From: Acidimicrobiia bacterium
GTDB lineage: Bacteria > Actinomycetota > Acidimicrobiia > Spongiisociales > ZC4RG35
NCBI GenBank assembly: GCA_040510135.1
Contig: JBEVJN010000061.1
Coordinates: 18,469-82,468 of the forward strand
Direction of reading: 5' to 3'
DNA length: 64,000 nucleotides
Shown: one piece after another, positions 1-64,000 of the stretch
Position numbering within the stretch: the stretch's first letter is position 1
Layout: every line of letters starts with the position of its first letter
The notes under the pieces: generated by a model
The model's database searches: none
What the model saw: the letters and a program-made list of their open reading frames with translations, nothing else
What the model was told of the DNA's origin: nothing
Program-made: the position numbers and the translations under genes

Positions 1-1115
1 GCGCCCCGATCAACCCCAACACCGGCCAGTCGGTCGCCGGCCCGGTCACGCTGGCCGAGGACCAGCTCGAGGCGAACCGCAAGGAATCGTTCCCCGAGAT
101 CAAGAGCCATCCTCTCTTCGACGACTGGCATCGCGACCGCGCCGTCGATCTCTCCAGGGTCGAGGTCCCCTTCCTCACGGCGGCGAACTGGGGCGGCCAG
201 GGGATCCATCCCCGGGGCAACTTCAACGGCTTCGCCGACGGCGCTGCCGAGGCCAAGTGGCTCGAGGCGCACGGCGATACCCACTGGACTCATTTCTACT
301 CGTCATACGGACGCGAGCTGCAGAAGCGCTTCTTCGATCATTTCCTCAAAGATGAGGACAATGGCTTCGACCGCACCCCCCGGGTCCAGCTCAATATCCG
401 GCACCCCGGTGAGCGATTCGTCTGGCGGGGTGAGGACGAATGGCCGCTGGCCCGCACCCGCTGGACCCGATATCACCTGCATCCGGATCTCTCACTGGGG
501 CCTGATGCCGCGGCCCTCGGCGAGCTCGCCTATGAAGCTCTCGGCGACGGGCTCACCTTCATGACCATGCCATTTGCCGCGGAGACCGAGATCACCGGCC
601 CGCTGGCGGCCAAGCTGTTCGTGTCCTCGACCACCTCTGACGCCGATTTGTTCCTGATCGTCCAACTCTTCGACCCCGGCGGGAACGAGGTGACCTTCGA
701 GGGGTCGACCGACCCCAACACGCCGATCGCCAACGGGTGGCTTCGGGCCAGCCACCGCTCACTCGACCCGGGTCGATCCAAGCCCTGGCAACCATTCCAC
801 ACCCACGACCGGGTGGATCCTCTGGAGCCCGGGGAGGTCTACGAGCTCGACGTCGAAATCGTCCCGTCCTGCATCGTCGTCCCCGCGGGTTACCAGCTCG
901 GACTCTGGGTGCGCGGCAGGGACTACGAGTACCGGGGTCCGCTCGATGATTACGGTCAAAGCTTCTACTACGCCACCCGGGGAACGGGTGGGATGACCCA
1001 CGCCGACCTGGATGACCGCCCCCCGTCAGTGTTCGGAGGCATGGTGACGGTTCACCTGGGACCCGAGCACCCTTCCCATTTACTTCTGCCGATCATCCCC
1101 GAAAGAGAACATTGA
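1..1115 (+). CDS. CocE/NonD-family alpha/beta hydrolase (X-Pro dipeptidyl-peptidase-like), 5' end outside the window
   Basis: Frame 3 is open from the window edge to the stop at 1113-1115. The translation contains TAANWGGQGIHPRGNFNGF and a C-terminal beta-sandwich-like EITGPLAAKLFVSSTTSDADLFLIVQLFDPGGNEVTFEG, which I recognise as CocE/NonD family. Confidence 0.8.
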   Translation, partial: APINPNTGQSVAGPVTLAEDQLEANRKESFPEIKSHPLFDDWHRDRAVDLSRVEVPFLTAANWGGQGIHPRGNFNGFADGAAEAKWLEAHGDTHWTHFYSSYGRELQKRFFDHFLKDEDNGFDRTPRVQLNIRHPGERFVWRGEDEWPLARTRWTRYHLHPDLSLGPDAAALGELAYEALGDGLTFMTMPFAAETEITGPLAAKLFVSSTTSDADLFLIVQLFDPGGNEVTFEGSTDPNTPIANGWLRASHRSLDPGRSKPWQPFHTHDRVDPLEPGEVYELDVEIVPSCIVVPAGYQLGLWVRGRDYEYRGPLDDYGQSFYYATRGTGGMTHADLDDRPPSVFGGMVTVHLGPEHPSHLLLPIIPEREH

Positions 1116-1131
1116 GGAGGGAAGCCAGATC

Positions 1132-2730
1132 ATGACGACCACGGTTGACTTCGTCGTCGCCGGCGGCGGGCACAACAGCTTGATCACGGCCGCCTATTTG
1201 GCCCGGGCCGGGCATGAGGTGGTGGTGCTGGACGCCCGATCGGAGGTTGGAGGCGGCGCCGCCACCGAGGAGATTCTCACTCCGGGCTTCCTCTTCGATA
1301 CATGCTCGACCGGTCACACCCTGATCCAGGTCAACCCGTTGCTGTCCAAGGACGAGCTTGGCCTGGTGTCCGAGTTCGGCCTGACCTATGTGGAGCCTGA
1401 CCCGGTGGCCCACGTCGTCTTCCCCGATGGGGAGAGCTTCACCATGTGGCTCGACGTCGAGCGGACGATGGAGGAGATCCGCCGATTCTCCAGTGCGGAC
1501 GCGGCCTCCTATCGACGGATGCTCGACGAGTTCGATCAGGTGAAGGGGGTGTACAGCTCTTACCGCTTCACGCCGATCGGCTACGGGCCCTCGATCGATG
1601 ACGCCCTGGAGGGACACCCTGCCGGTGCGGTGTGGCGACGGCGCAACGTGATGTCGGCCTGGGATGTGATCCGTCGCGAGTTCGAGAGCCGTCACGTGCA
1701 GGCGTTCATGACCTGGATGGCGTTCCAGACCGCCCAACCCCTCGACTCGCCGGGTTCCGGCCTTCTCGCCTACTCCCTCGTCGGCGGTCGTCAGAGCCGG
1801 AGCTGGTCGGTGCCGCTCGGCGGGTCGGCGAGTCTTCCCCAAGCCCTGGCATCTGCTCTCGAGGCGTTTGGCGGCACGGTGGTGACCAACACCCTCGTCA
1901 CATCGCTCATCACCGAAGACGGGCGGTGTGTCGGGGTCGAGGCGGAAGATGGCAGCCAGTACCGAGCTCGGATCGGCGTGGTCTCCTCGATCCATGTCAA
2001 GACCCTGGTCGAAATGGCCCCGTCGGAGATGTGGGGTGACCAATTCCTCTACGGGGTCGACACCTATGACGAAGGGTTGTCCTCCTTCGCCTCCTACTAC
2101 GCCGCCACTGAGGCCCCCCAGTTTCGGTCGTCCGGCTCCGAGCCGGTGGCTGCGGTGTCGGCCGGTACTGCGCCGTGGCCGGAGGATGTGATCGAGTTCG
2201 GTCGCGGGCTGCGCGAGCGCCGCCTTCATCGCCCCGGCACCTTCCTCCTCTTCGCCACGCCGACCCTTGTCGACGAGACCCGTGCCCCCGACGGCGGGCA
2301 CACCATCAAGATCCTCAGCCTTGCCCCCTACGACTGCCCCGAGGATCTCGGCGAGTGGGACACCGGCAAGGACATCCTCGCCGCGGAGCATTTCGAGGCA
2401 CTGCGGGACTGCGCCCCGAACCTCACCGAGGAGAAAGTTCTTGCCTGGAAGGCGAAAAGCCCGGTCGACATCGAAAGGGGCAACCCTCATATGTGGCGAG
2501 GAACCATCCACGGCGGCGACCGTGGCCTCGCCTATGGCGGCCCACAGCGACCGGTTCCCGGATGGGCCTCCCATCGCATGCCCATCCCCGGTCTCTATCA
2601 GACGGGAGCCACCACCCACCCAGGTGGCTCGATCACCGGCGGGCCTGGGCGGAATGCCGCAATCGTCATCCTCGACGACCTGGGGATGAGCTTGGACAGC
2701 ATGGTGGCCAGAGAAGGAGGACGGTCATGA
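1132..2730 (+). CDS. FAD/NAD(P)-dependent oxidoreductase, phytoene-desaturase (CrtI)-like family
   Basis: 532-aa ORF with an N-terminal dinucleotide-binding motif DFVVAGGGHNSLITAAYLARAGHEVVVLDARSEVGGG and a C-terminal GGSITGGPGRNAA typical of the family. Confidence 0.85.
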   Translation: MTTTVDFVVAGGGHNSLITAAYLARAGHEVVVLDARSEVGGGAATEEILTPGFLFDTCSTGHTLIQVNPLLSKDELGLVSEFGLTYVEPDPVAHVVFPDGESFTMWLDVERTMEEIRRFSSADAASYRRMLDEFDQVKGVYSSYRFTPIGYGPSIDDALEGHPAGAVWRRRNVMSAWDVIRREFESRHVQAFMTWMAFQTAQPLDSPGSGLLAYSLVGGRQSRSWSVPLGGSASLPQALASALEAFGGTVVTNTLVTSLITEDGRCVGVEAEDGSQYRARIGVVSSIHVKTLVEMAPSEMWGDQFLYGVDTYDEGLSSFASYYAATEAPQFRSSGSEPVAAVSAGTAPWPEDVIEFGRGLRERRLHRPGTFLLFATPTLVDETRAPDGGHTIKILSLAPYDCPEDLGEWDTGKDILAAEHFEALRDCAPNLTEEKVLAWKAKSPVDIERGNPHMWRGTIHGGDRGLAYGGPQRPVPGWASHRMPIPGLYQTGATTHPGGSITGGPGRNAAIVILDDLGMSLDSMVAREGGRS

Positions 2731-3866
2731 CCACCCAGATCGATCTCGGGTTCGCCCCGAACGAAGACCCGTTTGTGGTTGCCCACGGCGGGTTCTATCG
2801 GCGCTGGCTTTCGATGCTCGACGACGTCGAAGAGCTGAAGGAGCTGGTGACCAGGGTGGAGGGGACCACCGAGGACAAATGGGTGCCGCTCTGGGCGGAA
2901 GTGGCGCGTCGTTACGAGGACGAGGGAGATCGGCACGAGGAAGCGAGCAATTTCGACGGGGCGAGGCGGGCCTACCTCCAGGCCAAGACCTACTACGCCA
3001 TCGGGCGATTCCCTGGCGAGATCAGCGAGGTGAAGACGAGCATCAGCCAGGATTGCGCCCGGGCCTATCTGAAAGCTTGTGCTCATCTCGACCCGCCCAT
3101 GGAGGTGGTCGATTTCGAGCATGACGGGCTGAAGGTCCGGGCTCATTTCCGCGCACCGGTGGCGGACACCCCGGTGCCTGCCGTTCTCATCATGTGTGGT
3201 GCCGACGTGTTCAAAGAAGACCGGGGGTGGGCCCAGGACCTATGCATGGAGAACGGCATGGCCTCGCTGGTGATGGACGGGCCTGACACGGGCGAGAACC
3301 CATTCCCGTGGGCACCGGAGTCGGTATCGGCATGGGAGGCTGCCGTCGACTACCTCGCTTCCCGAGCCGATGTCGATGGCGGGCGGATCGGCGCCTTCGG
3401 GATCAGCCGGGGTGGATACTCGGTGATGCAGCTCGCCGGCACTGCGCCGGACAAGCTGGGTGCGGTGGTGGCGAACGCCGGCCACCCGTTCGGATATGTC
3501 ATGCCCGACGACGAGCTCGAGGAGTTCGTAAGGGTCCGTAACGAGCGCGCCACCTGGCGATTCGGCGCCCCGGACGACCCGCCTTCGTTCCCACCCACCA
3601 CGGTGGAGAAGGAACGTTCGGACTTCAAGCGCTGGGCGCTCTCAGAGCAGGGGATCCTCGAGAACATCACCATGCCGGTGCTCATGATCAACGGCAAGCT
3701 CGACCATCTTGCCCCGATCGGGAACATCTATTTCATGCTGGAGACCGGGCCCGCGACCGGCAAGGAAGCGCGCGTCTACGCCGACGCCGGCCATTGCGCC
3801 TTCAAGTACCAGTCGCACTGGGCGCCCGCGACGTTCCAATGGCTGGCGGAGAAGCTGAACCGGTAA
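2727..3866 (+). CDS. alpha/beta hydrolase (FrsA/DUF1100-like esterase)
   Basis: The ATG at 2727 overlaps the previous stop (ATGA). GISRGG nucleophile elbow and a late DAGHCAF histidine motif. The upstream part of the 2175-3866 ORF is Arg/Pro-rich non-coding-like sequence. Confidence 0.8.
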   Translation: MTTQIDLGFAPNEDPFVVAHGGFYRRWLSMLDDVEELKELVTRVEGTTEDKWVPLWAEVARRYEDEGDRHEEASNFDGARRAYLQAKTYYAIGRFPGEISEVKTSISQDCARAYLKACAHLDPPMEVVDFEHDGLKVRAHFRAPVADTPVPAVLIMCGADVFKEDRGWAQDLCMENGMASLVMDGPDTGENPFPWAPESVSAWEAAVDYLASRADVDGGRIGAFGISRGGYSVMQLAGTAPDKLGAVVANAGHPFGYVMPDDELEEFVRVRNERATWRFGAPDDPPSFPPTTVEKERSDFKRWALSEQGILENITMPVLMINGKLDHLAPIGNIYFMLETGPATGKEARVYADAGHCAFKYQSHWAPATFQWLAEKLNR

Positions 3867-3887
3867 GGGCTCTGTCGGCCTGGGCGC

Positions 3888-5072
3888 TCAGCCGATTCGC
3901 CTCAAGCCCCTGGGTACCTCGTGCAAGGGCCGGTGCCCGTCGCCGGAGACGACCACCAGGTGCCCGGTCTGGACGCCCGCCCTCTCGTCGGTGGTTATCA
4001 CATTGGGCTGGATCACCAGCGCCATCCCCTCTTCCAGCACCATGTCTGGGGTGGGGAGGTTGGGCCGGCTCTTGCTTCCCAGGACCGGGGGCAGGTAGCC
4101 GCCGCCGTAGCCGTGAACAAGGTCGTCGTAGGTGGTGAAGCCCATCTCTTCGATCACCGAAGATGCCTCGACCAGTTCGTTGACGTGGATTCCAGGGCGC
4201 GTGACGGCCAAGATCGCATCGAAGGCAGCGTCGGCGGCACGGTGCAGGTCGGCGTAGAGCGGTGTCGGGTCGGCCGCGACCGTGAAGCTCCTCAGCAATT
4301 GGCCGGCGTAACCCCAATACGCGGCACTGATCTCACAGAACAGGACGTCGCCTGCTTGTAGTCGACGAGTCGAATGGAACTGCGAGGGAACGCAGATGCT
4401 CGGATCGGCCATGGAGGTGGCCGCGAAATAGTGAATGTGGTTGGTCCCGCCCTCGGCGAGATAGGCCGATTCGATGATCGCGGCGAGCTGGCGTTCGTCT
4501 ACGCCCACCCCGGCTTCGGCCGCGATCGCCTCCACCGCCCGGTCGGAGAGGCGCGCCGCCACCTCGAGACGCTCGATTTCCTCCGGTGACTTGACCAGGC
4601 GGAGCTGCTGATATTCACGGTCGAGAGACACCAGGTCGCCGACCGATCCGGCGAGGTCCCTATGGTCCTGAAACCGGAGCGGCCCCATTACCCCCACCCG
4701 TTGCCCGTCGGTCAGACGCGCATCGAGTATCTCCCCGACCCGCGTCATCGTGGATGGGCCACCCCATTCGACATCGCAATCCGAGGCGATCCGGCGCGCG
4801 TTGGGGAGGTGGTTGTAATGCTGAACCAACAGGCGGAGCGGCTCACCGGGACTGAGGACCAGGGCGGCCTCGCGGGTGACCGGCCATTCCGAGAGCCATT
4901 GCACCGCAGAGCCCGTCCGCTCCGATCCATAGGTGACCAGATGCGCCACCCCGGCCCCCTCCATGACCTCGAGCATTGCTCTCCGCCTCGTTTGAAGCTC
5001 CCCCTCTGAGAACCTGGGAAAGGGTTCGGTGCTGGCCGCCCCGGCGCTCGCGTCCATCATCGGCTCATCCAT
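3888..5072 (-). CDS. M24-family metallopeptidase (Xaa-Pro aminopeptidase/creatinase-like)
   Basis: 394-aa ORF. It has a creatinase-type N-domain followed by a pita-bread-like C-domain (LRLVKSPEEIERLEVAARLSDRAVEA ... HGYGGGYLPPVLG ... MALVIQPN). Confidence 0.85.
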   Translation of the reverse strand: MDEPMMDASAGAASTEPFPRFSEGELQTRRRAMLEVMEGAGVAHLVTYGSERTGSAVQWLSEWPVTREAALVLSPGEPLRLLVQHYNHLPNARRIASDCDVEWGGPSTMTRVGEILDARLTDGQRVGVMGPLRFQDHRDLAGSVGDLVSLDREYQQLRLVKSPEEIERLEVAARLSDRAVEAIAAEAGVGVDERQLAAIIESAYLAEGGTNHIHYFAATSMADPSICVPSQFHSTRRLQAGDVLFCEISAAYWGYAGQLLRSFTVAADPTPLYADLHRAADAAFDAILAVTRPGIHVNELVEASSVIEEMGFTTYDDLVHGYGGGYLPPVLGSKSRPNLPTPDMVLEEGMALVIQPNVITTDERAGVQTGHLVVVSGDGHRPLHEVPRGLRRIG

Positions 5073-6301
5073 TCCAAGGTCGGCACGTCACCTGGGCGAA
5101 GGCCGAGATCGGCTGGATCGTCGTGGCCATGACAGGCGACGCCATGTTCGACGTCGTGGCGGAGGAAGCGGGGGTCGACAGTACGGCAAATCTCCAACGC
5201 ATAAGGGCAGCGGGTGTGGAACCGGCAGGACGGTTGCGGGTCGATGAGCTCGGGGACGATGCCTTCGATGGCGGCCAGTTGGCCCCGCTTGCTCATCGAC
5301 GAGGGAATCGCGGACATCAGACTTCGCGTGTATGGATGGAGGGGCTGTCGGAACAAGTCGTCGGTTCGGCCGATCTCGGCGATTTTCCCGGCGTACATCA
5401 CCGCGACACGGTCGCTGATCTCGCGCACCAGCGAGAGGTCGTGGCTGATGTAGAGCACGGATGTGCCAAGCCGCTGTTGCAGCTCCGCGATCAGGTTCAG
5501 GATCCGCGCCTGGATGGTCACATCGAGAGCGGTGGTCGGCTCGTCGGCTATGAGAAGGTCGGGATTGCACGCGAGCGCCTGGGCGATCAGGACCCGCTGT
5601 TTCATCCCGCCCGAAAGCTCATGCGGATAGCTGGCCAGGATCTTGCGCGGGTTGGCGATCTGAGTCTCGGCCAGTGCCGCGGCCGCCAGCTCGTCGACCT
5701 CCGCCCTCATCTTCGCCGCCTTCGACCGCAGCGGGGGGAGCTTCAGCACGATTCGCTCCAACACGCCGGACTCCTGTCGGGCGGCGCGACGGATGATCAC
5801 CGGTGCGTCGGGCCCGAGCGGTCCGAGGAGGTCACTGCTTCGGTGCTGGAAGAACACCTCGGCAAGCTGATCGCCGATTGAGAGCGCGGGGTTCAAGGCC
5901 TTGCTCGGATCCTGGAAGATCATTGCGATGCGATTGCCACGGATCTCGAGCATCTCGTCATCGGCGATCGTGAGCAGGTTCACCGGCCCTCCGCCTCCGG
6001 CCTGAGCCTCGCTGGGCCAGAAGTCGATCCTGCCGCCGGCATAGACGCCGGGTGGGCTCGCCACCAGACGAATGAACGAGCGCGCCGTCACGCTCTTTCC
6101 GCATCCGGTCTCACCCACCAAGCCCAGCGTCTCCCCGTGCCCGATGTCGAAGGAGATGCCGTCGACGGCATGCACCAATCCGGCCTTGGTCTTGAAGTGG
6201 ACGCTGAGGTCCTGCACCGACGCCACCAGCCCTCCGGTTGCCCGTGCAGCAGAGATGCCGGTCGGTGCCGTCGAGGTCACCTGAATTAGATCCTGCTTCA
6301 T
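5057..6301 (-). CDS. ABC transporter ATP-binding protein, oligopeptide/dipeptide (OppD/DppD) type
   Basis: Walker A GETGCGKS, signature LSGGMKQR, Walker [13 protein letters not shown], and the Opp/Dpp C-terminal extension [12 protein letters not shown]...[10 protein letters not shown]. It overlaps the downstream M24 gene by 16 nt. Confidence 0.9.
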
Positions 6302-6414
6302 TTGGACGATCTGTCCTCGGGCAGGCAGCTAGCAAACGATTGTGGCCAATCGATTGTCGCGGTGGACAGTAGCCAATACGATCGCCACCGAGCAACACTT
6401 CCAGGAGGTTCGAA

Positions 6415-7260
6415 ATGGGCCGTTATGCGATCAAGACACCTACTCATCACACCACGTGGGACAAGATGCTCGACGTGTGGAAAGCGGCTGACGCCAGCGA
6501 GGTGTTCGAGTCGGCCTGGAATTTCGACCACTTCTACCCGATTCGGGGCGACACCGACGGTTCCTGCCTCGAAGCATGGGTGACACTCTCCGCACTCGCC
6601 CAAGCCACTACGCGTATCCAGCTGGGGACGATGGTTTGCGGGATGCACTTCCGTCACCCTGCGGTGACGGCTTCGATGGCCTCCTCGCTGGACATCGTCT
6701 CCAATGGGCGTTTCCAGCTCGGGTTGGGGGCCGGCTGGTACCCCCTCGAGGCCGATGCCTACGGGATGGACCTGGGGACGGTCGACCAGCGCATGACTCG
6801 CTTCGAGGAGGGCACGGAAGTGATCCATCTGCTCCTCACCGAGGAGACCACCGATTTCGAGGGCAGGTTCTACTCGCTACATGGTGCTCGAAACGAGCCG
6901 AAGCCCGTGCAGAAGCCGAGGCCACCGATCGTGATCGGAGGACGAGGTGAGAGACGAACCCTTCGGCTGGTCGCCCGATTCGCCTCGATGTGGGACGCCC
7001 AGTTCGCCGAAACTGAGCTGGATGAATGGCAGCGGCTGAGAGAAGTTCTACGGGCCCACTGCGCCGATGTGGGACGGGACCCATCGGAGATCACCCTGTC
7101 CTCCCATCTGCAGATCGACCCGGAGCCCGATCCTGCCGAGGTGGCCGAACGCGCCGGCAACCTGTTCGACGCCGGTCTCGACGTGGTGATCGTGGGTCTC
7201 ACCGCCCAACACGACGCCTCCACGGTGGAGAAACTGGCGGCCGGCTTCGAACGCTCCTGA
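6415..7260 (+). CDS. LLM-class (luciferase-like) flavin/F420-dependent oxidoreductase
   Basis: 281-aa ORF with FDHFYP...GTMVCGMHFRHPAVTASMASSLDIVSNGRFQLGLGAGW, typical of the luciferase-like monooxygenase fold. GGAGG lies upstream of the ATG. Confidence 0.85.
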   Translation: MGRYAIKTPTHHTTWDKMLDVWKAADASEVFESAWNFDHFYPIRGDTDGSCLEAWVTLSALAQATTRIQLGTMVCGMHFRHPAVTASMASSLDIVSNGRFQLGLGAGWYPLEADAYGMDLGTVDQRMTRFEEGTEVIHLLLTEETTDFEGRFYSLHGARNEPKPVQKPRPPIVIGGRGERRTLRLVARFASMWDAQFAETELDEWQRLREVLRAHCADVGRDPSEITLSSHLQIDPEPDPAEVAERAGNLFDAGLDVVIVGLTAQHDASTVEKLAAGFERS

Positions 7261-7343
7261 TATTTGGGCAGACGCGGAATCAGCCGATCGGTTGACCCGT
7301 CTCCACCCATGAGGTCATCGGGGGAGTTCGGGGGAACTCCCCG

Positions 7344-8201
7344 ATGGTCGGACGGACGGGCTCGCGTCATGCTCGGGGGGTGGATCTGGTCGACCCCACC
7401 CTCATCGATCGCGCCCCTGATCGTGCCCCAGGGCGACGCCGCGGTCGGCTGCTTCTCTGGATGGCGGTGGGCCTGGCCGCGGTCGGGGCGATGCTGTCGG
7501 TCGGAGACGACATCGAGGGTTGGTGGGCTGGCCTTCGCGTGACCCTGGCCACTCCAGACTCATTCAGGGCATGGGTCGAGGGTCTGGGCGCGTGGGGCCC
7601 GATCGGGTATCTCCTCGCCCAGGCGGCGCAGGTCGTGGTGGTCCCCATACCGGGCACCCTCTTCCCGCCGGTCGGTGCACTCGCTTTCGGCCCTTGGCCG
7701 GCAATCGGGCTGAGTCTGGCCGGGCTGGCGCTGGGATCCGCCCTGGTGTTCCTGATAGCCCGCAGGTGGGGCAGACCACTTGCGGTTCGCTGGATCGGCG
7801 CCGACCGCATTCAGCGATATGAGAGCCTGATGACAGCTCGAGGGGGCCTGCTGATCTGGCTCGTTTTCCTCCTCCCCCTCCTCCCCGACGACGCGGTCTG
7901 CGCCCTTGCCGGGTTGTCGGGCATTGGATTCGGTCGCTTCATGCTCATTGCGACCGTAGGTCGAATCCCGGCAGTTGCTGCCGGGGTGTTCACCATGGCC
8001 GGGCTAGAAGGCGCCCCGGCCCGGGTGTGGGCGATGGCCGCCGGCGGCTTGGCCGTCGTGTTGTGGGCTGGGGTGCGGTTCGGCCCGGCACTGGAGCGGC
8101 GGCTGCTTCACACGCTGGGTCGGGCTTCCACCCGGAACCCGGTTGGCTCGGTCAACCCACCCGGCTCAGGATCAGCTCCACCGGCTCGGCGCGATCCGTG
8201 A
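7344..8201 (+). CDS. TVP38/TMEM64 (DedA-related, SNARE-associated) membrane protein
   Basis: Multi-TM ORF with LFPPVGALAFGPW and LLPDDAVCALAGLSGIGFGRFM motifs. The start is uncertain: the ATG at 7344 sits inside a hairpin and a GTG lies at 7381. The low-complexity tail overlaps the convergent gene. Confidence 0.75.
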   Translation: MVGRTGSRHARGVDLVDPTLIDRAPDRAPGRRRGRLLLWMAVGLAAVGAMLSVGDDIEGWWAGLRVTLATPDSFRAWVEGLGAWGPIGYLLAQAAQVVVVPIPGTLFPPVGALAFGPWPAIGLSLAGLALGSALVFLIARRWGRPLAVRWIGADRIQRYESLMTARGGLLIWLVFLLPLLPDDAVCALAGLSGIGFGRFMLIATVGRIPAVAAGVFTMAGLEGAPARVWAMAAGGLAVVLWAGVRFGPALERRLLHTLGRASTRNPVGSVNPPGSGSAPPARRDP

Positions 8202-8802
8202 CGACCTCCGGGGTGTCGGTGGTCCAGAGCAAATCACCCTCGGCGGACAAGATGCGCCCTCTGACTGCGAGCATGTCTGGCCCGTCGATGTCTTCGGTGC
8301 TGTCCAGGGAGAACGGAAAGGGTGGCCCCGTCGTATCGGCGATCACCTGGGAAGCAATCGGCTCGACGGCTATCTCGGCGAGAGAGATGTCGATCAGTTC
8401 GACTATCACGACGCTGTCCGGCGGCAGCATGATCCGCTCCCGGTAGTTGACGGTCCCTTGAACCGAGACCCCCGGGGCACAGGTCAGCACCATTGTCCGT
8501 TCGCTCTCTCCCAGTCTCAGGACTTCACCATCCCGGGTGATCTGGTGCTCACCCTCGAGACCTGAGTTGAATCGATCCTCCAGGGCCATCATCTCGGGCG
8601 GCCCCGCCATCCGGGTCGAGGCGACCGGCCCCACCTCGAGGACGTCACCTTCGATGCTGAACGAGCCGGTGAATCGGTTGACACCGACACGCCCCGTCAC
8701 CCGTCCGCCCTCGAATCGAACTGAGCGTGGGGCTCCGGGATCGACCAGCTCGCCACCGATTTCCACGACCAGCCAATCGCCTTCCAACAGTTGCTCCGTC
8801 AT
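8152..8802 (-). CDS. META (HslJ-like) domain plus YbaY-like domain protein
   Basis: The internal ATG at 8802 (MTEQLLEGDW) avoids overlap with the divergent gene at 8849. META-like VRFEGGRVTGRVGVNRFTGSFSIEGDVLEVGPVASTRMAGPPEMM is followed by YbaY-like GTVNYRERIMLPPDSVVIVELIDISLA. Confidence 0.65.
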   Translation of the reverse strand: MTEQLLEGDWLVVEIGGELVDPGAPRSVRFEGGRVTGRVGVNRFTGSFSIEGDVLEVGPVASTRMAGPPEMMALEDRFNSGLEGEHQITRDGEVLRLGESERTMVLTCAPGVSVQGTVNYRERIMLPPDSVVIVELIDISLAEIAVEPIASQVIADTTGPPFPFSLDSTEDIDGPDMLAVRGRILSAEGDLLWTTDTPEVVTDRAEPVELILSRVG

Positions 8803-8848
8803 CGGCTTCAAGCCTACGGAAGCGGTGTCTCGGTAGCCTCGACTCTCG

Positions 8849-9451
8849 ATGGCGATCATCTCACGTGGATTCAAGGGGCGGCGACCCGAGGTGGACCCGA
8901 GCCGAGTACCCCCGGGCCAGTACGTGACCCAGGACTTCCCGGTGCTGTCCGCCGGGCCCACTCCCCGCGTCCCTCTTGACCGGTGGACGTTCGAGGTCAC
9001 CGGATTGATCGATCAGCCCCGATCCTGGACCTGGGAGGAATTCAATGCCCTGCCCTCGGAAACGGTGACCCTCGACATCCACTGTGTCACCAAGTGGTCC
9101 AAGCTGGACACCACGTGGACCGGTGTGTCGGTCGACGTCCTGCTGGAGGGCATGGAGACAGAGGCGACGCATGTGATGGCCTCCAGTTACGACGGATACA
9201 CGACCAATCTTCCACTGGCCGACGTGATCGGGGGCCGGGCTTGGGTCGCAACCGGTTTCGGCGAGGAGCCACTCCACCCCGAGCACGGTGGGCCTGCCCG
9301 CCTTCTCGTGCCGCATCTCTATTTCTGGAAGAGTGCCAAGTGGGTCCGGGGCCTCGAGCTGCTGGCGGCGGACAGGCGAGGCTTCTGGGAACGGAACGGA
9401 TACCACGACTACGGGGACCCGTGGCGGGAACAGCGGTACTGGGGCGATTGA
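8849..9451 (+). CDS. sulfite-oxidase-like molybdopterin-dependent oxidoreductase (small, single-domain)
   Basis: 200-aa ORF with LDIHCVTKWSKLDTTWTGV...HGGPARLLVPHLYFWKSAKWVRGLEL, typical of the oxidoreductase molybdopterin-binding domain. Confidence 0.85.
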   Translation: MAIISRGFKGRRPEVDPSRVPPGQYVTQDFPVLSAGPTPRVPLDRWTFEVTGLIDQPRSWTWEEFNALPSETVTLDIHCVTKWSKLDTTWTGVSVDVLLEGMETEATHVMASSYDGYTTNLPLADVIGGRAWVATGFGEEPLHPEHGGPARLLVPHLYFWKSAKWVRGLELLAADRRGFWERNGYHDYGDPWREQRYWGD

Positions 9452-9477
9452 GCCAGGCTCCAGTGACCTCGGTCCGG

Positions 9478-10197
9478 ATGGATTGGCTCGGGGCCAGGGT
9501 CGTCGCCAAGCATGATGAGACGCCTCGGGTGCGGAGCATCGTCTTCGAAGGCGCGATTTGGGAAGGGCAGATGGCCGGCCAGCACGTCGACATCAGGCTC
9601 ACCGCCGAGGATGGCTATCAAGCGCAGAGGAGCTATTCGATCGCCTCGGCACCGGAGGAGGACCTTTTGATGTTGACCGTGGAGCGGCTCGAGGCCGGGG
9701 AGGTGTCGCCATATCTGGTCGATGACCTGGCGCCTGGCGATGAGCTAGAGATGCGGGGCCCGATCGGCCGTTACTTCGTCTGGGACGCCGGGAAGAGACG
9801 CCCTCTGCTCATGATCGCAGGCGGATCGGGTGTGGTGCCGTTCCGGGCCATGCTCCGCCATCGGATGGCACAGGACGTAGATGCCCCGGCCCGTTTGCTC
9901 TACTCCTCTCGGACGATCGAGGACGTGATCTACCGCGATGAGCTATCCAGATTCGATGAAGCTGACGGAGTCGAGGTCCGTCTCGCGCTGACTCGTGGCC
10001 GACCCGAGGGTTGGGACGGCTTTGGCCGTCGCATCGACGCCGAGATCCTGTCCGAGGTGGCGTGGAAGCCTCCGGAGAAGCCGAACATCTATGTCTGCGG
10101 GCCGACCGGCTTCGTCGAGGCGGTGGCGAACTCCCTGGTCGACCTGGGTCACGACCCGGAGTCGATCAGAACCGAGCGCTTCGGGCCCACCGGCTGA
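9478..10197 (+). CDS. ferredoxin-reductase-type FAD/NAD(P)-binding oxidoreductase
   Basis: RSYSIAS FAD motif and MIAGGSGVVPFRAML NAD-binding motif. Start is ATG 9478 or in-frame GTG 9463, just after the upstream stop at 9451. Confidence 0.85.
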   Translation: MDWLGARVVAKHDETPRVRSIVFEGAIWEGQMAGQHVDIRLTAEDGYQAQRSYSIASAPEEDLLMLTVERLEAGEVSPYLVDDLAPGDELEMRGPIGRYFVWDAGKRRPLLMIAGGSGVVPFRAMLRHRMAQDVDAPARLLYSSRTIEDVIYRDELSRFDEADGVEVRLALTRGRPEGWDGFGRRIDAEILSEVAWKPPEKPNIYVCGPTGFVEAVANSLVDLGHDPESIRTERFGPTG

Positions 10198-10299
10198 TGC
10201 ACATGCACCCACTTGGGAATTAGGCGCTCGCCTTCGGGCTTGAACAAAGCAGTGTCCCGAGGAGAGTCACTGGACGACGAAATCACAGCGCCGAACCCG

Positions 10300-11826
10300 A
10301 TGACCCATCGTCAGATCCTGCTGGTCTTCAGCGGCCTGATGCTGGGTCTCTTTCTCGCTGCCCTCGATCAGACCATCGTCGCCACGGCGCTGCCCACCAT
10401 CGCGGGTGAGCTCGGCGGGCTCGATCATCTCTCCTGGGTGGTCACCGCCTATCTCCTCACCTCGACCGCTTCGGCGCCCCTGTACGGGAAGGTTTCGGAC
10501 ATGTACGGGCGGAAGATCGTCTTCCAGTTCGCCATCGTCACCTTCTTGATCGGGTCGGTCCTGGCGGGGATGTCCCAATCCATGACCCAGCTCATCGCTT
10601 TCCGGGCGATCCAGGGGCTGGGGGCCGGTGGCTTGATCGTGATGACTTTCACCATCGTCGGCGACGTGCTGTCCCCACGGGAGAGAGGGAGGTATCAGGG
10701 CTATATCGGTTCGGTGTTCGCAGTCGCATCGATCGCCGGACCGTTGCTCGGAGGCTTTTTCGTCGACAACCTGTCATGGCGGTGGGTGTTCTACATCAAT
10801 CTCCCCATCGGACTGGCCGCCCTCTTCGTGACCGCGACCGTTCTCAACCTGCCCTTCCGCCGTGTCGATCACCCGGTTGACTACCTGGGAGCTGGCCTCC
10901 TCATCGGCGGCGTCACCTCGCTACTCCTGGTAATGGTGTGGGGGGGCTCAGAGTATGGCTGGGACTCGCCAATGATCATCGGGCTATCGGTCGTCGCGGT
11001 GACGCTGCTCGGTCTGTTCCTCCTCCAGGAGCGGCGTGCTGCCGAGCCGATCCTCCCGCTTCGGCTGTTTCGCGACCGCACCTTCGTCATCACCTCGGCC
11101 ACCGGATTCATCATCGGCCTCGGCATGTTCGGAGGCATCGTCTTTCTGCCTCTGTTTCTCCAGGTGGTGATGGGGGCGTCGCCAACCAACTCGGGACTGC
11201 TGCTCATCCCGCTGATGGGAGGCGTGGTGACTTCATCGATCGTCTCCGGCCGGCTGATCACCCGCACCGGTCGCTACAAGATCTTTCCGTTGGTTGGCAC
11301 CACCCTGATGGCGGTCGGCCTTTGGCTCTTCTCGACCATGAGCACAGAAACGTCACTTCTGACCGCCTCCGTCTTCATGTTGATATTCGGCACCGGGATC
11401 GGTTTGGTCCTGCAAGTGCTCGTCATTGCAGTGCAGAACGCGGTGGAGGCGCGCGACCTCGGGGTGGCGACCTCGTCGGCCACATTCTTCCGCTCGTTGG
11501 GAGGATCCTTCGGGACTGCATTGTTCGGTGCCGTCCTCACCAGCCAGCTCGCCATTCGACTCGGCAGCCTCCTGCCGGAGGGAGCTGAGATGGGGGAGCT
11601 GACCGGGAGCACCGACCTGATCGCCCAACTCCCGGCAGGAACCAGAGAGGCGGTGGTCGATGCCTTTTCTGGCTCGATAACTACAGCGTTCGCCCTTGCC
11701 GTCCCCATCGCCGTCGCTGCACTCTTGTTGGTCGTGTTCCTACCCGAGCTGCCGCTGCGCGAATCCGCCCATGTCGGCGCGGGCGAAGCCGAGGCCACGG
11801 TCGCCCCGGGCGCGATCGGCCACTGA
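10300..11826 (+). CDS. MFS transporter, DHA2 (EmrB/QacA, 14-TMS) drug-efflux type
   Basis: Starts MTHRQILLVFSGLMLGLFLAALDQTIVATALPTIAGELGG (DHA2 signature). About 14 hydrophobic segments. The ATG at 10300 lies within the 10213 ORF. Confidence 0.85.
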   Translation: MTHRQILLVFSGLMLGLFLAALDQTIVATALPTIAGELGGLDHLSWVVTAYLLTSTASAPLYGKVSDMYGRKIVFQFAIVTFLIGSVLAGMSQSMTQLIAFRAIQGLGAGGLIVMTFTIVGDVLSPRERGRYQGYIGSVFAVASIAGPLLGGFFVDNLSWRWVFYINLPIGLAALFVTATVLNLPFRRVDHPVDYLGAGLLIGGVTSLLLVMVWGGSEYGWDSPMIIGLSVVAVTLLGLFLLQERRAAEPILPLRLFRDRTFVITSATGFIIGLGMFGGIVFLPLFLQVVMGASPTNSGLLLIPLMGGVVTSSIVSGRLITRTGRYKIFPLVGTTLMAVGLWLFSTMSTETSLLTASVFMLIFGTGIGLVLQVLVIAVQNAVEARDLGVATSSATFFRSLGGSFGTALFGAVLTSQLAIRLGSLLPEGAEMGELTGSTDLIAQLPAGTREAVVDAFSGSITTAFALAVPIAVAALLLVVFLPELPLRESAHVGAGEAEATVAPGAIGH

Positions 11827-11836
11827 CGCCGGCGGA

Positions 11837-12082
11837 TCAGTTGAGCGGGACCGTGAAACGGACCCGCCGACCAGGGCCGGGCTCGATGGTGATCGACCCT
11901 CCGTGAGCCTCGACGATGCCTTTGGCGATGGCGAGCCCGAGCCCCGTCCTGCCGGACTCGCGATTGCGGGAATCGTCGGCCCGGACAAAACGCTCGAACT
12001 CGCTATCGCCCATCTCCGTTGGGAATCCCGGGCCTTCGTCCACCACCGTGGTGATGGCCTCTGACCCGTTTCTGCTGAGCAC
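11837..12082 (-). pseudogene. C-terminal remnant of a sensor histidine kinase (HATPase_c G1/G2 region only)
   Basis: 81 codons reading VVDEGPGFP...FERFVRAD...GRTGLGLAIAKGIVEAHGGSITIEPGPGRRVRFTVPL. An in-frame TGA lies immediately upstream. No HisKA/DHp, sensor or TM region and no response regulator nearby. Confidence 0.55.
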
Positions 12083-12150
12083 GAGTCCTCATTCCTCCGG
12101 AGGCTTGATGGATTTACGGCTCCGTTGGATCGAGGCCGGGTGCCGCCGAC

Positions 12151-12557
12151 TCATCCTTCACGCCAGTCGAAGACGGGCTCGGGCGGCGCCACATGCGCCG
12201 GTCCTTGGAGCAGATCGAGCCCGTTCACGTCTCCAACGAATTCCAGCCACCAACGGTCGTAGGCCGAGCTTCGATCCCACTCACGAAGACCCATCCGAGC
12301 CAGCCCGGCCGGGGAGATGTCGTACACACGCTCACGCCAATGTCGTTGTCACGCACATGGTTGATCCAGAAGGCGTGGGCTCCGACCTCGAATCGCCGGT
12401 TCAGGTCCTGGTATTCCTCGAGATGAGGCTTCAGCTCGGTGGCCAGGTCGCGGTATCGATCCGTCTTTCCCGGTCGAAGTGGAACTGCGCTTGCGAACAG
12501 CATGCCTGCCCTTTCGTTGGTGCCGAATGGTGCCCTGTTCCATGGTCGCTCGTGCAT
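12151..12557 (-). pseudogene. small conserved-looking hypothetical protein interrupted by an apparent 2-nt frameshift in a GT tract
   Basis: The ORF 12225-12557 reads ...FWINHVRDNDIGVSV and then becomes implausible. Shifting frame at gcgTGTGTac (about 12323-12330) gives YDISPAGLARMGLREWDRSSAYDRWWLEFVGDVNGLDLLQGPAHVAPPEPVFDWREG, ending at a stop at 12151-12153. Confidence 0.45.
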
Positions 12558-12584
12558 CCTGGCGAGCCACGGCCCGATACGGTC

Positions 12585-13652
12585 ATGTACGTGCGAATTG
12601 TGTCCTTGTCGCGGCCTACCGCCGTTCTCGCCGTTCTTCTCCTCGTTTCCTGCACCAGTTCCGCGCCAAGCCAGGTTTCGACGACGATCACGACCACAAC
12701 CGTCGAACCGAGCACGTCGTCCAACGGTCCTGTTTCGACGACCACCACCACGTCACCGGTTACCACCACCACCGACGCGCCCGGAACGACTGCGGTTGCG
12801 GCGCCGACGACCACCCCCACCGTCCCACCGCCGGTGGACGACCCGCTCTATGCACCGCCGGCCGCGGGGTCCTCCGGCGATCCCTCCGCCGCATTGCCGC
12901 CCGGCGCCGAGGTCGTAACGGTGGCCTCGATCACCGACGGAGACACCCTCGACGTGCGGTTCGACGACGGGTCGGTCTTCGAGGTCAGGGTCATCGGGAC
13001 CAACTCACCCGAGTCTGGTGAGTGCTTCTCCGACGAGGCAGCGCGCGTTCTCACCGCGTTGGCCCCGCCGGGCGCCAGGATCGGCATGACCAGCGATGTG
13101 TCTGAGACCGACCAGTTCGACCGACTTCTGCGTTACTTGTGGCTCGGGGCCATGTCGATCAATGAGGAGACGGTTCGCCGCGGGGCTGCGATCTCGAGGA
13201 GCTATCCCCCGGACACGGCGATGACGGACCGGTTCGAAGAAGCCCAGGCCGAGGCGAGGGAGACGGGACTCGGCCTGTGGTCTCCCACAGCGTGCGGCCC
13301 CCGCGCCGAAGCCGCACTGGGCATCGTCGAGTTGATTTCCGATGCCCCCGGGAACGACAACGAGAACCTCAATGGAGAGTGGATCGCGATCCAGAACGAG
13401 GGTGCAGCCCCGGTCGACCTCACCGGGTGGGGCATCAAGGACGAGTCGGCCAGCCACCGGTACGCCTTCCCCCCGTCGTTCACCTTGTTCCCGCGGGAGA
13501 CTGTCACCGTACGGACCGGATGCGGGACCGATTTCGACACCGATCTCTACTGGTGCAATCAAGGCTCGGCCGTGTGGAACAACGACGGTGACACCGCCTT
13601 TATCGTCGATCCCAACGGGAACACCCACGTCGCCTATGCATATTCGGGGTGA
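12585..13652 (+). CDS. secreted lipoprotein: thermonuclease (SNase-like) domain fused to a lamin-tail domain
   Basis: The ATG at 12585 gives a signal peptide with lipobox LLVSC and a Thr/Pro-rich linker. An SNase-like core follows (ITDGDTLDVRF...VRVIGTNSPE...DRLLRYLW...EARETGLGLW), then an LTD-like tail (GNDNENLNGEWIAIQNEG...DLTGWGIKDES...FPRETVTVRTG). Confidence 0.8.
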   Translation: MYVRIVSLSRPTAVLAVLLLVSCTSSAPSQVSTTITTTTVEPSTSSNGPVSTTTTTSPVTTTTDAPGTTAVAAPTTTPTVPPPVDDPLYAPPAAGSSGDPSAALPPGAEVVTVASITDGDTLDVRFDDGSVFEVRVIGTNSPESGECFSDEAARVLTALAPPGARIGMTSDVSETDQFDRLLRYLWLGAMSINEETVRRGAAISRSYPPDTAMTDRFEEAQAEARETGLGLWSPTACGPRAEAALGIVELISDAPGNDNENLNGEWIAIQNEGAAPVDLTGWGIKDESASHRYAFPPSFTLFPRETVTVRTGCGTDFDTDLYWCNQGSAVWNNDGDTAFIVDPNGNTHVAYAYSG

Positions 13653-13716
13653 GTGCCCAGAGCGGCAATCACATGTCGGGCCCTCGCCGGGCGTTCCCCG
13701 CGACCAAACTGCACCG

Positions 13717-14940
13717 ATGCAGGTCACCGCTTCTGTGCGGAAGCGTCTCACCGCCGTCTTGTTCGGTGGTGTCGCTCTCGGATCGACGGCCTACATCGCC
13801 GCGGTGACCATCGCCACCCTCGCCGTGGACGAGATCACCGGATCTGCCGCCTTGGCCGGTGTGCCCGGCGCCACCGCCACCCTCGGGACCGCTGTGGGGA
13901 CCAGCCTGCTGACCCGGGATGTGGCGCGTCGCGGCCGTCGCCCAGGATTGGCGGCGGGTTATGCCGCGGCGGTGGTGGGCAGCGCATTGAGCATCCTCGG
14001 GCTGACCGGCGACTCCCTTCCCGTTCTCCTGATCGGGATGGCGCTCCTCGGCCTCGGAAACGCATCTGGCCACCTGGCGCGGTACGCCGCGGCCGAGATG
14101 TTTCCTGAGGACCGGAAAGGCCGGGCGCTGGGCACTGTGGTCTGGGCGGGAACCATCGGATCGGTCCTGGGCCCGGCTCTGCTCCAGCCATCGGGCCGTC
14201 TTGCGGTCGACCTGGGCCGGTCGGAGTTGGCCGGTGGATTCCTGGTGAGCTTCGTCTTCATGGGGATCGCCTTGGTTCTCTGCATCGTGGGCTTGAGACC
14301 CGACCCCGCCACTCTCGCCATCGATCGGCCAGAGCCGACCGACCAACCGCCAGTTGGCCTGGGGCCGGCGTTTCGCCTCCCCGCGGTTCGTGTCGCCCTG
14401 ATCGCCATGACCGCCGGCCAGGTCGTGATGGTGATGATCATGACCTCGACGCCCCTCCACATCCACCACCACGGCTCCGACCTGGGGATCGTCGGTCTGG
14501 TGATGAGCGCCCACACCTTGGGCATGTTCGCCTTGTCGCCGCTCACCGGAAGGCTCACCGACAGATGGGGCGGGTATCGGGTGATCATGGTGGGCATGTT
14601 TCTTCTCGGCCTCTCGGCGTTGGCAGCGGCGTACGGCCCGAACGACTCCACGGCCCTGCTGATAGTGGTCCTCTTCGCCCTCGGCTACGGCTGGAATCTG
14701 GCGTTCGTCGCCGGTAGCTCCCTGCTCACAGTCGGCGTGGGCAGTGCGATCCGGAGCCGTCTCCAGGGCAGGGTGGACTCGCTCACCTGGACCGCCGGTG
14801 CCCTGGCCAGCGTCTCTTCGGGCGTGATCTATCAGGCCAGCGACTACCGGGCCATCTCGCTGATCGGGCTGTTGCTGCTGGTCGTTCCCGTGGTCGTCAT
14901 GCTCCGGAATCGGGGCGCCCCGCTGGCGGTCGGGTCCTGA
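13717..14940 (+). CDS. MFS transporter (12-TMS type)
   Basis: The ATG at 13717 (MQVTASVRKRLTAVLFGG) is followed by about 12 hydrophobic segments. The upstream part of the 13342 ORF overlaps the nuclease gene in another frame. Confidence 0.8.
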   Translation: MQVTASVRKRLTAVLFGGVALGSTAYIAAVTIATLAVDEITGSAALAGVPGATATLGTAVGTSLLTRDVARRGRRPGLAAGYAAAVVGSALSILGLTGDSLPVLLIGMALLGLGNASGHLARYAAAEMFPEDRKGRALGTVVWAGTIGSVLGPALLQPSGRLAVDLGRSELAGGFLVSFVFMGIALVLCIVGLRPDPATLAIDRPEPTDQPPVGLGPAFRLPAVRVALIAMTAGQVVMVMIMTSTPLHIHHHGSDLGIVGLVMSAHTLGMFALSPLTGRLTDRWGGYRVIMVGMFLLGLSALAAAYGPNDSTALLIVVLFALGYGWNLAFVAGSSLLTVGVGSAIRSRLQGRVDSLTWTAGALASVSSGVIYQASDYRAISLIGLLLLVVPVVVMLRNRGAPLAVGS

Positions 14941-14951
14941 GGCGGGGAGGC

Positions 14952-16031
14952 TCAGCCCTCGGTTCGCAGCGGCCGAGGGGCCTCGGCGCTCGGGTCGAAC
15001 AGCACTTTGATCTGAGGCGACTCGCCTCTGGCCATCGGGATCAGCCCTACTTCGACCACCTGATCGAGGGGATAGACAGTCGGTGCCACCTCGGCCCAGG
15101 CACCCGGATCCGCCGCGATCAGATCCACCGCTGCGGGGAAGTCCCGGGCGAGGACATGGGCCTGGGTGCCGATGATCTCCAGCTCGTCGAGGGCGACCTC
15201 CCTGAAGTCGACGGCCACCGGCTCGGGTTGGTGACCGACGACTACCACCCGGCCACCATCGGCCACCAGACGAAGTGCGCGGAGTAGCGAGTCGGGACGA
15301 CCGGTGCATTCGAAGACGACCTTCGGTTTGTCACCATTCAGCTCCTCGGGCCCCAAGGCGGACACCTCGCTGGTGATGGCCGCTCCGAGGTGAGATGCAA
15401 TAGCCAGCCTCACCGGGTCGATGTCGACTGCAGTCACCGTCGCCCCCGAAGCCGCCGCTGCGTGAACGATGAAGCTGCCGATGCCACCGGCTCCGAGCAC
15501 CACCACCCGATCGCCGTCTTCCACCCGACCCCGGCGGGTGGCGTGCATCCCGATCGACATCGGCTGAGTCAAGGCGGCGAGATCGGGGGTGATCGCGAAC
15601 CGCGCGAGGTTGTAGCTGCACGAGGCGGGTATCACGGCGGCCTCGGCCAGACCTCCGTTGGAGTGGAGCCCGACGGTCCAATAGAAGTGACATAGATTGG
15701 TTTGACCGGATTGGCACGACGGGCATTCACCGCAGGCCACGCCCGCGCCGACCCCCACCAGGTCACCCTCGGCGAAGCCGGTGACTCCGTCACCCACCCC
15801 GATCACCCATCCCGAGAACTCGTGACCGGGGATGGTCGGGCCGGAGTGGCCGCTGTGAGGATGAGCCTCATCGACGGGAAAGAAGCGCGGGCCGTGGACG
15901 AACTCGCCGACATCGGTGCCGCAGATGCCGACCGTGGCGACGCGCACCTGTATCTCGCCAGGTCCCGGATCCGGGACCGGCACCTCTTCGAGCCGAACAT
16001 CGCCCGCCCCGTGATACCTGATTGCCCTCAC
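14952..16031 (-). CDS. zinc-dependent alcohol/polyol dehydrogenase (MDR family, butanediol/sorbitol dehydrogenase-like)
   Basis: ICGTDVGEF, GHEFSGWVIGVGDGV, structural-zinc CGECPSCQSG and Rossmann VVLGAGGIGSF motifs. Confidence 0.9.
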   Translation of the reverse strand: MRAIRYHGAGDVRLEEVPVPDPGPGEIQVRVATVGICGTDVGEFVHGPRFFPVDEAHPHSGHSGPTIPGHEFSGWVIGVGDGVTGFAEGDLVGVGAGVACGECPSCQSGQTNLCHFYWTVGLHSNGGLAEAAVIPASCSYNLARFAITPDLAALTQPMSIGMHATRRGRVEDGDRVVVLGAGGIGSFIVHAAAASGATVTAVDIDPVRLAIASHLGAAITSEVSALGPEELNGDKPKVVFECTGRPDSLLRALRLVADGGRVVVVGHQPEPVAVDFREVALDELEIIGTQAHVLARDFPAAVDLIAADPGAWAEVAPTVYPLDQVVEVGLIPMARGESPQIKVLFDPSAEAPRPLRTEG

Positions 16032-16073
16032 ACCCGCCTTTCGACATGGGGATCGTGGTGCATACTGTGCCGC

Positions 16074-16946
16074 ATGTCCACCTCACCTTCAGCCAGGGTC
16101 GGGTTCGCGGGTCTGGGGCGCATGGGCTCCCGGATTGCCACCAATGTCGCCAAGGCCGGACATCAGATGACAGTGTGGAATCGCACCACTTCGGTGGCGG
16201 AAGAATGGGCGGAGGAGAATGGCGGCGTAGTGGTCGGGACGCTCTCTGACCTGGCCGGAAGTGAGTTCCTCATCACGATGCTCGCCGATGGCGACGCCCT
16301 CGAAGAGGTGTATGCAGACGTCGCCGGGAGTCTGGGTCCCCAGACAGTTGCCATCGATATGGGCACCTCGGGCCCGGAGAGCTTCGAGAAGGTCCGAGCC
16401 TTGGTGGAGGCCCAGGGGGCGACCATGGTTGACGCCCCCGTCTCAGGAGCGACGGCGGCCGCCGAGGCTGCATCGCTGCTGGTGATGGTGGGTGCCTCCG
16501 ACGAAGTCTATCAACGCGTCGAGTCGATCCTCCAATCGGTGGGCAATCCTGTGCACGTCGGGCCCACCGGATCCGCCGCCGTGCTCAAGCTGGCGGTCAA
16601 CTCAGTGCTCTATGGGCTCAACCAGGCGGTGGCCGAGGCGGTGGCCCTGGCCGAGAAGTCCGGGGTCGCCCCGGACACCACGATCGACATCCTGGCCAAG
16701 GGAGCCGCAGGAGCGCCGATGCTCACGTATCGCCGGGAGCAATATCTCCATCCCGACCAGGCTCCGATCACGTTCACGATCGATCTGGCACGGAAGGACC
16801 TGACCCTGGCCCTGGAACAGGCCCGACGGACCGGTGCCCCGACCGGTCAGCTGGAGCGGACCATGGAGCTGATGGAGGACCTGATCGACCGGGGCTTCGG
16901 ATCCCAGGACATGGGCTACGTGGTCGAAGCCAGCCGCCGGGCTTGA
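16074..16946 (+). CDS. NAD(P)-dependent oxidoreductase, 3-hydroxyisobutyrate/6-phosphogluconate dehydrogenase-like
   Basis: The ATG at 16074 gives VGFAGLGRMGSRIATNVAKAGHQMTVWNRT (NAD-binding) and a downstream LKLAVN helix typical of the beta-hydroxyacid dehydrogenase family. Confidence 0.85.
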   Translation: MSTSPSARVGFAGLGRMGSRIATNVAKAGHQMTVWNRTTSVAEEWAEENGGVVVGTLSDLAGSEFLITMLADGDALEEVYADVAGSLGPQTVAIDMGTSGPESFEKVRALVEAQGATMVDAPVSGATAAAEAASLLVMVGASDEVYQRVESILQSVGNPVHVGPTGSAAVLKLAVNSVLYGLNQAVAEAVALAEKSGVAPDTTIDILAKGAAGAPMLTYRREQYLHPDQAPITFTIDLARKDLTLALEQARRTGAPTGQLERTMELMEDLIDRGFGSQDMGYVVEASRRA

Positions 16947-16965
16947 GACCGGGCGAGCTGCAAAC

Positions 16966-18453
16966 TCAGACTCTCTCCCCGAGCATCCGCACCACGTCGG
17001 GCTTCTGTGTCTTCCCCATCGCGTTCCGGGGCAGCGAATCGGTGAAGTGGAACTCCTTGGGCACCTTGTGTGAGGCGAGCTGGCCTTTCAGCCAGTGCTT
17101 CAGCTCCTCGCCCTCGACCGGGCCCGACGCAACCAGCACGGCAACAACCCGCTGCCCCCACTCCGGGTCGTCGATACCGACCACCGCGGCCTCGCTGATC
17201 GCCTGGTGACCGAGCAGGACATCCTCGATCTCGAGGGCGGACACCTTCTCCCCACCCGTCTTGAGGATGTCGACCGACGATCGGCCCAGGATCCGGTAGC
17301 GGCCGTTCTCGACGACGGCGGTGTCGCCGGTGCGGAACCATCCGTCGGTTGTGAAGGCGGATTCGGTGTCCTCGGGCCGCTCCCAGTACTCGAGGAAGAC
17401 GGTGGGTCCCCTCACCTGGATCTCGCCGGGCTCATCGCCGGTGACTTCGGACCCGTCGTCGCCGACAAGTCGGACCTCGACACCCGGAAGCAGCGTGCCG
17501 ACCGAGCCCGGGATCCGCTCCCCGCGGTAGGGGTTGGAAAGACCCATCCCGATCTCGGTCATCCCGTACCGCTCGAGCAGGGTGTGACCGGACAACTCAC
17601 GCCATCGTTCCAAGACCGGAACGGGCAGGGCCGCCGAGCCGGACACCATCAGCCGAAGACGGCCAACTCCCTCCAAGAAAGCAGAGTTTGCGTCGTCGGA
17701 CGCCTGGTCGAGGTGGGCGATGAGCCGGTGATAGATCGTCGGAACGGCCATGTACAGGGTCAGGTCAGTGGCGGAGAGACGGTCCACAACCTGGTCGGCC
17801 GCGAACGACGGGAGCATGTCGCAGCGTGCGCCGCTCCACAGAGCGCAACCGATAACGTTGACGATTCCGTGGATGTGGTGAAGCGGGAGAGTGAGGAGAA
17901 TGCGATCGTCTGCCTCCCACTCCCAAGCCTCGACCAACGATCGGATCTGGGCCTCGATGTTGGCGTGGGTGGTGACCACACCTTTCGGTCTGCCCGTGGT
18001 CCCGCTGGTGAAGAGGATCATGGCTCGTCGATCCGGCTCGATTCGAGGCAGCGGCACAGGGTCCTGGTTCATCTCTTCGACAAGGAGGAACCGAATACCT
18101 CTCGCTTCGGCCAGCGGGCGGAGCAAATCGGCGTATCCCGGGGAGGCGATGGCCATGACGGGCGTCGTGGTGTCGAGCACGTATTCCAGCTCGGGGGCGG
18201 GGTGGGTGAGGCAGAGCGGGACGGCGACCCCGCCGGCCCGCCAGATCGCCCACTGGACCGCGACGTAGTCGAACGATGGCTCGACCATGAACACGATTCG
18301 TGCCTCGTCGAGGTCCGTGTTGCCGTCGAGGAGACGGGCCGCGCCCCTTTCCGACCCCGCGAGCAAGACGGCGTAGGTGTGAGTCCCGGCTTGATCGGAG
18401 ATGGCAACTCTGTGGGACCATTCCCGAGCCCGGTCGATCAGTGGGAGGGTCAA
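16966..18453 (-). CDS. AMP-dependent acyl-CoA synthetase/ligase
   Basis: AMP-binding motif ILFTSGTTGRPKGV, WFRTGD, and C-terminal lysine motif PRNAMGKTQK. 495 aa. Confidence 0.9.
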   Translation of the reverse strand: MTLPLIDRAREWSHRVAISDQAGTHTYAVLLAGSERGAARLLDGNTDLDEARIVFMVEPSFDYVAVQWAIWRAGGVAVPLCLTHPAPELEYVLDTTTPVMAIASPGYADLLRPLAEARGIRFLLVEEMNQDPVPLPRIEPDRRAMILFTSGTTGRPKGVVTTHANIEAQIRSLVEAWEWEADDRILLTLPLHHIHGIVNVIGCALWSGARCDMLPSFAADQVVDRLSATDLTLYMAVPTIYHRLIAHLDQASDDANSAFLEGVGRLRLMVSGSAALPVPVLERWRELSGHTLLERYGMTEIGMGLSNPYRGERIPGSVGTLLPGVEVRLVGDDGSEVTGDEPGEIQVRGPTVFLEYWERPEDTESAFTTDGWFRTGDTAVVENGRYRILGRSSVDILKTGGEKVSALEIEDVLLGHQAISEAAVVGIDDPEWGQRVVAVLVASGPVEGEELKHWLKGQLASHKVPKEFHFTDSLPRNAMGKTQKPDVVRMLGERV

Positions 18454-18833
18454 GGCTTCAGGGGGGCGAACAGATCGACGGCGTTGCCGTCGTGGTCGTG
18501 CACCGTGGCATATCGCTGTCCCCAGGGTGCGTCGAACGGAGGCAGATAACCGTGGCCCCCGGCTGCGACCAGATCCCCGTAGAGCCCATCCACGTCGGCC
18601 GTGCTGTCGCAGAGGAAGGCGAGAGCCGTGCGCGGGCCACCACCCGTCGGCGGCTGCCAGTCGGAGAACGACATGACACTGGCCTCACTGTCGAGCATGA
18701 CCCGCAGACCGCCCGGTCCGGCCGCCTCGGCGTGGACTTCGTCGCCCTCGAACTCGAGACGCACCAGCCTGTAGAAATCGATGGCTCGGGCCATGTCGGA
18801 GACGATCACACCGATTGCGTCGAGACGTGTCAT
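18450..18833 (-). CDS. VOC (glyoxalase/bleomycin-resistance) family protein
   Basis: 127-aa ORF with 4-nt overlap with the downstream ligase gene. IGVIVSDMARAIDFYR and WGQRYATVHDHDGNAVDLF are typical VOC half-domains. Confidence 0.8.
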   Translation of the reverse strand: MTRLDAIGVIVSDMARAIDFYRLVRLEFEGDEVHAEAAGPGGLRVMLDSEASVMSFSDWQPPTGGGPRTALAFLCDSTADVDGLYGDLVAAGGHGYLPPFDAPWGQRYATVHDHDGNAVDLFAPLKP

Positions 18834-18854
18834 CGGCCCGAGTCTATGGCAGGG

Positions 18855-20123
18855 TCAGGCAACCGGGGACCAGAGCGCGACCTCGCCCGGAGAGATGCGA
18901 ACCGGATCCCCACCCGTGACCTCCTGCACCCAGATCCCGGCGTCCTCGAGGCTGCTCCCTCCGGCGTAGGCGAAGGCGGAGCCATCCGGCGCCCAGAGCG
19001 AGATGCTGCGGGCGAACTGGTCGAAGTAGGCGAGGTAGTCCCGGCCAAAGAGCCCGGTGGGGCTGAACGGGCGATAGGACTTGGTCTCGGCACCGTCCCA
19101 AATGTGCCATTGCAGACGTTCGAAGCCATCGGCGGCCCCGACCGTGCTGTAGAGGAGAACTCGGCCGTCCGGGCTCCAGAACCAGGCAATGTTGCGGGCC
19201 TGGCTCACTTCTTCGAGGTCTCCGTCCGAGGTCGAGACCACGACCAGCCGCTCCGCGTCGATGATCGGCAGATCGGTCTCGTCGAGCCGGGAGAGCGCCT
19301 GACTCTCGGGCGAGCCCCGCGACATCACGGCCACCCGGCTGCCCGTCTCGTCGGCGACGAAGGCCATCGGAGCGGCATAGCGCAGCAGTTCTCGCTCAAT
19401 CTCACCCTGGCGGTTTGCCAGGGCCAGGGCCTCGCCGACGTCACGCCCGTTCCCGAGCAGCACGGACCCGGCGACGTGGGCCCCGAGCCTGAACTCCCCC
19501 GTGACCGGGACCGTCTCCCGGCCCGAGCCGTCGATGGCCAGATACTCGAAGCGCCCCGAGACCCGGGCAAGCACCTCCGTGCCGTCTGGCGCCCAGTCGA
19601 AGTACACAGGTGCCCCCTGATCGATCACCTGGATATCCCCGTCAGGCCCGGCGATGGCGAGAAGGAGGTCTCCCGTGCCCTGGCTCCCGGTCAACGCCAG
19701 GTGCTCGCCGTCAGGGCTCCATGCGATATACACCGCGAGGAGCGGCGAAGGCCATTCGAGCACGTCGCCTCCGTCGCTGTCGGCCACCAGCAGAAAGGTC
19801 TCCTGATCTGCCCTCCGCTCCGTCCACGCCACCCTCGATCCGTCGGGTGACCAGGTCGGCTGGGTGCGCTCGATGTCCGGATCCTGCCCGGCCAGCGTCA
19901 CCGGGTCGGATCCATCAGACCTCATCGTGGTGATTTCGTTCTCGGTTCCAAGAACAAGGAGGCGGCCCGGCGATGCAATTTCGACTACCGACTCCTCTGT
20001 GGCGATCGTTCGGGCGTCGGGAAGGGTGTCTCGATCGGGTTCACCGGTGGCCGTGCACGCGGTGAGAAGGGCGGCGATCAGGGAGATCGTTGCAAGAAGG
20101 GCTCTGCCGAGCCGGATCGTCAC
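18855..20123 (-). CDS. PD40/TolB-like beta-propeller lipoprotein
   Basis: The GTG at 20123 gives a signal peptide with lipobox LLTAC. Repeated WSPDG/WAPDG propeller motifs. The longer ATG at 20162 would overlap the upstream remnant. Confidence 0.75.
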   Translation of the reverse strand: MTIRLGRALLATISLIAALLTACTATGEPDRDTLPDARTIATEESVVEIASPGRLLVLGTENEITTMRSDGSDPVTLAGQDPDIERTQPTWSPDGSRVAWTERRADQETFLLVADSDGGDVLEWPSPLLAVYIAWSPDGEHLALTGSQGTGDLLLAIAGPDGDIQVIDQGAPVYFDWAPDGTEVLARVSGRFEYLAIDGSGRETVPVTGEFRLGAHVAGSVLLGNGRDVGEALALANRQGEIERELLRYAAPMAFVADETGSRVAVMSRGSPESQALSRLDETDLPIIDAERLVVVSTSDGDLEEVSQARNIAWFWSPDGRVLLYSTVGAADGFERLQWHIWDGAETKSYRPFSPTGLFGRDYLAYFDQFARSISLWAPDGSAFAYAGGSSLEDAGIWVQEVTGGDPVRISPGEVALWSPVA

Positions 20124-20316
20124 TTCATCGACTCTACGACTTAGCCCTGGCGGGCCGTCCACGCCTCGACCTGGCGCACGACCGCGGCTGAGTCGAACCA
20201 GGTGTTCTCGCAGGCGACAAGGCCGTCGCGCAACTGGAAGAGATGGAGGATCCGCAGCTCAACCGGCGCCCCGCCGCCGGCGATGCCGGCCCACTCGCCC
20301 TCGACATGTCGCGAAC

Positions 20317-21219
20317 CTAATCCGGGGCCTCGGCGAGATGGCTCAGCTTGTCCGGGTTGACCACCGCTCGCACTGCTTGCACCTTGCCCATGGCGACATC
20401 GAGAGACACCACAGCCACGGTGGCGCCGTCCACGCTGCTGACCACTGCGCCTGGCTGGCCGTTTACATCGACCAGCGTCAGAGCCCAGCCCTCGCGATCG
20501 GCCCGTGGGCTGAAGGAGGCGAGGAATCGGGCTGTCACGGACATGCCGCGCAGAGGCTCCCTTCGAGCCGGCGCCTTGCCCCCACCGTCGCCATAGAGGA
20601 CAACGTCCTCGGCCAGCATGTCGGCGAGTCCCTCGGTGTCGCCTTGCTCGATGGCAGCGAAGAACCTCTCGGCGAGGGCCCACCGCTTCTCGACCGAGGT
20701 TTCGAACCGAGGCTTGCCATCCTGGACCTTTTCCCTGGCCCGGACGGCAAGCTGACGACACGCCGCCTCGCTCTTGTCGATGAGCTCGGCCACCTCGTCG
20801 AAGCCATATCCGAAGACATCCCGGAGGAGTAGGACGGCCCGCTCCGGGGGCGTGAGGCGCTCGAGGAGCACCAGGAAGGCCATGGACAGGCTGTCGGATA
20901 GTTCTGCCTGTTGTTCCGGGTCGGCAGACCGATCGGTGACAATCGGCTCGGGCAGCCATTCCCCGACGTACTCCTCACGCCGCACGCGGGCCGAACGCAG
21001 GTAGTCGATCGCGAGCCTGGTCACGACCGCACATGCGTATGCCCGTCGCGACTCGATCTCGGTCCCCCCGTTCTCCGCCGCGTGCACCCGGACATATGTC
21101 TCCTGCACCAGGTCCTCGGCATCGGTGACGCTTCCGGTCATCCGATAGGCGATCGAGAAGAGCAGTGGGCGTAGCGAAACGTCGGTTTCGTCTGTCCTCG
21201 GGTCGGGAAGGTTTGTCAT
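20317..21219 (-). CDS. ECF-type RNA polymerase sigma factor with C-terminal SnoaL-like extension (SigJ-like)
   Basis: The ATG at 21219 (MTNLPDPRTDE) is followed by region 2 DAEDLVQETYVRV and region 4 LTPPERAVLLLRDVFGYGFDEVAELIDKSEAACRQLAVRAR, then an extension of about 110 aa as in SigJ-type sigmas. Confidence 0.85.
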   Translation of the reverse strand: MTNLPDPRTDETDVSLRPLLFSIAYRMTGSVTDAEDLVQETYVRVHAAENGGTEIESRRAYACAVVTRLAIDYLRSARVRREEYVGEWLPEPIVTDRSADPEQQAELSDSLSMAFLVLLERLTPPERAVLLLRDVFGYGFDEVAELIDKSEAACRQLAVRAREKVQDGKPRFETSVEKRWALAERFFAAIEQGDTEGLADMLAEDVVLYGDGGGKAPARREPLRGMSVTARFLASFSPRADREGWALTLVDVNGQPGAVVSSVDGATVAVVSLDVAMGKVQAVRAVVNPDKLSHLAEAPD

Positions 21220-21320
21220 GTCCCTGGGACGAGTTTGTCCCCTCGATTGTGACAGCCGCTGGATGTTGTCACAGAAACCGCCTCCATCTCGTCCTGGGTA
21301 GGAAGACGAAAGGAGACGAC

Positions 21321-22259
21321 ATGAGAGTTTTCGTAGCCGGGGCCACCGGAGCCATAGGGCAACGTCTGGTTCCATTGCTGGTCGATTCCGGTCACGAGGT
21401 GGTTGGCACCACCCGGACCCCGGGCAAGATCGACGGTCTGCGTCTCGTCGGAGCCACCCCCGTGGTGCTCGACGGCAGGGATGGTGATGCAGTGCGGCGA
21501 ACGATCCTCGAAGCGAAGCCGGAGGTCGTCGTCCATGAGATGACGGCATTGTCCGGAGATCTCGACTTCAGGCGCTTCGCCGAGACCTTCGCCGAGACGA
21601 ACCGACTTCGCACCGAGACCACCGACATCATGATCGCTGCCGCCGTCGACGCGGGGGCGCAGCGCTTCATCGCCCAAAGCTTCGCCGGATGGCCCAACGA
21701 GCAGAGCGGAGGTCCGGTGAAGACCGAAGAGGACCCGCTCAACACCGACCCCCCGAGACAAGTACGCGAGACACTCGCGGCCATCCTCCATCTCGAAGCC
21801 GTCACCACCGGTACCCGGGGGATCGAGGGCCTGGCGCTGCGATACGGAGGCTTCTATGGACCGGGAAACGCCCTTGGCAAGGGCGGGGCGATGCTGGAGG
21901 CGATGGCCAAACGTCAAATGCCGGTCGTCGGTGGCGGAACCGGGATTTGGTCATTCATCCATATCGAGGATGCCGCCCAGGCGACTGCCCTCGCAGTCGA
22001 CCGGGGCGCTCCCGGGATCTACAACATCGTCGACGACGAGCCGGCGCCAGTCTCCGAATGGTTGCCGTATCTCGCCGATGTCCTCGGAGCCAGACCCCCA
22101 CGCCGGGTCCCGGCGTGGCTGGCGAGGCTCATCGCGGGTGAGGCTGCAGTGTCGATGATGACCAAGATTCGCGGGTCCTCCAACGCCAAGGCCAAGCGTG
22201 AGCTGGGATGGAAGCTGGACTACCCGACCTGGCGGGTGGGATTCAGGGACGGACTCTGA
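21321..22259 (+). CDS. NAD(P)-dependent epimerase/dehydratase-family (atypical SDR) protein
   Basis: AGGAGA lies upstream of the ATG at 21321. The N-terminus is MRVFVAGATGAIGQRLVPLL. Divergent from the sigma gene. Confidence 0.85.
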   Translation: MRVFVAGATGAIGQRLVPLLVDSGHEVVGTTRTPGKIDGLRLVGATPVVLDGRDGDAVRRTILEAKPEVVVHEMTALSGDLDFRRFAETFAETNRLRTETTDIMIAAAVDAGAQRFIAQSFAGWPNEQSGGPVKTEEDPLNTDPPRQVRETLAAILHLEAVTTGTRGIEGLALRYGGFYGPGNALGKGGAMLEAMAKRQMPVVGGGTGIWSFIHIEDAAQATALAVDRGAPGIYNIVDDEPAPVSEWLPYLADVLGARPPRRVPAWLARLIAGEAAVSMMTKIRGSSNAKAKRELGWKLDYPTWRVGFRDGL

Positions 22260-22277
22260 GCGCGACAATGAGGCTGG

Positions 22278-22940
22278 ATGGATGATCGGAACCGTTACCG
22301 CTTCGTCAATGTCTGGCATCTGAAGTTCCGACCCGAAGAGGTGTATCTGGTGCTCGAGGACATCGGCGCGTACCCCCGATGGTGGCCGGAAGTGCGACGG
22401 GTCGATCGGATCGACGACAGCACGGTGCGGATCGTGGCCCGATCCGTGCTGCCCTACGACCTCACGTTTCAGGCGACCGACTCCCGGCAGGGCGAGCAGG
22501 CCGGAGTTCTCGAAGTGGCCATGCGGGGAGACCTGGATGGGTTCTCGCGCTGGACCCTCGATCCCGAGCGCGCTGGGACTGTGGCGACCTTCGAGGAGGA
22601 AGTCACCGTCCGGAGGAAGTCATTGCGACGGCTCGCGATGGTGGCCCGACCGTTCTTCCGGTGGAATCACGCGGTGATGATGCGTCACGGTCGACGAGGG
22701 CTTGGCGTCTACCTGGCCGGACGCCGAGGCGGCGCCCAGCAGGCCGACGAGCTCTCTCGGGTGGATCGACGGCGCACGACTGATAGCTCCGGCTCAGCCT
22801 TTCTTCTTGGCCTTCTTCTTGGAAGACCGGGCTTTCTTCGATCCCTTCTTCTTCTTGGCCAACTGCTTGTCCGTCTGCTTTTTCCCCTGCTTCTTCTTGT
22901 CTTTCTTCGGTGTAGGAGCGGGTTCGGTCACAACAGGTGA
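22278..22940 (+). CDS. SRPBCC (polyketide cyclase/START-like) protein with an unusually long tail
   Basis: The domain spans about 145 aa (YPRWWPEV...DLTFQATDS...WTLDPERAGTVATFEEEV). There is no stop until 22940, so the last 50 codons or so (CTT/TTC-rich, Leu/Phe-rich) run antisense to the Lys-rich ORF. Confidence 0.7.
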   Translation: MDDRNRYRFVNVWHLKFRPEEVYLVLEDIGAYPRWWPEVRRVDRIDDSTVRIVARSVLPYDLTFQATDSRQGEQAGVLEVAMRGDLDGFSRWTLDPERAGTVATFEEEVTVRRKSLRRLAMVARPFFRWNHAVMMRHGRRGLGVYLAGRRGGAQQADELSRVDRRRTTDSSGSAFLLGLLLGRPGFLRSLLLLGQLLVRLLFPLLLLVFLRCRSGFGHNR

Positions 22941-23024
22941 CGCGGTCGAAACCGACACGCGAGCCGCGGCTGCGGTGCTGATGAACCGCCCCGTCGCAGG
23001 GTCACGAAGTCTCGTCGCTGTCAT
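22794..23024 (-). CDS. small lysine-rich basic protein (76 aa)
   Basis: The C-terminal half is KKDKKKQGKKQTDKQLAKKKKGSKKARSSKKKAKKKG, encoded mostly by AAG. The mirror + strand reading would need rare CTT/TTT codons in a high-GC genome. It lies 135 nt downstream of nrdJ on the same strand. Confidence 0.5.
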   Translation of the reverse strand: MTATRLRDPATGRFISTAAAARVSVSTASPVVTEPAPTPKKDKKKQGKKQTDKQLAKKKKGSKKARSSKKKAKKKG

Positions 23025-23159
23025 TGTTTCCTCTCGCCTGATCCGGGAATACAGGTCGTATCGGCGCGTGTCGGCCCGGACCTGAACCAGTCATCGCCCT
23101 TGGCGTCCGCGAGCCTGGCCTGTTCTCGATCACCCGAGCAAGGCCGGTGATTGTGGCCG

Positions 23160-26100
23160 TCAGCTGCAGCCGGTGGTGTCCCCGCAGGTGAGGCAGACGT
23201 AGCAACTCCCGTTACGGATCGTCATGTGACCGCAGTTGGAGCAGACCGGAGCGTCACCCATGTTCTCCCTGAGGGCCGAGTCGACCATGGCTGCCGATCC
23301 GGCGAGGACGGTCTCGGTCGCCGTGGACCCCCCTCCGGCCGTTCGGGCCACCTCCCCCAACGCCGCTTCGCTCCTGGGCGTGGAGACGGTCGGCCCATCG
23401 AGGAATGTGACTGCCGCCTTCACGGCCTCGACGTCGTCTTCGGCGACGGCGTCGGTGAGGTCGAGTTGGATCCCGGCTTCGACCGCCATTCCGGCGGGCG
23501 GCTCGGGGAGCTGCATGTCGCGATCCGGCGGGACCTGGGCGAGCTCGTCACGCTCCAGGTACTCCACACCGAGGGCTCGGAACACGTAGTCCACGATCGA
23601 GTTGGCCATCTTGATGTTCGGATGGCCTTCCACCATGCCTCTCGGCTCGAACGTCTGGAAGGTGAAGGTGTCGACGAACTCCTCGAGCGGGACCCCGTAC
23701 TGGAGCCCCTTGGAGACGGCAATGGCGAAGCAGGAAAGGATCCCCTTCAGCGTCGCTCCCTCCTTGGCCAGGTCGATGAAGATCTCGCCCAGGGTCCCGT
23801 CGTCGTATTCGCCGGTGCGGAGGAAGACTTTGTGCCCGCCGATCCTCGCTTCCTGGTTGTACCCGTTGCGACGGGCCGGGAGCAGGAACCGGGGCGGCTT
23901 CATCCCCTGGTGGTAGGCCTGCGTCGGTGAGATCCCGGCGGGCAGGTTCCCCCAGTGGATTGCCTTCTCGGCCTCGACCGCCGCCGTAAGCGCCGGCGTC
24001 TCGTCCTCGCTCTGCTCACCCTCGTCGGAGGTCGAGTTGAGCGGCTGGGCCGCCTTGGACCCATCCCGGTAGAGGGCCATCGCCTTGAGACCCCACTCCC
24101 ACGACATCCGGTACGACTCCTCGATGTCCTCGACGGTGATCTCGTGGGGCATGTTGATCGTCTTGCTGATCGCTCCCGAGATGAAGGGCTGGGCGGCCGC
24201 CATCATCTTGATGTGCCCGTAGTGGTGGATGAACCGGGTGCCGTACTTTCCGTTCTTGTTGGCTGTGTCGAAGACGGCGAGATGCTCATCGGCAATATGC
24301 GGAGCGCCCTCGATCGTCTGCCGGCCACAGATGTGGTCGTTCGCCTCGCTGATCTCAGCCGAGGTGAACCCCAGCGCCTTGAGCAGGTTGAACTCCCAGC
24401 CGGTGTACTCGTCGACACCGAAGCCAAGACGCTGCAAAGTGCTCTCACCGAAGGTGAAGACGTTGAAGGCGTGCTTCAGCTCGAACACCGCAGGCAAGGC
24501 CTTCTCCAACTTGGCGAGGTCCTCGTCGTCGAAGCCCTTGCCCATGAGCGTCTCACGGTTGATGTGGGGTGCCTCGTCGATCGAGCTGGTGCCGACGATG
24601 TACTCGACCACATCCGTGATCTGGCCCTCTTCGTAGGCGAGATGCCTCAATGCCGGGGCCACCGACTGATTGGCGATCTTGAAGTAACCGCCTCCGGCCA
24701 GCTTCTTGAACTTGACCAAGGCGAAGTCGGGCTCCACTCCGGTGGTGTCACAGTCCATCAAGAGGCCGATGGTGCCGGTGGGAGCGATCACGCTGGACTG
24801 GGCGTTGCGGTAACCGTGCTGCTCGCCCTGCTCAAGCGCCAGGTCCCACGACGAGCGGGCGGCTGCGAGGAAGTCGGCCGGGCACAGATCGGGATCGATC
24901 GCCATGACCTTGTGACTGACGCCGTCGTAGTCGCTATCGCCATAGGCGGCGCGGCGATGGTTCCGGATCACACGCAGCATCGCCTCCCGGTTCTCGGCGA
25001 AACGGGGGAAGGGACCGACCACAGCGGCGATCTCTGCCGACGTGGCGTAGGAGTGCCCGGTGAGGATGGCCGTCAACGCGCCACTGATGGCGCGACCCTC
25101 CTCGGAGTCATAGGCGATGCCCTGACGCATCAGGAGCGATCCGAGATTGGCATAGCCGAGGCCGAGAGTCCGGTAGTCGTAGGAGCCCTGGGCGATGTCT
25201 CGTGACGGGAAATGGGCCATGGCCACCGAGATCTCTAGCACGATGGTCCAGAGCCGGACGGCGTGCTGGTAGGCCTCGATATCGAACACGCCGGTCTCGT
25301 CGTCATGGAACCTGACCAGGTTTATCGATGCCAGGTTGCAAGCAGTGTCGTCGAGGAACATGTACTCCGAGCAGGGGTTTGAGGCTCGGATCCGGCCGCC
25401 GGCCGGCGAGGTGTGCCACTCGTTGACCGTGGTGTCGAATTGGAGACCGGGGTCGGCGCAGGCCCAGGCCGCCTCGGCGATCCGGTCCCAGAGGTCGCGG
25501 GCCTTGAGGGTCTTGCGGACCGAGCCGTCGGTCCGGTTGATCAAGTCCCAGTCGCCATCCTCGAGGACGGTCTGGATGAAGTCGTTGGTGACCCGAACCG
25601 AGTTGTTCGAGTTCTGGCCGGAGACCGTCGCGTAGGCGTCGCCGTTGAAGTCGGCGGGCAGGCCACCGTGGTTGATCAGGACCCGGGCCTTGTCCTCTTC
25701 GACCTTCTTCCAATCGATGAATCTCTCGACGTCCGGATGGTCGACGTCGAGGATGACCATCTTGGCCGCCCGTCTCGTCGTCCCTCCCGACTTGATCGCG
25801 CCGGCAGCGCGGTCGCCGATCTTGAGGAAGGACATGACACCGGATGACTTGCCACCCCCGGAGAGCCGTTCGTTCTCGGCCCTGATCTGGGAGAAGTTGG
25901 ATCCGGCACCCGAGCCGAACTTGAAGATGCGGGCCTCTCTGACCCAGAGGTCCATGATCCCACCCGGATTGACCAGGTCGTCTCTGACGCTGAGGATGAA
26001 ACAGGCATGCGGGGCGGGCCGGCTGTAGGAGTCGGGGGAGGATTCGAGCTTGCCGGTGGCACCGTCGACATACCAGAAGCCCTGGGAGGGGCCGGTCAGG

Positions 26101-26561
26101 CCGTAGGCCCAGTTGAGCCCGGTGTTGAACCACTGCGGAGAGTTGGGCGCGGCCATCTGCCTCGCCAGCATGTACTTGAGCTCGTCCTCGAAGGCGACGG
26201 CATCCTCGCTGGTGGCGAAGTAGCCCTCCTTCTCGCCCCAGTGCCGCCAGGTTCCGGCGAGCCGGCTGAACACTTGCTTGGCCGACTTCTCCGGGCCCAG
26301 CTCCGGCTGCCCGGTCTCGTCCACAACCTGATTGCCATCCGGGTCGAACTGGGGGACACCGGCCTTGCGGAAGTATTTGGACACCATGATGTCCGAGGCC
26401 ACCTGGCTCCAACCAGCCGGGATCTCCGCATCCGTCATCTCGAACACGGTCGAGCCATCCGGGTTGGTGATCCGCGAGTCGCGCCGGGTCCATTCGATCT
26501 TGTCGTATGGGTCCTTGCCGGTCTCGGTGAAGCGACGGGTGATCCGCAGGCCTTTGCTCAT
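23160..26561 (-). CDS. nrdJ: adenosylcobalamin-dependent ribonucleoside-diphosphate/triphosphate reductase (class II RNR)
   Basis: About 1133 aa starting MSKGLRITRRFTETGKDPYDKIEW, with GAGGAGG 7 nt upstream of the ATG at 26561. Active-site region SNPCSEY, and a C-terminal zinc ribbon CSNCGHMTIRNGSCYVCLTCG. Confidence 0.95.
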   Translation of the reverse strand: MSKGLRITRRFTETGKDPYDKIEWTRRDSRITNPDGSTVFEMTDAEIPAGWSQVASDIMVSKYFRKAGVPQFDPDGNQVVDETGQPELGPEKSAKQVFSRLAGTWRHWGEKEGYFATSEDAVAFEDELKYMLARQMAAPNSPQWFNTGLNWAYGLTGPSQGFWYVDGATGKLESSPDSYSRPAPHACFILSVRDDLVNPGGIMDLWVREARIFKFGSGAGSNFSQIRAENERLSGGGKSSGVMSFLKIGDRAAGAIKSGGTTRRAAKMVILDVDHPDVERFIDWKKVEEDKARVLINHGGLPADFNGDAYATVSGQNSNNSVRVTNDFIQTVLEDGDWDLINRTDGSVRKTLKARDLWDRIAEAAWACADPGLQFDTTVNEWHTSPAGGRIRASNPCSEYMFLDDTACNLASINLVRFHDDETGVFDIEAYQHAVRLWTIVLEISVAMAHFPSRDIAQGSYDYRTLGLGYANLGSLLMRQGIAYDSEEGRAISGALTAILTGHSYATSAEIAAVVGPFPRFAENREAMLRVIRNHRRAAYGDSDYDGVSHKVMAIDPDLCPADFLAAARSSWDLALEQGEQHGYRNAQSSVIAPTGTIGLLMDCDTTGVEPDFALVKFKKLAGGGYFKIANQSVAPALRHLAYEEGQITDVVEYIVGTSSIDEAPHINRETLMGKGFDDEDLAKLEKALPAVFELKHAFNVFTFGESTLQRLGFGVDEYTGWEFNLLKALGFTSAEISEANDHICGRQTIEGAPHIADEHLAVFDTANKNGKYGTRFIHHYGHIKMMAAAQPFISGAISKTINMPHEITVEDIEESYRMSWEWGLKAMALYRDGSKAAQPLNSTSDEGEQSEDETPALTAAVEAEKAIHWGNLPAGISPTQAYHQGMKPPRFLLPARRNGYNQEARIGGHKVFLRTGEYDDGTLGEIFIDLAKEGATLKGILSCFAIAVSKGLQYGVPLEEFVDTFTFQTFEPRGMVEGHPNIKMANSIVDYVFRALGVEYLERDELAQVPPDRDMQLPEPPAGMAVEAGIQLDLTDAVAEDDVEAVKAAVTFLDGPTVSTPRSEAALGEVARTAGGGSTATETVLAGSAAMVDSALRENMGDAPVCSNCGHMTIRNGSCYVCLTCGDTTGCS

Positions 26562-26643
26562 GAATGTGCCTCCTCGCACAGGGTGCGCCCCGGCCAGATT
26601 ACGGGGCGATGTCCGATTGCCAAAGCGTCGATTCTCAACTCAA

Positions 26644-26692
26644 ACCACAAGATGTTGTGGTCGAGGGGGAAGTGACCACGACATCTTGTATG
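26644..26692 (-). promoter_or_regulatory. two tandem NrdR-type boxes in the nrdJ leader/promoter
   Basis: ACCACAAGATGTTGTGGT (26644-26661; 7-bp arms ACCACAA/TTGTGGT) and ACCACGACATCTTGTATG (26675-26692). They lie 31 bp centre to centre, in a locally AT-richer stretch 83-130 nt upstream of the nrdJ ATG. Confidence 0.6.
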
Positions 26693-26895
26693 GACCCCAC
26701 TACTGTAATTACAACGGTGTCATGGGTCAAGTGTTTCGTTATCCACCGGCCCACGACCGGGCCCAGAACGCGAAAATCAACGCTCTCGGAGGGGGAAGTG
26801 AGCGTCCCGGACCTGCGCTCGGGGGAAGCGAAGTCACCCTAGACCGGTGCCCCGGTAGGGGTCACCTGCGTCCCTTCAGAGATTTCGCGACCCGG

Positions 26896-27768
26896 TCACA
26901 ACCCGGCTTGGTCCCACCAATATCGGATCATGAGGGCGGCCTCGGGCCCGGCGTCGTCCTGCCAGTAGTGACCGGCGTGACGGAGGACGTATCCGGTGCG
27001 GTTGGTGAGAATCGACTCCCAGCGGCGCTTCTCCGCCCCCCTGAAAGCCGGGTCCTGGTCCGCCCAGAACAGAAGTGTTGGTTTGTCGGCGATCTCGCCG
27101 AGTCTCTCTTCGATCGAGGCGAGGAAGGCCGCCGATCCGGTCAGCTCGCGGGGGAATACCCGGACGGGGAGCCTGGACTCCTGATCAGGGAAAGGCCCGC
27201 GCCACATGGCCATCTCCCGCCCGCTCGGCGCCCGGCGCCGCATCGCCCTGCGCACGAAGACGTTGACGAAGACATTGGCCCGGTCGACCAGGAACTCACC
27301 GGTTCGCCCCTCTCCCAGCGCGGATGCGAATCGCTGGGTTGCGTTGTCGGTCCGGGGCCACGCCCAGGTATTGCCCAGGATCATCGCCTTGACGCGGTCC
27401 TGGCGGTCGAGGGCAGTCGCCAGCCCGATCGGGCCACCCCAATCCTGCATCACCGGGGTGAAGTCCTGGAGATCGAGGGCGTCGACGAACTTGCCGACGA
27501 CGGCCGCGTGCTCAGCCGGCGTGTACCCGTAGCCCTTCGGCGCCTTGGACAAGCCGAAACCCGGGTAGTCGATGGCGACGCAGCGGAAGCGGTCGGAGAG
27601 GTATGGGACCATCCGTCGGTAGAGGAACGACCATGTCGGGTTCCCATGGAGCATGAGCAGCACCGGTCCCTCGCCCTCGTCGAGATAGTGGACCTGGGCT
27701 CCGTCGATCTCCTGGAGGTGACTCTCGAATGGGTACTGATCCTCGAGGAACCAGGCAGGTCGCTCCAC
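26896..27768 (-). CDS. haloalkane-dehalogenase-like alpha/beta hydrolase
   Basis: HGNPTWSFLYR and nucleophile-elbow MQDWGGPIG motifs. GTG start at 27768 (VERPAWFLEDQYPFESH). The upstream part of the ORF is Arg-rich and would overlap the divergent promoter region. Confidence 0.8.
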   Translation of the reverse strand: MERPAWFLEDQYPFESHLQEIDGAQVHYLDEGEGPVLLMLHGNPTWSFLYRRMVPYLSDRFRCVAIDYPGFGLSKAPKGYGYTPAEHAAVVGKFVDALDLQDFTPVMQDWGGPIGLATALDRQDRVKAMILGNTWAWPRTDNATQRFASALGEGRTGEFLVDRANVFVNVFVRRAMRRRAPSGREMAMWRGPFPDQESRLPVRVFPRELTGSAAFLASIEERLGEIADKPTLLFWADQDPAFRGAEKRRWESILTNRTGYVLRHAGHYWQDDAGPEAALMIRYWWDQAGL

Positions 27769-27852
27769 GCCGCAACGGTAGCGGTTCGACCCAGGACCGG
27801 CTCCGTGCGGGTTTCGGCGCAGGCCCGTGCCGGGTAAATGTCGTGACGACCG

Positions 27853-28629
27853 ATGGAATTTGTTTCTTTCAACGTGTCTGAGCCCGATGTCCTGATCGCT
27901 ACCGCGATTCACAACGGGCACGATCTCAGGGCGAGTCTCGCCGACCTCCCTGCCATCGATGACGCGACGCGTCTGCGGGAGGAGGATCCGCACACGGGCG
28001 CCATCGCCTCCCGTTTCGCCAACAGCGTGGTGGTCAATCGCTCCCGTTTCGAGGTGGATCTCAACCGGGAGCGGGACGAAGCGGTCTACACCGACCCCGA
28101 ATCCGCCTGGGGCCTCGAGGTGTGGCGGCGCGATCTAACCGAGGTGGAGCTGGCGGCTTCGCTGGCCCTCTACGACCGCTTCTATATCGACCTCTCCTCG
28201 AGGCTCGACCGGTTAGTTGCAGACCATGGAGGGTTCGTCCTCTACGACATCCACTCGTACAACCATCGGCGGCTGGGTCCCGACGCCGACCCCGAGCCCG
28301 CCGAGGGCAGCCCGGTCGTCAACCTGGGGACGGGGTCCCTGCCCGAGAAATGGAAGCCGGTGGCGGATGCGTTCACGGAGAGTCTCCGATCCAACACGTT
28401 CGATGGTGTCCGTCTCGATGTGCGGGAGAACGTCCGCTTCGAGGGCCGAGCTCTGGCCGGCTGGGTCCATGAGAACTACGGCGAGCTCGGATGCGCCCTG
28501 GCCATAGAGGTGAAAAAGGTGTTCATGGACGAGTGGACGGGGGAGGTGGACCCAAAGCGGGTGGCGCAGCTTGGAGACGCCCTGATCGCGTCCGGGCCTG
28601 ACGTGCGGCGAGCCTGGGAAATGGCATGA
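27853..28629 (+). CDS. N-formylglutamate amidohydrolase (FGase)-family protein
   Basis: 258-aa ORF with AIHNGH...REEDPHTG...VVNRSRFEVDLNR...YDIHSYNHRR, characteristic of the FGase fold. Confidence 0.8.
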   Translation: MEFVSFNVSEPDVLIATAIHNGHDLRASLADLPAIDDATRLREEDPHTGAIASRFANSVVVNRSRFEVDLNRERDEAVYTDPESAWGLEVWRRDLTEVELAASLALYDRFYIDLSSRLDRLVADHGGFVLYDIHSYNHRRLGPDADPEPAEGSPVVNLGTGSLPEKWKPVADAFTESLRSNTFDGVRLDVRENVRFEGRALAGWVHENYGELGCALAIEVKKVFMDEWTGEVDPKRVAQLGDALIASGPDVRRAWEMA

Positions 28630-29780
28630 GCGTCGGGGAGATCGACCTGGTGATTGACCGCCGTCTCAGCGAGATCTGCGGTCTGCTCCCCATGCTCCAA
28701 TTGCTCACACCGACCAATGCGCCGGACCAGAGGCGAGCCTTCCTCGAGGGAGACATCGAGGAACCGGAGTTCACCTACAGGGATCTTCCCGATCTGGACG
28801 GCCTGACCGATGATCTGGGCGCGATCAATCCAGAGGAAGCCACAGACCCGGTGCTGATTCACATGATCCGGGGCTTGCACCGGGAGCTGGAACGTCGCAT
28901 CGAGTTGCTGGCGACGAGGAACACGGACCAGTTCCTCCTCGCTGCCATCGAGCAATACGGGCATGTCGAGACGCCGCTGTTGGATCTGGCCCATCGGGTG
29001 TTAGAGGAGGTCCCGCCGGGCCCAGCCGCAGATGTGTATGTCGATGCTCATGATCTGGCCAGGAGGGCCAACGTCGAGCTCGATCACTATCGCCGGCGCT
29101 TCCCGGAGCTGTCGACGCTGGTCCATGTCAGCGAAACGGTGGCCGGGGTGATGGTGGAGAACGGAGACCTGTTCATCGGTGTCGACACCTCGATCGCCGG
29201 CGACCGGGTGGAGCAATTGCTCCACCACGAGATCGGAATCCATGTGGTCACTTACATCAATGGGAGCGCACAGCCGATTCGCATGCTCTCGCTCGGCCTC
29301 TCCGGGTACGAGGAGACCCAGGAGGCCCTTGGGGTTCTTGCCGAGCATCTCAGCGGAGGTCTTCGCCCGAAGCGGCTGCGGGCTTTCGCGCTGCGAGTCG
29401 TTGCCGCACACTCGGTCAGCGGGCGGGCCACCTTCAGACAGACCTACGACACGTTGATCGATCTCGGCTCGGGACGTAATCGGGCATTCACCACGACGAT
29501 GCGCGCCCATCGGTCCGGCGGCATGACCAAAGACGCCCTGTATCTCGGCGGGCTGACCAGGCTCGTGACCTACCTCCAGGAGGGTGGCCGGCTCGATCCG
29601 CTGCTGGTGGGGAAGATAGGCTTGGCCGACGAGCCGCTGGTGTCCGATCTCCTCGAGAGAGGCGTCTTGGTGGAGCCGCCGCTCAGACCTCGATTCCTGG
29701 AGTCGAGAGATGCGCTCGATCGACTCGCCAGGATCCAGGATGGCGCCGGGATCCTGGAGCTGGGAGGTGTCGCCGCATGA
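28626..29780 (+). CDS. DUF1704 / QEGLA-motif protein (predicted HExxH metallo-carboxypeptidase-like)
   Basis: ATGA overlap with the FGase gene. HHEIGIH zinc motif followed by GYEETQEALGVLAEHLSGGL, a QEGLA-type motif. Confidence 0.75.
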   Translation: MSVGEIDLVIDRRLSEICGLLPMLQLLTPTNAPDQRRAFLEGDIEEPEFTYRDLPDLDGLTDDLGAINPEEATDPVLIHMIRGLHRELERRIELLATRNTDQFLLAAIEQYGHVETPLLDLAHRVLEEVPPGPAADVYVDAHDLARRANVELDHYRRRFPELSTLVHVSETVAGVMVENGDLFIGVDTSIAGDRVEQLLHHEIGIHVVTYINGSAQPIRMLSLGLSGYEETQEALGVLAEHLSGGLRPKRLRAFALRVVAAHSVSGRATFRQTYDTLIDLGSGRNRAFTTTMRAHRSGGMTKDALYLGGLTRLVTYLQEGGRLDPLLVGKIGLADEPLVSDLLERGVLVEPPLRPRFLESRDALDRLARIQDGAGILELGGVAA

Positions 29781-30823
29781 AGCTCGGTCTGGTCGTCAAC
29801 GACGTGACCACGGAGAAGCCGGAATACAGCACCACCCGGCTCGCTCTGGCTGCGCAGAAACGGGGGCACGAAGTCTGGCTCATGGGGGTTGGCGATCTGG
29901 CGCACACCTCGTCCGGGGAGGTGACGGCGCGAGCGCGCGGCCCGCGGGACAAATCGTATCGCTCGCTGAAGAGCTTTCTCGTGGATGTCCAGAGCGAAGA
30001 CGTGGACCCCGAGCTGATCACAGTCGACGAGCTCGATGTCCTCATGCTTCGCAATGACCCCGCTGAGGACGCCACCGACCGACCCTGGGCGCAGGCCTCG
30101 GGGGTCCTCTTCGGTCAGCTTGCTGCCGCGGCAGGAGTGGTAGTGGTGAACGACCCCGTTCACCTCGCCGATGCGATCAACAAGACCTACTTTCAGCACT
30201 TCCCCGAGGAGATCCGACCGCGGACCCTCATCTCCCGAACGGTCGGGGACATCAAGGACTTCGTCGACGTTCTCGGCGGGCGGGCCGTGCTCAAACCGCT
30301 CCAGGGGTCCGGTGGCCAGAGCGTGTTCGTGATCGCCGGGAAGAAGGGCCAGAACGTCAATCAGATCATCGAGACCATCACCCGGGACGGCTATGTGGTG
30401 GTCCAGGAATTCCTCGCGGATGCCGAGAGAGGTGATGTTCGCGTATTCGTCATGAACGGGAAGCCGCTCGAGGTGGATGGCAAGGTGGCTGCCTTCCGCC
30501 GGGTCAACGAGGGCGACGACATCCGCTCCAACATGCATGTGGGGGGGAAGGCACAGAAGGTGAAGATCACAGAGGAGATGCTCCATGTGGTCGACCTGGC
30601 ACGCCCCAAGCTCATCGAAGACGGCATGTTTCTCGTTGGGCTCGACATCGTCGGCCCCAAGATGATGGAGGCCAATGTCTTCAGCCCCGGGGGACTGGGA
30701 AGCGCCAGCGGGCTGCACGAGGTCGACTTTCCCGGCGCTGTTGTCGATGCCCTGGAGAGAAAGGTTCAGATCCGGGCGACTTATGGGCGGTCCCTGCCCA
30801 ATGCGTTACTCGCCACCATGTAA
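29777..30823 (+). CDS. ATP-grasp ligase, prokaryotic glutathione-synthetase (GshB)-like
   Basis: ATGA overlap with the upstream gene. N-domain MLRNDP motif. ATP-grasp region AVLKPLQGSGGQSVFVI...VVQEFL...DVRVFVMNG...RSNMHVGG...GLDIVGPKMMEANVFSPGG. Confidence 0.8.
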   Translation: MKLGLVVNDVTTEKPEYSTTRLALAAQKRGHEVWLMGVGDLAHTSSGEVTARARGPRDKSYRSLKSFLVDVQSEDVDPELITVDELDVLMLRNDPAEDATDRPWAQASGVLFGQLAAAAGVVVVNDPVHLADAINKTYFQHFPEEIRPRTLISRTVGDIKDFVDVLGGRAVLKPLQGSGGQSVFVIAGKKGQNVNQIIETITRDGYVVVQEFLADAERGDVRVFVMNGKPLEVDGKVAAFRRVNEGDDIRSNMHVGGKAQKVKITEEMLHVVDLARPKLIEDGMFLVGLDIVGPKMMEANVFSPGGLGSASGLHEVDFPGAVVDALERKVQIRATYGRSLPNALLATM

Positions 30824-30824
30824 G

Positions 30825-30852
30825 GGGCAGGGACCCGGGCGGGCCCCTGCCC
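30825..30852. terminator. GC-rich hairpin between convergent genes
   Basis: GGGCAGGG (30825-30832) pairs with CCCTGCCC (30845-30852) around a 12-nt loop. It starts 2 nt after the + strand stop and lies 9 nt before the minus-strand stop. No clear U-tract. Confidence 0.4.
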
Positions 30853-30860
30853 AAACCTGT

Positions 30861-31052
30861 TCAGCGCTGTGTATCGGCCCGGCCCAATGAACCGATGCCG
30901 ACCGCCAATCCGAGCAGGACGAGCGCGACCGGCCCTACATATCGGAGGTCTCCGATCCTGAGTGTCCAGACATCGAGAGCCTCCAATACGAACACGATCG
31001 CGACCATCGAGTAGACCACTCCCGCGAACAGAGTCCCTTTATGCAGTCTCAT
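30861..31052 (-). CDS. small two-TM membrane protein (63 aa)
   Basis: ATG at 31052 overlaps the upstream stop (ATGA). MRLHKGTLFAGVVYSMVAIVFVLEALDVW...YVGPVALVLLGLAVGIGSL. Confidence 0.5.
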   Translation of the reverse strand: MRLHKGTLFAGVVYSMVAIVFVLEALDVWTLRIGDLRYVGPVALVLLGLAVGIGSLGRADTQR

Positions 31053-31699
31053 CTCTCCACCTCCATGTTCCCGGTCGCGATATCGAGGTCGAGTGTCAGC
31101 TTCACGTCGGCGGCCCCGAACCCCTCGCTCGTGTAGGTACGACTGACCGAGAGACCCTCGCTGACTTCGCCGAGAAGGTCGATCTGACCGGCTCCCACCG
31201 ACGCGCTCACGTCGACGGGGACATCGGATGGCAGCACGACCGTCAGGTCCCCGGCACCTATCGTCACGTCGACAGCCGCCGATTCGGTCATTGTCAGCTC
31301 GCTGAGGTCCAGAGTGAGCCCACCCACGCCGACGTCGTATGTGGCGGCCAGGTCGGCCTGGTCGGTGACGAGGATGCTCCGGTCTCCGATGCCACTGCGA
31401 AACGCGTTCGGGGGTGCTGTCGCCACCGCCAGAACGGCGATGGTGACGAAGACCCCGGCCACGACGAGTCCCGGATGCGGGCCATTCCAAGCTCCAAAGA
31501 TCAGCCCGAGGCCGATGACGGCAAGGACTGCGGGCAGCACGATGGCCGCCTCGAGGGCGACGGCACCCACGACGTCCAGCAACCAGAGGCCGCCGACGAC
31601 CACGAGGAGAGCCCCGATGACGATCGAACCGTACGGGCCAGAGCCTCGTCGAGGGATGGTTTCAGGCTCGCGACGTTCCAGTGTCTCAGTCGTGCTCAT
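31049..31699 (-). CDS. LiaF-like (DUF2154, cell-wall-active antibiotic response) membrane protein
   Basis: N-terminal TM bundle, then a beta-rich repeat region GVGGLTLDLSEL...VTIGAGDLTVVLPSDVPVDVSASVGAGQIDLLG typical of the LiaF C-terminal domain. Confidence 0.7.
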   Translation of the reverse strand: MSTTETLERREPETIPRRGSGPYGSIVIGALLVVVGGLWLLDVVGAVALEAAIVLPAVLAVIGLGLIFGAWNGPHPGLVVAGVFVTIAVLAVATAPPNAFRSGIGDRSILVTDQADLAATYDVGVGGLTLDLSELTMTESAAVDVTIGAGDLTVVLPSDVPVDVSASVGAGQIDLLGEVSEGLSVSRTYTSEGFGAADVKLTLDLDIATGNMEVER

Positions 31700-32111
31700 G
31701 GCGACTCCCTAGATAGAGCAGGCCGGAGCCTGCGGCGATCACCGCCATCGGCCATATCACCCGATCGAACCAGGGCACCAGTGTGTTGACCAGGAGCATC
31801 AGGCCAATACCAACGAGGGCAATACCCACCATCATCGGCCCCTGTGTTCCGATGTCCGCTGGATTCCCCGTTTGGGGTTCCCCCGGCTCTGCCTGGGGGA
31901 TGACCAGCCACGCGATCAGGTAGATCAGGATGCCGGCTCCACCCGCCAGTGTGACGAGCACGAAGGCCAGCCTGAACCAGACCGGGTCCGTGTTTAAGTA
32001 ATGGCCCAGGCCACCGCACACACCGCCGAGCATCCGATCGTCGATGCTCCGGCGTAGGTATGTCCGTGCGGAATCCGCCACGGCGGGGGGGCCAGCGTCG
32101 AGCTGCGTCAT
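31686..32111 (-). CDS. PspC-domain membrane protein
   Basis: AAGGAGG lies 6 nt upstream of the ATG at 32111. LRRSIDDRMLGGVCGGLGHYLNTDPVWFRLAFVLVTLAGGAGILIYLIAWLVIP is a canonical PspC domain. Confidence 0.8.
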   Translation of the reverse strand: MTQLDAGPPAVADSARTYLRRSIDDRMLGGVCGGLGHYLNTDPVWFRLAFVLVTLAGGAGILIYLIAWLVIPQAEPGEPQTGNPADIGTQGPMMVGIALVGIGLMLLVNTLVPWFDRVIWPMAVIAAGSGLLYLGSRHEHD

Positions 32112-32212
32112 GCGCAACCTCCTTTCCATCGCACGATGCGTGGAAAAGGCGGCGTCGGAACAGTGCCGAAAGACCCAACTCCGTCGATCAGCAGCCCTGT
32201 CTAAGTAGTCGG

Positions 32213-35200
32213 CTACGCGGGCACCGGTGCCGCGTCCAGGACGAGGGCGGCCGCGTCGAAGGGGTTGAGCTGGCGGCCATTGTGGCGGGCCGCCTTGAGC
32301 ACTGGGTCGTCGAGCGAATCGGCCATCGCGGAGAGAGCGTCGAACAGCCACTTGATCAGTGGCCACGGGTGGAGCCCGATCCGCTCCCGGACCTCCTCGG
32401 CCGCCCCGAGAGCGATCATGCCGAGCTCGGTCTGCCCCTCCGTAAACGAGAGTGAGGCTGCGGCTTCGAGGGCGTAACAGAGACCTTCCCGATAGTTCAT
32501 GCCGCGGAACACATCGAAGGAACGGCTGAGGGCATCCCTCGCCTCGGTGAGTCGGCCCGAGGAGATGTAGGTGAATCCGATCTGGGCCTCGGCTAGCCCG
32601 ATCAGAGCTGCATTGCCCAGTTCGAACCCGAGATTCCTGGTTTCGAGCTGGTATCTCTCAGCCGCTTCCACGTCGCCATTGGACCCGGCGAGGATGCCCA
32701 GCGCGATCAGCGCATATCCCTCACCCCACCGGTCTCCAAACCCGCGGAACCTGGCCAACGACAGCTCCAGACTCTCTCTCACCTCGCCAGGATCCTCGCC
32801 GTACGCGGGCAGCAGGAGGGCCGACAGGAAATCGGTCCAGTTGTGACAGTCGATGTCACCGTTGGCCTCGACGATGGTCATCGCCCGATCGATCGACGCT
32901 TTTGATTCCTCGTACAAGCCCATCTCGTATTGGATGCCGCCACGCAGCCACCAATATCGGCCGGAGAGCACATCATCGAGGTCTTGGGGGGAGCGAACCG
33001 CAGCGAGGTAGCGGGCGCCGTCCTTGAGGTGGTTTCCGATCCATAGGTAGACCCACATGCCGAAGGACATCTTGACGAGGGAGGCGTCGTCTGCCTTCTT
33101 CATCAGCCACTCGGCGGCGACGTCGAAGTTGTTCCATTCGGCGGCGAATCTCTCGACGACCGACGCCTGCTTGGTCCCGCGAAGATCCTCCAGGGCGGCA
33201 TCGGCGACGCCTACGTAGTAATCGGCGTGCCGATCCTTCATCCATTCGTACTCGCCCGCCTCATGGAGATGACGCAGGCCGAATTCCCTCATCGGTGCCA
33301 GCATCCTGAGCCGGCCCTCGCCGCCCTGGGCAGGGAGGACCAGACTGTTCTCGACGAGCACCATCAGCTGGTCGACGGCATCTCCCTCCTCGACGGCCAC
33401 CTCCTGGGCAGATTCCACCGTGAAGCCTCCCTGGAACACGCACAACCTGCAGAAAAGGGCTTGCTCCTCCCGGTTGAGCAGTTGGTAGCTCCAGTCGATT
33501 GCGGCGTCGAGGGTCCTCTGGCGGCTAGGGACGTCGGCAGCCCCGGACCCGAGAGCGTCGAGCGACCTGGTGAGCCGGTCCGACAGCGCCCCCGGGCTGA
33601 GCATTCGAAGACGGGCAGCGGCCAATTCGATGGCCAGAGGCAAGCCATCGACCTTTCGAACGATCGACGCCACCGGCGAGGCGTTCTCCTCGTTGATCGA
33701 GAATCCCGGGATCACCGCAATGGCGCGGTCGATGAAGAGACGAACGGCATCGGAGGCCGAGATCGAGTCGGGCCGGTCCGACCCGGTGGGGGGCAGTCCG
33801 AGCGGCTCGAGTGTGTATTCGTACTCGCTCATGATCCGGAGCGGGACGCGGCTGGTGGCGAGGACCTTGAGCCCGGGACTCCGACCAAGGAGGTCGGCGA
33901 CCGACGGTCCGCCCGCGGCCACATGCTCGAAGTTGTCGATGACGAGTAGCACCTGTTGGTCCTGGAACTCGCTGGAGAGAGCGTCGATGGCGTCACCTTC
34001 GATGGGGATGCCTGCCGCGTCGCCGATGGCGAGCAGCACCTGGCTCGGGTCGGTGATAGCGGCCAGGTTCACGAAATAGACACCGTCGGGGAAATGCGCT
34101 GAGCAATCCTCGGCGACCGACAGGGCGAGGCGGGTCTTCCCGATCCCACCCGGGCCCACGATCGTGGTCAGACGAACATTGGGGCGTCCCATCATCTCGG
34201 TCAGCTCAGCCAGCTCCTTGTCCCGCCCGACCAGGACGTTCGGCGACTTGGGAAGTCGAACCCGTGTTATCGACCGTGCCCGGGGGGACGGAAACTCGGC
34301 TCGGAGGCCTGGGGCCAGCACCTGAAAGAGCTTCTCGGCGCGGGAGAGGCCCTTGAGGGCGAAGGAGCCCAGCTCCTTGATCTCCCATCCTTCTCTCTCG
34401 GTCTGCCCCTCGACCAGTTCGCGCACCGGGGCGGAAACAACGATCTGGCCTCCGTGGGCGGAGGAGGCCACCCGGGAAGCCCGGTGCACGTCGAGTCCGA
34501 CATATCCACCGGACCCCATGCGTGCCGTGCCGGTATGCAACCCGAGGCGGGCTTGCACCGCGACCGACTCGGGCCAGAGTCGATCGTCGAGTGCCTTCTG
34601 TATCTCGACCGTGGCGCTGACGGCCTGGAAGGCATCTTGGAAGACGCTGAACAGCCGCTCTCCTTCCAGATCGACAATCGTCCCTTCATGACGCAGGGTG
34701 GCGTCGGCGACTACCTGGTGGTAGCCGGTGAGGACATCGGCGTACCGAGCTCCTAACTGCTCGACAAGGGTGGTCGACCCGGCGAGATCGCCGAACATGA
34801 AAGTGAGGGTGCCTCCCGGCAAGGCGTCGGCGTGGGGCCCGACGGTGGCGAATCTCTCCGACATAAGTGCCGCGAGGTCCTCGACCATCATTTCCGCGAG
34901 CTCCCCAGGGGACTCGAAGGTCCGCACGGCCGATCTTGCCTCGGCGCGAACGCGATCCAAGAGGTCGGTCAGGCCTTGCTCCCGATCGGGGGCAGGCTCT
35001 TTGACATAGACGAGGCCGGGGAGGCCTGATCCCGCCTCGTACTCCCGCTCTAGGTCGGATTCCCAGCCATACGACTGCCAGTAGATGCCAACGAATATGT
35101 CCGAGTCAGCGATGGTTGGCTCGTCATGCCCTTCTCGGTCGCCCAGGTCCATCCCGGCGGGATCGAGCCGCAAGGTCTTGATAGCGGATTTGGCGGCCTC

Positions 35201-35302
35201 TCGCTCTGATTTGAGCTCGCCGAGCGTGGACGACACAAAGACCCTCAATCTCGGGTCGTGATTGGTCGGCTCGAAGCCGCTCCCCTCCCTGGTCGCATCC
35301 AC
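32213..35302 (-). CDS. multidomain STAND signalling protein: DUF4062-like N-domain, class III nucleotidyl cyclase domain, NB-ARC/AAA ATPase, TPR array
   Basis: GTG start at 35302, 1029 aa. The N-domain reads RVFVSSTLGELKSEREAAKSAIKTL...SDIFVGIYWQSYGW. The cyclase domain reads TLTFMFGDLAGSTTL...RLGLHTGTA...GLDVHRASRVASSAHGGQIVVS. Walker A is IVGPGGIGKTRLAL and Walker B is VLLVIDNFEHV. A winged-helix-like SRQRTLDAAIDWSYQLLNREEQALFCRLCVFQGGFT follows, then TPR-like repeats to the C-terminus. Confidence 0.85.
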   Translation of the reverse strand: MDATREGSGFEPTNHDPRLRVFVSSTLGELKSEREAAKSAIKTLRLDPAGMDLGDREGHDEPTIADSDIFVGIYWQSYGWESDLEREYEAGSGLPGLVYVKEPAPDREQGLTDLLDRVRAEARSAVRTFESPGELAEMMVEDLAALMSERFATVGPHADALPGGTLTFMFGDLAGSTTLVEQLGARYADVLTGYHQVVADATLRHEGTIVDLEGERLFSVFQDAFQAVSATVEIQKALDDRLWPESVAVQARLGLHTGTARMGSGGYVGLDVHRASRVASSAHGGQIVVSAPVRELVEGQTEREGWEIKELGSFALKGLSRAEKLFQVLAPGLRAEFPSPRARSITRVRLPKSPNVLVGRDKELAELTEMMGRPNVRLTTIVGPGGIGKTRLALSVAEDCSAHFPDGVYFVNLAAITDPSQVLLAIGDAAGIPIEGDAIDALSSEFQDQQVLLVIDNFEHVAAGGPSVADLLGRSPGLKVLATSRVPLRIMSEYEYTLEPLGLPPTGSDRPDSISASDAVRLFIDRAIAVIPGFSINEENASPVASIVRKVDGLPLAIELAAARLRMLSPGALSDRLTRSLDALGSGAADVPSRQRTLDAAIDWSYQLLNREEQALFCRLCVFQGGFTVESAQEVAVEEGDAVDQLMVLVENSLVLPAQGGEGRLRMLAPMREFGLRHLHEAGEYEWMKDRHADYYVGVADAALEDLRGTKQASVVERFAAEWNNFDVAAEWLMKKADDASLVKMSFGMWVYLWIGNHLKDGARYLAAVRSPQDLDDVLSGRYWWLRGGIQYEMGLYEESKASIDRAMTIVEANGDIDCHNWTDFLSALLLPAYGEDPGEVRESLELSLARFRGFGDRWGEGYALIALGILAGSNGDVEAAERYQLETRNLGFELGNAALIGLAEAQIGFTYISSGRLTEARDALSRSFDVFRGMNYREGLCYALEAAASLSFTEGQTELGMIALGAAEEVRERIGLHPWPLIKWLFDALSAMADSLDDPVLKAARHNGRQLNPFDAAALVLDAAPVPA

Positions 35303-35345
35303 GAGCTACAACGGTAGTGAGTCGGCCGCCGCTACCGGCCATGGT

Positions 35346-35987
35346 TCAGCGGTCGAGATGCTCCCAGACGTCAGTGCTCGGGTGGGGGGAGATGTCCCAG
35401 CGCGGCAAGAAGTACTGGACGAGCGGGCCGATGGCCAAGGCAAAGATGATGGTGCCGACGCCGAAGGTGCCGCCCAGGATCGCGCCGAGGGTGAGGACCG
35501 ATATCTCGATGACCGCACGGGTGAGTCTGATCGACGGCCCCCGGCGCGCGATGCCGGTCATCAGCCCATCGCGCGGGCCCGGCCCCAGGTTTGCGCCGAT
35601 ATAGAGGCCCGACGCGATCCCGATCAGGACGACCCCACCGAGAAGCATCGACCACGCCACGCCAGTGACCCCGGCCGCCGGGATGACAGCCGCGGTGAGG
35701 TCGATGATGACCCCGATGATGATTGCGTTGAGGAGGGTGCCCAGGCCATAGGGCTGTCGCAATGGCAGCCAGAGGAGGAGCACGAATACCGAGACGATGA
35801 TCGACCAGAGGCCGACCGTGAGCCCGAATCGCCGAGCCAGACCCTGGTGGAGGACGTCCCACGGCGGCACCCCGAGGCCGGATTGCAGCATCAGCCCGAT
35901 GCCGACGCCGAACAGCACCAGTCCGATGATCAGTTGGATGATGCGACGAGTGAGTCGCTCGCCGGCGACAGGGATCAAGTACTTCAA
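35346..35987 (-). CDS. YczE/YitT-like polytopic membrane protein
   Basis: Hydrophobic ORF with RRIIQLIIGLVLFGVGIGLMLQSGLGVPPWDVL...GPGPRDGLMTG. There is no ATG; the best start is the TTG at 35987, directly after the upstream stop at 35989-35991. Confidence 0.6.
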   Translation of the reverse strand: MKYLIPVAGERLTRRIIQLIIGLVLFGVGIGLMLQSGLGVPPWDVLHQGLARRFGLTVGLWSIIVSVFVLLLWLPLRQPYGLGTLLNAIIIGVIIDLTAAVIPAAGVTGVAWSMLLGGVVLIGIASGLYIGANLGPGPRDGLMTGIARRGPSIRLTRAVIEISVLTLGAILGGTFGVGTIIFALAIGPLVQYFLPRWDISPHPSTDVWEHLDR

Positions 35988-35988
35988 G

Positions 35989-36840
35989 TCATCGACCTCC
36001 GAGCGCCTCCGCGATCCGGGGAGGGAGGTCGATGCTCGTCGGTGGCATGAAGCTGACCAGCACGTGATCCGCCCCCAGCTCCCTGTAGGCAGCCACGAGG
36101 TCGGCCGTCTCGTCTGGGTCGCCCGGGTACCGGAACTGGACTGAGACCTCGATCTCGGAGCGGTCTCTCCCGATCTCCTCGCACGCCTCTTCGAAACGTC
36201 GGAGGGCCGGGACGAACAGATCCAGCTCGGAGGTGAAGTCCGGGTAGTTCCATTGATCGGCCCAGCGGGCGGCCAACGGGATGGTCCGGCGCGGGCCGGA
36301 GCCACCGATCACGAAAGGCGGTCTGGGCTTTTGCACCGGCTTCGGCTCGAAACGGGCCGAGCTGATGGCTCGATGCTTCCCTTTGAAGTCGAACACCTCC
36401 TCGGTCATGAGCCCGTGCAGGATGTGGAAGGTCTCGTCGAGCATCTCGAAACGCTGTCGGAGAGGGGGCAGATCGATGCCGAATGCTTCGTGCTCACGTT
36501 CGTGCCAACCAGTCCCCACTCCGAGCTCGAGCCTGCCTCGAGACATGTGATCGAGCGTCACCGCCTGCTTGGCCAGCACCGCCGGATGGCGAAAGGTGTT
36601 CGCGGTCACCATCGTCCCGAATCTGATCCGGTTGGTCACTGCGGCGAGACCACCAAAGAGGGACCAGCCGTCCATGATCGGCCGGCTTTCCTCGGCCCGC
36701 GGCGGGTAGAGGTGGTCGTTGAGCCAGACCACGTCCCAGAACCCGCCTCGATCGGCCTCCACCCACATGTCACGGAGTTGGGGCCAGTCCTGATCCTGAG
36801 CCCAGACCTTGAAGGAATGCCGGAACGGCCTTTCGGTCAT
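35989..36840 (-). CDS. LLM-class flavin/F420-dependent oxidoreductase
   Basis: 283-aa ORF with NDHLYP...GTMVTANTFRHPAVLAKQAVTLDHMSRGRLELGVGTGW. ATGA overlap with the upstream peptidase gene. Confidence 0.85.
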   Translation of the reverse strand: MTERPFRHSFKVWAQDQDWPQLRDMWVEADRGGFWDVVWLNDHLYPPRAEESRPIMDGWSLFGGLAAVTNRIRFGTMVTANTFRHPAVLAKQAVTLDHMSRGRLELGVGTGWHEREHEAFGIDLPPLRQRFEMLDETFHILHGLMTEEVFDFKGKHRAISSARFEPKPVQKPRPPFVIGGSGPRRTIPLAARWADQWNYPDFTSELDLFVPALRRFEEACEEIGRDRSEIEVSVQFRYPGDPDETADLVAAYRELGADHVLVSFMPPTSIDLPPRIAEALGGR

Positions 36841-38747
36841 GAGTCAGCGGGCTCGACCACCATCGGCACGTCGGGCAGATCGTCATCGGGAGAGAAACCC
36901 AACACTTTCCCGTAGAAAGCGAGCTCGGACTCCAGGCTGTGGATGATGTTCTCCGCCTTGCGGAACCCGTGATCTTCACCCTCGTAGGTGAGATGTGCGT
37001 GCGGGATCCCGTTCGCAGACAAGGCGGCGGAGATCGCCTCGGCCTGTTCCGGCGGGACCACCTTGTCCTCCAGACCCTGGAGCAGGATGACCGGGACTGT
37101 GATCTGGTCCGCCGAATTGAGGGGTGATCTGCGTTTCATCTCCTCGCGGTCGGTGCCGACCAACCCGTCGAGATAGCGCGACTCGAACTTGTGGGTGTGG
37201 TCGACGAGGAGCCCGAGGTCGGCCACCCCGAAGTAGGAGCCCCCAGCGCTGAACGCGTCCCCGAAGGCGAGGGATGCCAGCGTGGTGTAGCCGCCGGCAC
37301 TGCCTCCGGTGATGATCAGTCGTTCGCCGTCGACCTCACCCTCGTCGGCCAGATAGCGAGCCGCCGCGAGGCAGTCTTCGACATCGACGATGCCCCAACT
37401 GTCACGGAGGAGGTTCCGGAACCTGCGCCCGTAACCGGTCGAACCGCGGTAATTGACGTCGACCAAGCCGAAGCCCCTGGTGGTCCAGTACAGGAACGCC
37501 GGTCTGAGCCACGGGAAGACGTGCGACGTCGGGCCCCCGTGGACCTTCATGATCAGGGGAGGCTTCTCCCCTCCGGGCCCCTCGTAACCGGGATTGGTAG
37601 GTGGGTAATAGACGCCGTGGCCGACCTCGCCATCAGCGGTGGGGAAAGTGATGATGCGTGCTGCGGGGATGTAACCGGGCTCGACCGGCACGGGGTTGGA
37701 CCGGACCACACTGAGGGTGCCCGTGTCGACCTCGAGCTCATGGATCGAGTTCGGCGTCGTAGGTCCGTGCCCGATGAACCAAGCCCGGGAGCCGCCGTCA
37801 GTGACCAGAAACTCGAGACCGGTCAGGTGGTTGGGGAGACGTCTGAGGCTGCCATCCCGGTCGATTACGCCGAGATGGTTGACTCCGTCCTCCCAGAAGG
37901 CGGCAAGGATCCGTCCTTCAGAGAGGAATCCAAAGCTGGTGAGGCCGAAAATCCACGCCGGTACCCCAAAATCGGCCTCCATGGCGAGTATCGGGCTCGT
38001 CACCCCGCCCTCGAAGCGATGCAGGTTCCACCACCCGTTCCGGTCGGAGGCGAAAACGATGCTCCCGTCCGGTGCCCACTCCGGTTGGAAGATGGACTCA
38101 TCGAGACCACCTGCGATCTCTTCGATGTCGACCAGTCCGTCCGCGGTGATGGTCCCGGTCTTGAGGAGAGTCCCGTCCCAGGGCATGTTGGGGTGATCCC
38201 ATTCCAGCCAGGCGAGATGCCGGCCATCACCCGATGGCCGGGGGAACGCGTAGAAGTCCCTACCGGTGGCCAGGACCGTCACATCCTGGGTGGCGGGGTC
38301 GATCCTGACGATCTCGTTCGCCGGCTCCCTGTCACCATGACTCTCCCGGACAGCGACGATGTCCCCATTGGGCAGAAAGCGGCTGTCGGCGTAACGCAGG
38401 GCGCCTGGCCGGGTGGGCTCGGGCGTGATCGGCCCCTGTCCGAGGAGACACAGCCTTTGATCGGAGAACTCGGAGTAGGCCACCTTCCCGTCGGCGACGG
38501 TGAAGGCACCACCTCCGTATTCGTGGACCGTGGTCCGGACATAGATCGGTGGCGGGGTCACGTCGCTGAGCTGACCGGCTTGGTCACGACGCACCAGGAC
38601 CTGGCGGCCCCCTTCGGAGGGACGCCCTTCCAGCCAGTACAGATCATCGCCGTCGATCGTGATCTGCCCGAAAAGGACCACGCCTCCGACCGTGTCGGCG
38701 GCCGAGACTGGCGACGGCCAGGCGCCATAGGGTCGGGTCTGAGCCAT
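36837..38747 (-). CDS. S9-family serine peptidase (prolyl oligopeptidase/acylaminoacyl-peptidase-like)
   Basis: N-terminal beta-propeller region, then a C-terminal hydrolase with nucleophile ITGGSAGGYT and a late EGEDHGF histidine motif. Confidence 0.9.
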   Translation of the reverse strand: MAQTRPYGAWPSPVSAADTVGGVVLFGQITIDGDDLYWLEGRPSEGGRQVLVRRDQAGQLSDVTPPPIYVRTTVHEYGGGAFTVADGKVAYSEFSDQRLCLLGQGPITPEPTRPGALRYADSRFLPNGDIVAVRESHGDREPANEIVRIDPATQDVTVLATGRDFYAFPRPSGDGRHLAWLEWDHPNMPWDGTLLKTGTITADGLVDIEEIAGGLDESIFQPEWAPDGSIVFASDRNGWWNLHRFEGGVTSPILAMEADFGVPAWIFGLTSFGFLSEGRILAAFWEDGVNHLGVIDRDGSLRRLPNHLTGLEFLVTDGGSRAWFIGHGPTTPNSIHELEVDTGTLSVVRSNPVPVEPGYIPAARIITFPTADGEVGHGVYYPPTNPGYEGPGGEKPPLIMKVHGGPTSHVFPWLRPAFLYWTTRGFGLVDVNYRGSTGYGRRFRNLLRDSWGIVDVEDCLAAARYLADEGEVDGERLIITGGSAGGYTTLASLAFGDAFSAGGSYFGVADLGLLVDHTHKFESRYLDGLVGTDREEMKRRSPLNSADQITVPVILLQGLEDKVVPPEQAEAISAALSANGIPHAHLTYEGEDHGFRKAENIIHSLESELAFYGKVLGFSPDDDLPDVPMVVEPADS

Positions 38748-38794
38748 CTCCGCAGGCTATCGGTGCGCGGGGTGCTCTCACCAATCATTACCTT

Positions 38795-39898
38795 GTGGCC
38801 GATGCGAGCAAACGATTGGCGCACATGAGCACGGATACGAGAGAAGAAGGGCTCTACGACTACGCGCTGAGGGAGCCACGGCTCCCGGCTCCCGAGAATC
38901 GGGACAACGACAGGATCGGCATTCCTATCGAGGCGCGGCTCGAGATGTACGAGATGCAACAGCTCCTCCGGCAGTTCGAGAAGCGGGCGTACGACATGTT
39001 CCTGCAAAACCTCGTGAAAGGAACGTCGCATCTGTCCCTCGGCCAAGAGGCGGTGGCCACCGGTTTCGCGCGGGTGATGAGACCCGATGACTTCACCTTT
39101 GCCACCTATCGCGGCCACGCCCACACGCTGGCCCGGGGCGCCGACCCGGGTTCCGTTCTCGCCGAGCTGCTCGGCAGGGAGAACGGGATCCTCAAAGGCA
39201 AGGGCGGATCGATGCACCTGACGTCGGTCGAGCACGGGATGATGGGCTCCTACGCCATAATCGGCGCCCATCTCACCATTGCCAACGGTGCGGCATGGTC
39301 CTCCCAGATGCGGGGCACCGATCAGGTGTCCGTCTGTTTCTTCGGGGATGGGACCACGAACATCGGCGCCTTCCACGAGGCATTGAACCTGGCCGCCATC
39401 TGGGATCTCCCTGTCGTGTTCGTGTGCGAGAACAACCTCTGGATGGAATACACGCCCATAGACCTGATCACCGCGGTAGCCAACCCGGCGGCGGACCGGG
39501 CGTCCGCATACGGGCTAGAGGGAATCGTGGTCGACGGGAACGACGCCGACGCCGTCTACCAGGTGGCCAGTCAGGTGATCTCGAAGGCCCGACGCGGGCA
39601 GGGACCGTCCCTAGTCGAGGCCCAGACCTACCGCGAACAGGGGCACAGCCGTGCCGACCCGGCCAAATACCGTCCCCCCGCCGAGGTCCAGGCCTGGAAG
39701 GAGCGGGACCCGATCCCGATGTATCACGAGAGGCTGCTTCGCCTTGGTGTCCCCGAGGGTGATCTGAGCACGATCCAGCAGGACGTGGCGAGGCGGGTCG
39801 ACGAGGCGACGGAGTTCGCCAAGGGCGGCGCGACGCCCGGGGAGGAGCACCTCCTCACCGATGTGTGGGCCGATGGGGGTTCGGCGTGGCGGAACTGA
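38795..39898 (+). CDS. thiamine-diphosphate-dependent 2-oxoacid (pyruvate/acetoin) dehydrogenase E1 alpha subunit
   Basis: TPP motif GDGTTNIGAFHEALNLAAIWDLPVVFVCENN, plus YRGHA and YREQGHS motifs. An alternative ATG lies at 38825. Confidence 0.9.
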   Translation: MADASKRLAHMSTDTREEGLYDYALREPRLPAPENRDNDRIGIPIEARLEMYEMQQLLRQFEKRAYDMFLQNLVKGTSHLSLGQEAVATGFARVMRPDDFTFATYRGHAHTLARGADPGSVLAELLGRENGILKGKGGSMHLTSVEHGMMGSYAIIGAHLTIANGAAWSSQMRGTDQVSVCFFGDGTTNIGAFHEALNLAAIWDLPVVFVCENNLWMEYTPIDLITAVANPAADRASAYGLEGIVVDGNDADAVYQVASQVISKARRGQGPSLVEAQTYREQGHSRADPAKYRPPAEVQAWKERDPIPMYHERLLRLGVPEGDLSTIQQDVARRVDEATEFAKGGATPGEEHLLTDVWADGGSAWRN

Positions 39899-40860
39899 CC
39901 TATCGGAACGCCGTCGCCTACGGCATCGCTCAGGAGATGCGACGCGACCCGAGTCTGGTGATGCTGGGAGAGGACATCGCCGGTGCGGGCGGGGTGTTCA
40001 AGACCACCGTGGGACTCCTCGAGGAGTTCGGGCCGGACCGGATCAGAGACACGCCGATCTCGGAGCAAGCGATCCTCGGGGCGGCGATGGGCGCAGCGAT
40101 GACTGGCATCCCGGTCATCGCAGAGATCATGTTCTCCGATTTCATCGCGGTCAGTTTCGATCTGCTCGCCAACGAGATCGCCAAGTCCCGGTACATGACC
40201 GGCGGCCAGGTGACGGTCCCGATAGTGGTTCGCACCGCCAACGGAGGCGGGTCCCGGTTCGGCGCGCAGCACTCCCAGAGCGTGGAGAACTGGGTGATGA
40301 TGATTCCCGGTCTCAAGGTGGTTGCCCCTTCGACTCCGTTGGACGTGGTCGGCCTGCTCGCGGCTTCGATCCGTGACCCCGACCCGGTCGTTTTCCTCGA
40401 GCACAAGTCGCTCATGGCCGACAAGCAGGACGTCCCGGACGGTGAGATCGTCGACGAGTTGGGAGTGGCCAAGGTGATTCGGGAGGGAACAGACTGCACC
40501 ATCATTGCCCTTGCCTTGATGGTCCCCCGGGCGCTCGAGGCGGCGGGACGGCTCGAGGAGCAAGGGATTTCCGCCGAGGTCATCGACCTTCGCACGCTCG
40601 TGCCCTTGGACACTCAGACCATCCTCGGATCGGTGAGCAAGACCAGTCGCCTGTTCACCGTGGAGGAGAACCCACGACTGTGCGGCTGGGGGGCCGAAAT
40701 CGCATCGATCGTGGCCGACGAGGCGTTCTGGGATCTCGACGGGCCGGTGGTCCGGATCACCACGCCACACATCCCGCTCCCCGCGGCGGAGGCATTGGAG
40801 GACATGGCGATTCCCTCCGTCGACAGGGTCACGGAGACCGTCACCAAACACATGGGTTGA
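39886..40860 (+). CDS. 2-oxoacid dehydrogenase E1 beta subunit
   Basis: LTYRNAVAYGIAQEMRRDPSLVMLGEDI...DTPISEQAILGAAMGAAMTG is typical E1-beta. The GTG at 39886 overlaps the alpha stop; an ATG at 39865 is an alternative. Confidence 0.9.
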   Translation: MAELTYRNAVAYGIAQEMRRDPSLVMLGEDIAGAGGVFKTTVGLLEEFGPDRIRDTPISEQAILGAAMGAAMTGIPVIAEIMFSDFIAVSFDLLANEIAKSRYMTGGQVTVPIVVRTANGGGSRFGAQHSQSVENWVMMIPGLKVVAPSTPLDVVGLLAASIRDPDPVVFLEHKSLMADKQDVPDGEIVDELGVAKVIREGTDCTIIALALMVPRALEAAGRLEEQGISAEVIDLRTLVPLDTQTILGSVSKTSRLFTVEENPRLCGWGAEIASIVADEAFWDLDGPVVRITTPHIPLPAAEALEDMAIPSVDRVTETVTKHMG

Positions 40861-40962
40861 GGCGCCAATCTCCCTAGGGTGAGGCGAATGGCGGGGCTGC
40901 CGGTGAAAGATGATTTCGATCTGGGCTAAACCTCGGCCCCAGACGGCCGAGACAACCCTTAC

Positions 40963-41937
40963 ATGACCGGTCTCAGACCGCCCCCCAAGTCTGAAACCAC
41001 GAGCCGGGTCTTCCTTCGGTTTGTGGTGCTCGTCCTGCTCCTGATCGTGGCCGCGGCCGCGATATGGACCACGGTCACGCTTGATCGCATCGAACTCGTC
41101 GAGGACCTCGCCTTGGAGGATCTGGAAAACGAAACCGTGGTGACTGCCAGCGGCACAGTTCTCAATGTGGTCAATGCGGACGAAGGGACGGTTCCCCTCG
41201 TCCTGCTTCACGATGTCGACGTGGCCGGAGGGGTCCTCTGGGACGAAGTAGTGGCAGAGCTCGACCCCCGGTTTTCGGTGACGCGAGTCGACCTCCCCGG
41301 ATTCGGGCTCAGTGAGAGGATCCCGGAAGAGGGGAGCAGACACACCGTGGCCTCCATGGCCGAGGAAGTAGCGGACGTGATGAAGCAGAGCTTCGGTCAG
41401 CCGGCCGTCGTCGCCGGGGTCGGGCTTGGCGGAGAGGTGGCCGCCGAAATGGCTGTGACCCAGCCCGACCTTCTCGCCGGCCTGGTGATGGTCGATGTCG
41501 ACTTCTACAAGCCCCGGGAGTGGGATGAGTTCCTCGAGAAGCTTCCCTGGTTCGGAACCGCTGCCACATACGCCCTCGAGACAGGTGGTCCGCTCGCTGC
41601 CGGCCGCTGGGCGCCCAATTGCGAGAGTGGCGGTTGGTGCCCGTCGCCGAGTCAGACCGAAGCCCGCGATCGCGCCGAGACGATCGTCGACACTTCCGAG
41701 TCGATTCATTCCTTCCGTCGCACCCCCGCTGCCTCCCAGGTGCCTTCGAAACTGGGTGAGATCACGACGCCAACTCACTATCTCTGGAGCCAGGCAGGAG
41801 ACGTCCCGCGAGAATCGGTCGACCGGGTGCAGGAGGCCATGCCCGCGGCAACCGTCGAAGTGGTGGCCGACGCATGGAAGGCCCACCTCGACACCCCGGA
41901 AGTGGTTGCAGCGACCCTCGCCGGTTACTTGCAGTAG
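40963..41937 (+). CDS. membrane-anchored alpha/beta-hydrolase-fold protein lacking the nucleophile serine
   Basis: N-terminal TM helix FLRFVVLVLLLIVAAAAIW. HDVDVAGG oxyanion region. The nucleophile elbow reads GVGLGG instead of G-x-S-x-G. A C-terminal His (AWKAHLDTPE) is retained. Confidence 0.7.
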   Translation: MTGLRPPPKSETTSRVFLRFVVLVLLLIVAAAAIWTTVTLDRIELVEDLALEDLENETVVTASGTVLNVVNADEGTVPLVLLHDVDVAGGVLWDEVVAELDPRFSVTRVDLPGFGLSERIPEEGSRHTVASMAEEVADVMKQSFGQPAVVAGVGLGGEVAAEMAVTQPDLLAGLVMVDVDFYKPREWDEFLEKLPWFGTAATYALETGGPLAAGRWAPNCESGGWCPSPSQTEARDRAETIVDTSESIHSFRRTPAASQVPSKLGEITTPTHYLWSQAGDVPRESVDRVQEAMPAATVEVVADAWKAHLDTPEVVAATLAGYLQ

Positions 41938-41939
41938 CG

Positions 41940-42956
41940 CTAGCGAGCCTCGAACTCCAGGATGTGGACCATGTTGTTGGCGTAGCCGTTCTTGTTCCAG
42001 GGCGAGCTCATCGGCTGGCTGTTCCCGGCCGAGTCCGTCGCCCGGGCCATCACCGCGTGCCTGCCCGGTTCGACGACGACCTCATGACGCCAGGCGACAG
42101 CCGCCAGCGGCCCGGAGCCCGGTTCTATCTCTGCCGTCTGCCATGTCTTGCCCCGATCCATCGAGACCCCGACCTCCGCTACGGGCACCTCGCCGGACCA
42201 AGCCGAGCCCATGATGGCGACAGCCCCAGCCGGAACCAACTCCCCCTGGCCTGGCCGGGCGATCAACGATCTGAGCTGGATCTCCGCTACGGGTGATGCG
42301 TCCTCGAACCGATCATCGCCGAGGTATCGGTATCGCTGGACGAAATGGCCGGTAAAAGGCTCGATCGCCCCTTCGATGGCGGCCAGCCATTTCACGGACC
42401 GCATGGCGTAGTGCCCGGGCAGCACAAACCGGATAGGCCCACCGTGCTCGATCCCCAGCGGCGCATCGCCCCAGTGGGTCACGAGGAGAGCCGACCCATC
42501 CTGCACCCGATCGATGGGAACCGAGAACTGGTAGTTGATGTCTCCCTCCGGCCAGACCGTGCCGCGATCGGAACCGGTGAGGACCAGCTCCAGGACCTCG
42601 TCGGGCACCACCCCCAGCGCGTCGACGAGTCGCACTCCGCCGATCCTGATCGGGGATACGCCACCGAGACCCCACTCCAAACCGCTCACCTCCGGCCTCA
42701 CCATCGACCGCCCGTTGCCGGCGCACTCGAGGACCATCTCCATTTCCACCTGATCCAGCTCCGACAGCGTCGCGATGCTCAGAGTGTGCGACGGGCGGCC
42801 CGGCATGAGCACCTCGATCTCAGCGGCCGCCGTCGCGGGGATGGGGAAGCTGTTGCGGAGATATGCCCGATCCTGGGGGATGGGGCTCCCGTCGAGCGCC
42901 GCGAGGGGCACCGCGGCGTTTGGCGGCTCGTCGGTGATGTATTCGAGATCTGACAC
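41940..42956 (-). CDS. sulfite-oxidase-family molybdoenzyme (Moco domain plus dimerisation domain)
   Basis: LECAGNGR molybdenum-cysteine motif and HGGPIRFVLPGHYAMRSVKWL, followed by an Ig-like C-terminal domain (GSAWSGEVPVAEVGVSMDRGKTW). Confidence 0.85.
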   Translation of the reverse strand: MSDLEYITDEPPNAAVPLAALDGSPIPQDRAYLRNSFPIPATAAAEIEVLMPGRPSHTLSIATLSELDQVEMEMVLECAGNGRSMVRPEVSGLEWGLGGVSPIRIGGVRLVDALGVVPDEVLELVLTGSDRGTVWPEGDINYQFSVPIDRVQDGSALLVTHWGDAPLGIEHGGPIRFVLPGHYAMRSVKWLAAIEGAIEPFTGHFVQRYRYLGDDRFEDASPVAEIQLRSLIARPGQGELVPAGAVAIMGSAWSGEVPVAEVGVSMDRGKTWQTAEIEPGSGPLAAVAWRHEVVVEPGRHAVMARATDSAGNSQPMSSPWNKNGYANNMVHILEFEAR

Positions 42957-42965
42957 GGGGCCAAC

Positions 42966-43616
42966 CTACCGAGGCGCCGCTTCGTTTTCGGAAAGCTGGG
43001 CTGTCACCCATTGCGCCCAGCGACGGGTCAAGTCGTCGACCGCGGCGCGGTCGGTGCCGGTTGGATAGAGGGTGGGACCGACGATCACCCTGAGCCGGCC
43101 TTTGCGGAACTTGTTGTCTATGCCGAGCACCTGATCGGACCCGGTGACCGCCACCGCCACCAAAGGCGCTCCGGTGCGAGCCGCCAACCAGGCCGCACCG
43201 CGCTTGAACCCGGCATCACCAAATCTCTCTACCCGGATTCCCTCGGGGAAAAGACCGACCACACCCCCGGATTCGAGATGGGCCAGACATTGCCGCACGG
43301 TCCCCAGCGGCACCGCACCCCTGCGCACCGTGATCGCTTCCCAGGAATCGAGGGCCCAATCGAGTGTCCGGTGGTTCCCGTAGAGATCGATGAGGGCGAT
43401 GAAACGGGCTCGTTTCCCATAAACGGCCCCGACCAGAGGAGGGTCGAGAAAGGAGTAGTGATTGGCGGCGAGAACGAATGGGGGGGTGGGAAACCCCGGT
43501 CCCCGATCCACCCGGAGCCTCCACAGGATCCTGGCGCCGAGCCTGATCAACGGCAGCGATATCAGCCACCACAGCCGGCTCCGGAGCGTGGGTTTCGACG
43601 AGTCGGGCTGCGTCAA
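42966..43616 (-). CDS. lysophospholipid (1-acyl-sn-glycerol-3-phosphate) acyltransferase family protein
   Basis: H(X)4D motif NHYSFLDP and FPEGIR block. Confidence 0.8.
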   Translation of the reverse strand: MTQPDSSKPTLRSRLWWLISLPLIRLGARILWRLRVDRGPGFPTPPFVLAANHYSFLDPPLVGAVYGKRARFIALIDLYGNHRTLDWALDSWEAITVRRGAVPLGTVRQCLAHLESGGVVGLFPEGIRVERFGDAGFKRGAAWLAARTGAPLVAVAVTGSDQVLGIDNKFRKGRLRVIVGPTLYPTGTDRAAVDDLTRRWAQWVTAQLSENEAAPR

Positions 43617-44599
43617 GGGAGCAGCAAGACCTTGCCGGTGGTCTGCCTCCCCTCCAGCGCCCGATGGGCAGCCGCGGCGTCGGTGAGGGGGAATTCATGG
43701 CCGATACGCACCTGGAGCTCACCCGATTGGATCCAGGCGAAGACGTCATCGCTGCGTGACAGGAGTTCTTCGGTGGTCAGGAGATAGTGCGCCATCGACG
43801 GTCGTGTCAGGAAGAGAGACCCCTTCTGCGAGAGCAGAAGCGGCGCGATCTCGGGCACCGGGCCCGATGCGTTGCCAAATGTCACCATCATCCCGCGGGG
43901 CCGGAGCAGGTCGAGTCCTTTCATGAAAGTGTCGGCGCCGACGCCGTCGTACACGACGTCGAGCGGCTTCGGCCCGGCCAACACCTCGACCGAGTCCCGG
44001 AAATCGGCCTCTGTGTACACGATCACATGATCCGCCCCTGCCCCGCGACTCAACTCCGCTTTGTCGGCGCTACCCACCGTGGTGAACACCTCGGCTCCTC
44101 GCAGCTTGGCGATCTGGGTCAGCAGGAGACCGACCCCTCCGGCCCCGGCATGGATCAGACATCGGTGTCCCGCGTGGAGTTGGAACGTGTCGATAGCGAG
44201 ATATTGGGCGGTGAGACCCTGCAGCAGGACTGCGGCCACCGTCTTCGGGTCGAGACCGTCCGGGATCGGTACGGCTCGCTTCGCCGGGATCACATGACGT
44301 TCCGCGTAGGAACCCCGGACGTCTGCCCAGCCCACCTGGTCACCCACCTGGAACCCATCGACATCATCACCCACCGCCGACACAGTGCCGGCTCCCTCCA
44401 CGCCCGGGACGAAGGGGAGGGCGATGTCATAGAGACCGCTGCGGTGGTAGATGTCGACATAGTTCACACCCGCCGCCGCCACATCGACCAGCAGATCCCC
44501 AGGCCCGGCCTCGGGCTCGGGCACATCGTCGAGGACCAGATTCTCGGGCCCGCCGAGCGCGGGGACGACGATGGCTTTCACGCTTGCTCCACCTTCCAT
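43613..44599 (-). CDS. NADPH:quinone oxidoreductase (zeta-crystallin-like MDR)
   Basis: KAIVV...GGPENL N-terminus and a cofactor motif IHAGAGGVGLLLTQIAK. No structural zinc cysteines. A GTG at 44581 is an alternative start. Confidence 0.85.
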   Translation of the reverse strand: MEGGASVKAIVVPALGGPENLVLDDVPEPEAGPGDLLVDVAAAGVNYVDIYHRSGLYDIALPFVPGVEGAGTVSAVGDDVDGFQVGDQVGWADVRGSYAERHVIPAKRAVPIPDGLDPKTVAAVLLQGLTAQYLAIDTFQLHAGHRCLIHAGAGGVGLLLTQIAKLRGAEVFTTVGSADKAELSRGAGADHVIVYTEADFRDSVEVLAGPKPLDVVYDGVGADTFMKGLDLLRPRGMMVTFGNASGPVPEIAPLLLSQKGSLFLTRPSMAHYLLTTEELLSRSDDVFAWIQSGELQVRIGHEFPLTDAAAAHRALEGRQTTGKVLLLP

Positions 44600-45063
44600 C
44601 CCCGGCTCCGCAGCTCCAGCGCCAGCAATTCGTCACTGATGAAGGAGAGGTCGGGCGCCTTCGGATCCGCCCCCAGACAGCGCTCGACGGGGTCGCGAAG
44701 TGTTCGCGCCCAGGCCTTGCCTTTCGCCTCCGCCTCCAGGCTCAGTGTCGAATCGGGATTGACGGTGTAGACCCGCGCCGTGATCTGAGGATTGGCGCGG
44801 GAGCCGCGCTCGCCGTAGACCAGGAGGGTGGCGCCCATGGGCAGATCCTGGATCCCGCCGGTGGCCACGAAAGGCCCTTCGAACGCCCAACCCGATGCCC
44901 TCGTGTCGTCCACCGACTCCACTACCTTCGCCCAGTTCTTGTGACGCTCGTCTCCGACCAGCGGGACGTCGACCGCCACCATGACCATGTCGCCCATGGG
45001 CCGAGAGTAGGCGAAGGCAGCCCGGAGTCGCGAGGTGAAGTCGGTACGCTTTAGGCTCGACAC
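44578..45063 (-). CDS. hypothetical protein
   Basis: The ORF has typical high-GC codon bias. Its stop overlaps the Qor start region. I recognise no motif. The ORF-track GTG start at 45063 abuts the divergent ATG at 45064, so the ATG at 44997 (MGDMVMVAVDV) is more likely. Confidence 0.5.
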   Translation of the reverse strand: MSSLKRTDFTSRLRAAFAYSRPMGDMVMVAVDVPLVGDERHKNWAKVVESVDDTRASGWAFEGPFVATGGIQDLPMGATLLVYGERGSRANPQITARVYTVNPDSTLSLEAEAKGKAWARTLRDPVERCLGADPKAPDLSFISDELLALELRSRGWKVEQA

Positions 45064-46062
45064 ATGGCCAAGCTTCGCCTCTTTGCAAACCTCCGGGAAC
45101 TGGCCGGCACATCGCGGCTCGATGTCTCTTCCGAGACCGTGGGAGGAGTGATCGAGGCGGCATCGGACAAGTTCGGGCCTGATTTCCGGCGCGGCGTGGA
45201 GACTTCACGCGTGTGGGTCAACGGTGAGGCGGCGTCGATGGACGACAGCGTGACCGAGGATGACGAGGTCGTGCTCATACCACCGGTCTCGGGTGGAGAT
45301 CAGCCGGCCACCACCTTTTCCGCAGTCGACTTTCTGGCATTCCTGCCCGCCGCGGTGGCCGTGGCAGCCGTCCTCGCCAACACCCAGGGCCAAGACATCT
45401 GGGCCGCTGTCCTCGTGCTCATCGTCGCCATCTGGGCGCTGGACATCGGATCGGCGTTCGCGGCCCGAGGGCGGGAGTTCGCCCCGCTTGCCGTTGTGGT
45501 CACGGCGGCCGGGTCGGCGATGGCTGCTCACGTCGCCGGGGGCGGCGGGTACGCCCTCTCCCTGGTCATCGCGGTGGTCGTGGGTCTGGGTTGGGCGGTG
45601 GCCTTCCCCCAGTACCGGCAGGTGGAGGTATTCAGCCCGACCCTGATGGTTGCTCTCCTCGCCGGGTTGGGAACTGCCTCCCTCGTGCTGGCCCGCTCTG
45701 CCCAATCCCCGGAAGCGAACGCAGTCGACGTGTTTCTCGTGTCCGTCATCGCCGCTGTCGGCCTCAGTTCCATCCTGGAACGGATCAATCCGATCCCCCT
45801 CCTCGATCCGTTTTCGGTCACCGCTCTGGGAGCCGTCCTCGCCGCGGTCGGCGCCGCTCTGATCTGGGACCTATCCGTTGTCTCCTATCTACTCGTCGGT
45901 CTGGGCGTCGCCGTGGCCCTGCTGGCCGGCCGAGGTCTGTCGTCGATGTTGCGCATGGGCAGGGTGATTCTCACCGAACGGCCCCCCGGGGCTCTGGTCA
46001 GTCTCGACGGTGTCGTGTTGGCTGCTGCGATCTACTACCCGCTGCTGCTCCTGGTCCTTTGA
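45064..46062 (+). CDS. MoaD/ThiS-like ubiquitin-fold domain fused to a polytopic membrane domain
   Basis: Residues 1-78, MAKLRLFANLRELAGTS...VWVNGEAASMDDSVTEDDEVVLIPPVSGG, form a complete MoaD/ThiS domain including the terminal GG (45292-45297). About 254 residues follow in frame, with 7-8 hydrophobic segments. Confidence 0.7.
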   Translation: MAKLRLFANLRELAGTSRLDVSSETVGGVIEAASDKFGPDFRRGVETSRVWVNGEAASMDDSVTEDDEVVLIPPVSGGDQPATTFSAVDFLAFLPAAVAVAAVLANTQGQDIWAAVLVLIVAIWALDIGSAFAARGREFAPLAVVVTAAGSAMAAHVAGGGGYALSLVIAVVVGLGWAVAFPQYRQVEVFSPTLMVALLAGLGTASLVLARSAQSPEANAVDVFLVSVIAAVGLSSILERINPIPLLDPFSVTALGAVLAAVGAALIWDLSVVSYLLVGLGVAVALLAGRGLSSMLRMGRVILTERPPGALVSLDGVVLAAAIYYPLLLLVL

Positions 46063-46127
46063 CACTCGTTTGCAATTAGGTCGCTCCGACTAGAGCAGGC
46101 CACGGTCTCGGGTTAGCCTTCCCGTCG

Positions 46128-47216
46128 ATGCGTGCCCAGACGACCGTCCGCGTCATCACCCTGCTCACCCTCGTCGGTCTGGTTGGCGTCCTCTTCCCCC
46201 TTGCCGGCCAGGCCGTTACGAAAACTCAGGTCGAGGAGGCCTGCGCCGATTCCCGCGCCCAACTCGATGAGTACCGGGAGGCGCAAGCAGCTTTCGAGGT
46301 AGCCGCCAACGAGTACGAAGACTCCGTGATCGAAGTCGATCGGGTCGAGCGGAAGCAGGAGTCAGTCTCCGGCTCCGTGTCCAGCCACACCGAGGAGCTG
46401 GACCAGATCCAAGCCCGGATCGAGGAGCAGGCGGTAGAGCTTTACATGCGGGGCGGGGTGGCCGGCCCCGGGATCATCTTCTCCGCGTCCTCGGTTGACG
46501 AGTTCATGACTACCTCAGAGTTCCTCACGGCCGCCGCCACCGGAGGACAGGAGTCGTTGGACGAGCTGGTTGCTGCCCGTAGTGAGCTGAACCGGTTCCA
46601 AGCGGTCCTCGACGGCACCCGTGTCGAGCTGGAGGCGGTCGAGGCCGAGAAGTTGGATGCGAGGACCAATCAGGAATCGGCGATGGAAGCTGAGCAGGCG
46701 GCCTATGCAGAACTATCGGGTCGTTGCAAGGAGCTCGCCACCGAATACGACCGGGAACAGGCGGAGCTGGCGGCCCGCGCCCGCCAACGAGCAGCCGGCT
46801 CGGTGCAGGTGGGGTCGTTCATTTGCCCCTTCACACCGGGTCGCACCTCTTTCATCGACTCCTGGGGAGCGCCGCGGTCGGGGGGTCGTGCCCACAAAGG
46901 CACCGACCTATTCGCTGCGTGGAACGAGCCGATGTACGCGGTTGCCTCAGGCCGTGTCGCGCTCGGCAGCAGCGCGCTCGGCGGCAACACCATCTGGCTC
47001 TTGGCGGACAGTGGGATCGGCTACTACTACGCCCACCTCTCCGGTTTCAACGTCGCTTCGGGGTCGTCGGTGAGCCAGGGCCAGACGATCGGCTTCAACG
47101 GAGACAGCGGCAACGCTAGCGGCGGCTCACCACACCTCCACTTCGAGATTCATCCTGGTGGGCGAGGTGGGTCCGCGGTAAATCCGTATGCGACGCTGGC
47201 TGGGGCATGCAGGTAG
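46128..47216 (+). CDS. M23-family peptidoglycan metalloendopeptidase with N-terminal coiled coil
   Basis: Signal/[23 protein letters not shown], a long Glu/Ala-rich coiled-coil region, then HKGTDLFA and HLHFEIH zinc motifs. Confidence 0.85.
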
Positions 47217-47226
47217 CCTGCGCCTT

Positions 47227-47757
47227 GTGAGCGAGCACCGCCGCACCATCGACATCGTTCTCGAGCCCGAGTATCTGGCGGACATCTCCGAGGCCGACCT
47301 CGACGAGCTGCGGCAACGGCGAGAGGCGGCCGAGGACGTGGAGAGTCAGATCTCCTATTACCGCCGCCTGCTCCACGGTCGGGTCGACCTGCTCAATTTC
47401 GAGTTGCGCCGCCGTAGCGGGCAGGAGGAGCGGAGTCTGATCGAGGCGTTGCCTGAGATCCTCGCTTCGGGGATGACCTTTGGCAACGAGCCAAATCTGC
47501 GCCATCTCGACACGATGCCTCCCCTTCCGCCCTCGACCGGCCGTCGCCTCATCGACAGGATCATGGACGACGGCATCCTCACTCAGCTCCCGGAGCTGAC
47601 CGACGAAGAGCTCTCAGAGGCGATCGATCGGGTACAGGAGGTGGAGGCCGAGCTCTCGGCACAGCGGCGCCAGCTTCATGTCGTCATCGACGCACTGCAG
47701 GACGAGATCATCGCCCGCTATCGAAGCCAGCAGGGCGAGGCACAGCCGGCGAGCTGA
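47227..47757 (+). CDS. RsiG-like protein (anti-sigma-WhiG / c-di-GMP-binding coiled-coil family)
   Basis: The GTG at 47227 lies 11 nt after the upstream stop. N-terminus LEPEYLADISEADLDELRQRREAAE. Two copies of E-x3-S-x2-R-x3-H-x3-D (ESQISYYRRLLHGRVD at 47341-47388; EAELSAQRRQLHVVID at 47644-47691). Confidence 0.7.
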   Translation: MSEHRRTIDIVLEPEYLADISEADLDELRQRREAAEDVESQISYYRRLLHGRVDLLNFELRRRSGQEERSLIEALPEILASGMTFGNEPNLRHLDTMPPLPPSTGRRLIDRIMDDGILTQLPELTDEELSEAIDRVQEVEAELSAQRRQLHVVIDALQDEIIARYRSQQGEAQPAS

Positions 47758-47760
47758 AGG

Positions 47761-48717
47761 TTGCTGGCGGCCAGAACGCGCTCCGGCTTGGTCGAGACGA
47801 TGCACGACGGGGCGGTGGCTGTCGTCACCCCCGACGGCGGGCTGGTGGCTCACTCCGGCGACATCGACCAGCCCTTCTACCTCAGATCGGCGGCCAAGCC
47901 GTTTCAGGCTCTCGCCTCCCAAGAGCATGGCGCTGCGCTCGGGCCTCTCGAGCTCGCCCTCGCCTGTGCATCCCATGACGGGCATCCAGTGCATGTCGCC
48001 CTGGTCGAGTCGATGCTGGCCAAGATCGGGCTCGGTGAGTCCGATCTCCAGTGCCCACCAAGCTGGCCGCTCGCGGACACGGCGACCAACCGCCTTCGGA
48101 TGGAGATGGTTGGTCGGAATGACGATCCACGACGGATATGGCACGACTGCTCGGGCAAGCATGCGGGATGGCTCCGAGCCTGCCATGCCCAGGGGTGGGC
48201 TCTCGATGGCTATCTGGCGCCCGATCATCCCCTTCAGGTCGCGATCACCGACCTGATCGCCGAACTTGGTGGCTTCCCGGTATCGCCGGTCGGTGTCGAC
48301 GGTTGCGGGGCGCCGGTCCATCGCACCACGACTCGGGCCATGGCCACGCTCTATGCCCGGCTCGGCTCGATGGCTCGGCTCAGGGAAGTCTTCGACACCA
48401 TGCACCGGTATCCGGCGCTGGTATCGGGCCCAGGCAACGGCGATGCCTCGATAGCCATCGCTCTGAATGCAGCCGCCAAGCGCGGGGCGGCCGGATGCAT
48501 CGGCGTCGCCTTCGATCGTCGCCTGGGTGTTGCGGTGAAGTCCTGGGACGGGATCCAGGAGGTCGCAGATGTGGCGGCCATCGCAACGATGGCCGCGTTG
48601 GATGAGTTGCCTCGAATCGCAGCCGATCGCCTCCTCCTTCTCGCCCGGCCGACGGTGCTCGGTGGAGACCGGCCAGTGGGGGAGCTCGAGCCCAGGTTGG
48701 AGCTCCAGTGGGCATGA
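47761..48717 (+). CDS. asparaginase-II-family (PF06089-like) protein
   Basis: YLRSAAKPFQAL...CASHDG...DCSGKHAGWL...VDGCGAP motifs. TTG start as given in the ORF track. Confidence 0.8.
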   Translation: MLAARTRSGLVETMHDGAVAVVTPDGGLVAHSGDIDQPFYLRSAAKPFQALASQEHGAALGPLELALACASHDGHPVHVALVESMLAKIGLGESDLQCPPSWPLADTATNRLRMEMVGRNDDPRRIWHDCSGKHAGWLRACHAQGWALDGYLAPDHPLQVAITDLIAELGGFPVSPVGVDGCGAPVHRTTTRAMATLYARLGSMARLREVFDTMHRYPALVSGPGNGDASIAIALNAAAKRGAAGCIGVAFDRRLGVAVKSWDGIQEVADVAAIATMAALDELPRIAADRLLLLARPTVLGGDRPVGELEPRLELQWA

Positions 48718-49133
48718 GGGAGGTGCTCGAGCACCGGATCCAGCGATGGCTAGCCGACCCCGAATCGAACGTGGAATACGCCGAAGAGGTGGAGGGCCGC
48801 TGGGCGGTGAGGGTGAGGCAGGAGGCACGCGATGCGACCACCGTCTGGTTCACGATCGGGCAACGCAGTCTCGAGTACGAGGCCTATGTCATGCCCGCAG
48901 CCGAGGGAGGCCGTGAGCTGTACGGACAGGCGCTGCATCGCAACGCGAGGGGCTGGCGAGCGTATTACGCCCTCGATCAGGAGGGAGGGCTGGTGCTGCG
49001 CGGTCGGCTCGCTGAGCCTCATGTCTCCGACCTCGAGCTCGACCTGGCACTGGGCGAGATCTACGACGCGATCGAGGTCGGCTTCCGGTCCTTGCTCCGG
49101 TCTCTGATCGCAGGTCGCGAAAATTCCGGTTAG
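48708..49133 (+). CDS. YbjN-domain (putative sensory-transduction/chaperone-like) protein
   Basis: 141-aa ORF with WAVRVRQEARDATTVWFTIGQRSLEYEAYVMP...ALHRNAR...YYALDQEGGLVLRGRL, the typical YbjN pattern. Confidence 0.7.
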   Translation: MGMREVLEHRIQRWLADPESNVEYAEEVEGRWAVRVRQEARDATTVWFTIGQRSLEYEAYVMPAAEGGRELYGQALHRNARGWRAYYALDQEGGLVLRGRLAEPHVSDLELDLALGEIYDAIEVGFRSLLRSLIAGRENSG

Positions 49134-49370
49134 AAACTTGTGAACAAACCCATGTGCACAAAGCCTGTGGAAAACCGGGATTCCTGTTGGTAACCCGGGC
49201 CGAGGCCGGACTGGCTCCCTAATTGGCGATGGGAAGCGTTACTCGGCGATAGATGACATCCAGAGCGGGGTCGTTGCTTCCGGCCGGCAGAACCCGTACA
49301 TTCGGCGCTGCGAACGCCCGAGAGGCAAACCAGAGAACCGTCCGTTCGGGGAAGTGCGGAGGAGGCTCAG

Positions 49371-50300
49371 GTGGGTCACTCGGGCGTTTTGCACTGCAGG
49401 CGAACCGGAGGTCACCACGTCCCGATCCGGTACGATCGTGCCTTGGCCAGCCTCCAGAAGAAGAACCTCGACAACCCGGACGAGCGGGTCCAATTCGACG
49501 GGCTCGAGGCCGACATCGTGCAGGTCGGAGAGACCTCGATATCGCGGAACGTGTTCCAACCGGGCGCTCATTGTGCCCTCGGCGGGCGCCGTCTGAGCGG
49601 CAACCATCGAGCGAAGGAGAGCTGCCAGGCGCACCACTCAGGTGTCGTCGTTCAGGGGCGGTTGCGGATCGAGATGGACGACGGCTCGGCCATGGACCTT
49701 GGGCCGAACGAGGTCTTCGACATACCTCCGGGCCACGACGGCTGGGTGGTGAGCGACGAGCCCTGGGTCGGCATCAACTGGTCCGGGGTCCGCACCTGGC
49801 TTCCCCAGGTCGAGTCCGGCGACCGGGTTCTCGCCACACTTCTCTTCACCGACATCGTGTCTTCCACCGAGACGGCAGTTCAGTTGGGGGACAGAGCGTG
49901 GCGTGACCTCCTGGGCCGGCACAATCAGGAGGTCAGGGATCAGCTCGATCGGTTTCGAGGACGGGAGGTCGGCACTACCGGAGACGGGTTCTTGGCAGTC
50001 TTCGACGGGGCGGCCAGAGCCATCCATGCAGCCCAAGCCATTCGTGACCGCGCCCGCGGCCTAGGTCTAGAGATCCGATCCGGGATCCACACCGGCGAGG
50101 TCGAGGTGGTCGGAGATGACGTCAGGGGAGTCGCGGTGCACGAAGCGGCCCGGATCGCTGCGGCGGCATCACCCGGCCAGATCCTTGTCTCGGCCACGAC
50201 ACACGACCTGGCTGCCGGCGGCGAGTTCACCTTCGAGGAGACACCGGGTCGAGAGCTAAAGGGCTTGGCCGGAGAGCGGATCCTGCACACGGTCGTGTAG
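49371..50300 (+). CDS. cupin-domain / class III adenylate-guanylate cyclase fusion
   Basis: The cupin-like half reads HHSGVVVQGRLRIEMDDGSAMDLGPNEVFDIPPGHDGWV. The cyclase half reads ATLLFTDIVSSTE...TTGDGFLAVF...RSGIHTGEV...GVAVHEAARI. The GTG start is uncertain. Confidence 0.8.
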   Translation: MGHSGVLHCRRTGGHHVPIRYDRALASLQKKNLDNPDERVQFDGLEADIVQVGETSISRNVFQPGAHCALGGRRLSGNHRAKESCQAHHSGVVVQGRLRIEMDDGSAMDLGPNEVFDIPPGHDGWVVSDEPWVGINWSGVRTWLPQVESGDRVLATLLFTDIVSSTETAVQLGDRAWRDLLGRHNQEVRDQLDRFRGREVGTTGDGFLAVFDGAARAIHAAQAIRDRARGLGLEIRSGIHTGEVEVVGDDVRGVAVHEAARIAAAASPGQILVSATTHDLAAGGEFTFEETPGRELKGLAGERILHTVV

Positions 50301-50316
50301 CAAGCCTGTCGTCGAA

Positions 50317-51006
50317 TCAATCGTGACAGAGTTGGGCGAACCTGCTGGCCTCGATGCAGGACTGACCCGGGATCACCGGCCGGTCCGGGGGCACGATCAT
50401 CGTCGTGGTCGTCGTGTTCGGTGCCGATGTGGTGGTGGTCGAGGGGGTGGTCGTCGTCGGTGCCGGGGCGGCCGGCTCGCCTCCCTCGTCTGAGGGCGGT
50501 GCTGTGGTGTCCGGTGAGTCCGGTGGGGGTGGCGGCGCCTCGGTCGTCGGTGGGGCGGTCTCCCCCATCTTCATGAACACGACGGTGACGTACAGCGTTC
50601 CATCGCTGTCGGTGTCGGTGCCGACACCGACATAGTTGTAATCGCCGAGGATGTTGGCGGCGTGCCCCGAGGAGTTCATGAACGCCTGGTGGAGTGATGA
50701 CGGCGATTGGCCTCTACCGACGTTCTCGCCGACCTGTGACCAGCCACTGCCTGCGGCCGCCGATAGCTCGCTCGAGCTCGAGTGATAGATGTCGCCGGCT
50801 GCGATCATGTCCTGGGTGTGATTCCTGGCGTGGGATTGGAGACCGCCGTCGACCTGCAGAGACCCCAGCCCGTTGCTGGCTCTGGTCGAGTTGATCAGTG
50901 AGACGAACTCGCTCTCGGTACCCGAATCCGCTGTAGCGGCGACTCCGAGAGCAGTCGAGGCGAATACGACCAAGAGCAGCGAGAGCCAATGCTTCTTCCC
51001 GGGCAT
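50317..51006 (-). CDS. secreted CAP/SCP/PR-1-like domain protein with Thr/Pro-rich tail
   Basis: Signal peptide WLSLLLVVFASTALGVAA. CAP region INSTRASNGLGSL...HSSSSEL...GENVG...SSGHAANILGDYNYVGVG. A TTTPSTTTT linker precedes a Cys-containing C-terminus. Confidence 0.8.
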   Translation of the reverse strand: MPGKKHWLSLLLVVFASTALGVAATADSGTESEFVSLINSTRASNGLGSLQVDGGLQSHARNHTQDMIAAGDIYHSSSSELSAAAGSGWSQVGENVGRGQSPSSLHQAFMNSSGHAANILGDYNYVGVGTDTDSDGTLYVTVVFMKMGETAPPTTEAPPPPPDSPDTTAPPSDEGGEPAAPAPTTTTPSTTTTSAPNTTTTTMIVPPDRPVIPGQSCIEASRFAQLCHD

Positions 51007-51058
51007 TGGTTATTCATCGGCGCCGGGCCGAAATCGCTTTAGCTACCGCCGAACGGGA

Positions 51059-51940
51059 TCAAATCCCGAACATGACCTCGCGCAGGCTGATCACGCTCGA
51101 CTCGAGCGTGACCGGGTCGAGGCGCATCGATCCGAGACGAAGGCCCTTCATCCCTTCTCCGGTGTTTGTCATCACTCTGAGACCGTCTTCCTCGTTGCTC
51201 AAGATCCCGAGACCGAGACAACCCCCGCCCTCGTCCTGCACACCGACCAGCACATCGGCGAGGCGGCCCAGGTTGAGACCCATTGGAAGCGTTGGCGCGA
51301 AGACGGTCGGGCGGACCTTCCATCGATCCAGTGGAGGCGCGAGCGCCCGGGCAAACGCCTCGTTCCTCCGCTGGGCCCTCTCGTCCGGGGAGATGGGCAT
51401 CACGTTCGGGTCGGCTGGCGTGACGGTTACCTCCATCCCGAGAAACCGGCGCAGCATCCCCACCACCGGTTCCATCTCACCACCCCGCTGCAGGGCGACC
51501 ACCTTGTCTGGCCGGCACAGCTCGGCTTTGTGGTACTTCAGCGTCTCGCCGGCGACCCCGGAGACGACGGCGGTCGTGTCGAGGATCACCAGTTCGGCCA
51601 TTTCCCTTGCCAGGTCCACCATCGCAGCCGTGGCGACGACCTGTTGCAGCACGAGGCGTGCCGGGGAGATGGTGCCTACGAAATGGAGCCGGTCCGGTGT
51701 GTTCACGTCGTCGAGATCCTCTGGAGAGCGGAGCACCTTCAATCCGACACACGCCGGGGGGCCGATAGTCGAGTTGCCCACGTCGGCGTCCACGATCGCC
51801 ACCGTCCTGCCCGCACCGAGGGCGAGACGAGCCGCTTGGAGGGCCAAGGTCGTCTTTCCCGTGTCGACGCTGCCCATGAGCATCGCCACCCGTGCTCGGG
51901 ACACCTCCCTCGCGACTCCGTCGTGGCTGGCCTCGGACAT
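51059..51940 (-). CDS. Clp1/Grc3-family P-loop protein (putative polynucleotide 5'-kinase)
   Basis: VAMLMGSVDTGKTTLALQAARLALGAGRTVAIVDADVGNSTIGPPACVG matches the Clp1 P-loop block (GxxxxGK[ST]T ... vDlDpGQ). The ATG at 51940 avoids overlap with the divergent gene; the ORF extends to 51970. Confidence 0.7.
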   Translation of the reverse strand: MSEASHDGVAREVSRARVAMLMGSVDTGKTTLALQAARLALGAGRTVAIVDADVGNSTIGPPACVGLKVLRSPEDLDDVNTPDRLHFVGTISPARLVLQQVVATAAMVDLAREMAELVILDTTAVVSGVAGETLKYHKAELCRPDKVVALQRGGEMEPVVGMLRRFLGMEVTVTPADPNVMPISPDERAQRRNEAFARALAPPLDRWKVRPTVFAPTLPMGLNLGRLADVLVGVQDEGGGCLGLGILSNEEDGLRVMTNTGEGMKGLRLGSMRLDPVTLESSVISLREVMFGI

Positions 51941-51961
51941 CGCGGCAATATAGGACCACGC

Positions 51962-52795
51962 ATGACTCACAACGCACTCCCCATCAGCTTCCTATCCGAC
52001 TTCGGGCATGCCGACGAGTTCGTCGGTGTGGTCCATGGGGTGCTGGCGAAGCTGGCCCCGGAGTCACGGGTCATCGACGTGGGCCACGGGACTCCGAGGG
52101 GCGATGTGAGGGCTGCCGCTCTCAGCCTGACCCGGGCCATCCAATATCTGCCTGAGGGTGTCGCCCTGGTCGTGGTCGACCCGGGCGTCGGCTCCGAGCG
52201 CAAGGCGCTGGCATTGGAGACGGACTGGGGCTTCTTCGTCGGTCCCGACAATGGAGTCCTGTCGCCGGCGGTGGCCATGGTGGGCGGGGCAAAGGTCATG
52301 GTCTCGATCGACAATCCGGAGGCGAGGATCCCCTCACCCGGCGAGACCTTTCACGGCCGCGATGTGTTCGCCCCTGCGGCGGCCCTCCTCGCCTCGGGCG
52401 AGGCCACGATCCAGGATCTGGGCGCCGAGGTGGGTCCCGATGCCGTGCAGCCGCTACTGCTCCCCCTGCCCGAGACCCAAGGAGCTCTCGTCACCGGCGA
52501 GGCATGGTGGGTGGATCGGTTCGGGAACGTTCAGACCAACATCGGGCCCGAAGACCTGGCTGCGGTCGGTCTCTCACCCGGGTCTGTGTTGACCATGAGG
52601 GTGGGCGCGACTCTCCACACGATCCCATGGGCCGTTGCCTACTCCGAAGTGGAGCCCGGTGAAGCGCTGGTTCATGTCGACTCTGCCGGGCTGATCGCGA
52701 TCGCAGTGCGGGATGGCGCCGCCGATGAGGAATTGAACCTCTCGGCCGGGGTGGCGGTCACCCTGGCGGGGACAGGATCGACGTCAACTGGATGA
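51962..52795 (+). CDS. SAM hydroxide adenosyltransferase / SAM hydrolase (DUF62, chlorinase-fluorinase-like) family protein
   Basis: ATG at 51962. Motifs ISFLSDFGHADEFVGVVHGV...VVDPGVGSERKALA...GPDNGVLS...TFHGRDVFAPAAA. Confidence 0.85.
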   Translation: MTHNALPISFLSDFGHADEFVGVVHGVLAKLAPESRVIDVGHGTPRGDVRAAALSLTRAIQYLPEGVALVVVDPGVGSERKALALETDWGFFVGPDNGVLSPAVAMVGGAKVMVSIDNPEARIPSPGETFHGRDVFAPAAALLASGEATIQDLGAEVGPDAVQPLLLPLPETQGALVTGEAWWVDRFGNVQTNIGPEDLAAVGLSPGSVLTMRVGATLHTIPWAVAYSEVEPGEALVHVDSAGLIAIAVRDGAADEELNLSAGVAVTLAGTGSTSTG

Positions 52796-52888
52796 TGCCG
52801 GCGGCGGCGATGAGGAGCAGGAGGATGACCAGGACGACGGCGGTGGCGGGTCTCAACTCGCACACGATGGCAGACCACGAATGTGTCG

Positions 52889-52925
52889 AAAAATGATGAG
52901 GCCCCCGCTGAGCGGGGGCCTCATC
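52889..52925 (-). terminator. intrinsic terminator, minus-strand orientation
   Basis: Perfect 14-bp arms GATGAGGCCCCCGC (52895-52908) and GCGGGGGCCTCATC (52912-52925). On the minus strand the hairpin is followed by A-UUUUU (52894-52889). Confidence 0.65.
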
Positions 52926-53080
52926 TACACACGAAGGCGGGTTCCGTACCGTGGGGCGGGCTGGGAGGCTATCCGTTCACACCTTGGACGAACGTGCCCT
53001 AGGTATGAGGGGAACGGCGACCCTCCTTCTTGCATGCGTGTCCATTATCGGTCACCCACGGTGGTTACTTGAACAATTCT

Positions 53081-53323
53081 GTGTTCAGATTTCTGATTAG
53101 GCCCGGATGCCATCTCTGCGACGAGTCTCGGCCGGTCGTCGACAAGGAGGTGGCACGGGTCGGAGGCATCATCGAGGAGATCGATATCGACATCGATGAT
53201 GCTCTGACCAGGGATTATGGGTTGCGGGTGCCGGTCGTTCTCGGGCCGGGCGACATCGTGCTCGCGGAGGGGAAGATCGAGGCCCGGGCCTTGCGACGGG
53301 CTCTGCGAAGACTGGGGACCTAG
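53081..53323 (+). CDS. glutaredoxin-like (DUF836-type) thiol-disulfide protein
   Basis: The GTG at 53081 gives VFRFLIRPGCHLCDESRPVV...YGLRVPVVL, a CxxC thioredoxin-fold mini-protein. The upstream part of the 53030 ORF is unlikely to be coding. Confidence 0.7.
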   Translation: MFRFLIRPGCHLCDESRPVVDKEVARVGGIIEEIDIDIDDALTRDYGLRVPVVLGPGDIVLAEGKIEARALRRALRRLGT

Positions 53324-53344
53324 AAAAAAAATCTCAGGGCAGGG

Positions 53345-54385
53345 TCACGGCATCCGGGCCGCGGCGGCTTCGGCGCCGCTCACCGTGGTCGTGGGCTCTC
53401 CCTCCGCCGGCGGTTCCCCATCGGGTGTGGTCTCGCCTGGAGCGCCTCCCCCTTCGCCTTCCGCCGGGGCCAGGCCGCAGTCGGTGAGAGTCTCGGCAGA
53501 ATCGGCGCCACCGAAGCGGACCCGTTCGAAGGTGACAACCGAGGCCAATTGCTCCTCGGTGAGACTCGCTCCAAAGGCTGGCATACCGCCCGCGATCGGC
53601 TTGCCGGTGTCCCCATAGCTGCTCTCACCCGAGTCCAGGAAACCTTGCGAACCGAGTGTGACCCACTCGATGTGATCGGCACACGATCCGAACGTGGTGA
53701 GAACGCCACTGAAGGCCGGGCCGACCCCACCTTGCCCCTGGCCGCCATGACATCCGTCGCAATTGGCCACATTCATATAGACGTCCTCGCCCATGGCGAC
53801 GAAGTCGCCGCCCCCTCCACCGGCGCCGGAACCGGTGAACTCGGTGCCGTCGCAGTTGACCACCTGGCCGGTGATGACGTTGGTGGCGAGCTCGGTGGCC
53901 TCACCGCACTCACCGGTGGCGGAGCCGCCGAGAGCGAAGAGTGCGAAGGCGGGGATGATCAGCATGACCGCGGCCAACCAGCGGGGGATAGCCAGATTCG
54001 TCCTCTCCCGAATGCCCGCGGTGGGAACCGTGATCACCTCGGGAAGTCCGGCAGCCTCGGCCGCGGTCACCTCGGCCGGGATCGGGGAGCGGGTCACCGG
54101 GCCGGCGGGAGCCCCGGAGGGTGCGGCAGCCGGCGGGACCGGGACTTCATCAGCAATCTCCTCCTCATCATCGGCAGCCGTCTCGGAGTCAGTCGCTGCT
54201 TCCTCAACAGCGGGTGGAGGTTCGGAGGGTGCTGACGACGCGCCAGCGACCGACCCGCCCCCCGCCCAAGCGGCCAAGACCTCGTCGACCGACATCCCTG
54301 TCTCGGCGGCACGGGCGGCGGCAGAGCGCTGGACGATGGCCTCGGGGATGCCGAGAGCGACAGCGGCGGCGCTGAGGTCGCTCAT
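53345..54385 (-). CDS. membrane-anchored monohaem class I cytochrome c (CcoP-position gene)
   Basis: N-terminal cytoplasmic motif GIPEAIVQRSAAARAAETGMSVDEVLAAWAGG, an acidic/Pro linker, TM helix WLAAVMLIIPAFALFALGG, haem motif CDGCHG and Met-ligand region GGMPAFG. ATGA overlap with the upstream gene. Confidence 0.8.
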   Translation of the reverse strand: MSDLSAAAVALGIPEAIVQRSAAARAAETGMSVDEVLAAWAGGGSVAGASSAPSEPPPAVEEAATDSETAADDEEEIADEVPVPPAAAPSGAPAGPVTRSPIPAEVTAAEAAGLPEVITVPTAGIRERTNLAIPRWLAAVMLIIPAFALFALGGSATGECGEATELATNVITGQVVNCDGTEFTGSGAGGGGGDFVAMGEDVYMNVANCDGCHGGQGQGGVGPAFSGVLTTFGSCADHIEWVTLGSQGFLDSGESSYGDTGKPIAGGMPAFGASLTEEQLASVVTFERVRFGGADSAETLTDCGLAPAEGEGGGAPGETTPDGEPPAEGEPTTTVSGAEAAAARMP

Positions 54386-55236
54386 GGCGTGGTGGTCTCC
54401 TCGGTGGGTGTCTCCCCTTCGGGGGCAGGCTCCTCATCGGTGGGGGCCTCGTCGGATGTTTCCTCTTCGGGCGCTGCGGCCTCCTCGAGGGTCGCCGACT
54501 CGCTCATGTACGCCACCAGGGCATCGAGATCCTCGGATGAGAGCGACAATGACGGATGGTCGTCGAGCCCGAGGATGATCGCCTCGATCTGACTGGCCGT
54601 GATCCGCGCTCCGACATTGGACAGATCCGGTCCGAATCGCCGCGATCCGAGCACCTGATTGGTGTCGTTCAGCGACACCGCCCCGAGACCGACATCGGCC
54701 ACCACCGGACGAACCATCTGCGTGTGGCAGGAAGCACAGCCGACCGACTGGTAGATCTCTTGCCCCTGCAGGGCCGTCTCGGTGTAGGGCAGGTCGCTGG
54801 TCCGCGCGCCCGGGTTCTCGGTGGGCAACGAGGGACCGATCACACCGACCAGGAAGAGGGCGACGAAGAGCCCCACCGCCCCGACCAGCACTGCGATCGG
54901 GTTGTCGGACTCTCCAACGAGTACCGGTGGCTTCCCCGGAGGAGTCGGGGCGGTGACCGGAGGAACCCGCGGCGTTTCGATCACTGGCGTTGGCGTCGGT
55001 GACGGAGCGGCGTCCGACTCTGCGGGCTCTTCGGTAGACGTCGCCGGCTCCTTGGCAGCTTCGGGCTCCGCTGGCGTGGGTGGCGCGGGTGGAGGGATGT
55101 CGCCACCGCCGGCCCAAGCGGTCAGCACGTCGTCCACGGTCATCCCGGTCTCTTCGGCGCGAGCCGCAGCAGAGCGCTCCACGATGGCCTCCGGGATGCC
55201 AAGAGCGGCGGCTGCAGCCGCGCTCAGCTCACTCAT
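54382..55236 (-). CDS. CcoO/FixO-like monohaem cytochrome c subunit
   Basis: The ATG at 55236 gives the same N-terminal motif (GIPEAIVERSAAARAEETGMTVDDVLTAWAGG) and a TM helix. ALQGQEIYQSVGCASCHTQMVRP...GSRRFGPDLSNVGAR...DLDALVAYM matches the FixO family as I recall it. Confidence 0.8.
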   Translation of the reverse strand: MSELSAAAAAALGIPEAIVERSAAARAEETGMTVDDVLTAWAGGGDIPPPAPPTPAEPEAAKEPATSTEEPAESDAAPSPTPTPVIETPRVPPVTAPTPPGKPPVLVGESDNPIAVLVGAVGLFVALFLVGVIGPSLPTENPGARTSDLPYTETALQGQEIYQSVGCASCHTQMVRPVVADVGLGAVSLNDTNQVLGSRRFGPDLSNVGARITASQIEAIILGLDDHPSLSLSSEDLDALVAYMSESATLEEAAAPEEETSDEAPTDEEPAPEGETPTEETTTP

Positions 55237-56746
55237 CTGCGTCCCGATCGCCGCTGGCGTCCGGACCGTAGACCAGGACCTCCTGGGGGACAGCCTTGCC
55301 CGCGGTGACAGTCCCGATGACGGTGGCCGCATACGCCAGCTGACCGATGAAGGCCACTATGCCGAATCCAAAGGCGACGAGCATCAGGACCTCGGCCGAC
55401 CCTGCACCGGCGGCCCATCCCTCGCCGGCGTTCACGTAGGCAGCGCTGTTCGACCCTGCCACCCACGAGTAGCCACTGACCAGGCCGGCCCCGATCATGC
55501 TCACGGTGACCCCGCCCACCCCGACGACGGTCCAACGGTTGAACGACCTAGGCCGATCCAAGGTGGCCGGCTCGCGGCCGGCGACCCGCGGCAATGCCTC
55601 GAACACGACGCCCGCAGCCAGCAACACACCAACGCCGTACAACGCCCCGTACTCGATCGCCTCCCAGTAGGCAGTGAGTGCGGCAATCGACCCCACTGAG
55701 GGGAAGGCGGCGAAGGCAGCGAGGATGGCCACGGCTACTCCTAGGTAGAGGCCGACCACGCCTGAGACCACCCCCGGCTTGTCCCTCAATTCTTCCCAGT
55801 GCCCCTGCAGGGTCAGCGAGGCGTTGGCGGCGTTGGCCAGGGCGCCGATGGGGAAAGCGAGGCCCAATGCGGCCGACACGCCGTCGATCCAACCCGGACC
55901 CGGGCCAAAGACGAGTTGCGCCGACCCCCACCAGGCGGCGGCGAAGCCGAGCGACCAAAAACCAACCGAGGCCAGCTGGCGTGAGGCGAGAGGTATGTCC
56001 AACTCCTTGACCAGCGTGTAGTAGAAGAGCCCGCTGCCAACGGTGAACACCCAGAGCGTTACGAATCCGGCGGAGAAGAAGAGATCGGAGTATTCCGCGC
56101 CAAGGGAGCTCACGAATGGCAGGTTTCCCGCCGTGTAGACGAGATAGAGCAAGGGCAACCAGACCACTCCGCCGATCACGAACCACAGAGTGACGAAGCT
56201 CCGTTTCTCCTCCCGACGCCGGATGGTCATCATGGTGACCGCGAACGGGATGGTCAGCACCGCCAGCATCGGGAGGTGGAGCCACCAGGGCAGGCCGAGC
56301 GGCTGCCGCCCCTCGCCGAACCCGAAGAGGATGGCCAGGAGGTCGAGCACGACGAGGCCCGAGACGCCCAGGAGACCGAGATAAGCCAGCTCCTTCCGCC
56401 AGAGTCGGGCGCCGGTGAGCCGGGGGAGGACGTAATAGATTCCGCCGGCCAGCGTCAGCACCAAAAAGCCGAGCATGACGGTGATGTTGGCCATCGACTC
56501 GGCCCGGCCGTAGCTGATCGGGGAAAGCCCGGCGAATCGCAGCGAGAAGAGGGCGAAGAGCTGGAAGATGCCGGCCAACACCAGAAACAGCGCACCTACC
56601 AGGAAATGGGCAACGGCGACGCGGTCCTCATCTCCGGCCCCGAGGAGGGCCCTGATGTCTGCAGTTTGGGTTGCGGCCAAGGGTTCCCTCGTCGCGGAAC
56701 GGGACGGCGGGAGCATAACTACTTCCTCGATTCCTTCTGCAGCCAC
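55229..56746 (-). CDS. CcoN-like (haem-copper oxidase subunit I fold) 12-TM protein lacking the canonical histidine ligands
   Basis: 505 aa with about 12 hydrophobic segments and an 8-nt overlap with the CcoO-like gene. Several stretches resemble CcoN blocks, but the whole protein has only three His (VAHFLV, WWLHLP, LQGHWEE). GTG start at 56746, alternative ATG at 56716. Confidence 0.7.
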   Translation of the reverse strand: MAAEGIEEVVMLPPSRSATREPLAATQTADIRALLGAGDEDRVAVAHFLVGALFLVLAGIFQLFALFSLRFAGLSPISYGRAESMANITVMLGFLVLTLAGGIYYVLPRLTGARLWRKELAYLGLLGVSGLVVLDLLAILFGFGEGRQPLGLPWWLHLPMLAVLTIPFAVTMMTIRRREEKRSFVTLWFVIGGVVWLPLLYLVYTAGNLPFVSSLGAEYSDLFFSAGFVTLWVFTVGSGLFYYTLVKELDIPLASRQLASVGFWSLGFAAAWWGSAQLVFGPGPGWIDGVSAALGLAFPIGALANAANASLTLQGHWEELRDKPGVVSGVVGLYLGVAVAILAAFAAFPSVGSIAALTAYWEAIEYGALYGVGVLLAAGVVFEALPRVAGREPATLDRPRSFNRWTVVGVGGVTVSMIGAGLVSGYSWVAGSNSAAYVNAGEGWAAGAGSAEVLMLVAFGFGIVAFIGQLAYAATVIGTVTAGKAVPQEVLVYGPDASGDRDADE

Positions 56747-56795
56747 GACACTTGGCGCGATGGGCCGCTACCAGGGTTCTCTCACGAGACCCGGG

Positions 56796-56813
56796 TTGTG
56801 GTAGAAACCACGT
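56796..56813. promoter_or_regulatory. candidate Rex-type operator in the divergent intergenic region
   Basis: TTGTGGTAGAAACCACGT has GTG-N8-CAC core spacing and palindromic GTGGT/ACCAC arms. It lies in the 99-bp region between the two respiratory operons, and rex is encoded at the end of the cluster. Confidence 0.3.
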
Positions 56814-56845
56814 GAACAGATATACGAACGCGCCGAAGACGAGAG

Positions 56846-57451
56846 ATGTATCGCCTCGCAGAACTGAGCGACAGCAGACGCAAGAGCATCGGATGGGGAC
56901 TGCTCGGTCTCGGCTTCGTCGGTCTCGTGGCGGCGGTGATCTGGATCCACTACACGAGCCTCCCTCCGGAGCAAGACGCGGGCATCTTCGATTGGATACC
57001 TAGCAATCACTTGTTGAAGGGTGTCGGTTATCTGGTCGTGTTCGGCGCCTCGCAGATGATGGTGGTTGGTGCGTTGTTCATCTGGGTGCTCAACCAGAGG
57101 ATGACCTGGGCCCGTGCGCTCTTCGCTTCCTTCGTCACGTGGATCGAGCTCGTCATCATCTTCGGGATGGTTCCCTCGGAGTGGCTCAACTTCGCCCAGA
57201 CCGATCTCGACTGGTCGTCACAACGGGTGGCGGTCACGATCCCGCCGTTCCTGGTGCTGGGCAACGAAGTCCAACTCAGCTGGGCCGCCATCAAGGACTC
57301 GATCTCGATGGGCTATCACCTGGTGATGCTGGCGGCGGCGGCGGTGTTCGCGCTTCAGCTGCAGAAGATGAAAAAGGGCCCGCCGGCCTCGGCCGAGAAG
57401 GCCCCGCCCCGCTCGCCTTACGGGCGTCCGCTGGTCAGGGGTGAAGGCTGA
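56846..57451 (+). CDS. four-TM membrane protein, first gene of the cytochrome b/Rieske operon
   Basis: 201-aa ORF whose stop overlaps the ferredoxin start (TGATG). TM segments include IGWGLLGLGFVGLVAAVIWI, VGYLVVFGASQMMVVGALFIWVL, LFASFVTWIELVIIFGMV and MGYHLVMLAAAAVFALQL. I recognise no motif. Confidence 0.65.
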   Translation: MYRLAELSDSRRKSIGWGLLGLGFVGLVAAVIWIHYTSLPPEQDAGIFDWIPSNHLLKGVGYLVVFGASQMMVVGALFIWVLNQRMTWARALFASFVTWIELVIIFGMVPSEWLNFAQTDLDWSSQRVAVTIPPFLVLGNEVQLSWAAIKDSISMGYHLVMLAAAAVFALQLQKMKKGPPASAEKAPPRSPYGRPLVRGEG

Positions 57452-57900
57452 TGCCCAAGGGTGTCGTCGACGAGACGCCCCCGTACCGCGACGACTATCA
57501 GTTGGCCGTCGTAGAGGGCGACTACTTCACCGACAAGCTGCGGCCGAAGCAGTTTCTCCACATCGACCAGTCGGAGTGCATCCTCTGTGAAGGATGCGTC
57601 GACATCTGCCCTTGGAAGTGCATCCACTATCTCTCGCTCGATGCCATCACCGAAGGAGTCAATGTCGACCACCCGGGCGAGGACCCACAGAACCTCGGCT
57701 TTTTCGTGGTCGATGAGGACGAGTGCACACGATGTGCCCTCTGCGTCGACCGGTGTCCGACGAACGTCATCACCCTGGGCAAGTTCGAGGGCTCACTTGC
57801 CGATCAGGCCGCCGAGCTCGGTCTCGACCGTCGCCCCTGGGATTTCGACACCGGGCAGCGTGACTTCAAGAATGGATACGCCTACGGGATGCGCTGGTAG
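57451..57900 (+). CDS. 2x[4Fe-4S] ferredoxin-domain protein
   Basis: Two canonical cluster motifs, [12 protein letters not shown] and [12 protein letters not shown], in a 149-aa ORF. Confidence 0.85.
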
Positions 57901-57908
57901 GAGGCGGA

Positions 57909-58685
57909 TTGGCCAACGGCAACGGTAAGACCGGCATCACGGACAAGATCAAAGAGGTCAACGACAAGCTCTGGGGCTCCCAGGTCGCGGAGTCGATCCT
58001 CCGTCCGGGCTCGCCCTTCAAGAAGGGTTACTCGGACAGCCCGAGGAACCGGTCGTATGTGGTCATGAACAACGTGCTGTATCACCTCCACCCGGTGAAG
58101 GTGAAGCGGCACGGCGTCAAGCTTTCCTACACGTTGTGTCTGGGCGGTCTCAGCTTCTTCCTCTTCATCCTCCTCACCATCACCGGCATCTTCCTCATGT
58201 TCTATTACACGCCGTCCGCGGAGACTGCCTATGCCGATATCGAGGCGCTGTCCACCAACGTCGCCTTTGGCTCCCTCGTGCGGAACATGCACCGTTGGGG
58301 AGCTCATCTCATGGTCCTGTCGGTATTCCTCCACATGAGCCGCGTCTTCTATCACGGTGCCTACAAGCCACCCCGCGAGTTCAACTGGGTGGTGGGCGTG
58401 CTGCTCCTCTTCCTGACCCTCTTGCTTTCCTTCTCTGGCTATTTGCTCCCCTGGGACCAATTGGCCCTGTGGGCGGTCACTGTGGGAACCAACATGGCGG
58501 GATTCGTCCCTGTGGTGGGCAATGAGGTGAAATTCGCCCTTCTGGCCGGGGTCGAGGTGTCAGGCGCCACCCTTCTCCGCTTCTACGTGCTGCACGTGCT
58601 CGCTTTCCCGTTCATCCTCGTGATCTTCCTTGCGGTGCACTTCTGGAGGGTGCGCAAGGACGGCGGCATCTCCGGGCCCCTCTAA
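57909..58685 (+). CDS. cytochrome b6-type cytochrome b (N-terminal four-helix half)
   Basis: GGAGG lies 4 nt upstream of the TTG at 57909. Helix B His pair in [17 protein letters not shown] (13 residues between). Helix D pair in [18 protein letters not shown] (14 between, b6-type). A conserved Cys sits in YTLCLGG, the haem ci position in b6. Confidence 0.9.
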
Positions 58686-58696
58686 AGGAGTCGTCA

Positions 58697-59821
58697 ATGA
58701 CAGAAATTCCAGAGAGTCTCCTCAGGAGATCGGCCGAGGCAAAGGCCAAGGCATTGGGCCTGCCTGTGGAGCAGGTGCTGGCCGAGATGAAGGGGGAGGC
58801 CCCGCCCACACCACCGCCCTCTGCAGAGCCCCCGGGTGAGCCCGAGGCGACAGTGGCGGACGAGATGGAGGAGGCTGCGGAGCGCTCCGAGGAGATCGAG
58901 GAGGCTGTGGAGTCGGTCGATGACGAGCCTGCGCCGGTAGAAGAAGAGGCGCCCGAGCCTGCGGCCGAAACCGAACCAGAGGTCGTGACCGAGAGCGCAA
59001 CCGACGTTCCCCCCGCCCCGCCCACCGAAGCCCCGCCGATCGAGGACAGCGAGGAGGCACTCACTCCCGCGGCCTCGGCTGAGTCGTCGGACGAAGCCGC
59101 GCCCGAGACAGAGGTCGAGCCTGCCGCGGCCGCGGTAGCGACCGCGGTTGAGGACCGGCCCGCCGCGGAAGGAGATGGCGGTGGCGATGGAGCCGGAGAC
59201 GGCGCGGGCAATGGGTCCGGAAACGGCGCCGGGAACGGCAAAGTGGCCGCCGTGGTGAGCACACGTCCCACCGTGCCCCCCAAGGGGACCCCGGAAGGCG
59301 TGCGGACCCAGCGTCTGCTCACCGTGGTCAAGGCCCGGGCCATCCAGACGGTCAAGGCCGAGCCAACCGACAAGGTCAACACCTGGCCCCACCTGATGCT
59401 CATGGAGTTCGGGGCGTTGCTGGCGATCACCGGTCTGGTGGTGATCATGTCGGTGGTCATCCATTCCCCGCTGCTCGACCCGGCCAACTTCAACGCCACT
59501 CCCAACCCCTCGAAGGCGCCGTGGTACTTCCTCGGCCTCCAGGAGCTTCTCTCCTACTTCGATCCGCAGATCGCCGGGGTGACGATCCCAACGATCACCG
59601 GGATCATCGGGTTCATGATGGTGCCGTATGTCGACAAGAATCCCTCGACCCGGCCCAGTGACCGCAAGTTCGCCATCGCCCTCTACTCGGTGTTCCTCGC
59701 CGGGGCCGCCACACTCACCATCTTTGGCGTCCTCTTCCGGGGCCTCGGATTCAACTTCTCCTATCCCTGGAAGGACGGGGTCTATTTCGATGACTTGAAG
59801 GACTGGGTGCAATTCGAATGA
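58697..59821 (+). CDS. cytochrome b C-terminal half (subunit IV/PetD-like) with long N-terminal extension
   Basis: AAGGAG lies upstream of the ATG. N-terminal motif IPESLLRRSAEAKAKALGLPVEQVLAEMKGE, about 150 aa of acidic/Pro/Gly-rich linker, then WPHLMLMEF...NPSKAPWYFLGLQELL (Qo-motif region) and two further TM helices. Confidence 0.85.
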   Translation: MTEIPESLLRRSAEAKAKALGLPVEQVLAEMKGEAPPTPPPSAEPPGEPEATVADEMEEAAERSEEIEEAVESVDDEPAPVEEEAPEPAAETEPEVVTESATDVPPAPPTEAPPIEDSEEALTPAASAESSDEAAPETEVEPAAAAVATAVEDRPAAEGDGGGDGAGDGAGNGSGNGAGNGKVAAVVSTRPTVPPKGTPEGVRTQRLLTVVKARAIQTVKAEPTDKVNTWPHLMLMEFGALLAITGLVVIMSVVIHSPLLDPANFNATPNPSKAPWYFLGLQELLSYFDPQIAGVTIPTITGIIGFMMVPYVDKNPSTRPSDRKFAIALYSVFLAGAATLTIFGVLFRGLGFNFSYPWKDGVYFDDLKDWVQFE

Positions 59822-60699
59822 CCCTGACCAACGCCGCCCTCTTTGCAGTCGCCGTCGTGGCGATTCTCGGGGCGGCCGGGGCATTTGCCGTTGCATATCG
59901 CCGGTCCCAGACCACCGAGAAAGCTGACCCGCTGGCCGGCGTCTCGCCGGAGACCCGCGCCGCCGACCGGTCGTCGACCGCGGTCGTGATTCCACCCCGC
60001 GTCGAGGACGTGGAGGAGACCGTCGAGGAGGAGGCCGAGGCCGAGGCCGAGTCCGAGCCGGTCGAGGTGGAGGATGACGCAGTTGTCGAGATCCTCGAGA
60101 CCCAGCGGATCGTCGAGGTCTCCCCTGAGGAAGGCGGGGTCAGCCGGCGGCAGTTCTTCAACCGCGCGATTGCCGCAACGTTTGGTGTTTTCCTCGCAGC
60201 ACAGGGTCTCTACTACCTCGCCTTCTTCTGGCCCAAGCTGACCGGTGGCTTCGGCGCGGATATCGACGCCGGGCCGGTGTCCGACCTGCGCACTCAGGTC
60301 TTCACTCCCGACGGCGCCGTGCTCCCGCTTTTCATTCCCGAGGCCCGGGCCTACCTGGTCCCTGCGCCCGAGGAGCTATCCGAGCAGTTCGAGGGCCAGG
60401 GGGTGGAGACCGACGGCCTGATGGCTCTGTACATGCGATGTGTCCACCTCGGGTGCCGGGTGCCGTGGTGCGCCCCGTCACAGGGCTTCGAGTGTCCTTG
60501 CCACGGGTCGAGGTACAACGCCATTGGCCAATACTTCGGTGGGCCTGCCCCCCGTAACCTCGACCGGTTCGTGGTGGAGAACCAGGGCGGCAATCTCATC
60601 ATCCGCACCGGCTCAATAATCCAGACGCCCCGGGCGCCGGTGTTGCTCGTCCCATACCCGCAGGGACCGAGCTGCATCAGTGCCGTGGCCGAGGCATGA
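59818..60699 (+). CDS. Rieske [2Fe-2S] subunit
   Basis: ATGA overlap with the upstream gene. Twin-arginine-like SRRQFFNRAI. Cluster boxes CVHLGC and CPCHGS. Confidence 0.9.
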   Translation: MTLTNAALFAVAVVAILGAAGAFAVAYRRSQTTEKADPLAGVSPETRAADRSSTAVVIPPRVEDVEETVEEEAEAEAESEPVEVEDDAVVEILETQRIVEVSPEEGGVSRRQFFNRAIAATFGVFLAAQGLYYLAFFWPKLTGGFGADIDAGPVSDLRTQVFTPDGAVLPLFIPEARAYLVPAPEELSEQFEGQGVETDGLMALYMRCVHLGCRVPWCAPSQGFECPCHGSRYNAIGQYFGGPAPRNLDRFVVENQGGNLIIRTGSIIQTPRAPVLLVPYPQGPSCISAVAEA

Positions 60700-62618
60700 C
60701 CGCCAACCTCATCACGGTCATCGCCCTGGTCGCAGGGATCGCCTGGCTGGGCATGCTCTTCGTGTCAGCCATCCGCAATCGCGGCGGTGAGGAGGTGGCC
60801 CCGCAACCCCGACCCGGGATCGACGCCGAGACCGTCGAGACGCGGCGGCTGGAGGGAGGGCAGAAGGCGGCGATCGCCTTCTCCGCATTCCTGGCCATAT
60901 CGCTCCCCCTCTACTTTCTCACCGAGCAGGAGCGGCAGGAGGGCTTCGTCGAGGAGTTCGCCGAGGGCTCGATCGAGCGGGGCCAGCATCTCGTCGAGGA
61001 GTTCGGCTGTTTCAACTGTCACGGACCCGAGGGGTCGGGTGGCGTTGCCCCCTATGTTGAGAAGCGCTCTGGCATCGCCGTCGAGTGGGCGGCTCCGTCG
61101 CTCAACGACGTCTTCTTCAGATACGAGGAGGACGAGGTCAACTTCTGGGTCACCTACGGTCGGGGCAACACCCCCATGCCCGCCTGGGGCATCCCAGGTG
61201 GTGGTCCGCTCAACGAACAGCAGGTCGAAGACGTGGTCAATTACCTGGCGACGATTCAGGTCACACAGGACGAGAACCTGGCCGACGTCGAGCCCGGAAT
61301 CAACACCGCGTTGGACCGGCTGGCCAACGCCGACGCCACGGTCGAGGTCGCCATCCTCGACCAACGTCAAGTGGTGGCCCAGATCGAGTCGGCGCCTGAC
61401 GACCTGGATCTCGTCGTCCCCCTTGCAACTGATGCCCGAGAAGCGCTGGACGGAGCCGGAGAAGGTATCGACACAGATGCCGACGGCATCTCCGATGCGG
61501 CAGAGAGCGAGCTCAGCGCCATCTCGGCCAAGGCGGTGGAGGGGTTCCGGATCATGGAGCCGATCGCCCTCGACCCGGAGGTGGCCGATGCCGAGCTGGC
61601 CGACGATGCTCTGGCAGCCTTGGAGCTCGCATCTCAGACCGACCCCATCGTGACAACACAAAGCCGGGCCATCGAGAGCGCCATCGAAGAAGGCACCCTC
61701 GACCCGGCGGTGGGGCTCAGCCCGGCGGCTTTGACCTCTCTGGAGGAGACCCGGGTTGCGGCGGAAGAGCTCGGCCTAGAGGTCCCCGTCGCCGTGGAGG
61801 ACCTGGATGCGGCGAACGAGTTGGTGGCTGCGCTCGATGCTGCAGGAGCCGCCGAGGAGCCGGTCGAAGGTGCAGCCGACCTGGCGGCGGAGGCGACCTC
61901 AGCGATCGAGGATGGCTCCGATCCCGATGGAGATGGGCTTTCGACGGGTGCCGAGAACGACATCAACGGCCAGATCGAAGCGGCCATCACTGCCACAACG
62001 CCGCCCGAGATCATCCCGGTCACTCTGGATCCAACCAACCCGGCCTCGGTTGGTGGGGAGCCCGATGCCGTGACCGCCAACACCCTTGTGAGCAACCTCG
62101 AGACGTTGGTCACGACCCTCTCGGTCACTGAGCAGAACCAGGATGCTCTGCTCGAAACCGCTGAGGGCGGCTTGGCCTACCTCGAGGAATCCCAACAAGC
62201 CCAGCTGTATTCGATCGATTTCGCCGGGGTGGCCGAAGCCATGGCATCCCCTCCTGAGGAGGCGGAGCGGGCAGTGGGCTTGTTCAACTCCAATTGCGCC
62301 CGGTGTCACACCGCCGGCTACAGCGCAGGTGTCCCCTACACCCAAGAGGCGGGATCGGGTGGGTTCGGGCCGGCGTTGTGGGACGGTCGGCCGACGGTTC
62401 AGTTCGGCGACGCAAATGAGGATCCGGCGCAGGATCTATTGGTCCAGTTCTTGATCAGGGGCTCCGAGGCCGAGACGCCCTACGGCATCAACGGGTTCGG
62501 TACGGGCCGTATGCCGGCCTTCGGCGCGAGCCTCAGTGTGGAGGACATCGAGCTGCTGGCCCGCTATCTCAGGGGTGGGAATATGGATGGGAAGGAGGCC
62601 ACCGTTGTTCTTCCGTGA
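60696..62618 (+). CDS. membrane-anchored dihaem cytochrome c with a large acidic insertion
   Basis: ATGA overlap with the upstream gene. Two N-terminal TM helices. CFNCHG (about aa 105-110) with PMPAWG, and CARCHT (about aa 534-539) with GRMPAFG. The intervening region is Asp/Glu/Ala-rich and carries DTDADGISD and DPDGDGLS motifs. Confidence 0.85.
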   Translation: MTANLITVIALVAGIAWLGMLFVSAIRNRGGEEVAPQPRPGIDAETVETRRLEGGQKAAIAFSAFLAISLPLYFLTEQERQEGFVEEFAEGSIERGQHLVEEFGCFNCHGPEGSGGVAPYVEKRSGIAVEWAAPSLNDVFFRYEEDEVNFWVTYGRGNTPMPAWGIPGGGPLNEQQVEDVVNYLATIQVTQDENLADVEPGINTALDRLANADATVEVAILDQRQVVAQIESAPDDLDLVVPLATDAREALDGAGEGIDTDADGISDAAESELSAISAKAVEGFRIMEPIALDPEVADAELADDALAALELASQTDPIVTTQSRAIESAIEEGTLDPAVGLSPAALTSLEETRVAAEELGLEVPVAVEDLDAANELVAALDAAGAAEEPVEGAADLAAEATSAIEDGSDPDGDGLSTGAENDINGQIEAAITATTPPEIIPVTLDPTNPASVGGEPDAVTANTLVSNLETLVTTLSVTEQNQDALLETAEGGLAYLEESQQAQLYSIDFAGVAEAMASPPEEAERAVGLFNSNCARCHTAGYSAGVPYTQEAGSGGFGPALWDGRPTVQFGDANEDPAQDLLVQFLIRGSEAETPYGINGFGTGRMPAFGASLSVEDIELLARYLRGGNMDGKEATVVLP

Positions 62619-62970
62619 GTTCTTCCGCTCGCTGTTCTCCGCCAACCTCTTCGTAACCGGGATCATCCTCACCATTGCCGCGGTGGCCTTGTTCTATGGG
62701 TCGATCTACCTGTTCAACTACACCAACCTGGGGAAGCGACTCGGATTCCTGGTCACCGGGGCTGCGGTGTTCGGCTGGCTGACCATCACCTCGATGCTGT
62801 TCGTGGTGTATGCACCACGCGGCCCCAAGCCGGCCGACATCGAGGGGCTGAACGCGTTCGAGATCAGGATCATCCCGATCACTTACCTGTTGGTGTCTCT
62901 GGTGCTCTTCCTCGCCTTCCTGGTGGCGCTGCATCAATACGAGGAAGTTCAAGAGAAATCCACGGCGTAG
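62605..62970 (+). CDS. small three-TM membrane protein, last gene of the operon
   Basis: GGAGG (62594-62598) lies 6 nt upstream of an in-frame TTG at 62605, with an alternative ATG at 62587. It overlaps the cytochrome c stop. Reads FFREFFRSLFSANLFVTGIILTIAAVALFYG...FLVTGAAVFGWLTITSMLFVV...IIPITYLLVSLVLFLAFLVAL. Confidence 0.55.
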   Translation: MFFREFFRSLFSANLFVTGIILTIAAVALFYGSIYLFNYTNLGKRLGFLVTGAAVFGWLTITSMLFVVYAPRGPKPADIEGLNAFEIRIIPITYLLVSLVLFLAFLVALHQYEEVQEKSTA

Positions 62971-62980
62971 CTGTGTCTGT

Positions 62981-63022
62981 CCGTCGTATGTGATACGACG
63001 GATCCCGTCAAAGACGGGATCC
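62981..63022. terminator. two abutting perfect hairpins between convergent operon end and rex
   Basis: CCGTCGTAT-GTG-ATACGACGG (62981-63001) and GGATCCCGTC-AAA-GACGGGATCC (63000-63022). The second overlaps the last rex codons. No U-tract. Confidence 0.45.
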
Positions 63023-63625
63023 GTAATAGCTCAACACCTGTAGCTCCATCGACAGGTCGACCTGACGCACCGAAACCTTGTCCGGCACGTTCACCCGGAT
63101 TGGTGCGAAATTGAGGATCGAGCGAATCCCATGCTCCACGAGACGATCGGCAACCTGTTGGGCTGCCACCGCGGGCACGGCAAGGATGGCGATTTCGAAG
63201 GTCTTCGACTGGCAATCGCCATCGAGCACGTCCAGATCCTGGATGATGACGCTGCCCACCGTAGATCCGATCTTCCGGACGTCTGTGTCGTACAAGGCCA
63301 CGACATCGAAGCCCCGGCGACTCAGCCCGGCGTAGTTGGCCAGAGCTCGGCCCAGGTTCCCCGCTCCGACGATCGCGACCCGTTGCCGATCGGCGATCCC
63401 GAGCTCCTGGCGAATCCGCGCCTTGAGCTCCGCCACCGAATAGCCGATCCCTCTGACCCCGTGGAAGTCGATATGGGAGAGGTCCCTGCGGACGTTGGCC
63501 GCATTGGCGCCTGCTGCGGTCGCCAACTCCTCCGAGCTGACGACATCCTTCGATGAATCCAGATCTTCCAGCAGTCGCAGATAACGGGGCAGGCGGACGA
63601 CTGTGGCCTTTGGGATTTCATTCAC
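63008..63625 (-). CDS. rex: redox-sensing transcriptional repressor Rex
   Basis: IPKATVVRLPRYLRLLEDL winged-helix N-terminus, and VAIVGAGNLGRALANY Rossmann NADH-binding motif. 205 aa. Confidence 0.9.
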   Translation of the reverse strand: MNEIPKATVVRLPRYLRLLEDLDSSKDVVSSEELATAAGANAANVRRDLSHIDFHGVRGIGYSVAELKARIRQELGIADRQRVAIVGAGNLGRALANYAGLSRRGFDVVALYDTDVRKIGSTVGSVIIQDLDVLDGDCQSKTFEIAILAVPAVAAQQVADRLVEHGIRSILNFAPIRVNVPDKVSVRQVDLSMELQVLSYYGSRL

Positions 63626-63696
63626 AAGCTCACGATAAACCGGCGCGACGTGCTCGGAATCCCCGCAGGTGAGCAGGCCTTCTAACCTCTCCTTCG

Positions 63697-64000
63697 ATGT
63701 CTTCTCCCTCGGTCCTCGTCGTCGGTGGCGGACCTGCCGGATCTGCCGTCGCCTACTGGCTGGCCCGGGAGGGCCACGACGTGACCTTGGTCGAGAAGAA
63801 GGAGTACCCCCGGGACAAGACGTGTGGTGATGGTCTGACCCCGAGGGCGATCCTCCAGCTCCAGGAGATGGGATTCGACTTCGACGTGAAGGAGTTCCAT
63901 CGCATCACCGGTCTTCGCTCTTACGCCGGCGACGAGTACGTCGAGCTCGAATGGCCTGAGCACTCGCGCTTCCCCAGTTGGGGAGGCGTGATGAGACGGA
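63697..64000 (+). CDS. geranylgeranyl-reductase-family FAD-dependent oxidoreductase, 3' end outside the window
   Basis: The ATG at 63697 gives MSSPSVLVVGGGPAGSAVAYWLAREGHDVTLVEKKEYPRDKTCGDGLTPRA, and the frame stays open to the window edge. Confidence 0.8.
   Translation, partial: MSSPSVLVVGGGPAGSAVAYWLAREGHDVTLVEKKEYPRDKTCGDGLTPRAILQLQEMGFDFDVKEFHRITGLRSYAGDEYVELEWPEHSRFPSWGGVMRR

Follow-up and report, generated by a model that had tools for sequence, protein, structure and literature searches.

The window, which is the whole stretch of 64,000 nucleotides of Acidimicrobiia DNA analysed here, carries on its minus strand the gene of a large STAND protein, which starts with a GTG codon at 35302 and stops with a TAG codon at 32213-32215. 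The GC3 of this ORF is 0.80, as is usual for genes of the window, more than 100 full-length homologues share 38-93% identity with its 1029-aa product, and the ORF is a genuine gene. The gene, its domains and its neighbours are the following:

32213..35302, minus strand: whole gene, DUF4062-cyclase-NOD-TPR STAND protein, 1029 aa, 102 family relatives
34853..35257, minus strand: DUF4062 / TIR-like domain, residues 16-150 (Pfam, profile, AF2, Foldseek)
34298..34822, minus strand: class III nucleotidyl cyclase domain, residues 161-335 (PF00211, phmmer, Foldseek)
33203..34255, minus strand: STAND NTPase module, NOD with helical/winged-helix parts, residues 350-700 (AAA_16, profile, motifs)
32243..33202, minus strand: TPR-like repeat sensor region, residues 701-1020 (profile match to TPR proteins)
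35346..35990, minus strand: DUF6198 / YitT-like membrane protein, about 214 aa (weak YitT_membrane match)
31686..32111, minus strand: PspC-domain membrane protein, 141 aa (Pfam PspC, 84.8 bits)
31049..31699, minus strand: LiaF-like protein, 216 aa (Pfam LiaF-like_C)
30861..31052, minus strand: 63-aa ORF, overlapping the LiaF stop codon at ATGA

From the N-terminus to the C-terminus, the protein is built by a DUF4062 domain, a class III nucleotidyl cyclase, an AfsR/NB-ARC-like STAND NTPase and a TPR array. The first-pass annotation had made these four calls from the letters, and they are borne out by Pfam, profile and structure matches, with the DUF4062, Guanylate_cyc and AAA_16 models above their Pfam cut-offs and the NB-ARC and single TPR models below them. 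All the motifs that it quoted are present in the translated ORF, and its statement that no DNA-binding output domain is present also holds, as neither a LuxR/GerE nor any other C-terminal DNA-binding domain gives a Pfam match in the 1029-aa protein.

The N-terminal domain matches PF13271 (DUF4062) at residues 20-88 with 40.9 bits, against a cut-off of 24.7, and the same model is matched by 11 of 11 diverse N-termini of the family, with a best E-value of 1.5e-20. The family profile matches the solved DUF4062 domain of KpSwz (E 1.8e-4). AF2 models of this region, with pLDDT values of 81-86 (81 for the query), have five β-strands alternating with helices. Foldseek matches of the model reach E-values of about 1e-3, and the best TM scores (0.60-0.63) belong to the plant TIRs RPS4/RRS1, MilB and flavodoxins, which alone is not decisive; the KpSwz structures are absent from these matches, probably because they postdate the cut-off of the library. 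Experiments on Swarozyc, Evangelion and TEP1 identify DUF4062 as a TIR-like NADase, with its catalytic glutamate at the start of helix C (E97 in KpSwz and E1008 in TEP1) (bioRxiv 10.64898/2026.05.01.722283, 10.64898/2026.06.25.731849), which agrees with the effector-like character first proposed for this module. The domain has a catalytic-type motif, S82-D-L-E85-R-E87-Y88 (ExE-Y), that aligns with S-F-T-E-K-(E97)-F of KpSwz; the E97A substitution appears as A84 in the solved KpSwz chain, within S-F-T-E-K-A-F. The partner of E97 is E85 by HMMER and E87 by ungapped motif alignment. E85 is invariant in curated alignments of the family, while at position 87 there are 86 Glu and 15 Asp among the 102 sequences (38-93% identity) on which the residue counts for both this domain and the cyclase are based. 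The N-terminal domain is thus predicted to be a TIR-like head that cleaves NAD+.

The second domain matches PF00211 (Guanylate_cyc) at residues 165-321 with 27.2 bits, against a cut-off of 21.9. It matches Ma1120 by phmmer (E 2e-18, 30% identity), by the family profile against PDB (E 5e-32) and by Foldseek with the domain model (E 1e-15, TMt 0.94). The metal residue D172 is kept in 100 of the 102 sequences, and the second metal position, 215, is always acidic (65 Asp, 37 Glu). R252, H256 and the transition-state arginine R277 are invariant or nearly so, as is H273, which occupies the position of the transition-state asparagine, and the phosphate-binding position 317 is Lys or Arg in the family (K317 in the query). 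Both metal and transition-state residues lie on a single chain, as in homodimeric class III cyclases. Across 38-93% identity, the catalytic-type residues of the cyclase appear to be under purifying selection, and only a few members, such as the P0077- and P0088-type sequences, have degraded cyclase motifs.

The alignment that had been suggested as a check finds the metal, phosphate and transition-state Arg positions kept, and the base-specifying pair and His273 non-canonical. The adenine-reading Lys/Asp pair of cAMP-specific class III cyclases is replaced by Asp211 (95/102) and Gly266 (85/102), so ATP is probably not read by the canonical Lys/Asp mode, and assignment as a canonical cAMP-specific adenylyl cyclase is rejected. 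The GE at the second metal position, first presented as the oddity of this cyclase, is real (E215), but 65 of the 102 relatives have GD, and in the alignment it is a variant of the subclade of the query and not the state of the family. By the same alignment, the main peculiarity is rather the set of Asp211, Gly266 and His273. The Val-His motif, with His at the Asn position, is also found in Rv1900c, which is deposited as an adenylyl cyclase. Weak catalysis or an unusual substrate is possible, because Glu215 stands for Asp, His273 stands for Asn and the base-specifying pair is non-canonical, and the near-invariant Asp/Gly/His signature is a candidate new class of substrate specificity.

The NTPase matches AAA_16 at residues 357-428 with 33.2 bits (cut-off 32.6), while NB-ARC, with 19.0 bits, stays under its cut-off of 23.5. 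Its P-loop GPGGIGKT (383-390), Walker B LLVIDNFE (452-459), TSR (483-485) and GLPLAIELAA (553-562) motifs are invariant or almost so in the family, and homologues carry PF25872 (HTH_77). In PDB, the family profile matches the NOD-ARC-TPR region of AfsR over residues 352-942 (E 1e-26), the plant NLRs ADR2 (E 7e-9) and Roq1 (E 9e-6) and, weakly, Apaf-1 (E 3e-5, no stretch passing by itself). The TPR region, in which single TPR models stay below the Pfam cut-off, matches PINS/LGN with E-values of 1e-10 to 1e-7. By these profile and motif matches, the NTPase is an NB-ARC/AP-ATPase-like STAND of the AfsR type with a C-terminal repeat sensor, which supports the proposed STAND logic of putative N-terminal effectors, NOD switch and TPR sensor. 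Inside the orthologous clade, TPR and cyclase are equally conserved (72% each), and between subfamilies the TPR is the most divergent module (30% identity).

The DUF4062-cyclase-NOD-TPR fusion is found in at least 100 clusters of full-length proteins at 90% identity and in about 37 clusters at 50% identity, all of these from Actinomycetota. The architecture, which the first-pass annotation did not know to be described, is indeed uncharacterised, but it is a recurrent chromosomal family in Acidimicrobiia and not a one-off. Searches of 72,556 plasmids, 50,697 phages and IMG/VR give no copies of the fusion, and the gene is vertically inherited and chromosomal in Acidimicrobiia. Sister lineages share the NOD-TPR chassis (NOD identity of about 43-50%) and carry DUF4062 only, the cyclase only or neither, so each head seems to behave as an exchangeable N-terminal effector. 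Tandem paralogues are present among related DUF4062-NOD-TPR genes (L119, L123 and L151).

The PspC/LiaF-like genes reported directly downstream are real, lie on the same strand and are conserved in most orthologues. The PspC gene is located 101 nt downstream of the STAND gene, with an RBS-like GGAAAGGAGG ahead of its ATG, and its end overlaps the start of the LiaF-like gene. The 63-aa ORF, which has no Pfam match and is followed by a GC-rich hairpin at its 3' side, has a 63-aa counterpart at the corresponding position in L082 and L083. Upstream, the DUF6198/YitT-like gene lies 44 nt from the STAND gene on the same strand; PF19700 (DUF6198) is annotated at orthologous loci, and this upstream position is kept in nearly all orthologues. 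The usual cluster is formed by the DUF6198 membrane protein, the STAND gene, PspC, LiaF-like and the 63-aa ORF, and orthologues with 69-93% identity conserve both place and neighbours amid housekeeping genes, in full synteny. Of 13 distinct orthologues, 10 have PspC-LiaF as their next genes downstream in the same orientation, about 23-115 bp away. Because three orthologues that lost PspC-LiaF keep the STAND gene, the envelope link is not strict and may in part reflect inherited synteny. A family member with 53% identity, set among other genes, is followed by an independent LiaF-type gene, and more distant subfamilies have other neighbours. The comparison of orthologous neighbourhoods that had been recommended thus finds the linkage to pspC and no association with defence islands, as none of the nine inspected neighbourhoods has defence genes. 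PADLOC gives for the query no Avs or other STAND model, its sole match being a weak and partial PycC (E 8.6e-7, residues 167-246). No CNBD protein is encoded in the scanned part of the window (20000-46000), no conserved cNMP receptor is found near family loci, where a cNMP-binding neighbour is present at just one DUF4062-fused locus, and no LiaS/LiaR-type two-component genes adjoin the PspC-LiaF cluster in the lineage.

From the observed domain identities, conserved catalytic-type residues, family distribution and gene linkage, we consider it somewhat better than an even chance that this protein is a ligand-gated, NLR-like STAND with two effectors that is activated by oligomerisation, and that it acts as a stress or dormancy sensor rather than in mobile phage defence. 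Binding of a putative ligand to the C-terminal TPR sensor would release the autoinhibition of the AfsR/NB-ARC-like NTPase, which would then exchange its nucleotide and oligomerise, gathering the N-terminal domains. The class III cyclase domains could in this way form the head-to-tail dimer needed for catalysis and make a cyclic mononucleotide, while the DUF4062 TIR-like domains would assemble into an active NAD+ glycohydrolase. The protein may thus sense stress inside the cell, possibly in connection with the envelope, and respond through second-messenger signalling and an NAD+-dependent arrest of growth. This role appears the most likely because the gene is vertically inherited and chromosomal and usually lies in a DUF6198-PspC-LiaF cluster; of the earlier proposal of an immunity or stress sensor, the genomic context favours the second half and argues against a mobile defence island.

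An anti-phage function is less likely: in an Avs/NLR-like abortive infection, the TPR would bind a phage protein and oligomerisation would lead to NAD+ depletion, the cNMP serving as an additional alarm or amplifier. Swarozyc and Evangelion are NAD+-depleting anti-phage systems and about 20% of bacterial DUF4062 genes lie within defence islands (bioRxiv 10.64898/2026.05.01.722283, 10.64898/2026.06.25.731849). According to a 2026 phylogeny, cNMP cyclases fused to STANDs belong to a predicted "immune clade 1", and the tandem paralogues, which resemble expanded NLR repertoires, and the divergence of the TPR between subfamilies point in the same direction. However, the sensor is not fast-evolving inside the orthologous clade and the NOD is nearest to AfsR, a STAND of the transcription-regulator type. 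The conserved housekeeping position, the nine neighbourhoods, the PADLOC result and the absence of the fusion from plasmids, phages and viral sequences also argue against this function.

It is improbable that one or both heads are catalytically dead and serve as nucleotide-binding, regulatory or oligomerisation modules of a scaffold or regulator. The non-canonical active site (E215, H273 and D211/G266) and the few members with degraded motifs are compatible with this, and other conflict-system fusions are reported to contain cNMP cyclase domains that lack activity. Dead enzyme domains usually lose catalytic-type positions, whereas D172, acidic 215, R277, K317, E85 and acidic 87 belong to the best-conserved positions in the family alignment across 38-93% identity; the change of Asp to Glu at the metal site is conservative, with Asp kept by 64% of the family, and Rv1900c has the same Val-His. 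For the DUF4062 head, only TEP1 of four human DUF4062-STAND proteins has NADase activity in vitro, while NWD1, NWD2 and NPHP3 showed none (bioRxiv 10.64898/2026.05.01.722283, 10.64898/2026.06.25.731849). About as doubtful is a module coupled in cis, in which the cyclase would make a nucleotide other than cAMP, possibly cGMP or a cyclic pyrimidine because of Asp211/Gly266, that gates or cooperates with the TIR-like NADase, with the protein being the cytoplasmic transducer of a PspC/LiaF sensor of membrane damage. Such a protein would be a housekeeping switch for NAD+ depletion or dormancy triggered by envelope stress, and not a phage-defence gene.

The NADase activity of DUF4062, described in 2026, is so far known only from small mobile anti-phage proteins and human TEP1 (bioRxiv 10.64898/2026.05.01.722283, 10.64898/2026.06.25.731849). 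The present family sets this domain in tandem with a predicted cyclic-nucleotide synthase on a bacterial NLR-like switch linked to the envelope-stress genes PspC/LiaF. If both heads are active, a single bacterial receptor would both cleave NAD+ and synthesise a cNMP as its two nucleotide-based outputs, and TIR-like NADase STANDs would have physiological roles other than defence, for example in stress response, dormancy or programmed death. The family would then also bear on the exchange of parts between immune NLR/TIR modules and housekeeping signalling.

Among known systems, Swarozyc (KpSwz) and Evangelion (Eva01) share with the query an N-terminal DUF4062 TIR-like domain with the SST...ER and ExE-aromatic motifs. 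Each of them is a short protein encoded by one gene, with a small auxiliary domain, whereas the query is a DUF4062-cyclase-AfsR-like NOD-TPR protein. Swarozyc genes occur in defence islands, and Evangelion shows enrichment on resistance plasmids (bioRxiv 10.64898/2026.05.01.722283, 10.64898/2026.06.25.731849), unlike the conserved chromosomal housekeeping setting described here. Membership in these systems is rejected by the different architecture, the syntenic housekeeping locus and the absence of plasmid, phage or viral copies. TEP1, NWD1 and NWD2 also have DUF4062 N-terminal to a STAND NTPase and a repeat sensor, but TEP1-like proteins use NACHT, WD40 and TROVE and have no cyclase, while the query uses NB-ARC-like and TPR regions. 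In Pycsar and Pucsar, too, a cyclase of class III type goes together with an NADase of the TIR family, and D211, four residues before the second metal residue, has an acidic counterpart in the guanine-reading E118 of PfPucC. In these systems a PycC or PucC cyclase is coupled to a separate CNBD-TIR or TM effector via a diffusible cNMP; in the query both heads lie in one chain on a STAND switch, without CNBD and with DUF4062 in place of a canonical TIR. Membership is rejected here too, as the cyclase is internal to a STAND protein and the PycC match is weak and partial, and Avs/AVAST membership is rejected because PADLOC gives PycC alone and the nine neighbourhoods lack defence genes.

Actinobacterial cyclase-ATPase(-TPR)-LuxR proteins, of the Rv0386, Rv1358 and Rv2488c type of Mycobacterium tuberculosis, have, like the query, an N-terminal class III cyclase on an NB-ARC/AAA_16-type STAND. 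The remark that such mycobacterial proteins end in LuxR and lack DUF4062 is confirmed by the Mycobacterium asiaticum protein L064, which is 34% identical to the query over residues 161-774 and has a cyclase-NB-ARC-GerE(LuxR) architecture (GerE 59.9 bits). The mycobacterial proteins have Gln/Asn/Asn at the specificity and transition-state positions, in place of Asp/Gly/His, and assignment as an Rv0386-type cyclase-ATPase-LuxR regulator is rejected, as the query has no C-terminal GerE/LuxR HTH. Ma1120, the minimal class III adenylyl cyclase of M. avium (PDB 4WP3 and others), matches the cyclase best in both structure and sequence; it has Lys/Asp at positions that are changed in its KDA-to-EGY triple mutant, to which the Asp/Gly of the query is nearer. 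AfsR, the SARP-NB-ARC-TPR regulator of Streptomyces (PDB 8K60, 8JKE), is the relative with a solved structure that comes nearest to the NOD-ARC-TPR chassis. It has an N-terminal SARP as DNA-binding output, while the query carries two predicted enzymatic heads at that end.

The gene at 32213-35302 on the minus strand is a single open reading frame of 1029 codons, which has a GTG start and a GC3 of 0.80, like that of the other real genes of the window (window GC 65%). The Pfam matches that pass their cut-offs are the following:

Pfam domains of the 1029-aa protein (residue numbers of the target)
Residues 20-88: DUF4062, 40.9 bits (cut-off 24.7)
Residues 165-321: Guanylate_cyc, 27.2 bits (cut-off 21.9)
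Residues 357-428: AAA_16, 33.2 bits (cut-off 32.6)

Single TPR models remain under their Pfam cut-offs, and Pfam finds no C-terminal DNA-binding domain, LuxR/GerE included, in agreement with the first-pass annotation, which had described a protein without a DNA-binding output domain. NCBIfam gives only partial, far-sub-threshold likeness to HaaT, AfsR and LipJ, and the sole PADLOC match is a weak partial PycC. Since a PDB search with the single sequence of the half formed by the NTPase part of the STAND switch (NOD) and the TPR array gave no match, a profile built from 15 diverse family members was used. This search relates the cyclase region to Ma1120 (E 5e-32) and residues 352-942 to the NOD-ARC-TPR body of Streptomyces AfsR (E 1e-26). 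For the NTPase region it finds the plant NLRs ADR2 and Roq1 and, weakly and with no stretch passing alone, Apaf-1; for the C-terminal third it finds the TPR proteins PINS and LGN. The Pfam results and these profile matches thus bear out the four-module reading of the first-pass annotation. Its NB-ARC label was right in naming a STAND NTPase, but the NB-ARC model reaches 19.0 bits against a cut-off of 23.5, and the part is better stated as an AfsR/AP-ATPase-like STAND.

Ma1120 is the closest solved protein to the cyclase (phmmer E 2e-18, 30% identity, Foldseek TMt 0.94), and through its alignment the canonical class III positions were mapped onto 102 family members of 38-93% identity.

Canonical cyclase positions in 102 family members
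172, metal 1: Asp in 100
215, metal 2: Asp in 65, Glu in 37; Glu in the query
211, Lys position, base-specifying: Asp in 95
266, Asp position, base-specifying: Gly in 85
273, transition-state Asn position: His in 102
277, transition-state Arg: Arg in 102
317, phosphate Lys: Lys in 90, Arg in 11

The true family signature of the cyclase is Asp/Gly/His at 211/266/273. The GE remarked upon at first reading is real (E215), but amounts to a conservative replacement in the query's subclade and is not the family state; as Asp and Glu alternate within the family, it is ruled out as a mark of an altered or dead cyclase. Val-His is also found in Rv1900c, which was deposited as an adenylyl cyclase. The 'KDA to EGY' mutant of Ma1120, reportedly designed towards guanylyl-cyclase-type residues, alters the same three positions, which are Lys211, Asp266 and residue 276. 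In the cGMP-forming PfPucC, guanine is read by a Glu four residues ahead of the second metal Asp. In the light of this mutant and of the PfPucC Glu, the acidic D211 together with Gly266 argues against canonical ATP reading, and GTP or a pyrimidine NTP may be the substrate. The base-specifying positions are variable (Lys/Asp, Asp/Gly, others) in 65 cyclase-NOD-TPR relatives that have no DUF4062. Position 213, located between 211 and 215 (about 34658-34672), is always acidic in the family (Glu 91, Asp 11 of 102) and is a third conserved acidic residue of the active-site strand, in the motif D-x-E-G-D/E; it is Glu in just 26 of the 65 relatives without DUF4062.

DUF4062 is a TIR-like NAD+ glycohydrolase, as shown in two 2026 preprints (bioRxiv 10.64898/2026.05.01.722283 and 10.64898/2026.06.25.731849). 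These describe KpSwz (Swarozyc), which depletes NAD+ upon binding of the phage portal and requires E97, the human NADase TEP1, which requires E1008, and Evangelion, a DUF4062 defence family that is carried on plasmids and has a 'catalytic E-Y region'. A profile of the family N-termini matches the solved KpSwz domain (E 1.8e-4). The solved KpSwz E97A chain carries the mutation as A84, within S-F-T-E-K-A-F, and the corresponding target motif is S82-D-L-E85-R-E87-Y88. HMMER pairs E97 with E85, and an ungapped motif alignment, which takes the N-cap Ser of the AlphaFold2 model's helix C as its anchor, pairs E87-Y88 with E97-F, so that a Glu is present opposite E97 under either alignment. E85 is invariant in the curated family alignments; at position 87, of 102 family sequences, 86 have Glu and 15 have Asp. 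The AlphaFold2 models of the domain (pLDDT 81-86) have five strands alternating with helices. Foldseek with the isolated model was weakly informative, giving marginal generic flavodoxin, Ras and TIR matches, the best TM-scores (0.60-0.63) being to plant TIR domains, the N-glycosidase MilB and flavodoxins. As these matches are only marginal and do not include the KpSwz structures, which were probably released after the library's cut-off, the assignment is made by fold topology and sequence profile.

A protein search over 5.8 billion proteins gave relatives whose best 120 clusters (38-93% identity) come from Acidimicrobiia, other Actinomycetota and Gaiellaceae MAGs. Nearly all of these carry PF13271, PF00211, AAA_16, HTH_77 and TPR, and the sources label them no more precisely than 'DUF4062 domain-containing protein' or 'predicted ATPase/class 3 adenylate cyclase'. 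A set of 1.84 billion representatives at 50% identity yields 1279 proteins at E<=1e-30, mostly cyclase-only, and about 30 clusters that match both N-terminal domains, with about 7 more in part. GTDB species genomes contain 599 stretches that code for relatives, most of which match only from about residue 160 or about residue 340 on. Scanning metagenomes with the DUF4062 profile and then applying domain HMMs brought out a frequent sister architecture of about 870-900 aa, DUF4062-NOD-TPR without cyclase, which is also present in the cultured Geodermatophilus sabuli DSM 46844. The NODs of the four architectures (DUF4062 and cyclase, DUF4062 only, cyclase only, neither) are approximately equidistant, with 43-50% identity. 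There is one NOD-TPR chassis with exchangeable N-terminal heads, and the target family bears two. Inside the orthologous clade TPR and cyclase are equally conserved (72% vs 72%), while between subfamilies TPR is the most divergent module (30%) and DUF4062 the most conserved (55%). Three metagenomic contigs have two cyclase-less DUF4062-NOD-TPR genes each; L123 and L151 have them in same-strand tandem, L119 on opposite strands. By analogy with NLR repertoires, this suggests local paralogue expansion in the sister family.

The genes around the target are the following:

Neighbours of the target in the window
23160-26579 (-): class II (B12) ribonucleotide reductase, 1139 aa, without Pfam intein match; housekeeping
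27853-30823 (+): FGase-like amidohydrolase, MATCAP (tyrosine carboxypeptidase family) homologue and GSH-S/RimK-like ATP-grasp ligase; housekeeping
About 30825-30855: GC-rich hairpin following the 63-aa ORF
30861-31052 (-): 63-aa ORF, ATGA overlap with the LiaF-like stop
Downstream of PspC, same strand: LiaF-like gene, its start overlapping the PspC end
Directly downstream of the target, same strand: PspC, 101-nt gap, RBS-like sequence before the ATG
Directly upstream of the target: DUF6198/YitT-like membrane gene
49371-50300 (+): second, unrelated class III cyclase gene, 309-aa ORF
Also in the window: alpha/beta hydrolase, luciferase-like oxidoreductase, S9 peptidase; housekeeping

The flanking genes are kept at orthologous loci. 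Among 13 distinct orthologues (69-93% identity), 10 are directly followed, about 23-115 bp away and in the same orientation, by PspC-LiaF, whose adjacency had been pointed out before; the pair is missing at L001, L081 and L102. The loss at L081 is recent, since the 93%-identical L090 keeps the pair. A member with 53% identity, located in an unrelated neighbourhood, also has a LiaF-TM/LiaF_C protein next downstream. Mere coincidence is ruled out by the ten orthologues and this LiaF-type gene, and an obligatory linkage by the three independent losses. As a promoter and terminator scan of 30600-37000 gave nothing exceeding shuffled expectation, it is spacing and strand that point to co-transcription of the target with PspC. 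The 63-aa ORF, which has no Pfam match, is conserved as a 63-aa gene in the relatives' loci L082 and L083 and probably closes the PspC-LiaF unit.

The FGase-like/MATCAP/ATP-grasp trio, which looks like a three-gene operon, is conserved beside the target in orthologues. At L081 (11099-13297) its MATCAP and ATP-grasp parts are fused in one 732-aa protein, which suggests a system of peptide-tail ligation and removal. The ribonucleotide reductase at L083 (14840-19162, more than 1569 aa) has an intein with a LAGLIDADG endonuclease. The 309-aa ORF of the window matches Guanylate_cyc at residues 155-300 (51 bits) and shares 32% identity with the target cyclase domain, so the genome has other cNMP sources.

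More distant subfamilies have neighbours other than PspC-LiaF: a SARP-AAA_16 regulator at L087, cyclase-NB-ARC-TPR paralogues at L088 and, at L086, a 340-aa protein with a C-terminal cNMP-binding domain (6804-7826, minus strand), divergent from a 46%-identical DUF4062-cyclase-STAND gene and near an IS110 transposase. This protein may be a receptor of the cyclase product, but for that subfamily alone; a cNMP-binding partner was rejected as a family feature, jackhmmer from it reaching one DUF4062-fused locus and some cyclase-only loci.

Beside the observed domain identities, residue conservation, modularity and linkage, the best-supported model of the target is a ligand-gated STAND, in which activation, both activities, substrate and signal are presumptive. 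The TPR sensor would bind a ligand, the NOD would then oligomerise and both heads would be activated by proximity. Class III cyclases are obligate dimers, and since one chain holds all catalytic residues, a cyclase homodimer would have two sites. TIR-type NADases, DUF4062 included, are activated by higher-order assembly. One or both heads could be non-catalytic, as activity was found in only one of four human DUF4062 STANDs, but this is disfavoured by the conservation pattern of the catalytic-type residues.

Anti-phage defence keeps real weight as the function of the target, because the characterised bacterial DUF4062 systems are anti-phage and STAND-fused cyclases have been placed by others in an 'immune clade'. 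The genomic context nevertheless makes a physiological stress sensor, perhaps linked to the envelope, more likely than a mobile defence system against phages. In none of the nine neighbourhoods inspected was a restriction, CRISPR, toxin or other defence gene found, and the fusion was not found in PLSDB plasmids, GenBank phages or IMG/VR, where Acidimicrobiia mobile elements are poorly sampled.

All modules of the target and its STAND logic are known, and the family is in databases under generic names. The literature states in general that extra enzymatic domains occur in some DUF4062 proteins and that there are fusions of cyclases to STANDs. The main text of the two DUF4062 preprints, figures and supplementary tables aside, says nothing of a cyclase, and that of the Nature 2026 STAND survey is silent on both DUF4062 and cyclases; no description of the DUF4062-cyclase-NOD-TPR combination, of its Asp/Gly/His cyclase signature or of its PspC/LiaF linkage was found in literature text of the same scope. 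The family is timely and testable. The mycobacterial comparison made in the first-pass annotation holds, the relative being a cyclase-NB-ARC-GerE protein. While this relative, from Mycobacterium asiaticum, has a C-terminal GerE and Gln/Asn/Asn at the specificity and transition-state positions of its cyclase, the target is without GerE and has Asp/Gly/His.

Follow-up and report, generated by a model that had tools for sequence, protein, structure and literature searches.

A predicted cofactor-stripped descendant of cbb3-type oxidase subunit I encoded with c-type cytochromes beside a Rieske/cytochrome b6 operon

Organisation of the locus

The window, a 64-kb stretch of Acidimicrobiia DNA, carries three minus-strand genes termed here N-like, O-like and P-like (N/O/P), which diverge from a plus-strand Rieske/b6 operon. 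Its relevant features are:

53030–53323, plus strand: glutaredoxin-like (DUF836; Glrx-like) protein, downstream of the P-like gene
53345–54385, minus strand: P-like gene, class-I cytochrome c with one haem and a membrane anchor, occupying the ccoP position
54251–54385, minus strand: N-terminal module of the P-like protein (module-profile hmmsearch, E 2e-26)
54382–55236, minus strand: O-like gene, CcoO/FixO-like monohaem cytochrome c
55099–55236, minus strand: N-terminal module of the O-like protein, about 46 residues, IPExxxxRSAxAxAxxxGxxVxxVL (module-profile hmmsearch, E 4e-25)
55229–56680, minus strand: N-like gene, CcoN homologue (subunit I, C-family haem-copper oxidase), predicted to be cofactor-less, 12-TM core
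56681–56845, no strand assigned: divergent control region with two conserved DNA motifs, GTTTCTACCACAA and AGTAGTTATGCTCCCGCCG
56846–57451, plus strand: mem201, 4-TM membrane protein of no known family, first gene of the Rieske/b6 operon
57451–57900, plus strand: ferredoxin subunit of 2[4Fe-4S] type (Fer4 families), lacking TM helices or a signal peptide
57909–58685, plus strand: cytochrome b6, N-terminal half of a split cytochrome b (Cytochrome_B, E 4e-47)
58697–59821, plus strand: subunit IV, C-terminal half of cytochrome b (Cytochrom_B_C) with a long N-terminal extension
58697–58804, plus strand: N-terminal module of subunit IV (module-profile hmmsearch, E 8e-20)
59818–60699, plus strand: Rieske iron-sulfur protein, Rieske domain with boxes CVHLGC...CPCH
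60696–62618, plus strand: dihaem cytochrome c of 640 residues, two cytochrome c domains, CxxCH at residues 105 and 534
63008–63625, minus strand: Rex-type redox-sensing repressor (Put_DNA-bind_N and CoA_binding)

The N/O/P genes lie at the coordinates first given and are translationally coupled as originally predicted, the N-like stop overlapping the O-like start by 8 nt (ATGAGTGA, 55229–55236) and the O-like stop overlapping the P-like start by 4 nt (ATGA, 54382–54385). The mechanically called N-like reading frame reaches a GTG at 56746 and gives the 505-residue product described previously. Translation probably starts at a TTG at 56680, preceded by the ribosome binding site GAGGGAA, to yield 483 residues. 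Both the GTG and an ATG at 56716 are less likely starts because the ATG sits inside a DNA motif that is conserved even where the frame is closed. The control-region motifs derive from an alignment of 23 intergenic regions, and the region 56681–56845 has no Rfam match and no Rex box. A Rex-like box is instead present at the start of the Rex-type gene itself, which adjoins the locus in 55 of 80 related loci, the remainder being cut by contig ends. The glutaredoxin-like gene is conserved in 64 of the 80. No oxidase is encoded within the 64-kb window.

The original assignment of the two cytochromes holds. The O-like protein comprises an N-terminal cytoplasmic module, a Pro-rich linker, one TM helix and a class-I haem domain in which His-Pro occupies the place of the axial Met-Pro of class-I cytochromes. 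It passes Pfam FixO (47.6 bits, cut-off 29.6), its PDB matches are CcoO (E ~1e-9), and its orthologues carry CxxCH in 74 of 74 and His227 in 73 of 73 sequences. The P-like protein has a Cytochrome_CBB3 domain (31.8 bits), a single CxxCH at residue 209 and the motif GGMPAFG. Having a single haem and a low score against TIGR00782 (ccoP; 19.8 bits, cut-off 180), it is not a strict CcoP homologue.

Domain matches also bear out the head-to-head cytochrome b/Rieske operon. Cytochrome b6 carries the CxGG motif as LCLGG and the His pairs 128/142 and 229/244, and subunit IV has the Qo motif APWY at residue 274. The operon additionally encodes its own ferredoxin and dihaem cytochrome c (60696–62618), neither of which had been mentioned before; the latter carries two TM helices at its N-terminus and, in the middle, a long acidic stretch. 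With a dN/dS of ~0.01 the ferredoxin gene is better conserved than any other in the locus, and its product resembles FwdF/MvhB polyferredoxin modules, NuoI and RnfB. Mem201 is found in 77 of the 80 loci and has no relatives in Pfam, NCBIfam or PDB.

A cytoplasmic module of about 40 residues is common to the O-like protein, the P-like protein and subunit IV and occurs in no other protein of the 64 kb. The module is novel, and its O-like copy has no match in Pfam. Distant loci that are complete and possess the module contain three to five copies each, and where O is fused to N, tandem copies are found on subunit IV or the P-like protein.

A CcoN homologue without the canonical metal ligands

Judged by profile and model comparisons, the N-like protein is a genuine C-family haem-copper oxidase homologue. 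Pfam COX1 matches it at E 8e-20 (71.6 bits, gathering cut-off 34.8), whereas TIGR00780 ccoN scores 95.6 bits, well under its equivalog cut-off of 583. All PDB sequence matches are cbb3 CcoN chains, which the family profile finds at E 6e-17 to 2e-23, and the four blocks previously matched to CcoN are all recovered in HMMER alignments. An AF2 model (pTM 0.83) aligns in Foldseek with Pseudomonas stutzeri CcoN (3mk7) at TM 0.81/0.88 and 2.9 Å rmsd, and the bc1-cbb3 supercomplex structures 6xkw, 8smr and 9g83 are among its best structural matches. The 12-helix fold is kept, as are structural Gly, Pro, Trp and Tyr positions.

Ligand positions were mapped by profile alignment (hmmalign) to 3mk7_A. 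None of the six ligand histidines, two for the low-spin haem, one for the high-spin haem and three for CuB, is retained, and they become A, A, A, Q, I and Y. In P. stutzeri CcoN numbering, with the N-like residue second, the correspondences are:

H60: A86
H207: A226
Y251, the cross-linked Tyr: A270
H257: A276
H258: Q277
H345: I364
H347, a low-spin haem ligand: Y366

The mapping is validated by 20 canonical CcoN representatives, which in the same alignment carry His in six of six ligand columns and, in nearly all cases, Tyr in the Y251 column. Other conserved positions have changed too: Arg57 is charge-reversed to E83, Glu122 and Glu125 are gone, and T215, S240 and Y317 are F, A and G. The 505-residue frame contains exactly the three histidines counted originally (H47, H157 and H316), none at a ligand position. 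With none of the six metal ligands present and the cross-linked Tyr gone, the protein cannot act as a conventional O2 or NO reductase, as had been proposed. The only redox centres left in the N/O/P module are the haems c of the O-like and P-like proteins.

Conservation and gene neighbourhood

The N-like family was found in 169 species-level genomes. All of the 120 relatives listed have between one and seven histidines (a single one in one case), and H47 is the only invariant His of the family, being frequent in other ligand-less clusters too. Purifying selection is strong, with dN/dS of 0.05–0.14 against 0.08–0.13 for the Rieske protein and values below those of the partner cytochromes, and an alignment of 26 sequences (A1) with identities to the window protein down to 59% has 102 invariant columns. 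Invariant polar residues include R42, H47, E83, N87, Q277 and E365. The same ligand substitutions recur family-wide and there is no pseudogene-like decay. The N-like gene is intact, and coupled to intact c-type cytochromes, well beyond the window.

More diverse ligand-less relatives exist, some fused to a CcoO-like domain or to cupredoxin. In a crude tree they group apart from canonical CcoN, and some retain partial ligand sets, such as P0234 with H60 and H347 only. An AF2 model of one natural N-O fusion (pTM 0.86) places an O-type TM helix confidently after the N-like core. In 80 of 80 loci N-O-P diverges from mem201, ferredoxin, b6, subunit IV, Rieske and dihaem c, with gene absences only at contig ends. 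Rieske/b6 adjacency extends to six of eight very distant ligand-less relatives, at N-like identities of ~26–31%: P0144, P0171, P0174, P0240 and P0136 lie beside the operon, and P0196 keeps it with a Ccm cluster in between. The other two, P0158 (beside a complex I operon) and P0160 (a cupredoxin fusion), do not clearly adjoin a complete Rieske/b operon.

Discussion

Our alignments and structure prediction show that the operon encodes a cbb3-type (C-family) haem-copper oxidase descendant that is putatively stripped of its cofactors. Since all haem and copper ligands have been lost, yet the N-like protein is conserved and paired with c cytochromes and Rieske/b6, we infer a repurposed "dead" oxidase. 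The explanation that we favour, and consider on balance probable, is that the N-like protein is a cofactor-less scaffold docking c-type cytochromes onto the neighbouring Rieske/b6 complex. The dead enzyme would form a membrane platform, keeping both cytochromes, O-like and P-like, on the outer face of the membrane and docking them onto the Rieske/b6 complex with its APWY Qo motif, ferredoxin subunit and dihaem c. This would create a fixed, supercomplex-like chain of c haems, along which electrons would pass between the Rieske/dihaem-c end and a separate partner, acceptor or donor, whose genes lie elsewhere. Through their modules, the O-like protein, P-like protein and subunit IV may all be anchored to one shared partner in the cytoplasm, perhaps the ferredoxin subunit. 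The two operons look like what is left of an ancestral b6c-cbb3 supercomplex that lost its oxygen-reducing site while its scaffold became entrenched.

Synteny and the shared module suggest that N/O/P associates physically with Rieske/b6, and the pairing of the two operons, in all 80 loci and in most of the distant ones, lends support to the structural supercomplex module put forward in the original prediction. The natural N-O fusions indicate that the N-O partnership has been retained. Against a scaffold, a 12-helix protein is a costly anchor for cytochromes that have their own TM helices, and the extra c haems are not obviously needed by an operon with its own dihaem c. The strong conservation of the N-like protein, invariant polar residues included, hints at a more specific activity, and a complete Rieske/b operon is not clearly adjacent to P0158 or P0160.

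One alternative role is ion or proton conduction, or conformational coupling, comparable to what antiporter-like subunits do in complex I and powered by redox changes in the attached c haems or in b6. The invariant buried polar residues E83, N87, Q277, N305 and E365, the last lying between two lost His positions, would suit this role, as would a dN/dS below that of the cytochromes supposedly just anchored. However, T215, S240, Y317 and Y251, which we take to be cbb3 proton channel or pathway residues, are F, A, G and A, and there is no obvious energy source when the binuclear centre is gone. We therefore regard conduction, which the original prediction had offered as an alternative and which these substitutions weaken, as unlikely. 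It is decidedly doubtful that a redox cofactor is still bound to the N-like protein by non-canonical ligands (H47, Y366 or partner-subunit residues) and serves another redox reaction. H47 is indeed invariant, Y366 is ~96% conserved at the position of H347, and a few relatives such as P0234 have partial ligand sets; but H47 is found close to the cytoplasmic end of TM1, away from both canonical haem sites, no conserved Met, Cys or Lys could serve as second ligand, the Arg57 reversal and loss of E122/E125 speak against a haem site, and the broader ligand-less group varies at the H347 position (Y 15%, L 15%).

N/O/P is a separate, divergently transcribed operon, and the genes around P0158 and P0160 are different ones (complex I, multihaem cytochromes or a COX2-like protein), as expected if N/O/P formed a membrane cytochrome c complex in its own right, which exchanged electrons with an extracellular or periplasmic partner and had only its regulation in common with Rieske/b6. 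The persistence of Rieske/b6 adjacency at such low N-like identity, and an N-terminal module common to subunit IV but to no further protein in the window, make this improbable, marginally more so than conduction. In two distant loci the gene adjoins cytochrome c maturation genes, ResB/CcsA (L081) and Ccm (L087), and with the conserved downstream glutaredoxin-like protein this might suggest a haem-handling or chaperone-like assembly factor for the c cytochromes or b6 rather than a stoichiometric subunit. We consider that very improbable, as coupling of its translation to that of the O-like cytochrome, and even fusion of the two, point to a 1:1 complex and the window locus is without maturation genes. 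The idea that the gene is a pseudogene in decay, or a normal ccoN altered by sequencing or assembly errors, has nothing but the missing ligands in its favour and is refuted by intact reading frames in 80 independent assemblies, the low dN/dS, the invariant columns and the family-wide substitutions.

The scaffold reading can be set against several known systems. With cbb3 oxidase (P. stutzeri, 3mk7) the operon shares the 12-TM subunit I fold, about half of its conserved structural positions, the N-O gene order and translational coupling, a membrane-anchored cytochrome c gene in third place, and the O-like motifs CxxCH(T/S)QM(V/I)RP and GPDL of CcoO. In contrast to CcoN, the N-like protein lacks the ligands of haem b, haem b3 and CuB, the cross-linked Tyr, Arg57, Glu122/Glu125 and the channel residues; the O-like protein has no counterpart to the C-terminal half of FixO and carries His-Pro in place of the axial Met-Pro; and the P-like protein is monohaem and not a CcoP equivalog. 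The bc1-cbb3 supercomplexes (Rhodobacter capsulatus 6xkw, P. aeruginosa 8smr) offer a precedent, since they likewise bring a C-family subunit I and c cytochromes beside Rieske/cytochrome b. In these, however, cbb3 still functions as an oxidase and no fixed divergent gene pair encodes the association, whereas here the oxidase site is gone and only synteny and the shared module point to an association.

The neighbouring operon resembles the APWY clade of Rieske/cytochrome b complexes, described as uncharacterised (Kao & Hunte 2014, PMC4122944), in its split cytochrome b, CxGG in b6 and APWY in subunit IV; the accessible part of that account makes no mention of an HCO-like protein, a ferredoxin subunit or N-terminal modules. 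Against NCBIfam models, b6 passes ExtP (NF040969; 301.6 bits, cut-off 290) whereas ExtQ falls short (47.9 bits, below the cut-off of 150). The cNOR/qNOR, eNOR, bNOR, sNOR, gNOR and nNOR families are also divergent HCO subunit I homologues that have no active-site Tyr and do not reduce O2, but as described they keep a metal-containing active site with at most one ligand changed, His to Asp in gNOR (Murali et al. 2024, PMC11214002), while the N-like family keeps none. As the original prediction had supposed, no characterised or described ligand-less CcoN-like protein was found in the searchable literature or PDB. The mitochondrial bc1 core 1 and 2 proteins are inactive derivatives of the MPP peptidase that serve as structural subunits of an electron-transfer complex. 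They belong to an unrelated family and offer an analogy of principle, in which the N-like protein would likewise be a catalytically dead homologue kept as a conserved structural subunit.

A CcoN homologue without cofactor ligands

Three minus-strand ORFs occupy 53345-56746 of the window, whose G+C content is 62-69%. Their stop and start codons overlap, with ATGAGTGA at 55229-55236 between the first two and ATGA at 54382-54385 between the second and third, which bears out the proposal of three translationally coupled genes.

55229-56680 (-) counted from the probable start, N-like protein, the CcoN homologue
54382-55236 (-), O-like protein, a CcoO/FixO-like cytochrome
53345-54385 (-), P-like protein, a monohaem cytochrome c

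Taken as a mechanical ORF, the N-like product is 505 aa long. Its Pfam COX1 score of 71.6 bits exceeds the gathering threshold (34.8), while the 95.6 bits that it reaches with the NCBIfam ccoN equivalog TIGR00780 fall far short of the required 583.15. Its only sequence relatives in the PDB are CcoN chains of cbb3 oxidases, which reach E-values of 6e-17 to 2e-23 with a 26-sequence family profile; the closest are canonical cbb3 enzymes at 18-20% identity. With the family alignment as input, AlphaFold2 gave a model (pLDDT 79.9, pTM 0.83) with the 12-TM subunit I fold that, together with COX1 similarity, marks the haem-copper oxidase superfamily. The best Foldseek match of the model is Pseudomonas stutzeri CcoN (3mk7; E 1e-17, TM 0.81/0.88, rmsd 2.9 Å, 19% identity), followed by other cbb3 structures, cNOR NorB and the ba3 oxidases. 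The COX1, ccoN and PDB matches, combined with the best superposition on 3mk7, establish the N-like protein as a genuine homologue of C-family haem-copper oxidases, and the original prediction of CcoN kinship holds under both profile-HMM and structure searches.

The protein contains three histidines only (H47, H157 and H316). In a profile alignment to 3mk7_A all six ligand positions are non-His, as had been predicted.

Residues of the N-like protein at active-site positions of P. stutzeri CcoN
H60, low-spin haem b ligand: A86
H347, low-spin haem b ligand: Y366
H345, high-spin haem b3 ligand: I364
H207, CuB ligand: A226
H257, CuB ligand: A276
H258, CuB ligand: Q277, invariant in the family
Y251, cross-linked active-site tyrosine: A270

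As an independent check, 150 representatives recovered by a deep HMM search were aligned against the family profile; the alignment places histidine in all six ligand columns of 20 out of 20 canonical CcoNs, nearly all of them with tyrosine at the Y251 column, and reads A/A/A/A/Q/I/Y for the window protein at the seven columns. A ligand histidine hidden by misalignment is ruled out by the total of three histidines, by relatives with as few as one and by the correct alignment of canonical CcoNs. Further replacements fall at positions that canonical CcoNs conserve to 85% or more.

Other conserved CcoN positions replaced in the N-like protein
Arg57: E83
Glu122: Q148
Glu125: G151
Asn208: G227
Thr215: F234 (T in 100% of canonical CcoNs)
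Ser240: A259 (S in 85%)
Tyr317: G336 (Y in 90%)
His337: A356

We take T215, S240 and Y317 to be residues of the cbb3 proton input channel, and Arg57 and Glu122/Glu125 to serve haem-propionate and Ca binding. Roughly half of the conserved CcoN positions are kept. Most of them are Gly, Pro, Trp or Tyr residues found in loops or involved in helix packing. The N-like protein accordingly lacks the low-spin, high-spin and CuB ligands, the tyrosine and the channel residues of CcoN, and falls short of its equivalog score. A NorB identity fares no better, with non-His residues in every histidine column that CcoN shares with the His and Glu ligand set for haem b, haem b3 and FeB, and NorB is a second-tier fold match only. 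At the level of sequence, this is a C-family homologue without any cofactor ligand.

Selection and spread of the family

A search of 5.8 billion proteins returned 427 relatives of the N-like protein, of which at least 120, at 59% to 98% identity, carry one to seven histidines each, one of them a single histidine. In the 26-sequence alignment H47 is the sole invariant histidine, alongside 101 other invariant columns. Pairwise dN/dS between the window genes and nine orthologues is 0.05-0.14 for the N-like gene, to be set beside the values of its neighbours (Rieske protein 0.08-0.13, O-like 0.09-0.19, P-like 0.11-0.20, cytochrome b6 about 0.03, ferredoxin about 0.01). These ratios point to strong selection on the N-like protein and agree with the earlier view of an intact ORF. 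Decay or artefact is excluded as an explanation by dN/dS, by conservation and by recurrence in 80 independent assemblies.

Among genomes sampled once for each GTDB species, 169 contain the family, and most of the 80 that were fetched are titled Acidimicrobiia or Actinomycetota MAGs. Many Microflora Danica records are titled 'uncultured Acidobacteriota bacterium' (L001, L004-L006, L008-L010, L012, L028, L030, L050 and others among the fetched loci). Their genes are 88-98% identical to those of Acidimicrobiia-titled records, with L050 98% identical to the window. Actinobacterial markers, RsiG among them, are present in the window itself, and the Acidobacteriota titles are probably wrong. Two other fetched loci are titled Gammaproteobacteria and Boseongicola.

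Loss of ligands extends well beyond close relatives. An exhaustive profile search gave 955 clusters (50% identity, E<=1e-3), and ligand histidines were counted in the 92 near-full-length representatives within the best 150. None is kept in 63, one to three in 10, five in 3 and all six in 16, proportions that the query profile biases towards ligand-less forms. A crude neighbour-joining tree gathers the ligand-less proteins into a single contiguous block apart from the canonical sequences, among which sit a few forms with partial loss. Partial ligand sets occur in P0166, P0191, P0231, P0234, P0235, P0251, P0264, P0268 and P0269, with P0234 keeping just the two low-spin haem b ligands; such relatives appear to mark independent or intermediate steps in losing the active site. 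The ligand-less block also includes fusions of 610-700 aa between N-like and FixO domains (for example P0171) and fusions to cupredoxin (for example P0160). An AlphaFold2 model of a natural N-O fusion (pTM 0.86) places a confident O-type TM helix after the 12-TM core. P0160 (L081 5020-7104) lies between ResB/CcsA upstream and, downstream, a COX2-like protein that also carries a cytochrome c domain. It seems that the ligand-less scaffold has been joined to various periplasmic redox domains.

Cytochrome partners and a shared N-terminal module

From its N-terminus, the O-like protein consists of a cytoplasmic module, a Pro-rich linker, a single TM helix and a haem domain. It matches Pfam FixO at 47.6 bits against 29.6, over profile positions 29-114 of 219 only, and scores 46.8 against 200.65 for the TIGR00781 equivalog; alignment to CcoO chains covers CxxCH(T/S)QM(V/I)RP...GPDL. 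CxxCH is found in 74 of 74 orthologues, and His227 of a His227-Pro228 pair (window 54556-54561) is invariant in 73 of 73. Comparison with the haem domains of the P-like protein and the dihaem cytochrome c of the locus puts this pair at the class-I axial Met-Pro position, from which we infer that the O-like haem of the Acidimicrobiia lineage may be bis-His and of lower potential. N-O fusion relatives keep Met-Pro (MPSY) there. The P-like protein is a membrane-anchored class-I cytochrome c with a single CxxCH, at residue 209, and GGMPAFG, and it scores 19.8 bits against 179.95 for the dihaem CcoP family TIGR00782. The earlier assignments of both cytochromes, as CcoO/FixO-like and as a membrane-anchored monohaem protein, are confirmed, and a CcoO-like haem c is always the partner of the N-like protein.

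The O-like and P-like proteins share with subunit IV of the divergent Rieske/b6 operon a common N-terminal motif of about 40 aa, IPExxxxRSAxAxAxxxGxxVxxVL, separated from the first TM helix by a long acidic or Pro-rich linker and, by topology, cytoplasmic in all three.

55099-55236 (-), module of the O-like protein
54251-54385 (-), module of the P-like protein
58697-58804 (+), module of subunit IV

A module profile matches these three ORFs only in the 64-kb window (E 2e-26 to 8e-20). Isolated modules have no Pfam relative below E 0.18 and the module region has none in the PDB; a Pfam MIF match in the three-copy subunit IV of L088 (25.1 bits against a 22-bit cut-off) is marginal and judged spurious. 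Copy number and placement vary among distant loci.

Module copies in distant loci
L088 (N-O fused): subunit IV three, P-like one
L086 (N-O fused): subunit IV three to four, P-like one
L083/L084 (N-O fused): P-like two, subunit IV one to two
L089 (N, O and P separate): subunit IV two, O-like one, P-like one
L082 (N, O and P separate; partial ORFs at contig end): subunit IV, O-like and P-like one each
L081, L085, L087 (most divergent): none

After synteny, the module is the strongest sign in the sequences that the cytochromes and b6 belong to one assembly or engage one common cytoplasmic partner, and it may represent a novel domain for tethering or for binding a partner.

Gene linkage to a Rieske/b6-ferredoxin operon

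The head-to-head cytochrome b/Rieske operon that had been reported is indeed present, running divergently from the N-like gene.

First gene, 56846-57451 (+): 201-aa four-TM protein (mem201)
Second gene, 57451-57900 (+): cytoplasmic 2[4Fe-4S] ferredoxin-type protein resembling FwdF/MvhB, NuoI and RnfB modules
Third gene: cytochrome b6, with LCLGG (CxGG motif) and His pairs 128/142 and 229/244
Fourth gene: subunit IV, with the Qo motif APWY at residue 274
Fifth gene: Rieske protein, cluster boxes CVHLGC...CPCH intact
Sixth gene: 640-aa dihaem cytochrome c

The split cytochrome b with four His, CxGG, APWY and the Rieske boxes are all found, with Pfam and NCBIfam hits besides, and by these motifs the operon therefore belongs to the APWY clade of Kao & Hunte (2014). 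That paper (PMC4122944) presents the clade as uncharacterised and possibly working in the reverse direction; its members come from several phyla, deep-branching Actinobacteria (Ilumatobacter, Rubrobacteridae) among them, and split APWY or PEWY cytochrome b is reported there for Ilumatobacter coccineus, Conexibacter woesei and Rubrobacter xylanophilus. In our search mem201 has no relatives in Pfam, NCBIfam or the PDB. No gene of the locus is better conserved than that of the ferredoxin (86-99% identity), and a ferredoxin subunit on Rieske/b6 suggests electron exchange with low-potential cytoplasmic carriers.

The two-operon arrangement recurs with a Rex repressor and a glutaredoxin-like gene in 80 of 80 fetched loci, absences occurring at contig ends only. 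Distant ligand-less relatives also have it, directly in P0144, P0171, P0174, P0240 and P0136 and with an intervening Ccm cluster in P0196; L087, of a distant lineage, is Actinomycetota as judged by NuoD. Two representatives differ, P0158 adjoining complex I and multihaem genes and P0160, near its COX2-like and ResB/CcsA genes, having a ferredoxin gene alone visible divergently. The N-like gene is thus nearly always beside a Rieske/b6-ferredoxin operon.

Just downstream of N/O/P, five loci (L083, L085, L086, L087 and L088) carry a geranylgeranyl-reductase-like FAD protein of about 410-450 aa, a position held in the window by the glutaredoxin-like gene, and in distant lineages the nuo (complex I) operon often comes next. 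A Pfam scan of 37 window ORFs found no other terminal oxidase. About 10 kb from the locus lies a sulfite-oxidase-family molybdoenzyme (Oxidored_molyb + Mo-co_dimer; 41940-42956, -), a family whose enzymes are typically cytochrome c-linked. An RsiG-like anti-sigma factor (47188-47757, +) adjoins an M23 peptidase (46128-47216, +), and the pair is syntenic in L089; RsiG belongs to a c-di-GMP switch family. A 1029-aa protein (32213-35302, -) combines DUF4062, adenylate/guanylate cyclase, AAA ATPase and TPR repeats in a STAND-like signalling architecture.

Control region

The intergenic region 56681-56845 holds two DNA motifs, GTTTCTACCACAA and AGTAGTTATGCTCCCGCCG, conserved across loci with N-like proteins 58-98% identical to that of the window. 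An ATG at 56716 lies inside the second motif. Because its frame stops after 7 codons in L037 and L068, a promoter (-10 TATGCT) or leader role for AGTAGTTATGCTCCCGCCG is likelier than a coding one. Rfam gave no match to a structured RNA in the region, and no Rex operator was found in the divergent promoter that separates the respiratory operons. Across the window, the inverted repeat TTGGGATTTCATTCACAA at 63610-63627 (+) comes closest to a Rex box, with 2 mismatches to TTGTGAA-N4-TTCACAA; because it overlaps the start of rex (63008-63625, -), autoregulation of rex is suggested.

A model for the N-like protein

Our results support the suggestion of a structural supercomplex module or repurposed unit, and the phenomenon is broader than first stated. 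We lean towards a model in which the N-like protein is a dead-enzyme scaffold that would hold the O-like and P-like cytochromes and dock them onto the Rieske/b6 complex, their c haems then exchanging electrons with a partner whose gene lies elsewhere. The best structural matches of the N-like model include solved bc1-cbb3 supercomplexes, and the protein may be what is left of an ancestral b6c-cbb3 supercomplex. Taken whole, with docking, ancestry and electron route, this account seems to us slightly on the probable side.

Several observations sit uneasily with a scaffold. Conservation exceeds the needs of a passive anchor, and invariant polar residues (E83, N87, Q277 and E365) stand where cofactors used to be. 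A cryptic cofactor in the N-like protein, or an ion-conducting or coupling role, is possible at lower probability, set against a site stripped of every histidine ligand and replaced at the presumed channel positions. The b6 operon moreover already encodes its own dihaem c. A cytochrome complex independent of Rieske/b6 is likewise less probable, given the near-constant synteny and shared module. An assembly role, too, has a lower probability, and the natural N-O fusions speak against it.

We offer as a doubtful further reading a previously unrecognised respiratory machine of deep-branching Actinomycetota, in which Rieske/b6, a cytoplasmic 2[4Fe-4S] ferredoxin and a pseudo-cbb3 c arm would be joined by multivalent tethers of about 40 aa, with cofactor-less C-family proteins as an ancient obligate subunit class. 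Such a machine might link quinol oxidation to both a high-potential c-haem chain and low-potential cytoplasmic Fe-S by a bifurcating or reversible Q-cycle.

Comparison with known haem-copper oxidases

Searches of open full text turned up no account of a ligand-less CcoN, passing mention in subscription literature or theses being possible, and the curated libraries Pfam and NCBIfam give superfamily-level matches only. NCBI and JGI give relatives of the N-like protein the name 'cbb3-type cytochrome c oxidase subunit I', and in at least one metagenome paper Acidimicrobiia-type MAGs are credited with cbb3 oxidases on annotation. If cbb3 calls in MAGs rest on this family, the inferred high-affinity microaerobic respiration is wrong; a six-histidine check would be a simple fix. 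The locus itself points to an uncharacterised respiratory complex, an APWY-type Rieske/b6 with ferredoxin, in Actinomycetota abundant in soil and sediment.

To our knowledge, and in the literature searched, the described members of the haem-copper oxidase superfamily are defined by haem and metal centres. A large, old and strongly selected ligand-less group that keeps the fold and a cytochrome c partner would be a clear respiratory pseudoenzyme, and would give the haem-copper oxidase scaffold a second, non-catalytic use.

Follow-up and report, generated by a model that had tools for sequence, protein, structure and literature searches.

The seven genes at 56846-62970 of the window, the whole 64,000-nucleotide stretch of Acidimicrobiia DNA analysed here, probably encode a b6c-type menaquinol:cytochrome c oxidoreductase of the 'APWY' or subfamily-G kind, in which a ferredoxin acts as a cytoplasmic subunit wiring haems bn and ci. 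The catalytic core would consist of cytochrome b6 (which binds two b haems and, covalently, haem ci) together with subunit IV, the PetC-like Rieske protein and a membrane-anchored dihaem cytochrome c. Three further proteins are specific to the lineage: the 4-TM protein, the 3-TM protein and the cytoplasmic 2x[4Fe-4S] ferredoxin. The host's quinone is presumably menaquinone, and we take the host to be non-phototrophic. The split APWY cytochrome b with its CxGG motif was already known; the stand-alone ferredoxin is the informative part.

Operon structure and synteny

The initial annotation had described a seven-gene b6-type operon, and its reading frames, identities and junctions were all borne out. 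An ORF check found the seven forward-strand ORFs in place, with coding-like GC3 values (0.79-0.85), in the order 4-TM protein, 2x[4Fe-4S] ferredoxin, cytochrome b6, subunit IV, Rieske protein, dihaem cytochrome c and 3-TM protein. The 4-TM and ferredoxin genes overlap by 1 nt (TGATG), an 8-nt gap separates the ferredoxin gene from b6, with GGAGG preceding the TTG start of b6, and the 11-nt gap between b6 and subunit IV has AAGGAG. ATGA overlaps join the subunit IV gene to the Rieske gene and the Rieske gene to that of cytochrome c. The 3-TM gene (62605-62970, forward strand, ORF open from 62536) most likely starts at TTG 62605, giving a protein of 121 aa and the 14-nt overlap with the cytochrome c gene (62605-62618) that had been proposed. 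Its Shine-Dalgarno sequence, GGAGG at 62594-62598, lies 6 nt 5' of this codon, and the homologue in a related locus (L003) has 119 aa.

A conserved motif, TTGTGGTAGAAAC, lies on the forward strand at 56796..56808, 37 nt 5' of the first start codon in a divergent intergenic region of about 100 nt. When this region was aligned from 19 genomes, TGTGGTA.AAAC was invariant or nearly so and its flanks were variable. The motif is a candidate extended -10 promoter element or operator; a generic sigma-70 scan found nothing at its position. A strong hairpin at 62997..63023, between the convergent operon end and rex gene, is a probable terminator (MFE -26.5 kcal/mol and z -4.4 for the region 62972-63030). 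Because the gaps and overlaps are short and carry Shine-Dalgarno sequences, a hairpin ends the array and a conserved motif precedes it, the seven co-directional genes, overlapping or no more than 11 nt apart, are one operon.

The association of the ferredoxin, 4-TM and 3-TM genes with the b and Rieske genes held up in related genomes. The seven-gene order was identical in 80 of 80 Acidimicrobiia genomes, wherever the contig extends, which makes the arrangement more than chance, and loci L001-L003 have the same order as the window. The 4-TM gene was always directly 5' of the ferredoxin gene, itself always directly 5' of b6 (80 loci), and the 3-TM gene (51-100% identity) lay 3' of the cytochrome c gene in every locus reaching that far. 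The ferredoxin is found in at least 593 GTDB species representatives, and within a very large group of uncultured Acidimicrobiia the split APWY cytochrome b is the norm.

The catalytic core and its known relatives

Cytochrome b6 (57909-58685, forward strand, 258 aa; PF00033, 161 bits) has four haem-b histidines, the haem-ci cysteine Cys77 (CLGG) and an Arg249-Lys250 pair. Its best matches among solved structures are the cytochromes b6 of b6f (1q90_B, E 2e-46). In the alignment with 1q90_B, Cys77 (TLCLGG) falls on the haem-cn Cys35 and Arg249-Lys250 on the IRKQ motif before the common C-terminal ISGPL, to which the match extends. His128 and His142 have 13 residues between them, and His229 and His244 have 14. 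A clade-specific N-terminal extension has invariant His59 and Pro62 in 12 diverse clade members. Subunit IV (58697-59821, forward strand, 374 aa) consists of an N-terminal module of about 35 aa, an acidic Ala/Pro/Glu-rich linker of about 190 aa (charge -35) and a C-terminal 3-TM core matching PF00032 at residues 262-345. Its APWY Qo motif aligns to PEWY of b6f subunit IV. The b6f alignments agree with the split cytochrome b, histidine spacing, haem-ci cysteine and APWY motif that had been read from the DNA.

The Rieske [2Fe-2S] protein (59818-60699, forward strand, 293 aa) is PetC-like, matching the Pfam Rieske family and the NCBIfam b6f iron-sulfur subunit. It carries CVHLGC and CPCHGSRY and has an N-terminal TM segment, an acidic loop and, together with a second hydrophobic segment, a Tat-like SRRQFF motif. 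Its top PDB matches were cyanobacterial PetC and then 9rk4/9rk3, and CPCHGSRY matches CPCHGSQY of PetC; the Ser and Tyr match the pair that the Kuenenia paper (PMC12954380) implicates in setting the Rieske potential. The membrane-anchored dihaem cytochrome c (60696-62618, forward strand, 640 aa; Pfam Cytochrom_C and Cytochrome_CBB3) has two predicted N-terminal TM segments and two class-I domains (CFNCH at aa 105, CARCH at aa 534) separated by an acidic insert of about 330 aa.

The 4-TM protein (56846-57451, forward strand, 201 aa) has four predicted TM segments, with both termini predicted to be cytoplasmic. It had no Pfam or NCBIfam match, its 1003 homologues are all named 'hypothetical', and its AF2 model (pLDDT 73) gave no Foldseek match in the PDB at E<0.1. 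His35, His158, PSEWL (110-114) and the C-terminal SPYGRPL are invariant. The 3-TM protein had no significant family match in Pfam or NCBIfam.

Motifs and best matches place the window cytochrome b, in our reading, in the 'APWY clade', which Kao & Hunte 2014 (PMC4122944) describe by a split cytochrome b, an APWY Qo motif and a CxGG haem-ci motif, and which is subfamily G in Dibrova et al. 2013, 2017. In these texts the clade is taxonomically mixed, including Chloroflexi, Planctomycetes, delta-Proteobacteria and deep-branching Actinobacteria; the nearest non-self relatives found here were from Chloroflexota, Anaerolineae and other Acidimicrobiales (50-57% identity). PMC4122944 also reports that Rubrobacteridae and Ilumatobacter, one Acidimicrobidae strain, have a split cytochrome b carrying either APWY or PEWY, and the initial annotation's view of the architecture as unexpected in an actinobacterium was overstated. 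As far as the accessible parts of Kao & Hunte and Dibrova go, the clade is described without a stand-alone ferredoxin, 4-TM or 3-TM protein or CcoN-like neighbour.

The complex resembles b6f in the best solved-structure matches of b6, subunit IV and the Rieske protein, and in the haem-cn cysteine, 13/14 spacing and ISGPL end, but no genes for cytochrome f or PetG/L/M/N were found in the operon, APWY replaces PEWY and the operon has a ferredoxin gene of its own. With actinobacterial QcrCAB (bcc) it shares an Actinomycetota host, a dihaem cytochrome c and the presence of at least two membrane segments in the Rieske protein. Unlike in QcrCAB, cytochrome b is split, and scores against the QcrCAB models fall below their cut-offs (b6 113 bits against 500 for QcrB, Rieske 21.6 against 275, cytochrome c 17 against 200). 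Against the NCBIfam equivalog model for Geobacter ExtP the b6 protein scores above the cut-off (301.6 bits against 290), subunit IV matches ExtQ weakly, and in the ext operon too a Rieske protein accompanies the b6-type pair. We rejected the names ExtP and ExtQ, as the multihaem cytochromes and porin-like and rhodanese-like proteins of the Geobacter ext selenite/tellurite cluster are all absent from the window; the ferredoxin is absent from that cluster.

The divergent CcoN/O/P-like operon and rex

A CcoN-like protein (55229..56746, reverse strand, 505 aa, about 12 TM; COX1 71.6 bits) is encoded divergently from the seven genes and scored 95.6 bits against the ccoN model (cut-off 583). Aligned to cbb3 CcoN, six of six ligand positions are substituted or gapped, and no histidine is invariant among 62 homologues; the protein lacks the canonical haem and CuB histidines. 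Its gene was present in the loci of the 80-locus survey that extend far enough upstream. A CcoO/FixO-like monohaem cytochrome c (54382..55236, reverse strand; CASCH, PF02433) probably starts at Met33 of its ORF and overlaps the CcoN-like stop by 8 nt. A second membrane-anchored cytochrome c in the CcoP position (53345..54385, reverse strand; CDGCH, Pfam cytochrome c) has an ATGA overlap with the preceding gene. A cytoplasmic N-terminal module is common to subunit IV and these two cytochromes, which argues for one assembly, not separate ones. This operon, the lack of metal ligands and the common module had not been part of the initial annotation.

Convergent with the seven-gene operon is a Rex-type redox-sensing regulator (63008..63625, reverse strand; Put_DNA-bind_N and CoA_binding), whose gene is syntenic in most related loci. 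A Rex-box-like site with 2 mismatches lies at the gene's own start (63610-63627).

The ferredoxin and its possible role

The 2x[4Fe-4S] ferredoxin (57451-57900, forward strand, 149 aa, pI 4.4) has two CxxCxxCxxxCP motifs and matches Fer4 families. No signal peptide or TM segment was predicted, and on this evidence it is a cytoplasmic protein. An AF2 monomer model had a pLDDT of 34. All eight cluster cysteines are invariant in 20 diverse homologues, with a mean column identity of 78%, and the N- and C-terminal extensions are also strongly conserved, being invariant or nearly so. Over 80 genomes the protein is 65-99% identical, which ties it for the highest conservation in the operon and at least equals b6. 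Such constraint is what one would expect of an obligate subunit that contacts other proteins.

Residues 42-113 align with residues 367-456 of a 482-aa flavoprotein from a Chloroflexota locus (L004) at 40% identity (E 8e-16). The flavoprotein gene overlaps the start of b6, and the architecture is the same in L006 and L090. A ferredoxin profile scored 47, 37 and 24 bits against the C-terminal domains of the L004, L006 and L090 flavoproteins, clearly the best in context (all remaining Fer4 proteins in these loci scored 18 bits or less) without being overwhelming, as part of the resemblance among dicluster ferredoxin domains is generic. The top PDB matches of the L004 flavoprotein were NfnA (9n5u) and 9bov/9bp5, and those of the window ferredoxin were FwdF polyferredoxins, 5t5i included; both 9bp5 and 5t5i have been reported as structural homologues of the Kuenenia NAD(P) oxidoreductase subunits (PMC12954380). 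Judged by homology, the ferredoxin corresponds, as a stand-alone protein, to the C-terminal dicluster domain of an NfnB/GltD-like NAD(P) oxidoreductase subunit. The position directly 5' of b6, held by the ferredoxin in the window, is held by the NfnB/GltD-like enzyme in Chloroflexota and other Acidimicrobiales.

The precedent for a cytoplasmic Fe-S subunit in this clade comes from the anammox complexes Kuste4569-74 and Kustd1480-85 (Kartal et al.; de Almeida et al. 2016; PMC12954380). According to PMC12954380, the subunits of Kuste4569-4574 were all seen to co-migrate in experiments, a path from haem via [4Fe-4S] to FAD can be traced in AF3 models, and measured Rieske potentials exceed +300 mV. 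Both systems have a four-helix b6-type cytochrome b with a subunit-IV-like protein, the Rieske Ser/Tyr pair linked to potential tuning and a cytoplasmic-side Fe-S protein encoded directly 5' of b6. The window ferredoxin resembles the FwdF-like [4Fe-4S] part of the anammox subunit, a comparison drawn from PDB matches and the published description rather than from Kuenenia sequences. Unlike that subunit it is a 149-aa, Fer4-only protein without an FAD/NAD(P)-binding domain, and a Pfam scan found no FAD/NAD(P) module encoded in the seven-gene operon. The window also has a dihaem class-I cytochrome c in place of hexa-/octahaem cytochromes and an HAO-like protein, three predicted TM segments in subunit IV rather than five, and the additional 4-TM and 3-TM proteins. 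The window ferredoxin is apparently a cut-down version of the anammox-type NAD(P)-reductase arm. We agree with the initial annotation that the ferredoxin is no subunit of a textbook bc1 or b6f complex.

Most likely, the ferredoxin docks at the cytoplasmic (n) face of b6/subunit IV, where it would exchange electrons with haems bn/ci; the invariant His59 may ligate an additional interfacial haem that relays them. The complex would then have a low-potential side branch, whether alongside quinone reduction at the n-side site or in its place. Such a branch had been suggested from the gene content, and is favoured by the homology and gene position that the ferredoxin shares with the NAD(P) oxidoreductase subunit. 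Electrons could flow in either direction: outward, with the low-potential electron of quinol oxidation at Qo passing to a cytoplasmic acceptor, as in the bifurcation proposed for the anammox complexes, or inward, from a low-potential cytoplasmic donor to the n-side site, as in the ferredoxin-to-haem-cn route proposed for cyclic flow in b6f (cited in PMC5600118). The haem-ci cysteine is kept in window-type b6 and absent from three flavoprotein-linked relatives (12-sequence alignment), so the n-side chemistry may differ between them. The 4-TM protein has no counterpart in the flavoprotein-linked relatives, which counts against our preferred explanation.

The same distribution, with the CxGG cysteine kept where the 4-TM and ferredoxin genes lie upstream and missing from those relatives without a 4-TM gene, would suit a different and unlikely role for the two proteins as maturation factors, for example a membrane-anchored reductant supply for attaching haem ci to Cys77. 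In phototrophs a dedicated n-side system is required to attach haem ci, and haem-ci maturation genes are not evident in the operon by Pfam/NCBIfam; the pair would be a functional analogue of the CCB system found in oxygenic phototrophs, though unrelated in sequence. However, a maturation factor fits poorly with a ferredoxin conserved as much as cytochrome b6, terminal extensions included, and translationally coupled inside a structural operon. Its homologous domain belongs to a subunit that co-migrates with the Kuenenia complex (PMC12954380), and one locus, L087, has a CxGG b6 with no 4-TM or ferredoxin homologue annotated nearby.

Rather improbable, too, is a separate membrane redox module made up of the ferredoxin and 4-TM protein, co-transcribed but making no contact with b6, which might serve the CcoN/O/P-like assembly or another cytoplasmic enzyme. 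Their 1-nt overlap, their place at the operon's 5' end beside the divergent CcoN-like operon and the two invariant histidines of the 4-TM protein, which could bind a cofactor, are consistent with such a module. Against it, the ferredoxin gene is always directly 5' of b6, at an SD-spaced 8-nt gap in the window, and in relatives the homologous domain is fused into a protein encoded by a gene that overlaps the start of b6, and no CcoN-like genes lie near it; the module common to subunit IV and CcoO/P points to one assembly. Least probable is an ordinary forward complex III in which the ferredoxin is a flavoprotein remnant kept for stability, with no role in electron transfer. The FAD/NAD(P) part has indeed been lost from the operon, and the core keeps all normal Q-cycle features, including haem ci and the Arg249-Lys250 pair. 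A protein kept purely for its structure should have lost cluster ligands in some lineages, but the constraint is very strong and all eight cysteines are retained throughout the 20 diverse homologues.

Seven coupled genes for a b6-type complex

Between 56846 and 62970, seven + strand open reading frames have a coding-like third-position GC of 0.79-0.85, in a window of about 65% G+C, and together they hold a complete b6c-type core. The first (56846-57451) encodes a 201-residue protein with four predicted transmembrane (TM) helices and no assigned family. It overlaps by 1 nt the gene for a ferredoxin of 149 residues and pI 4.4 (57451-57900), which has two CxxCxxCxxxCP motifs and matches Fer4 families only; neither a TM helix nor a signal sequence is predicted for it. 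Cytochrome b6 (57909-58685; 258 residues; PF00033, 161 bits) follows after 8 nt and subunit IV (58697-59821; 374 residues; PF00032 over the C-terminal 3-TM core) after a further 11 nt, with a Shine-Dalgarno sequence in both gaps. ATGA overlaps join subunit IV to the Rieske gene (59818-60699; 293 residues, with a Rieske match) and the Rieske gene to that of a 640-residue dihaem cytochrome c (60696-62618), which has CFNCH at residue 105 and CARCH at residue 534. The last product is a 3-TM protein of 121 residues, again without a family (62605-62970). Its gene most plausibly starts at TTG 62605, after GGAGG, overlapping the cytochrome c gene by 14 nt, and a strong hairpin (z = -4.4) lies 3' of it. 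Reading frames, families and junctions all match the order and overlaps described in the initial annotation.

Long acidic low-complexity segments rich in Ala, Glu, Pro and Asp occur in subunit IV (58800-59370), the Rieske protein (59905-60130) and cytochrome c (61265-62255), with net charges of -35, -19 and, between the haem domains of cytochrome c, -65. Such segments are also found in the CcoO/P-like proteins, and the homologous proteins differ in total length.

The initial annotation had called the cytochrome b6-type because of its split, its histidine spacing, the haem-ci cysteine and the APWY motif, and each of these features is borne out, with b6f complexes the best structural matches. 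Cytochrome b is split after helix D, adjacent genes matching PF00033 and PF00032. In the PDB, b6 matches best with cytochrome b6 from b6f complexes (E 2e-46), in an alignment that reaches the common C-terminal ISGPL. The haem-b pairs are His128/His142 on helix B, with 13 residues between, and His229/His244 on helix D, with 14, and all four are invariant among 12 diverse relatives. Cys77 in TLCLGG aligns with the haem-cn cysteine of b6f (YCIGG/YCLGG); the CxGG cysteine for a covalent haem ci/cn is thus present, and attachment of the haem itself is predicted. KAPWYF of subunit IV aligns with PEWYF of its b6f counterpart. The Rieske protein is PetC-like, with PetC giving the best PDB matches and with both CVHLGC and CPCHGSRY present. 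Models of actinobacterial QcrA, QcrB and QcrC score far under their cut-offs on the window proteins. In contrast to actinobacterial QcrCAB, the window cytochrome b is split, and the QcrB model NF050120 gives 113 bits against a cut-off of 500.

Split cytochrome b, CxGG and APWY all match the APWY clade, the name under which Kao & Hunte 2014 (PMC4122944) placed split cytochromes b with these two motifs. In that paper the clade comprises delta-Proteobacteria, Chloroflexi, Nitrospirales, Planctomycetes, two deep Firmicutes genera and Actinobacteria. The nearest non-self relatives of the window b6 belong to phyla on that list, and placement in the clade, based on motifs and best matches, is tentative. 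A split cytochrome b had been thought unexpected in an actinobacterium. This view is too strong, as Kao & Hunte already give Rubrobacteridae and Ilumatobacter (Acidimicrobidae) as the only Actinobacteria with a split cytochrome b, of PEWY or APWY type. Since the APWY clade already includes Actinobacteria, a b6-type complex in an actinobacterium is not new. According to Kao & Hunte no APWY-clade complex had been characterised, and they suggest reverse operation. Dibrova et al. describe a subfamily G, which overlaps the APWY clade, and point out that NAD(P)-binding Fe-S proteins are found together with its cytochromes b.

The best NCBIfam model for the window b6 is Geobacter ExtP, and the protein clears that equivalog ('selenite/tellurite reduction operon b-type cytochrome ExtP') with 301.6 bits against a cut-off of 290. 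The Geobacter ext cluster (PMC5877670) has no ferredoxin and a quite different gene context, and a Geobacter-like Ext system with an added ferredoxin was dropped for this reason. None of the extH-S context genes (porin-like, rhodanese-like, multihaem cytochromes) was found in the operon or the surroundings examined. The ExtP call is a naming artefact, and the model is a likely source of misannotation in Acidimicrobiia genomes.

The ferredoxin and its flavoprotein-linked relatives

A search of 50%-identity representatives with the window b6 returned 8,602 matches. Outside the operons in which 4-TM and ferredoxin genes precede b6 (the window type), the nearest relatives are from Chloroflexota and from a second kind in Acidimicrobiales (both 57% identity), followed by Anaerolineae (53%) and Aminicenantes (47%). 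In L004, a Chloroflexota locus, and in L006 and L090, two Acidimicrobiales loci, the stop of a gene for an NfnB/GltD-like protein of 482-666 residues overlaps the b6 start. These flavoproteins have Fer4_20, Pyr_redox_2 and NAD_binding_8 domains, with Fer4 domains at the end; in L004 the flavoprotein gene is itself preceded by a formate-dehydrogenase-like molybdoenzyme gene. Residues 42-113 of the window ferredoxin align at 40% identity (E 8e-16) with the dicluster domain at the very C-terminus of the L004 flavoprotein. The alignment takes in a 15-letter and an 18-letter stretch, the L004 side of the latter reading CTRCALCYKRCPTGAITM. A ferredoxin-family profile scores 47, 37 and 24 bits on the three flavoprotein C-terminal domains and at most 18 bits on all other Fer4 proteins of these loci. 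The window operon has a strongly constrained cytoplasmic dicluster ferredoxin at the position of the relatives' NAD(P)-linked Fe-S flavoprotein, homologous to the last domain of that protein. The haem-ci cysteine is kept in the window type and absent from the flavoprotein-linked relatives inspected. In loci L005, L087 and L089 no Fe-S gene lies beside b6.

The closest solved structures to the L004 flavoprotein are NfnA and 9bov/9bp5, and those to the window ferredoxin are FwdF polyferredoxins, 5t5i among them. In PMC12954380 (2025), both 9bp5 and 5t5i are named as structural homologues of Kuste4570/Kustd1483, the NAD(P) oxidoreductase subunits in the anammox Rieske/cytochrome b complexes of Kuenenia. 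The same study puts the Kuenenia Rieske potentials above +300 mV and presents AF3 models with a cytoplasmic-side path from haem through four clusters to FAD; it also cites earlier work for co-migration of the complex subunits. As in the anammox-type complex, the Fe-S gene of the window lies directly 5' of b6, which it leaves 8 nt short of. The window ferredoxin differs in having Fer4 matches alone and no FAD/NAD(P) (GltD/NfnB-like) domain, and the window cytochrome c has two CxxCH motifs in two class-I domains whereas its anammox counterparts are hexa-/octahaem. No FAD/NAD(P) flavoprotein gene was found in the operon or in about 30 kb upstream. The AF3 models also predict an extra interfacial haem b in Kuenenia, with an N-terminal His of each b6 monomer as ligand (PMC12954380). 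In the window b6, His59 and Pro62 (LHLHP; 58083-58094) are invariant in 12 diverse clade members and sit in a clade-specific N-terminal extension, which the alignment to b6f b6 does not cover. They are a possible equivalent of the Kuenenia ligand.

The initial annotation had set the ferredoxin outside any textbook bc1/b6f complex and read it as a sign of an additional low-potential electron branch. That interpretation is partly supported: it gains from the homology of the ferredoxin to the flavoprotein Fe-S domain and from its matching placement, and loses in novelty, as Fe-S subunits on the clade have published precedent. We found no description of an Acidimicrobiia form of the complex or of a ligand-less CcoN, our coverage of the literature being incomplete. 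Four things seem to be new, none being described in the literature found: that the ferredoxin stands alone, that two membrane proteins partner it, that it is ubiquitous throughout a large group of Acidimicrobiia, and that it is linked to an assembly with a ligand-less CcoN.

P0335 is the sole b6 representative with a Fer4 domain, and this candidate for a natural ferredoxin-b6 fusion was rejected as the gene call seems broken or merged; other fusions are Rieske-b6 or b6-subunit IV. An AF2 model of the ferredoxin from a 20-sequence alignment failed (pLDDT 34). In the Acidimicrobiales MAG of L006 (L006:135-2498, - strand, with L006:2505-4780), domains of cytochrome b, Fer4, FlpD (MvhD-like) and cytochrome c are joined in one 787-residue protein. 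It resembles the 'PDWF-FeS' fusions of Kao & Hunte, and its gene adjoins COX1 and COX2 genes near the flavoprotein-b6-subunit IV-Rieske operon.

Conservation of the operon and possible roles of the ferredoxin

Homologues of the ferredoxin fall into 1,791 clusters, the best 120 being 74-97% identical and 129-156 residues long (mostly 147-150). Those named among the best 120 are labelled Acidimicrobiia or Actinomycetota, and the source databases call homologues NuoI or PreA. With the most divergent copy as query, the search returned 2,231 clusters of this type. At least 593 GTDB species representatives have a relative; the best 80 of these are MAGs of Acidimicrobiia, of which a few carry a wrong label. 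The matches listed for the most divergent copy and for the GTDB representatives include only MAGs and no cultured host.

We scanned 80 genome loci with the window proteins by tblastn, together with the three metagenomic loci L001-L003. Wherever the contig extends, all of them keep the full order of the seven genes on one strand; synteny of the ferredoxin, 4-TM and 3-TM genes with the b/Rieske genes, the check that the initial annotation had proposed, is therefore found throughout the 80 loci. A trio of genes for CcoN-, CcoO- and cytochrome c-like proteins lies divergently upstream, again where the contig extends, and a Rex-type regulator usually lies downstream. Identity to the window over the 80 loci is 65-99% for the ferredoxin and 70-99% for b6, so constraint on the ferredoxin is no weaker than on the catalytic cytochrome. 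The other ranges are 51-100% for the 3-TM protein, 44-97% for the subunit IV core, 41-96% for the Rieske protein, 34-97% for cytochrome c, 30-97% for the 4-TM protein and 25-97% for the CcoN-like protein.

We propose that the ferredoxin would dock on the n-face of b6/subunit IV and, once bound, exchange electrons with haems bn/ci. The quinone of Acidimicrobiia is presumably menaquinone, and a menaquinone pool combined with the Ser/Tyr pair of the Rieske motif would provide a large driving force. In the anammox work, a large driving force was argued to lower the b-haem potentials enough to reach the Fe-S clusters (PMC12954380). Electrons could flow either way: they might be driven uphill onto an acceptor in the cytoplasm, or enter from a donor of low potential.

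The 4-TM protein and the ferredoxin might instead be maturation factors, acting for example in haem-ci attachment. The haem-ci cysteine and the 4-TM protein do co-occur, but the conservation of the ferredoxin, the coupling of the genes within the operon and the L087 locus all argue against this role, which we consider unlikely. The two proteins could also form a separate module that is merely co-transcribed with the syntenic b/Rieske genes, and we think this quite improbable. Conservation of the ferredoxin takes in all eight cysteines and the terminal extensions ETPPxRDDYQL and PW..D.G.RDFKNGY.YG.RW; a non-redox structural relic appears very unlikely.

Should the ferredoxin indeed be an n-side subunit, an Fe-S wire on haems bn/ci would recur across a whole clade of b6-type complexes and not be confined to anammox. 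That clade takes in a very large group of mostly uncultured soil, marine and sponge-associated Acidimicrobiia, for which at least 593 species representatives were counted, along with over 2,000 protein clusters. With two clusters and no flavin, the complex would be a minimal natural system in which to ask whether a Rieske/cytochrome b complex can donate its low-potential electron to a ferredoxin or accept one from it. The same question underlies the anammox NAD(P)H-bifurcation proposal and the long-debated ferredoxin-to-haem-cn cyclic route in b6f.

The 4-TM protein has no family in Pfam or NCBIfam, and its 1,003 homologues are all named "hypothetical". Two 4-TM homologues alone gave a match to DUF7139 (PF23600), at a sub-threshold 24-26 bits (cut-off 30). 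Foldseek found no PDB match at E<0.1 for an AF2 model (pLDDT 73), and a NarI-like fold was rejected at a TM-score of only about 0.3. Two histidines are invariant, His35 towards the outer end of TM1 and His158 towards that of TM4, as is a PSEWL...QTDLDW loop, and the cytoplasmic C-terminal tail SPYGRPL is conserved.

The divergent CcoN-like operon and its surroundings

The divergent operon on the - strand comprises genes for a 505-residue COX1/CcoN homologue (55229-56746), a FixO-like monohaem cytochrome c (54382-55236) and a second cytochrome c (53345-54385), all translationally coupled and both cytochromes with an intact CxxCH. The six metal-ligand histidines of solved cbb3 CcoN, which bind haem b, haem b3 and CuB, are all substituted or gapped in the CcoN-like protein. 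It has three histidines in total, and among 62 homologues from related loci no histidine column is invariant. With its ligands replaced and no histidine invariant, the protein cannot be a haem-copper oxygen reductase of known kind. It would be wrong to count it as a high-affinity 'cbb3 oxidase' in metagenomic surveys.

Subunit IV and both trio cytochromes open with a common N-terminal module of about 35 residues (IPE..V.RSA.A.A...G..V..VL) at 58697-58800 (+), 55110-55236 (-) and 54250-54385 (-), which has no Pfam match. In all three copies an acidic Ala/Pro-rich linker follows, then a TM helix, and the predicted topology makes the module cytoplasmic. An HMM built from the three copies matches nowhere else in the window but detects the module in the corresponding proteins of L001-L003. 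Across the 80 loci it matches 77 subunit IV, 63 second cytochrome, 48 CcoO-like and 4 CcoN-like proteins, and 23 other ORFs. The shared module suggests a functional link between the two operons, as either a putative supercomplex tether or a shared docking site. At its most speculative, and we think this unlikely, the b6c complex with its ferredoxin would be joined to the ligand-less CcoN/CcoO/CcoP-like proteins in one supercomplex tethered through the modules. Quinol oxidation by its high-potential Rieske/cytochrome c chain would drive electrons uphill onto the bound ferredoxin in widespread aerobic Acidimicrobiia, with the former oxygen reductase as a scaffold or ion channel. Such an assembly would be a respiratory, quinol-based bifurcating source of low-potential reductant without a flavoprotein.

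In the divergent intergenic region of about 100 nt, the 12-13-nt element TTGTGGTAGAAAC (56796-56808) is nearly invariant over 19 genomes while its flanks vary. It resembles an extended -10 and could be a promoter element or operator common to both operons. A generic promoter/terminator scan gave counts no higher than chance. Convergent with the b6 operon lies the gene for a Rex-type redox-sensing regulator (63008-63625, -), and most related loci have it in synteny. At the rex gene's own start lies a Rex-box-like site, TTGGGATTTCATTCACAA (63610-63627, 2 mismatches), and no Rex operator was found in the b6 operon promoter region. The CcoN-like operon is flanked by a glutaredoxin-like gene (53030-53323, +) and a long gene with a SAM hydroxide adenosyltransferase domain (50873-52795, +). 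L001-L003 also have SAM_HAT genes close to the locus, and L003 a Glrx-like gene as well, so synteny may reach beyond the respiratory genes.
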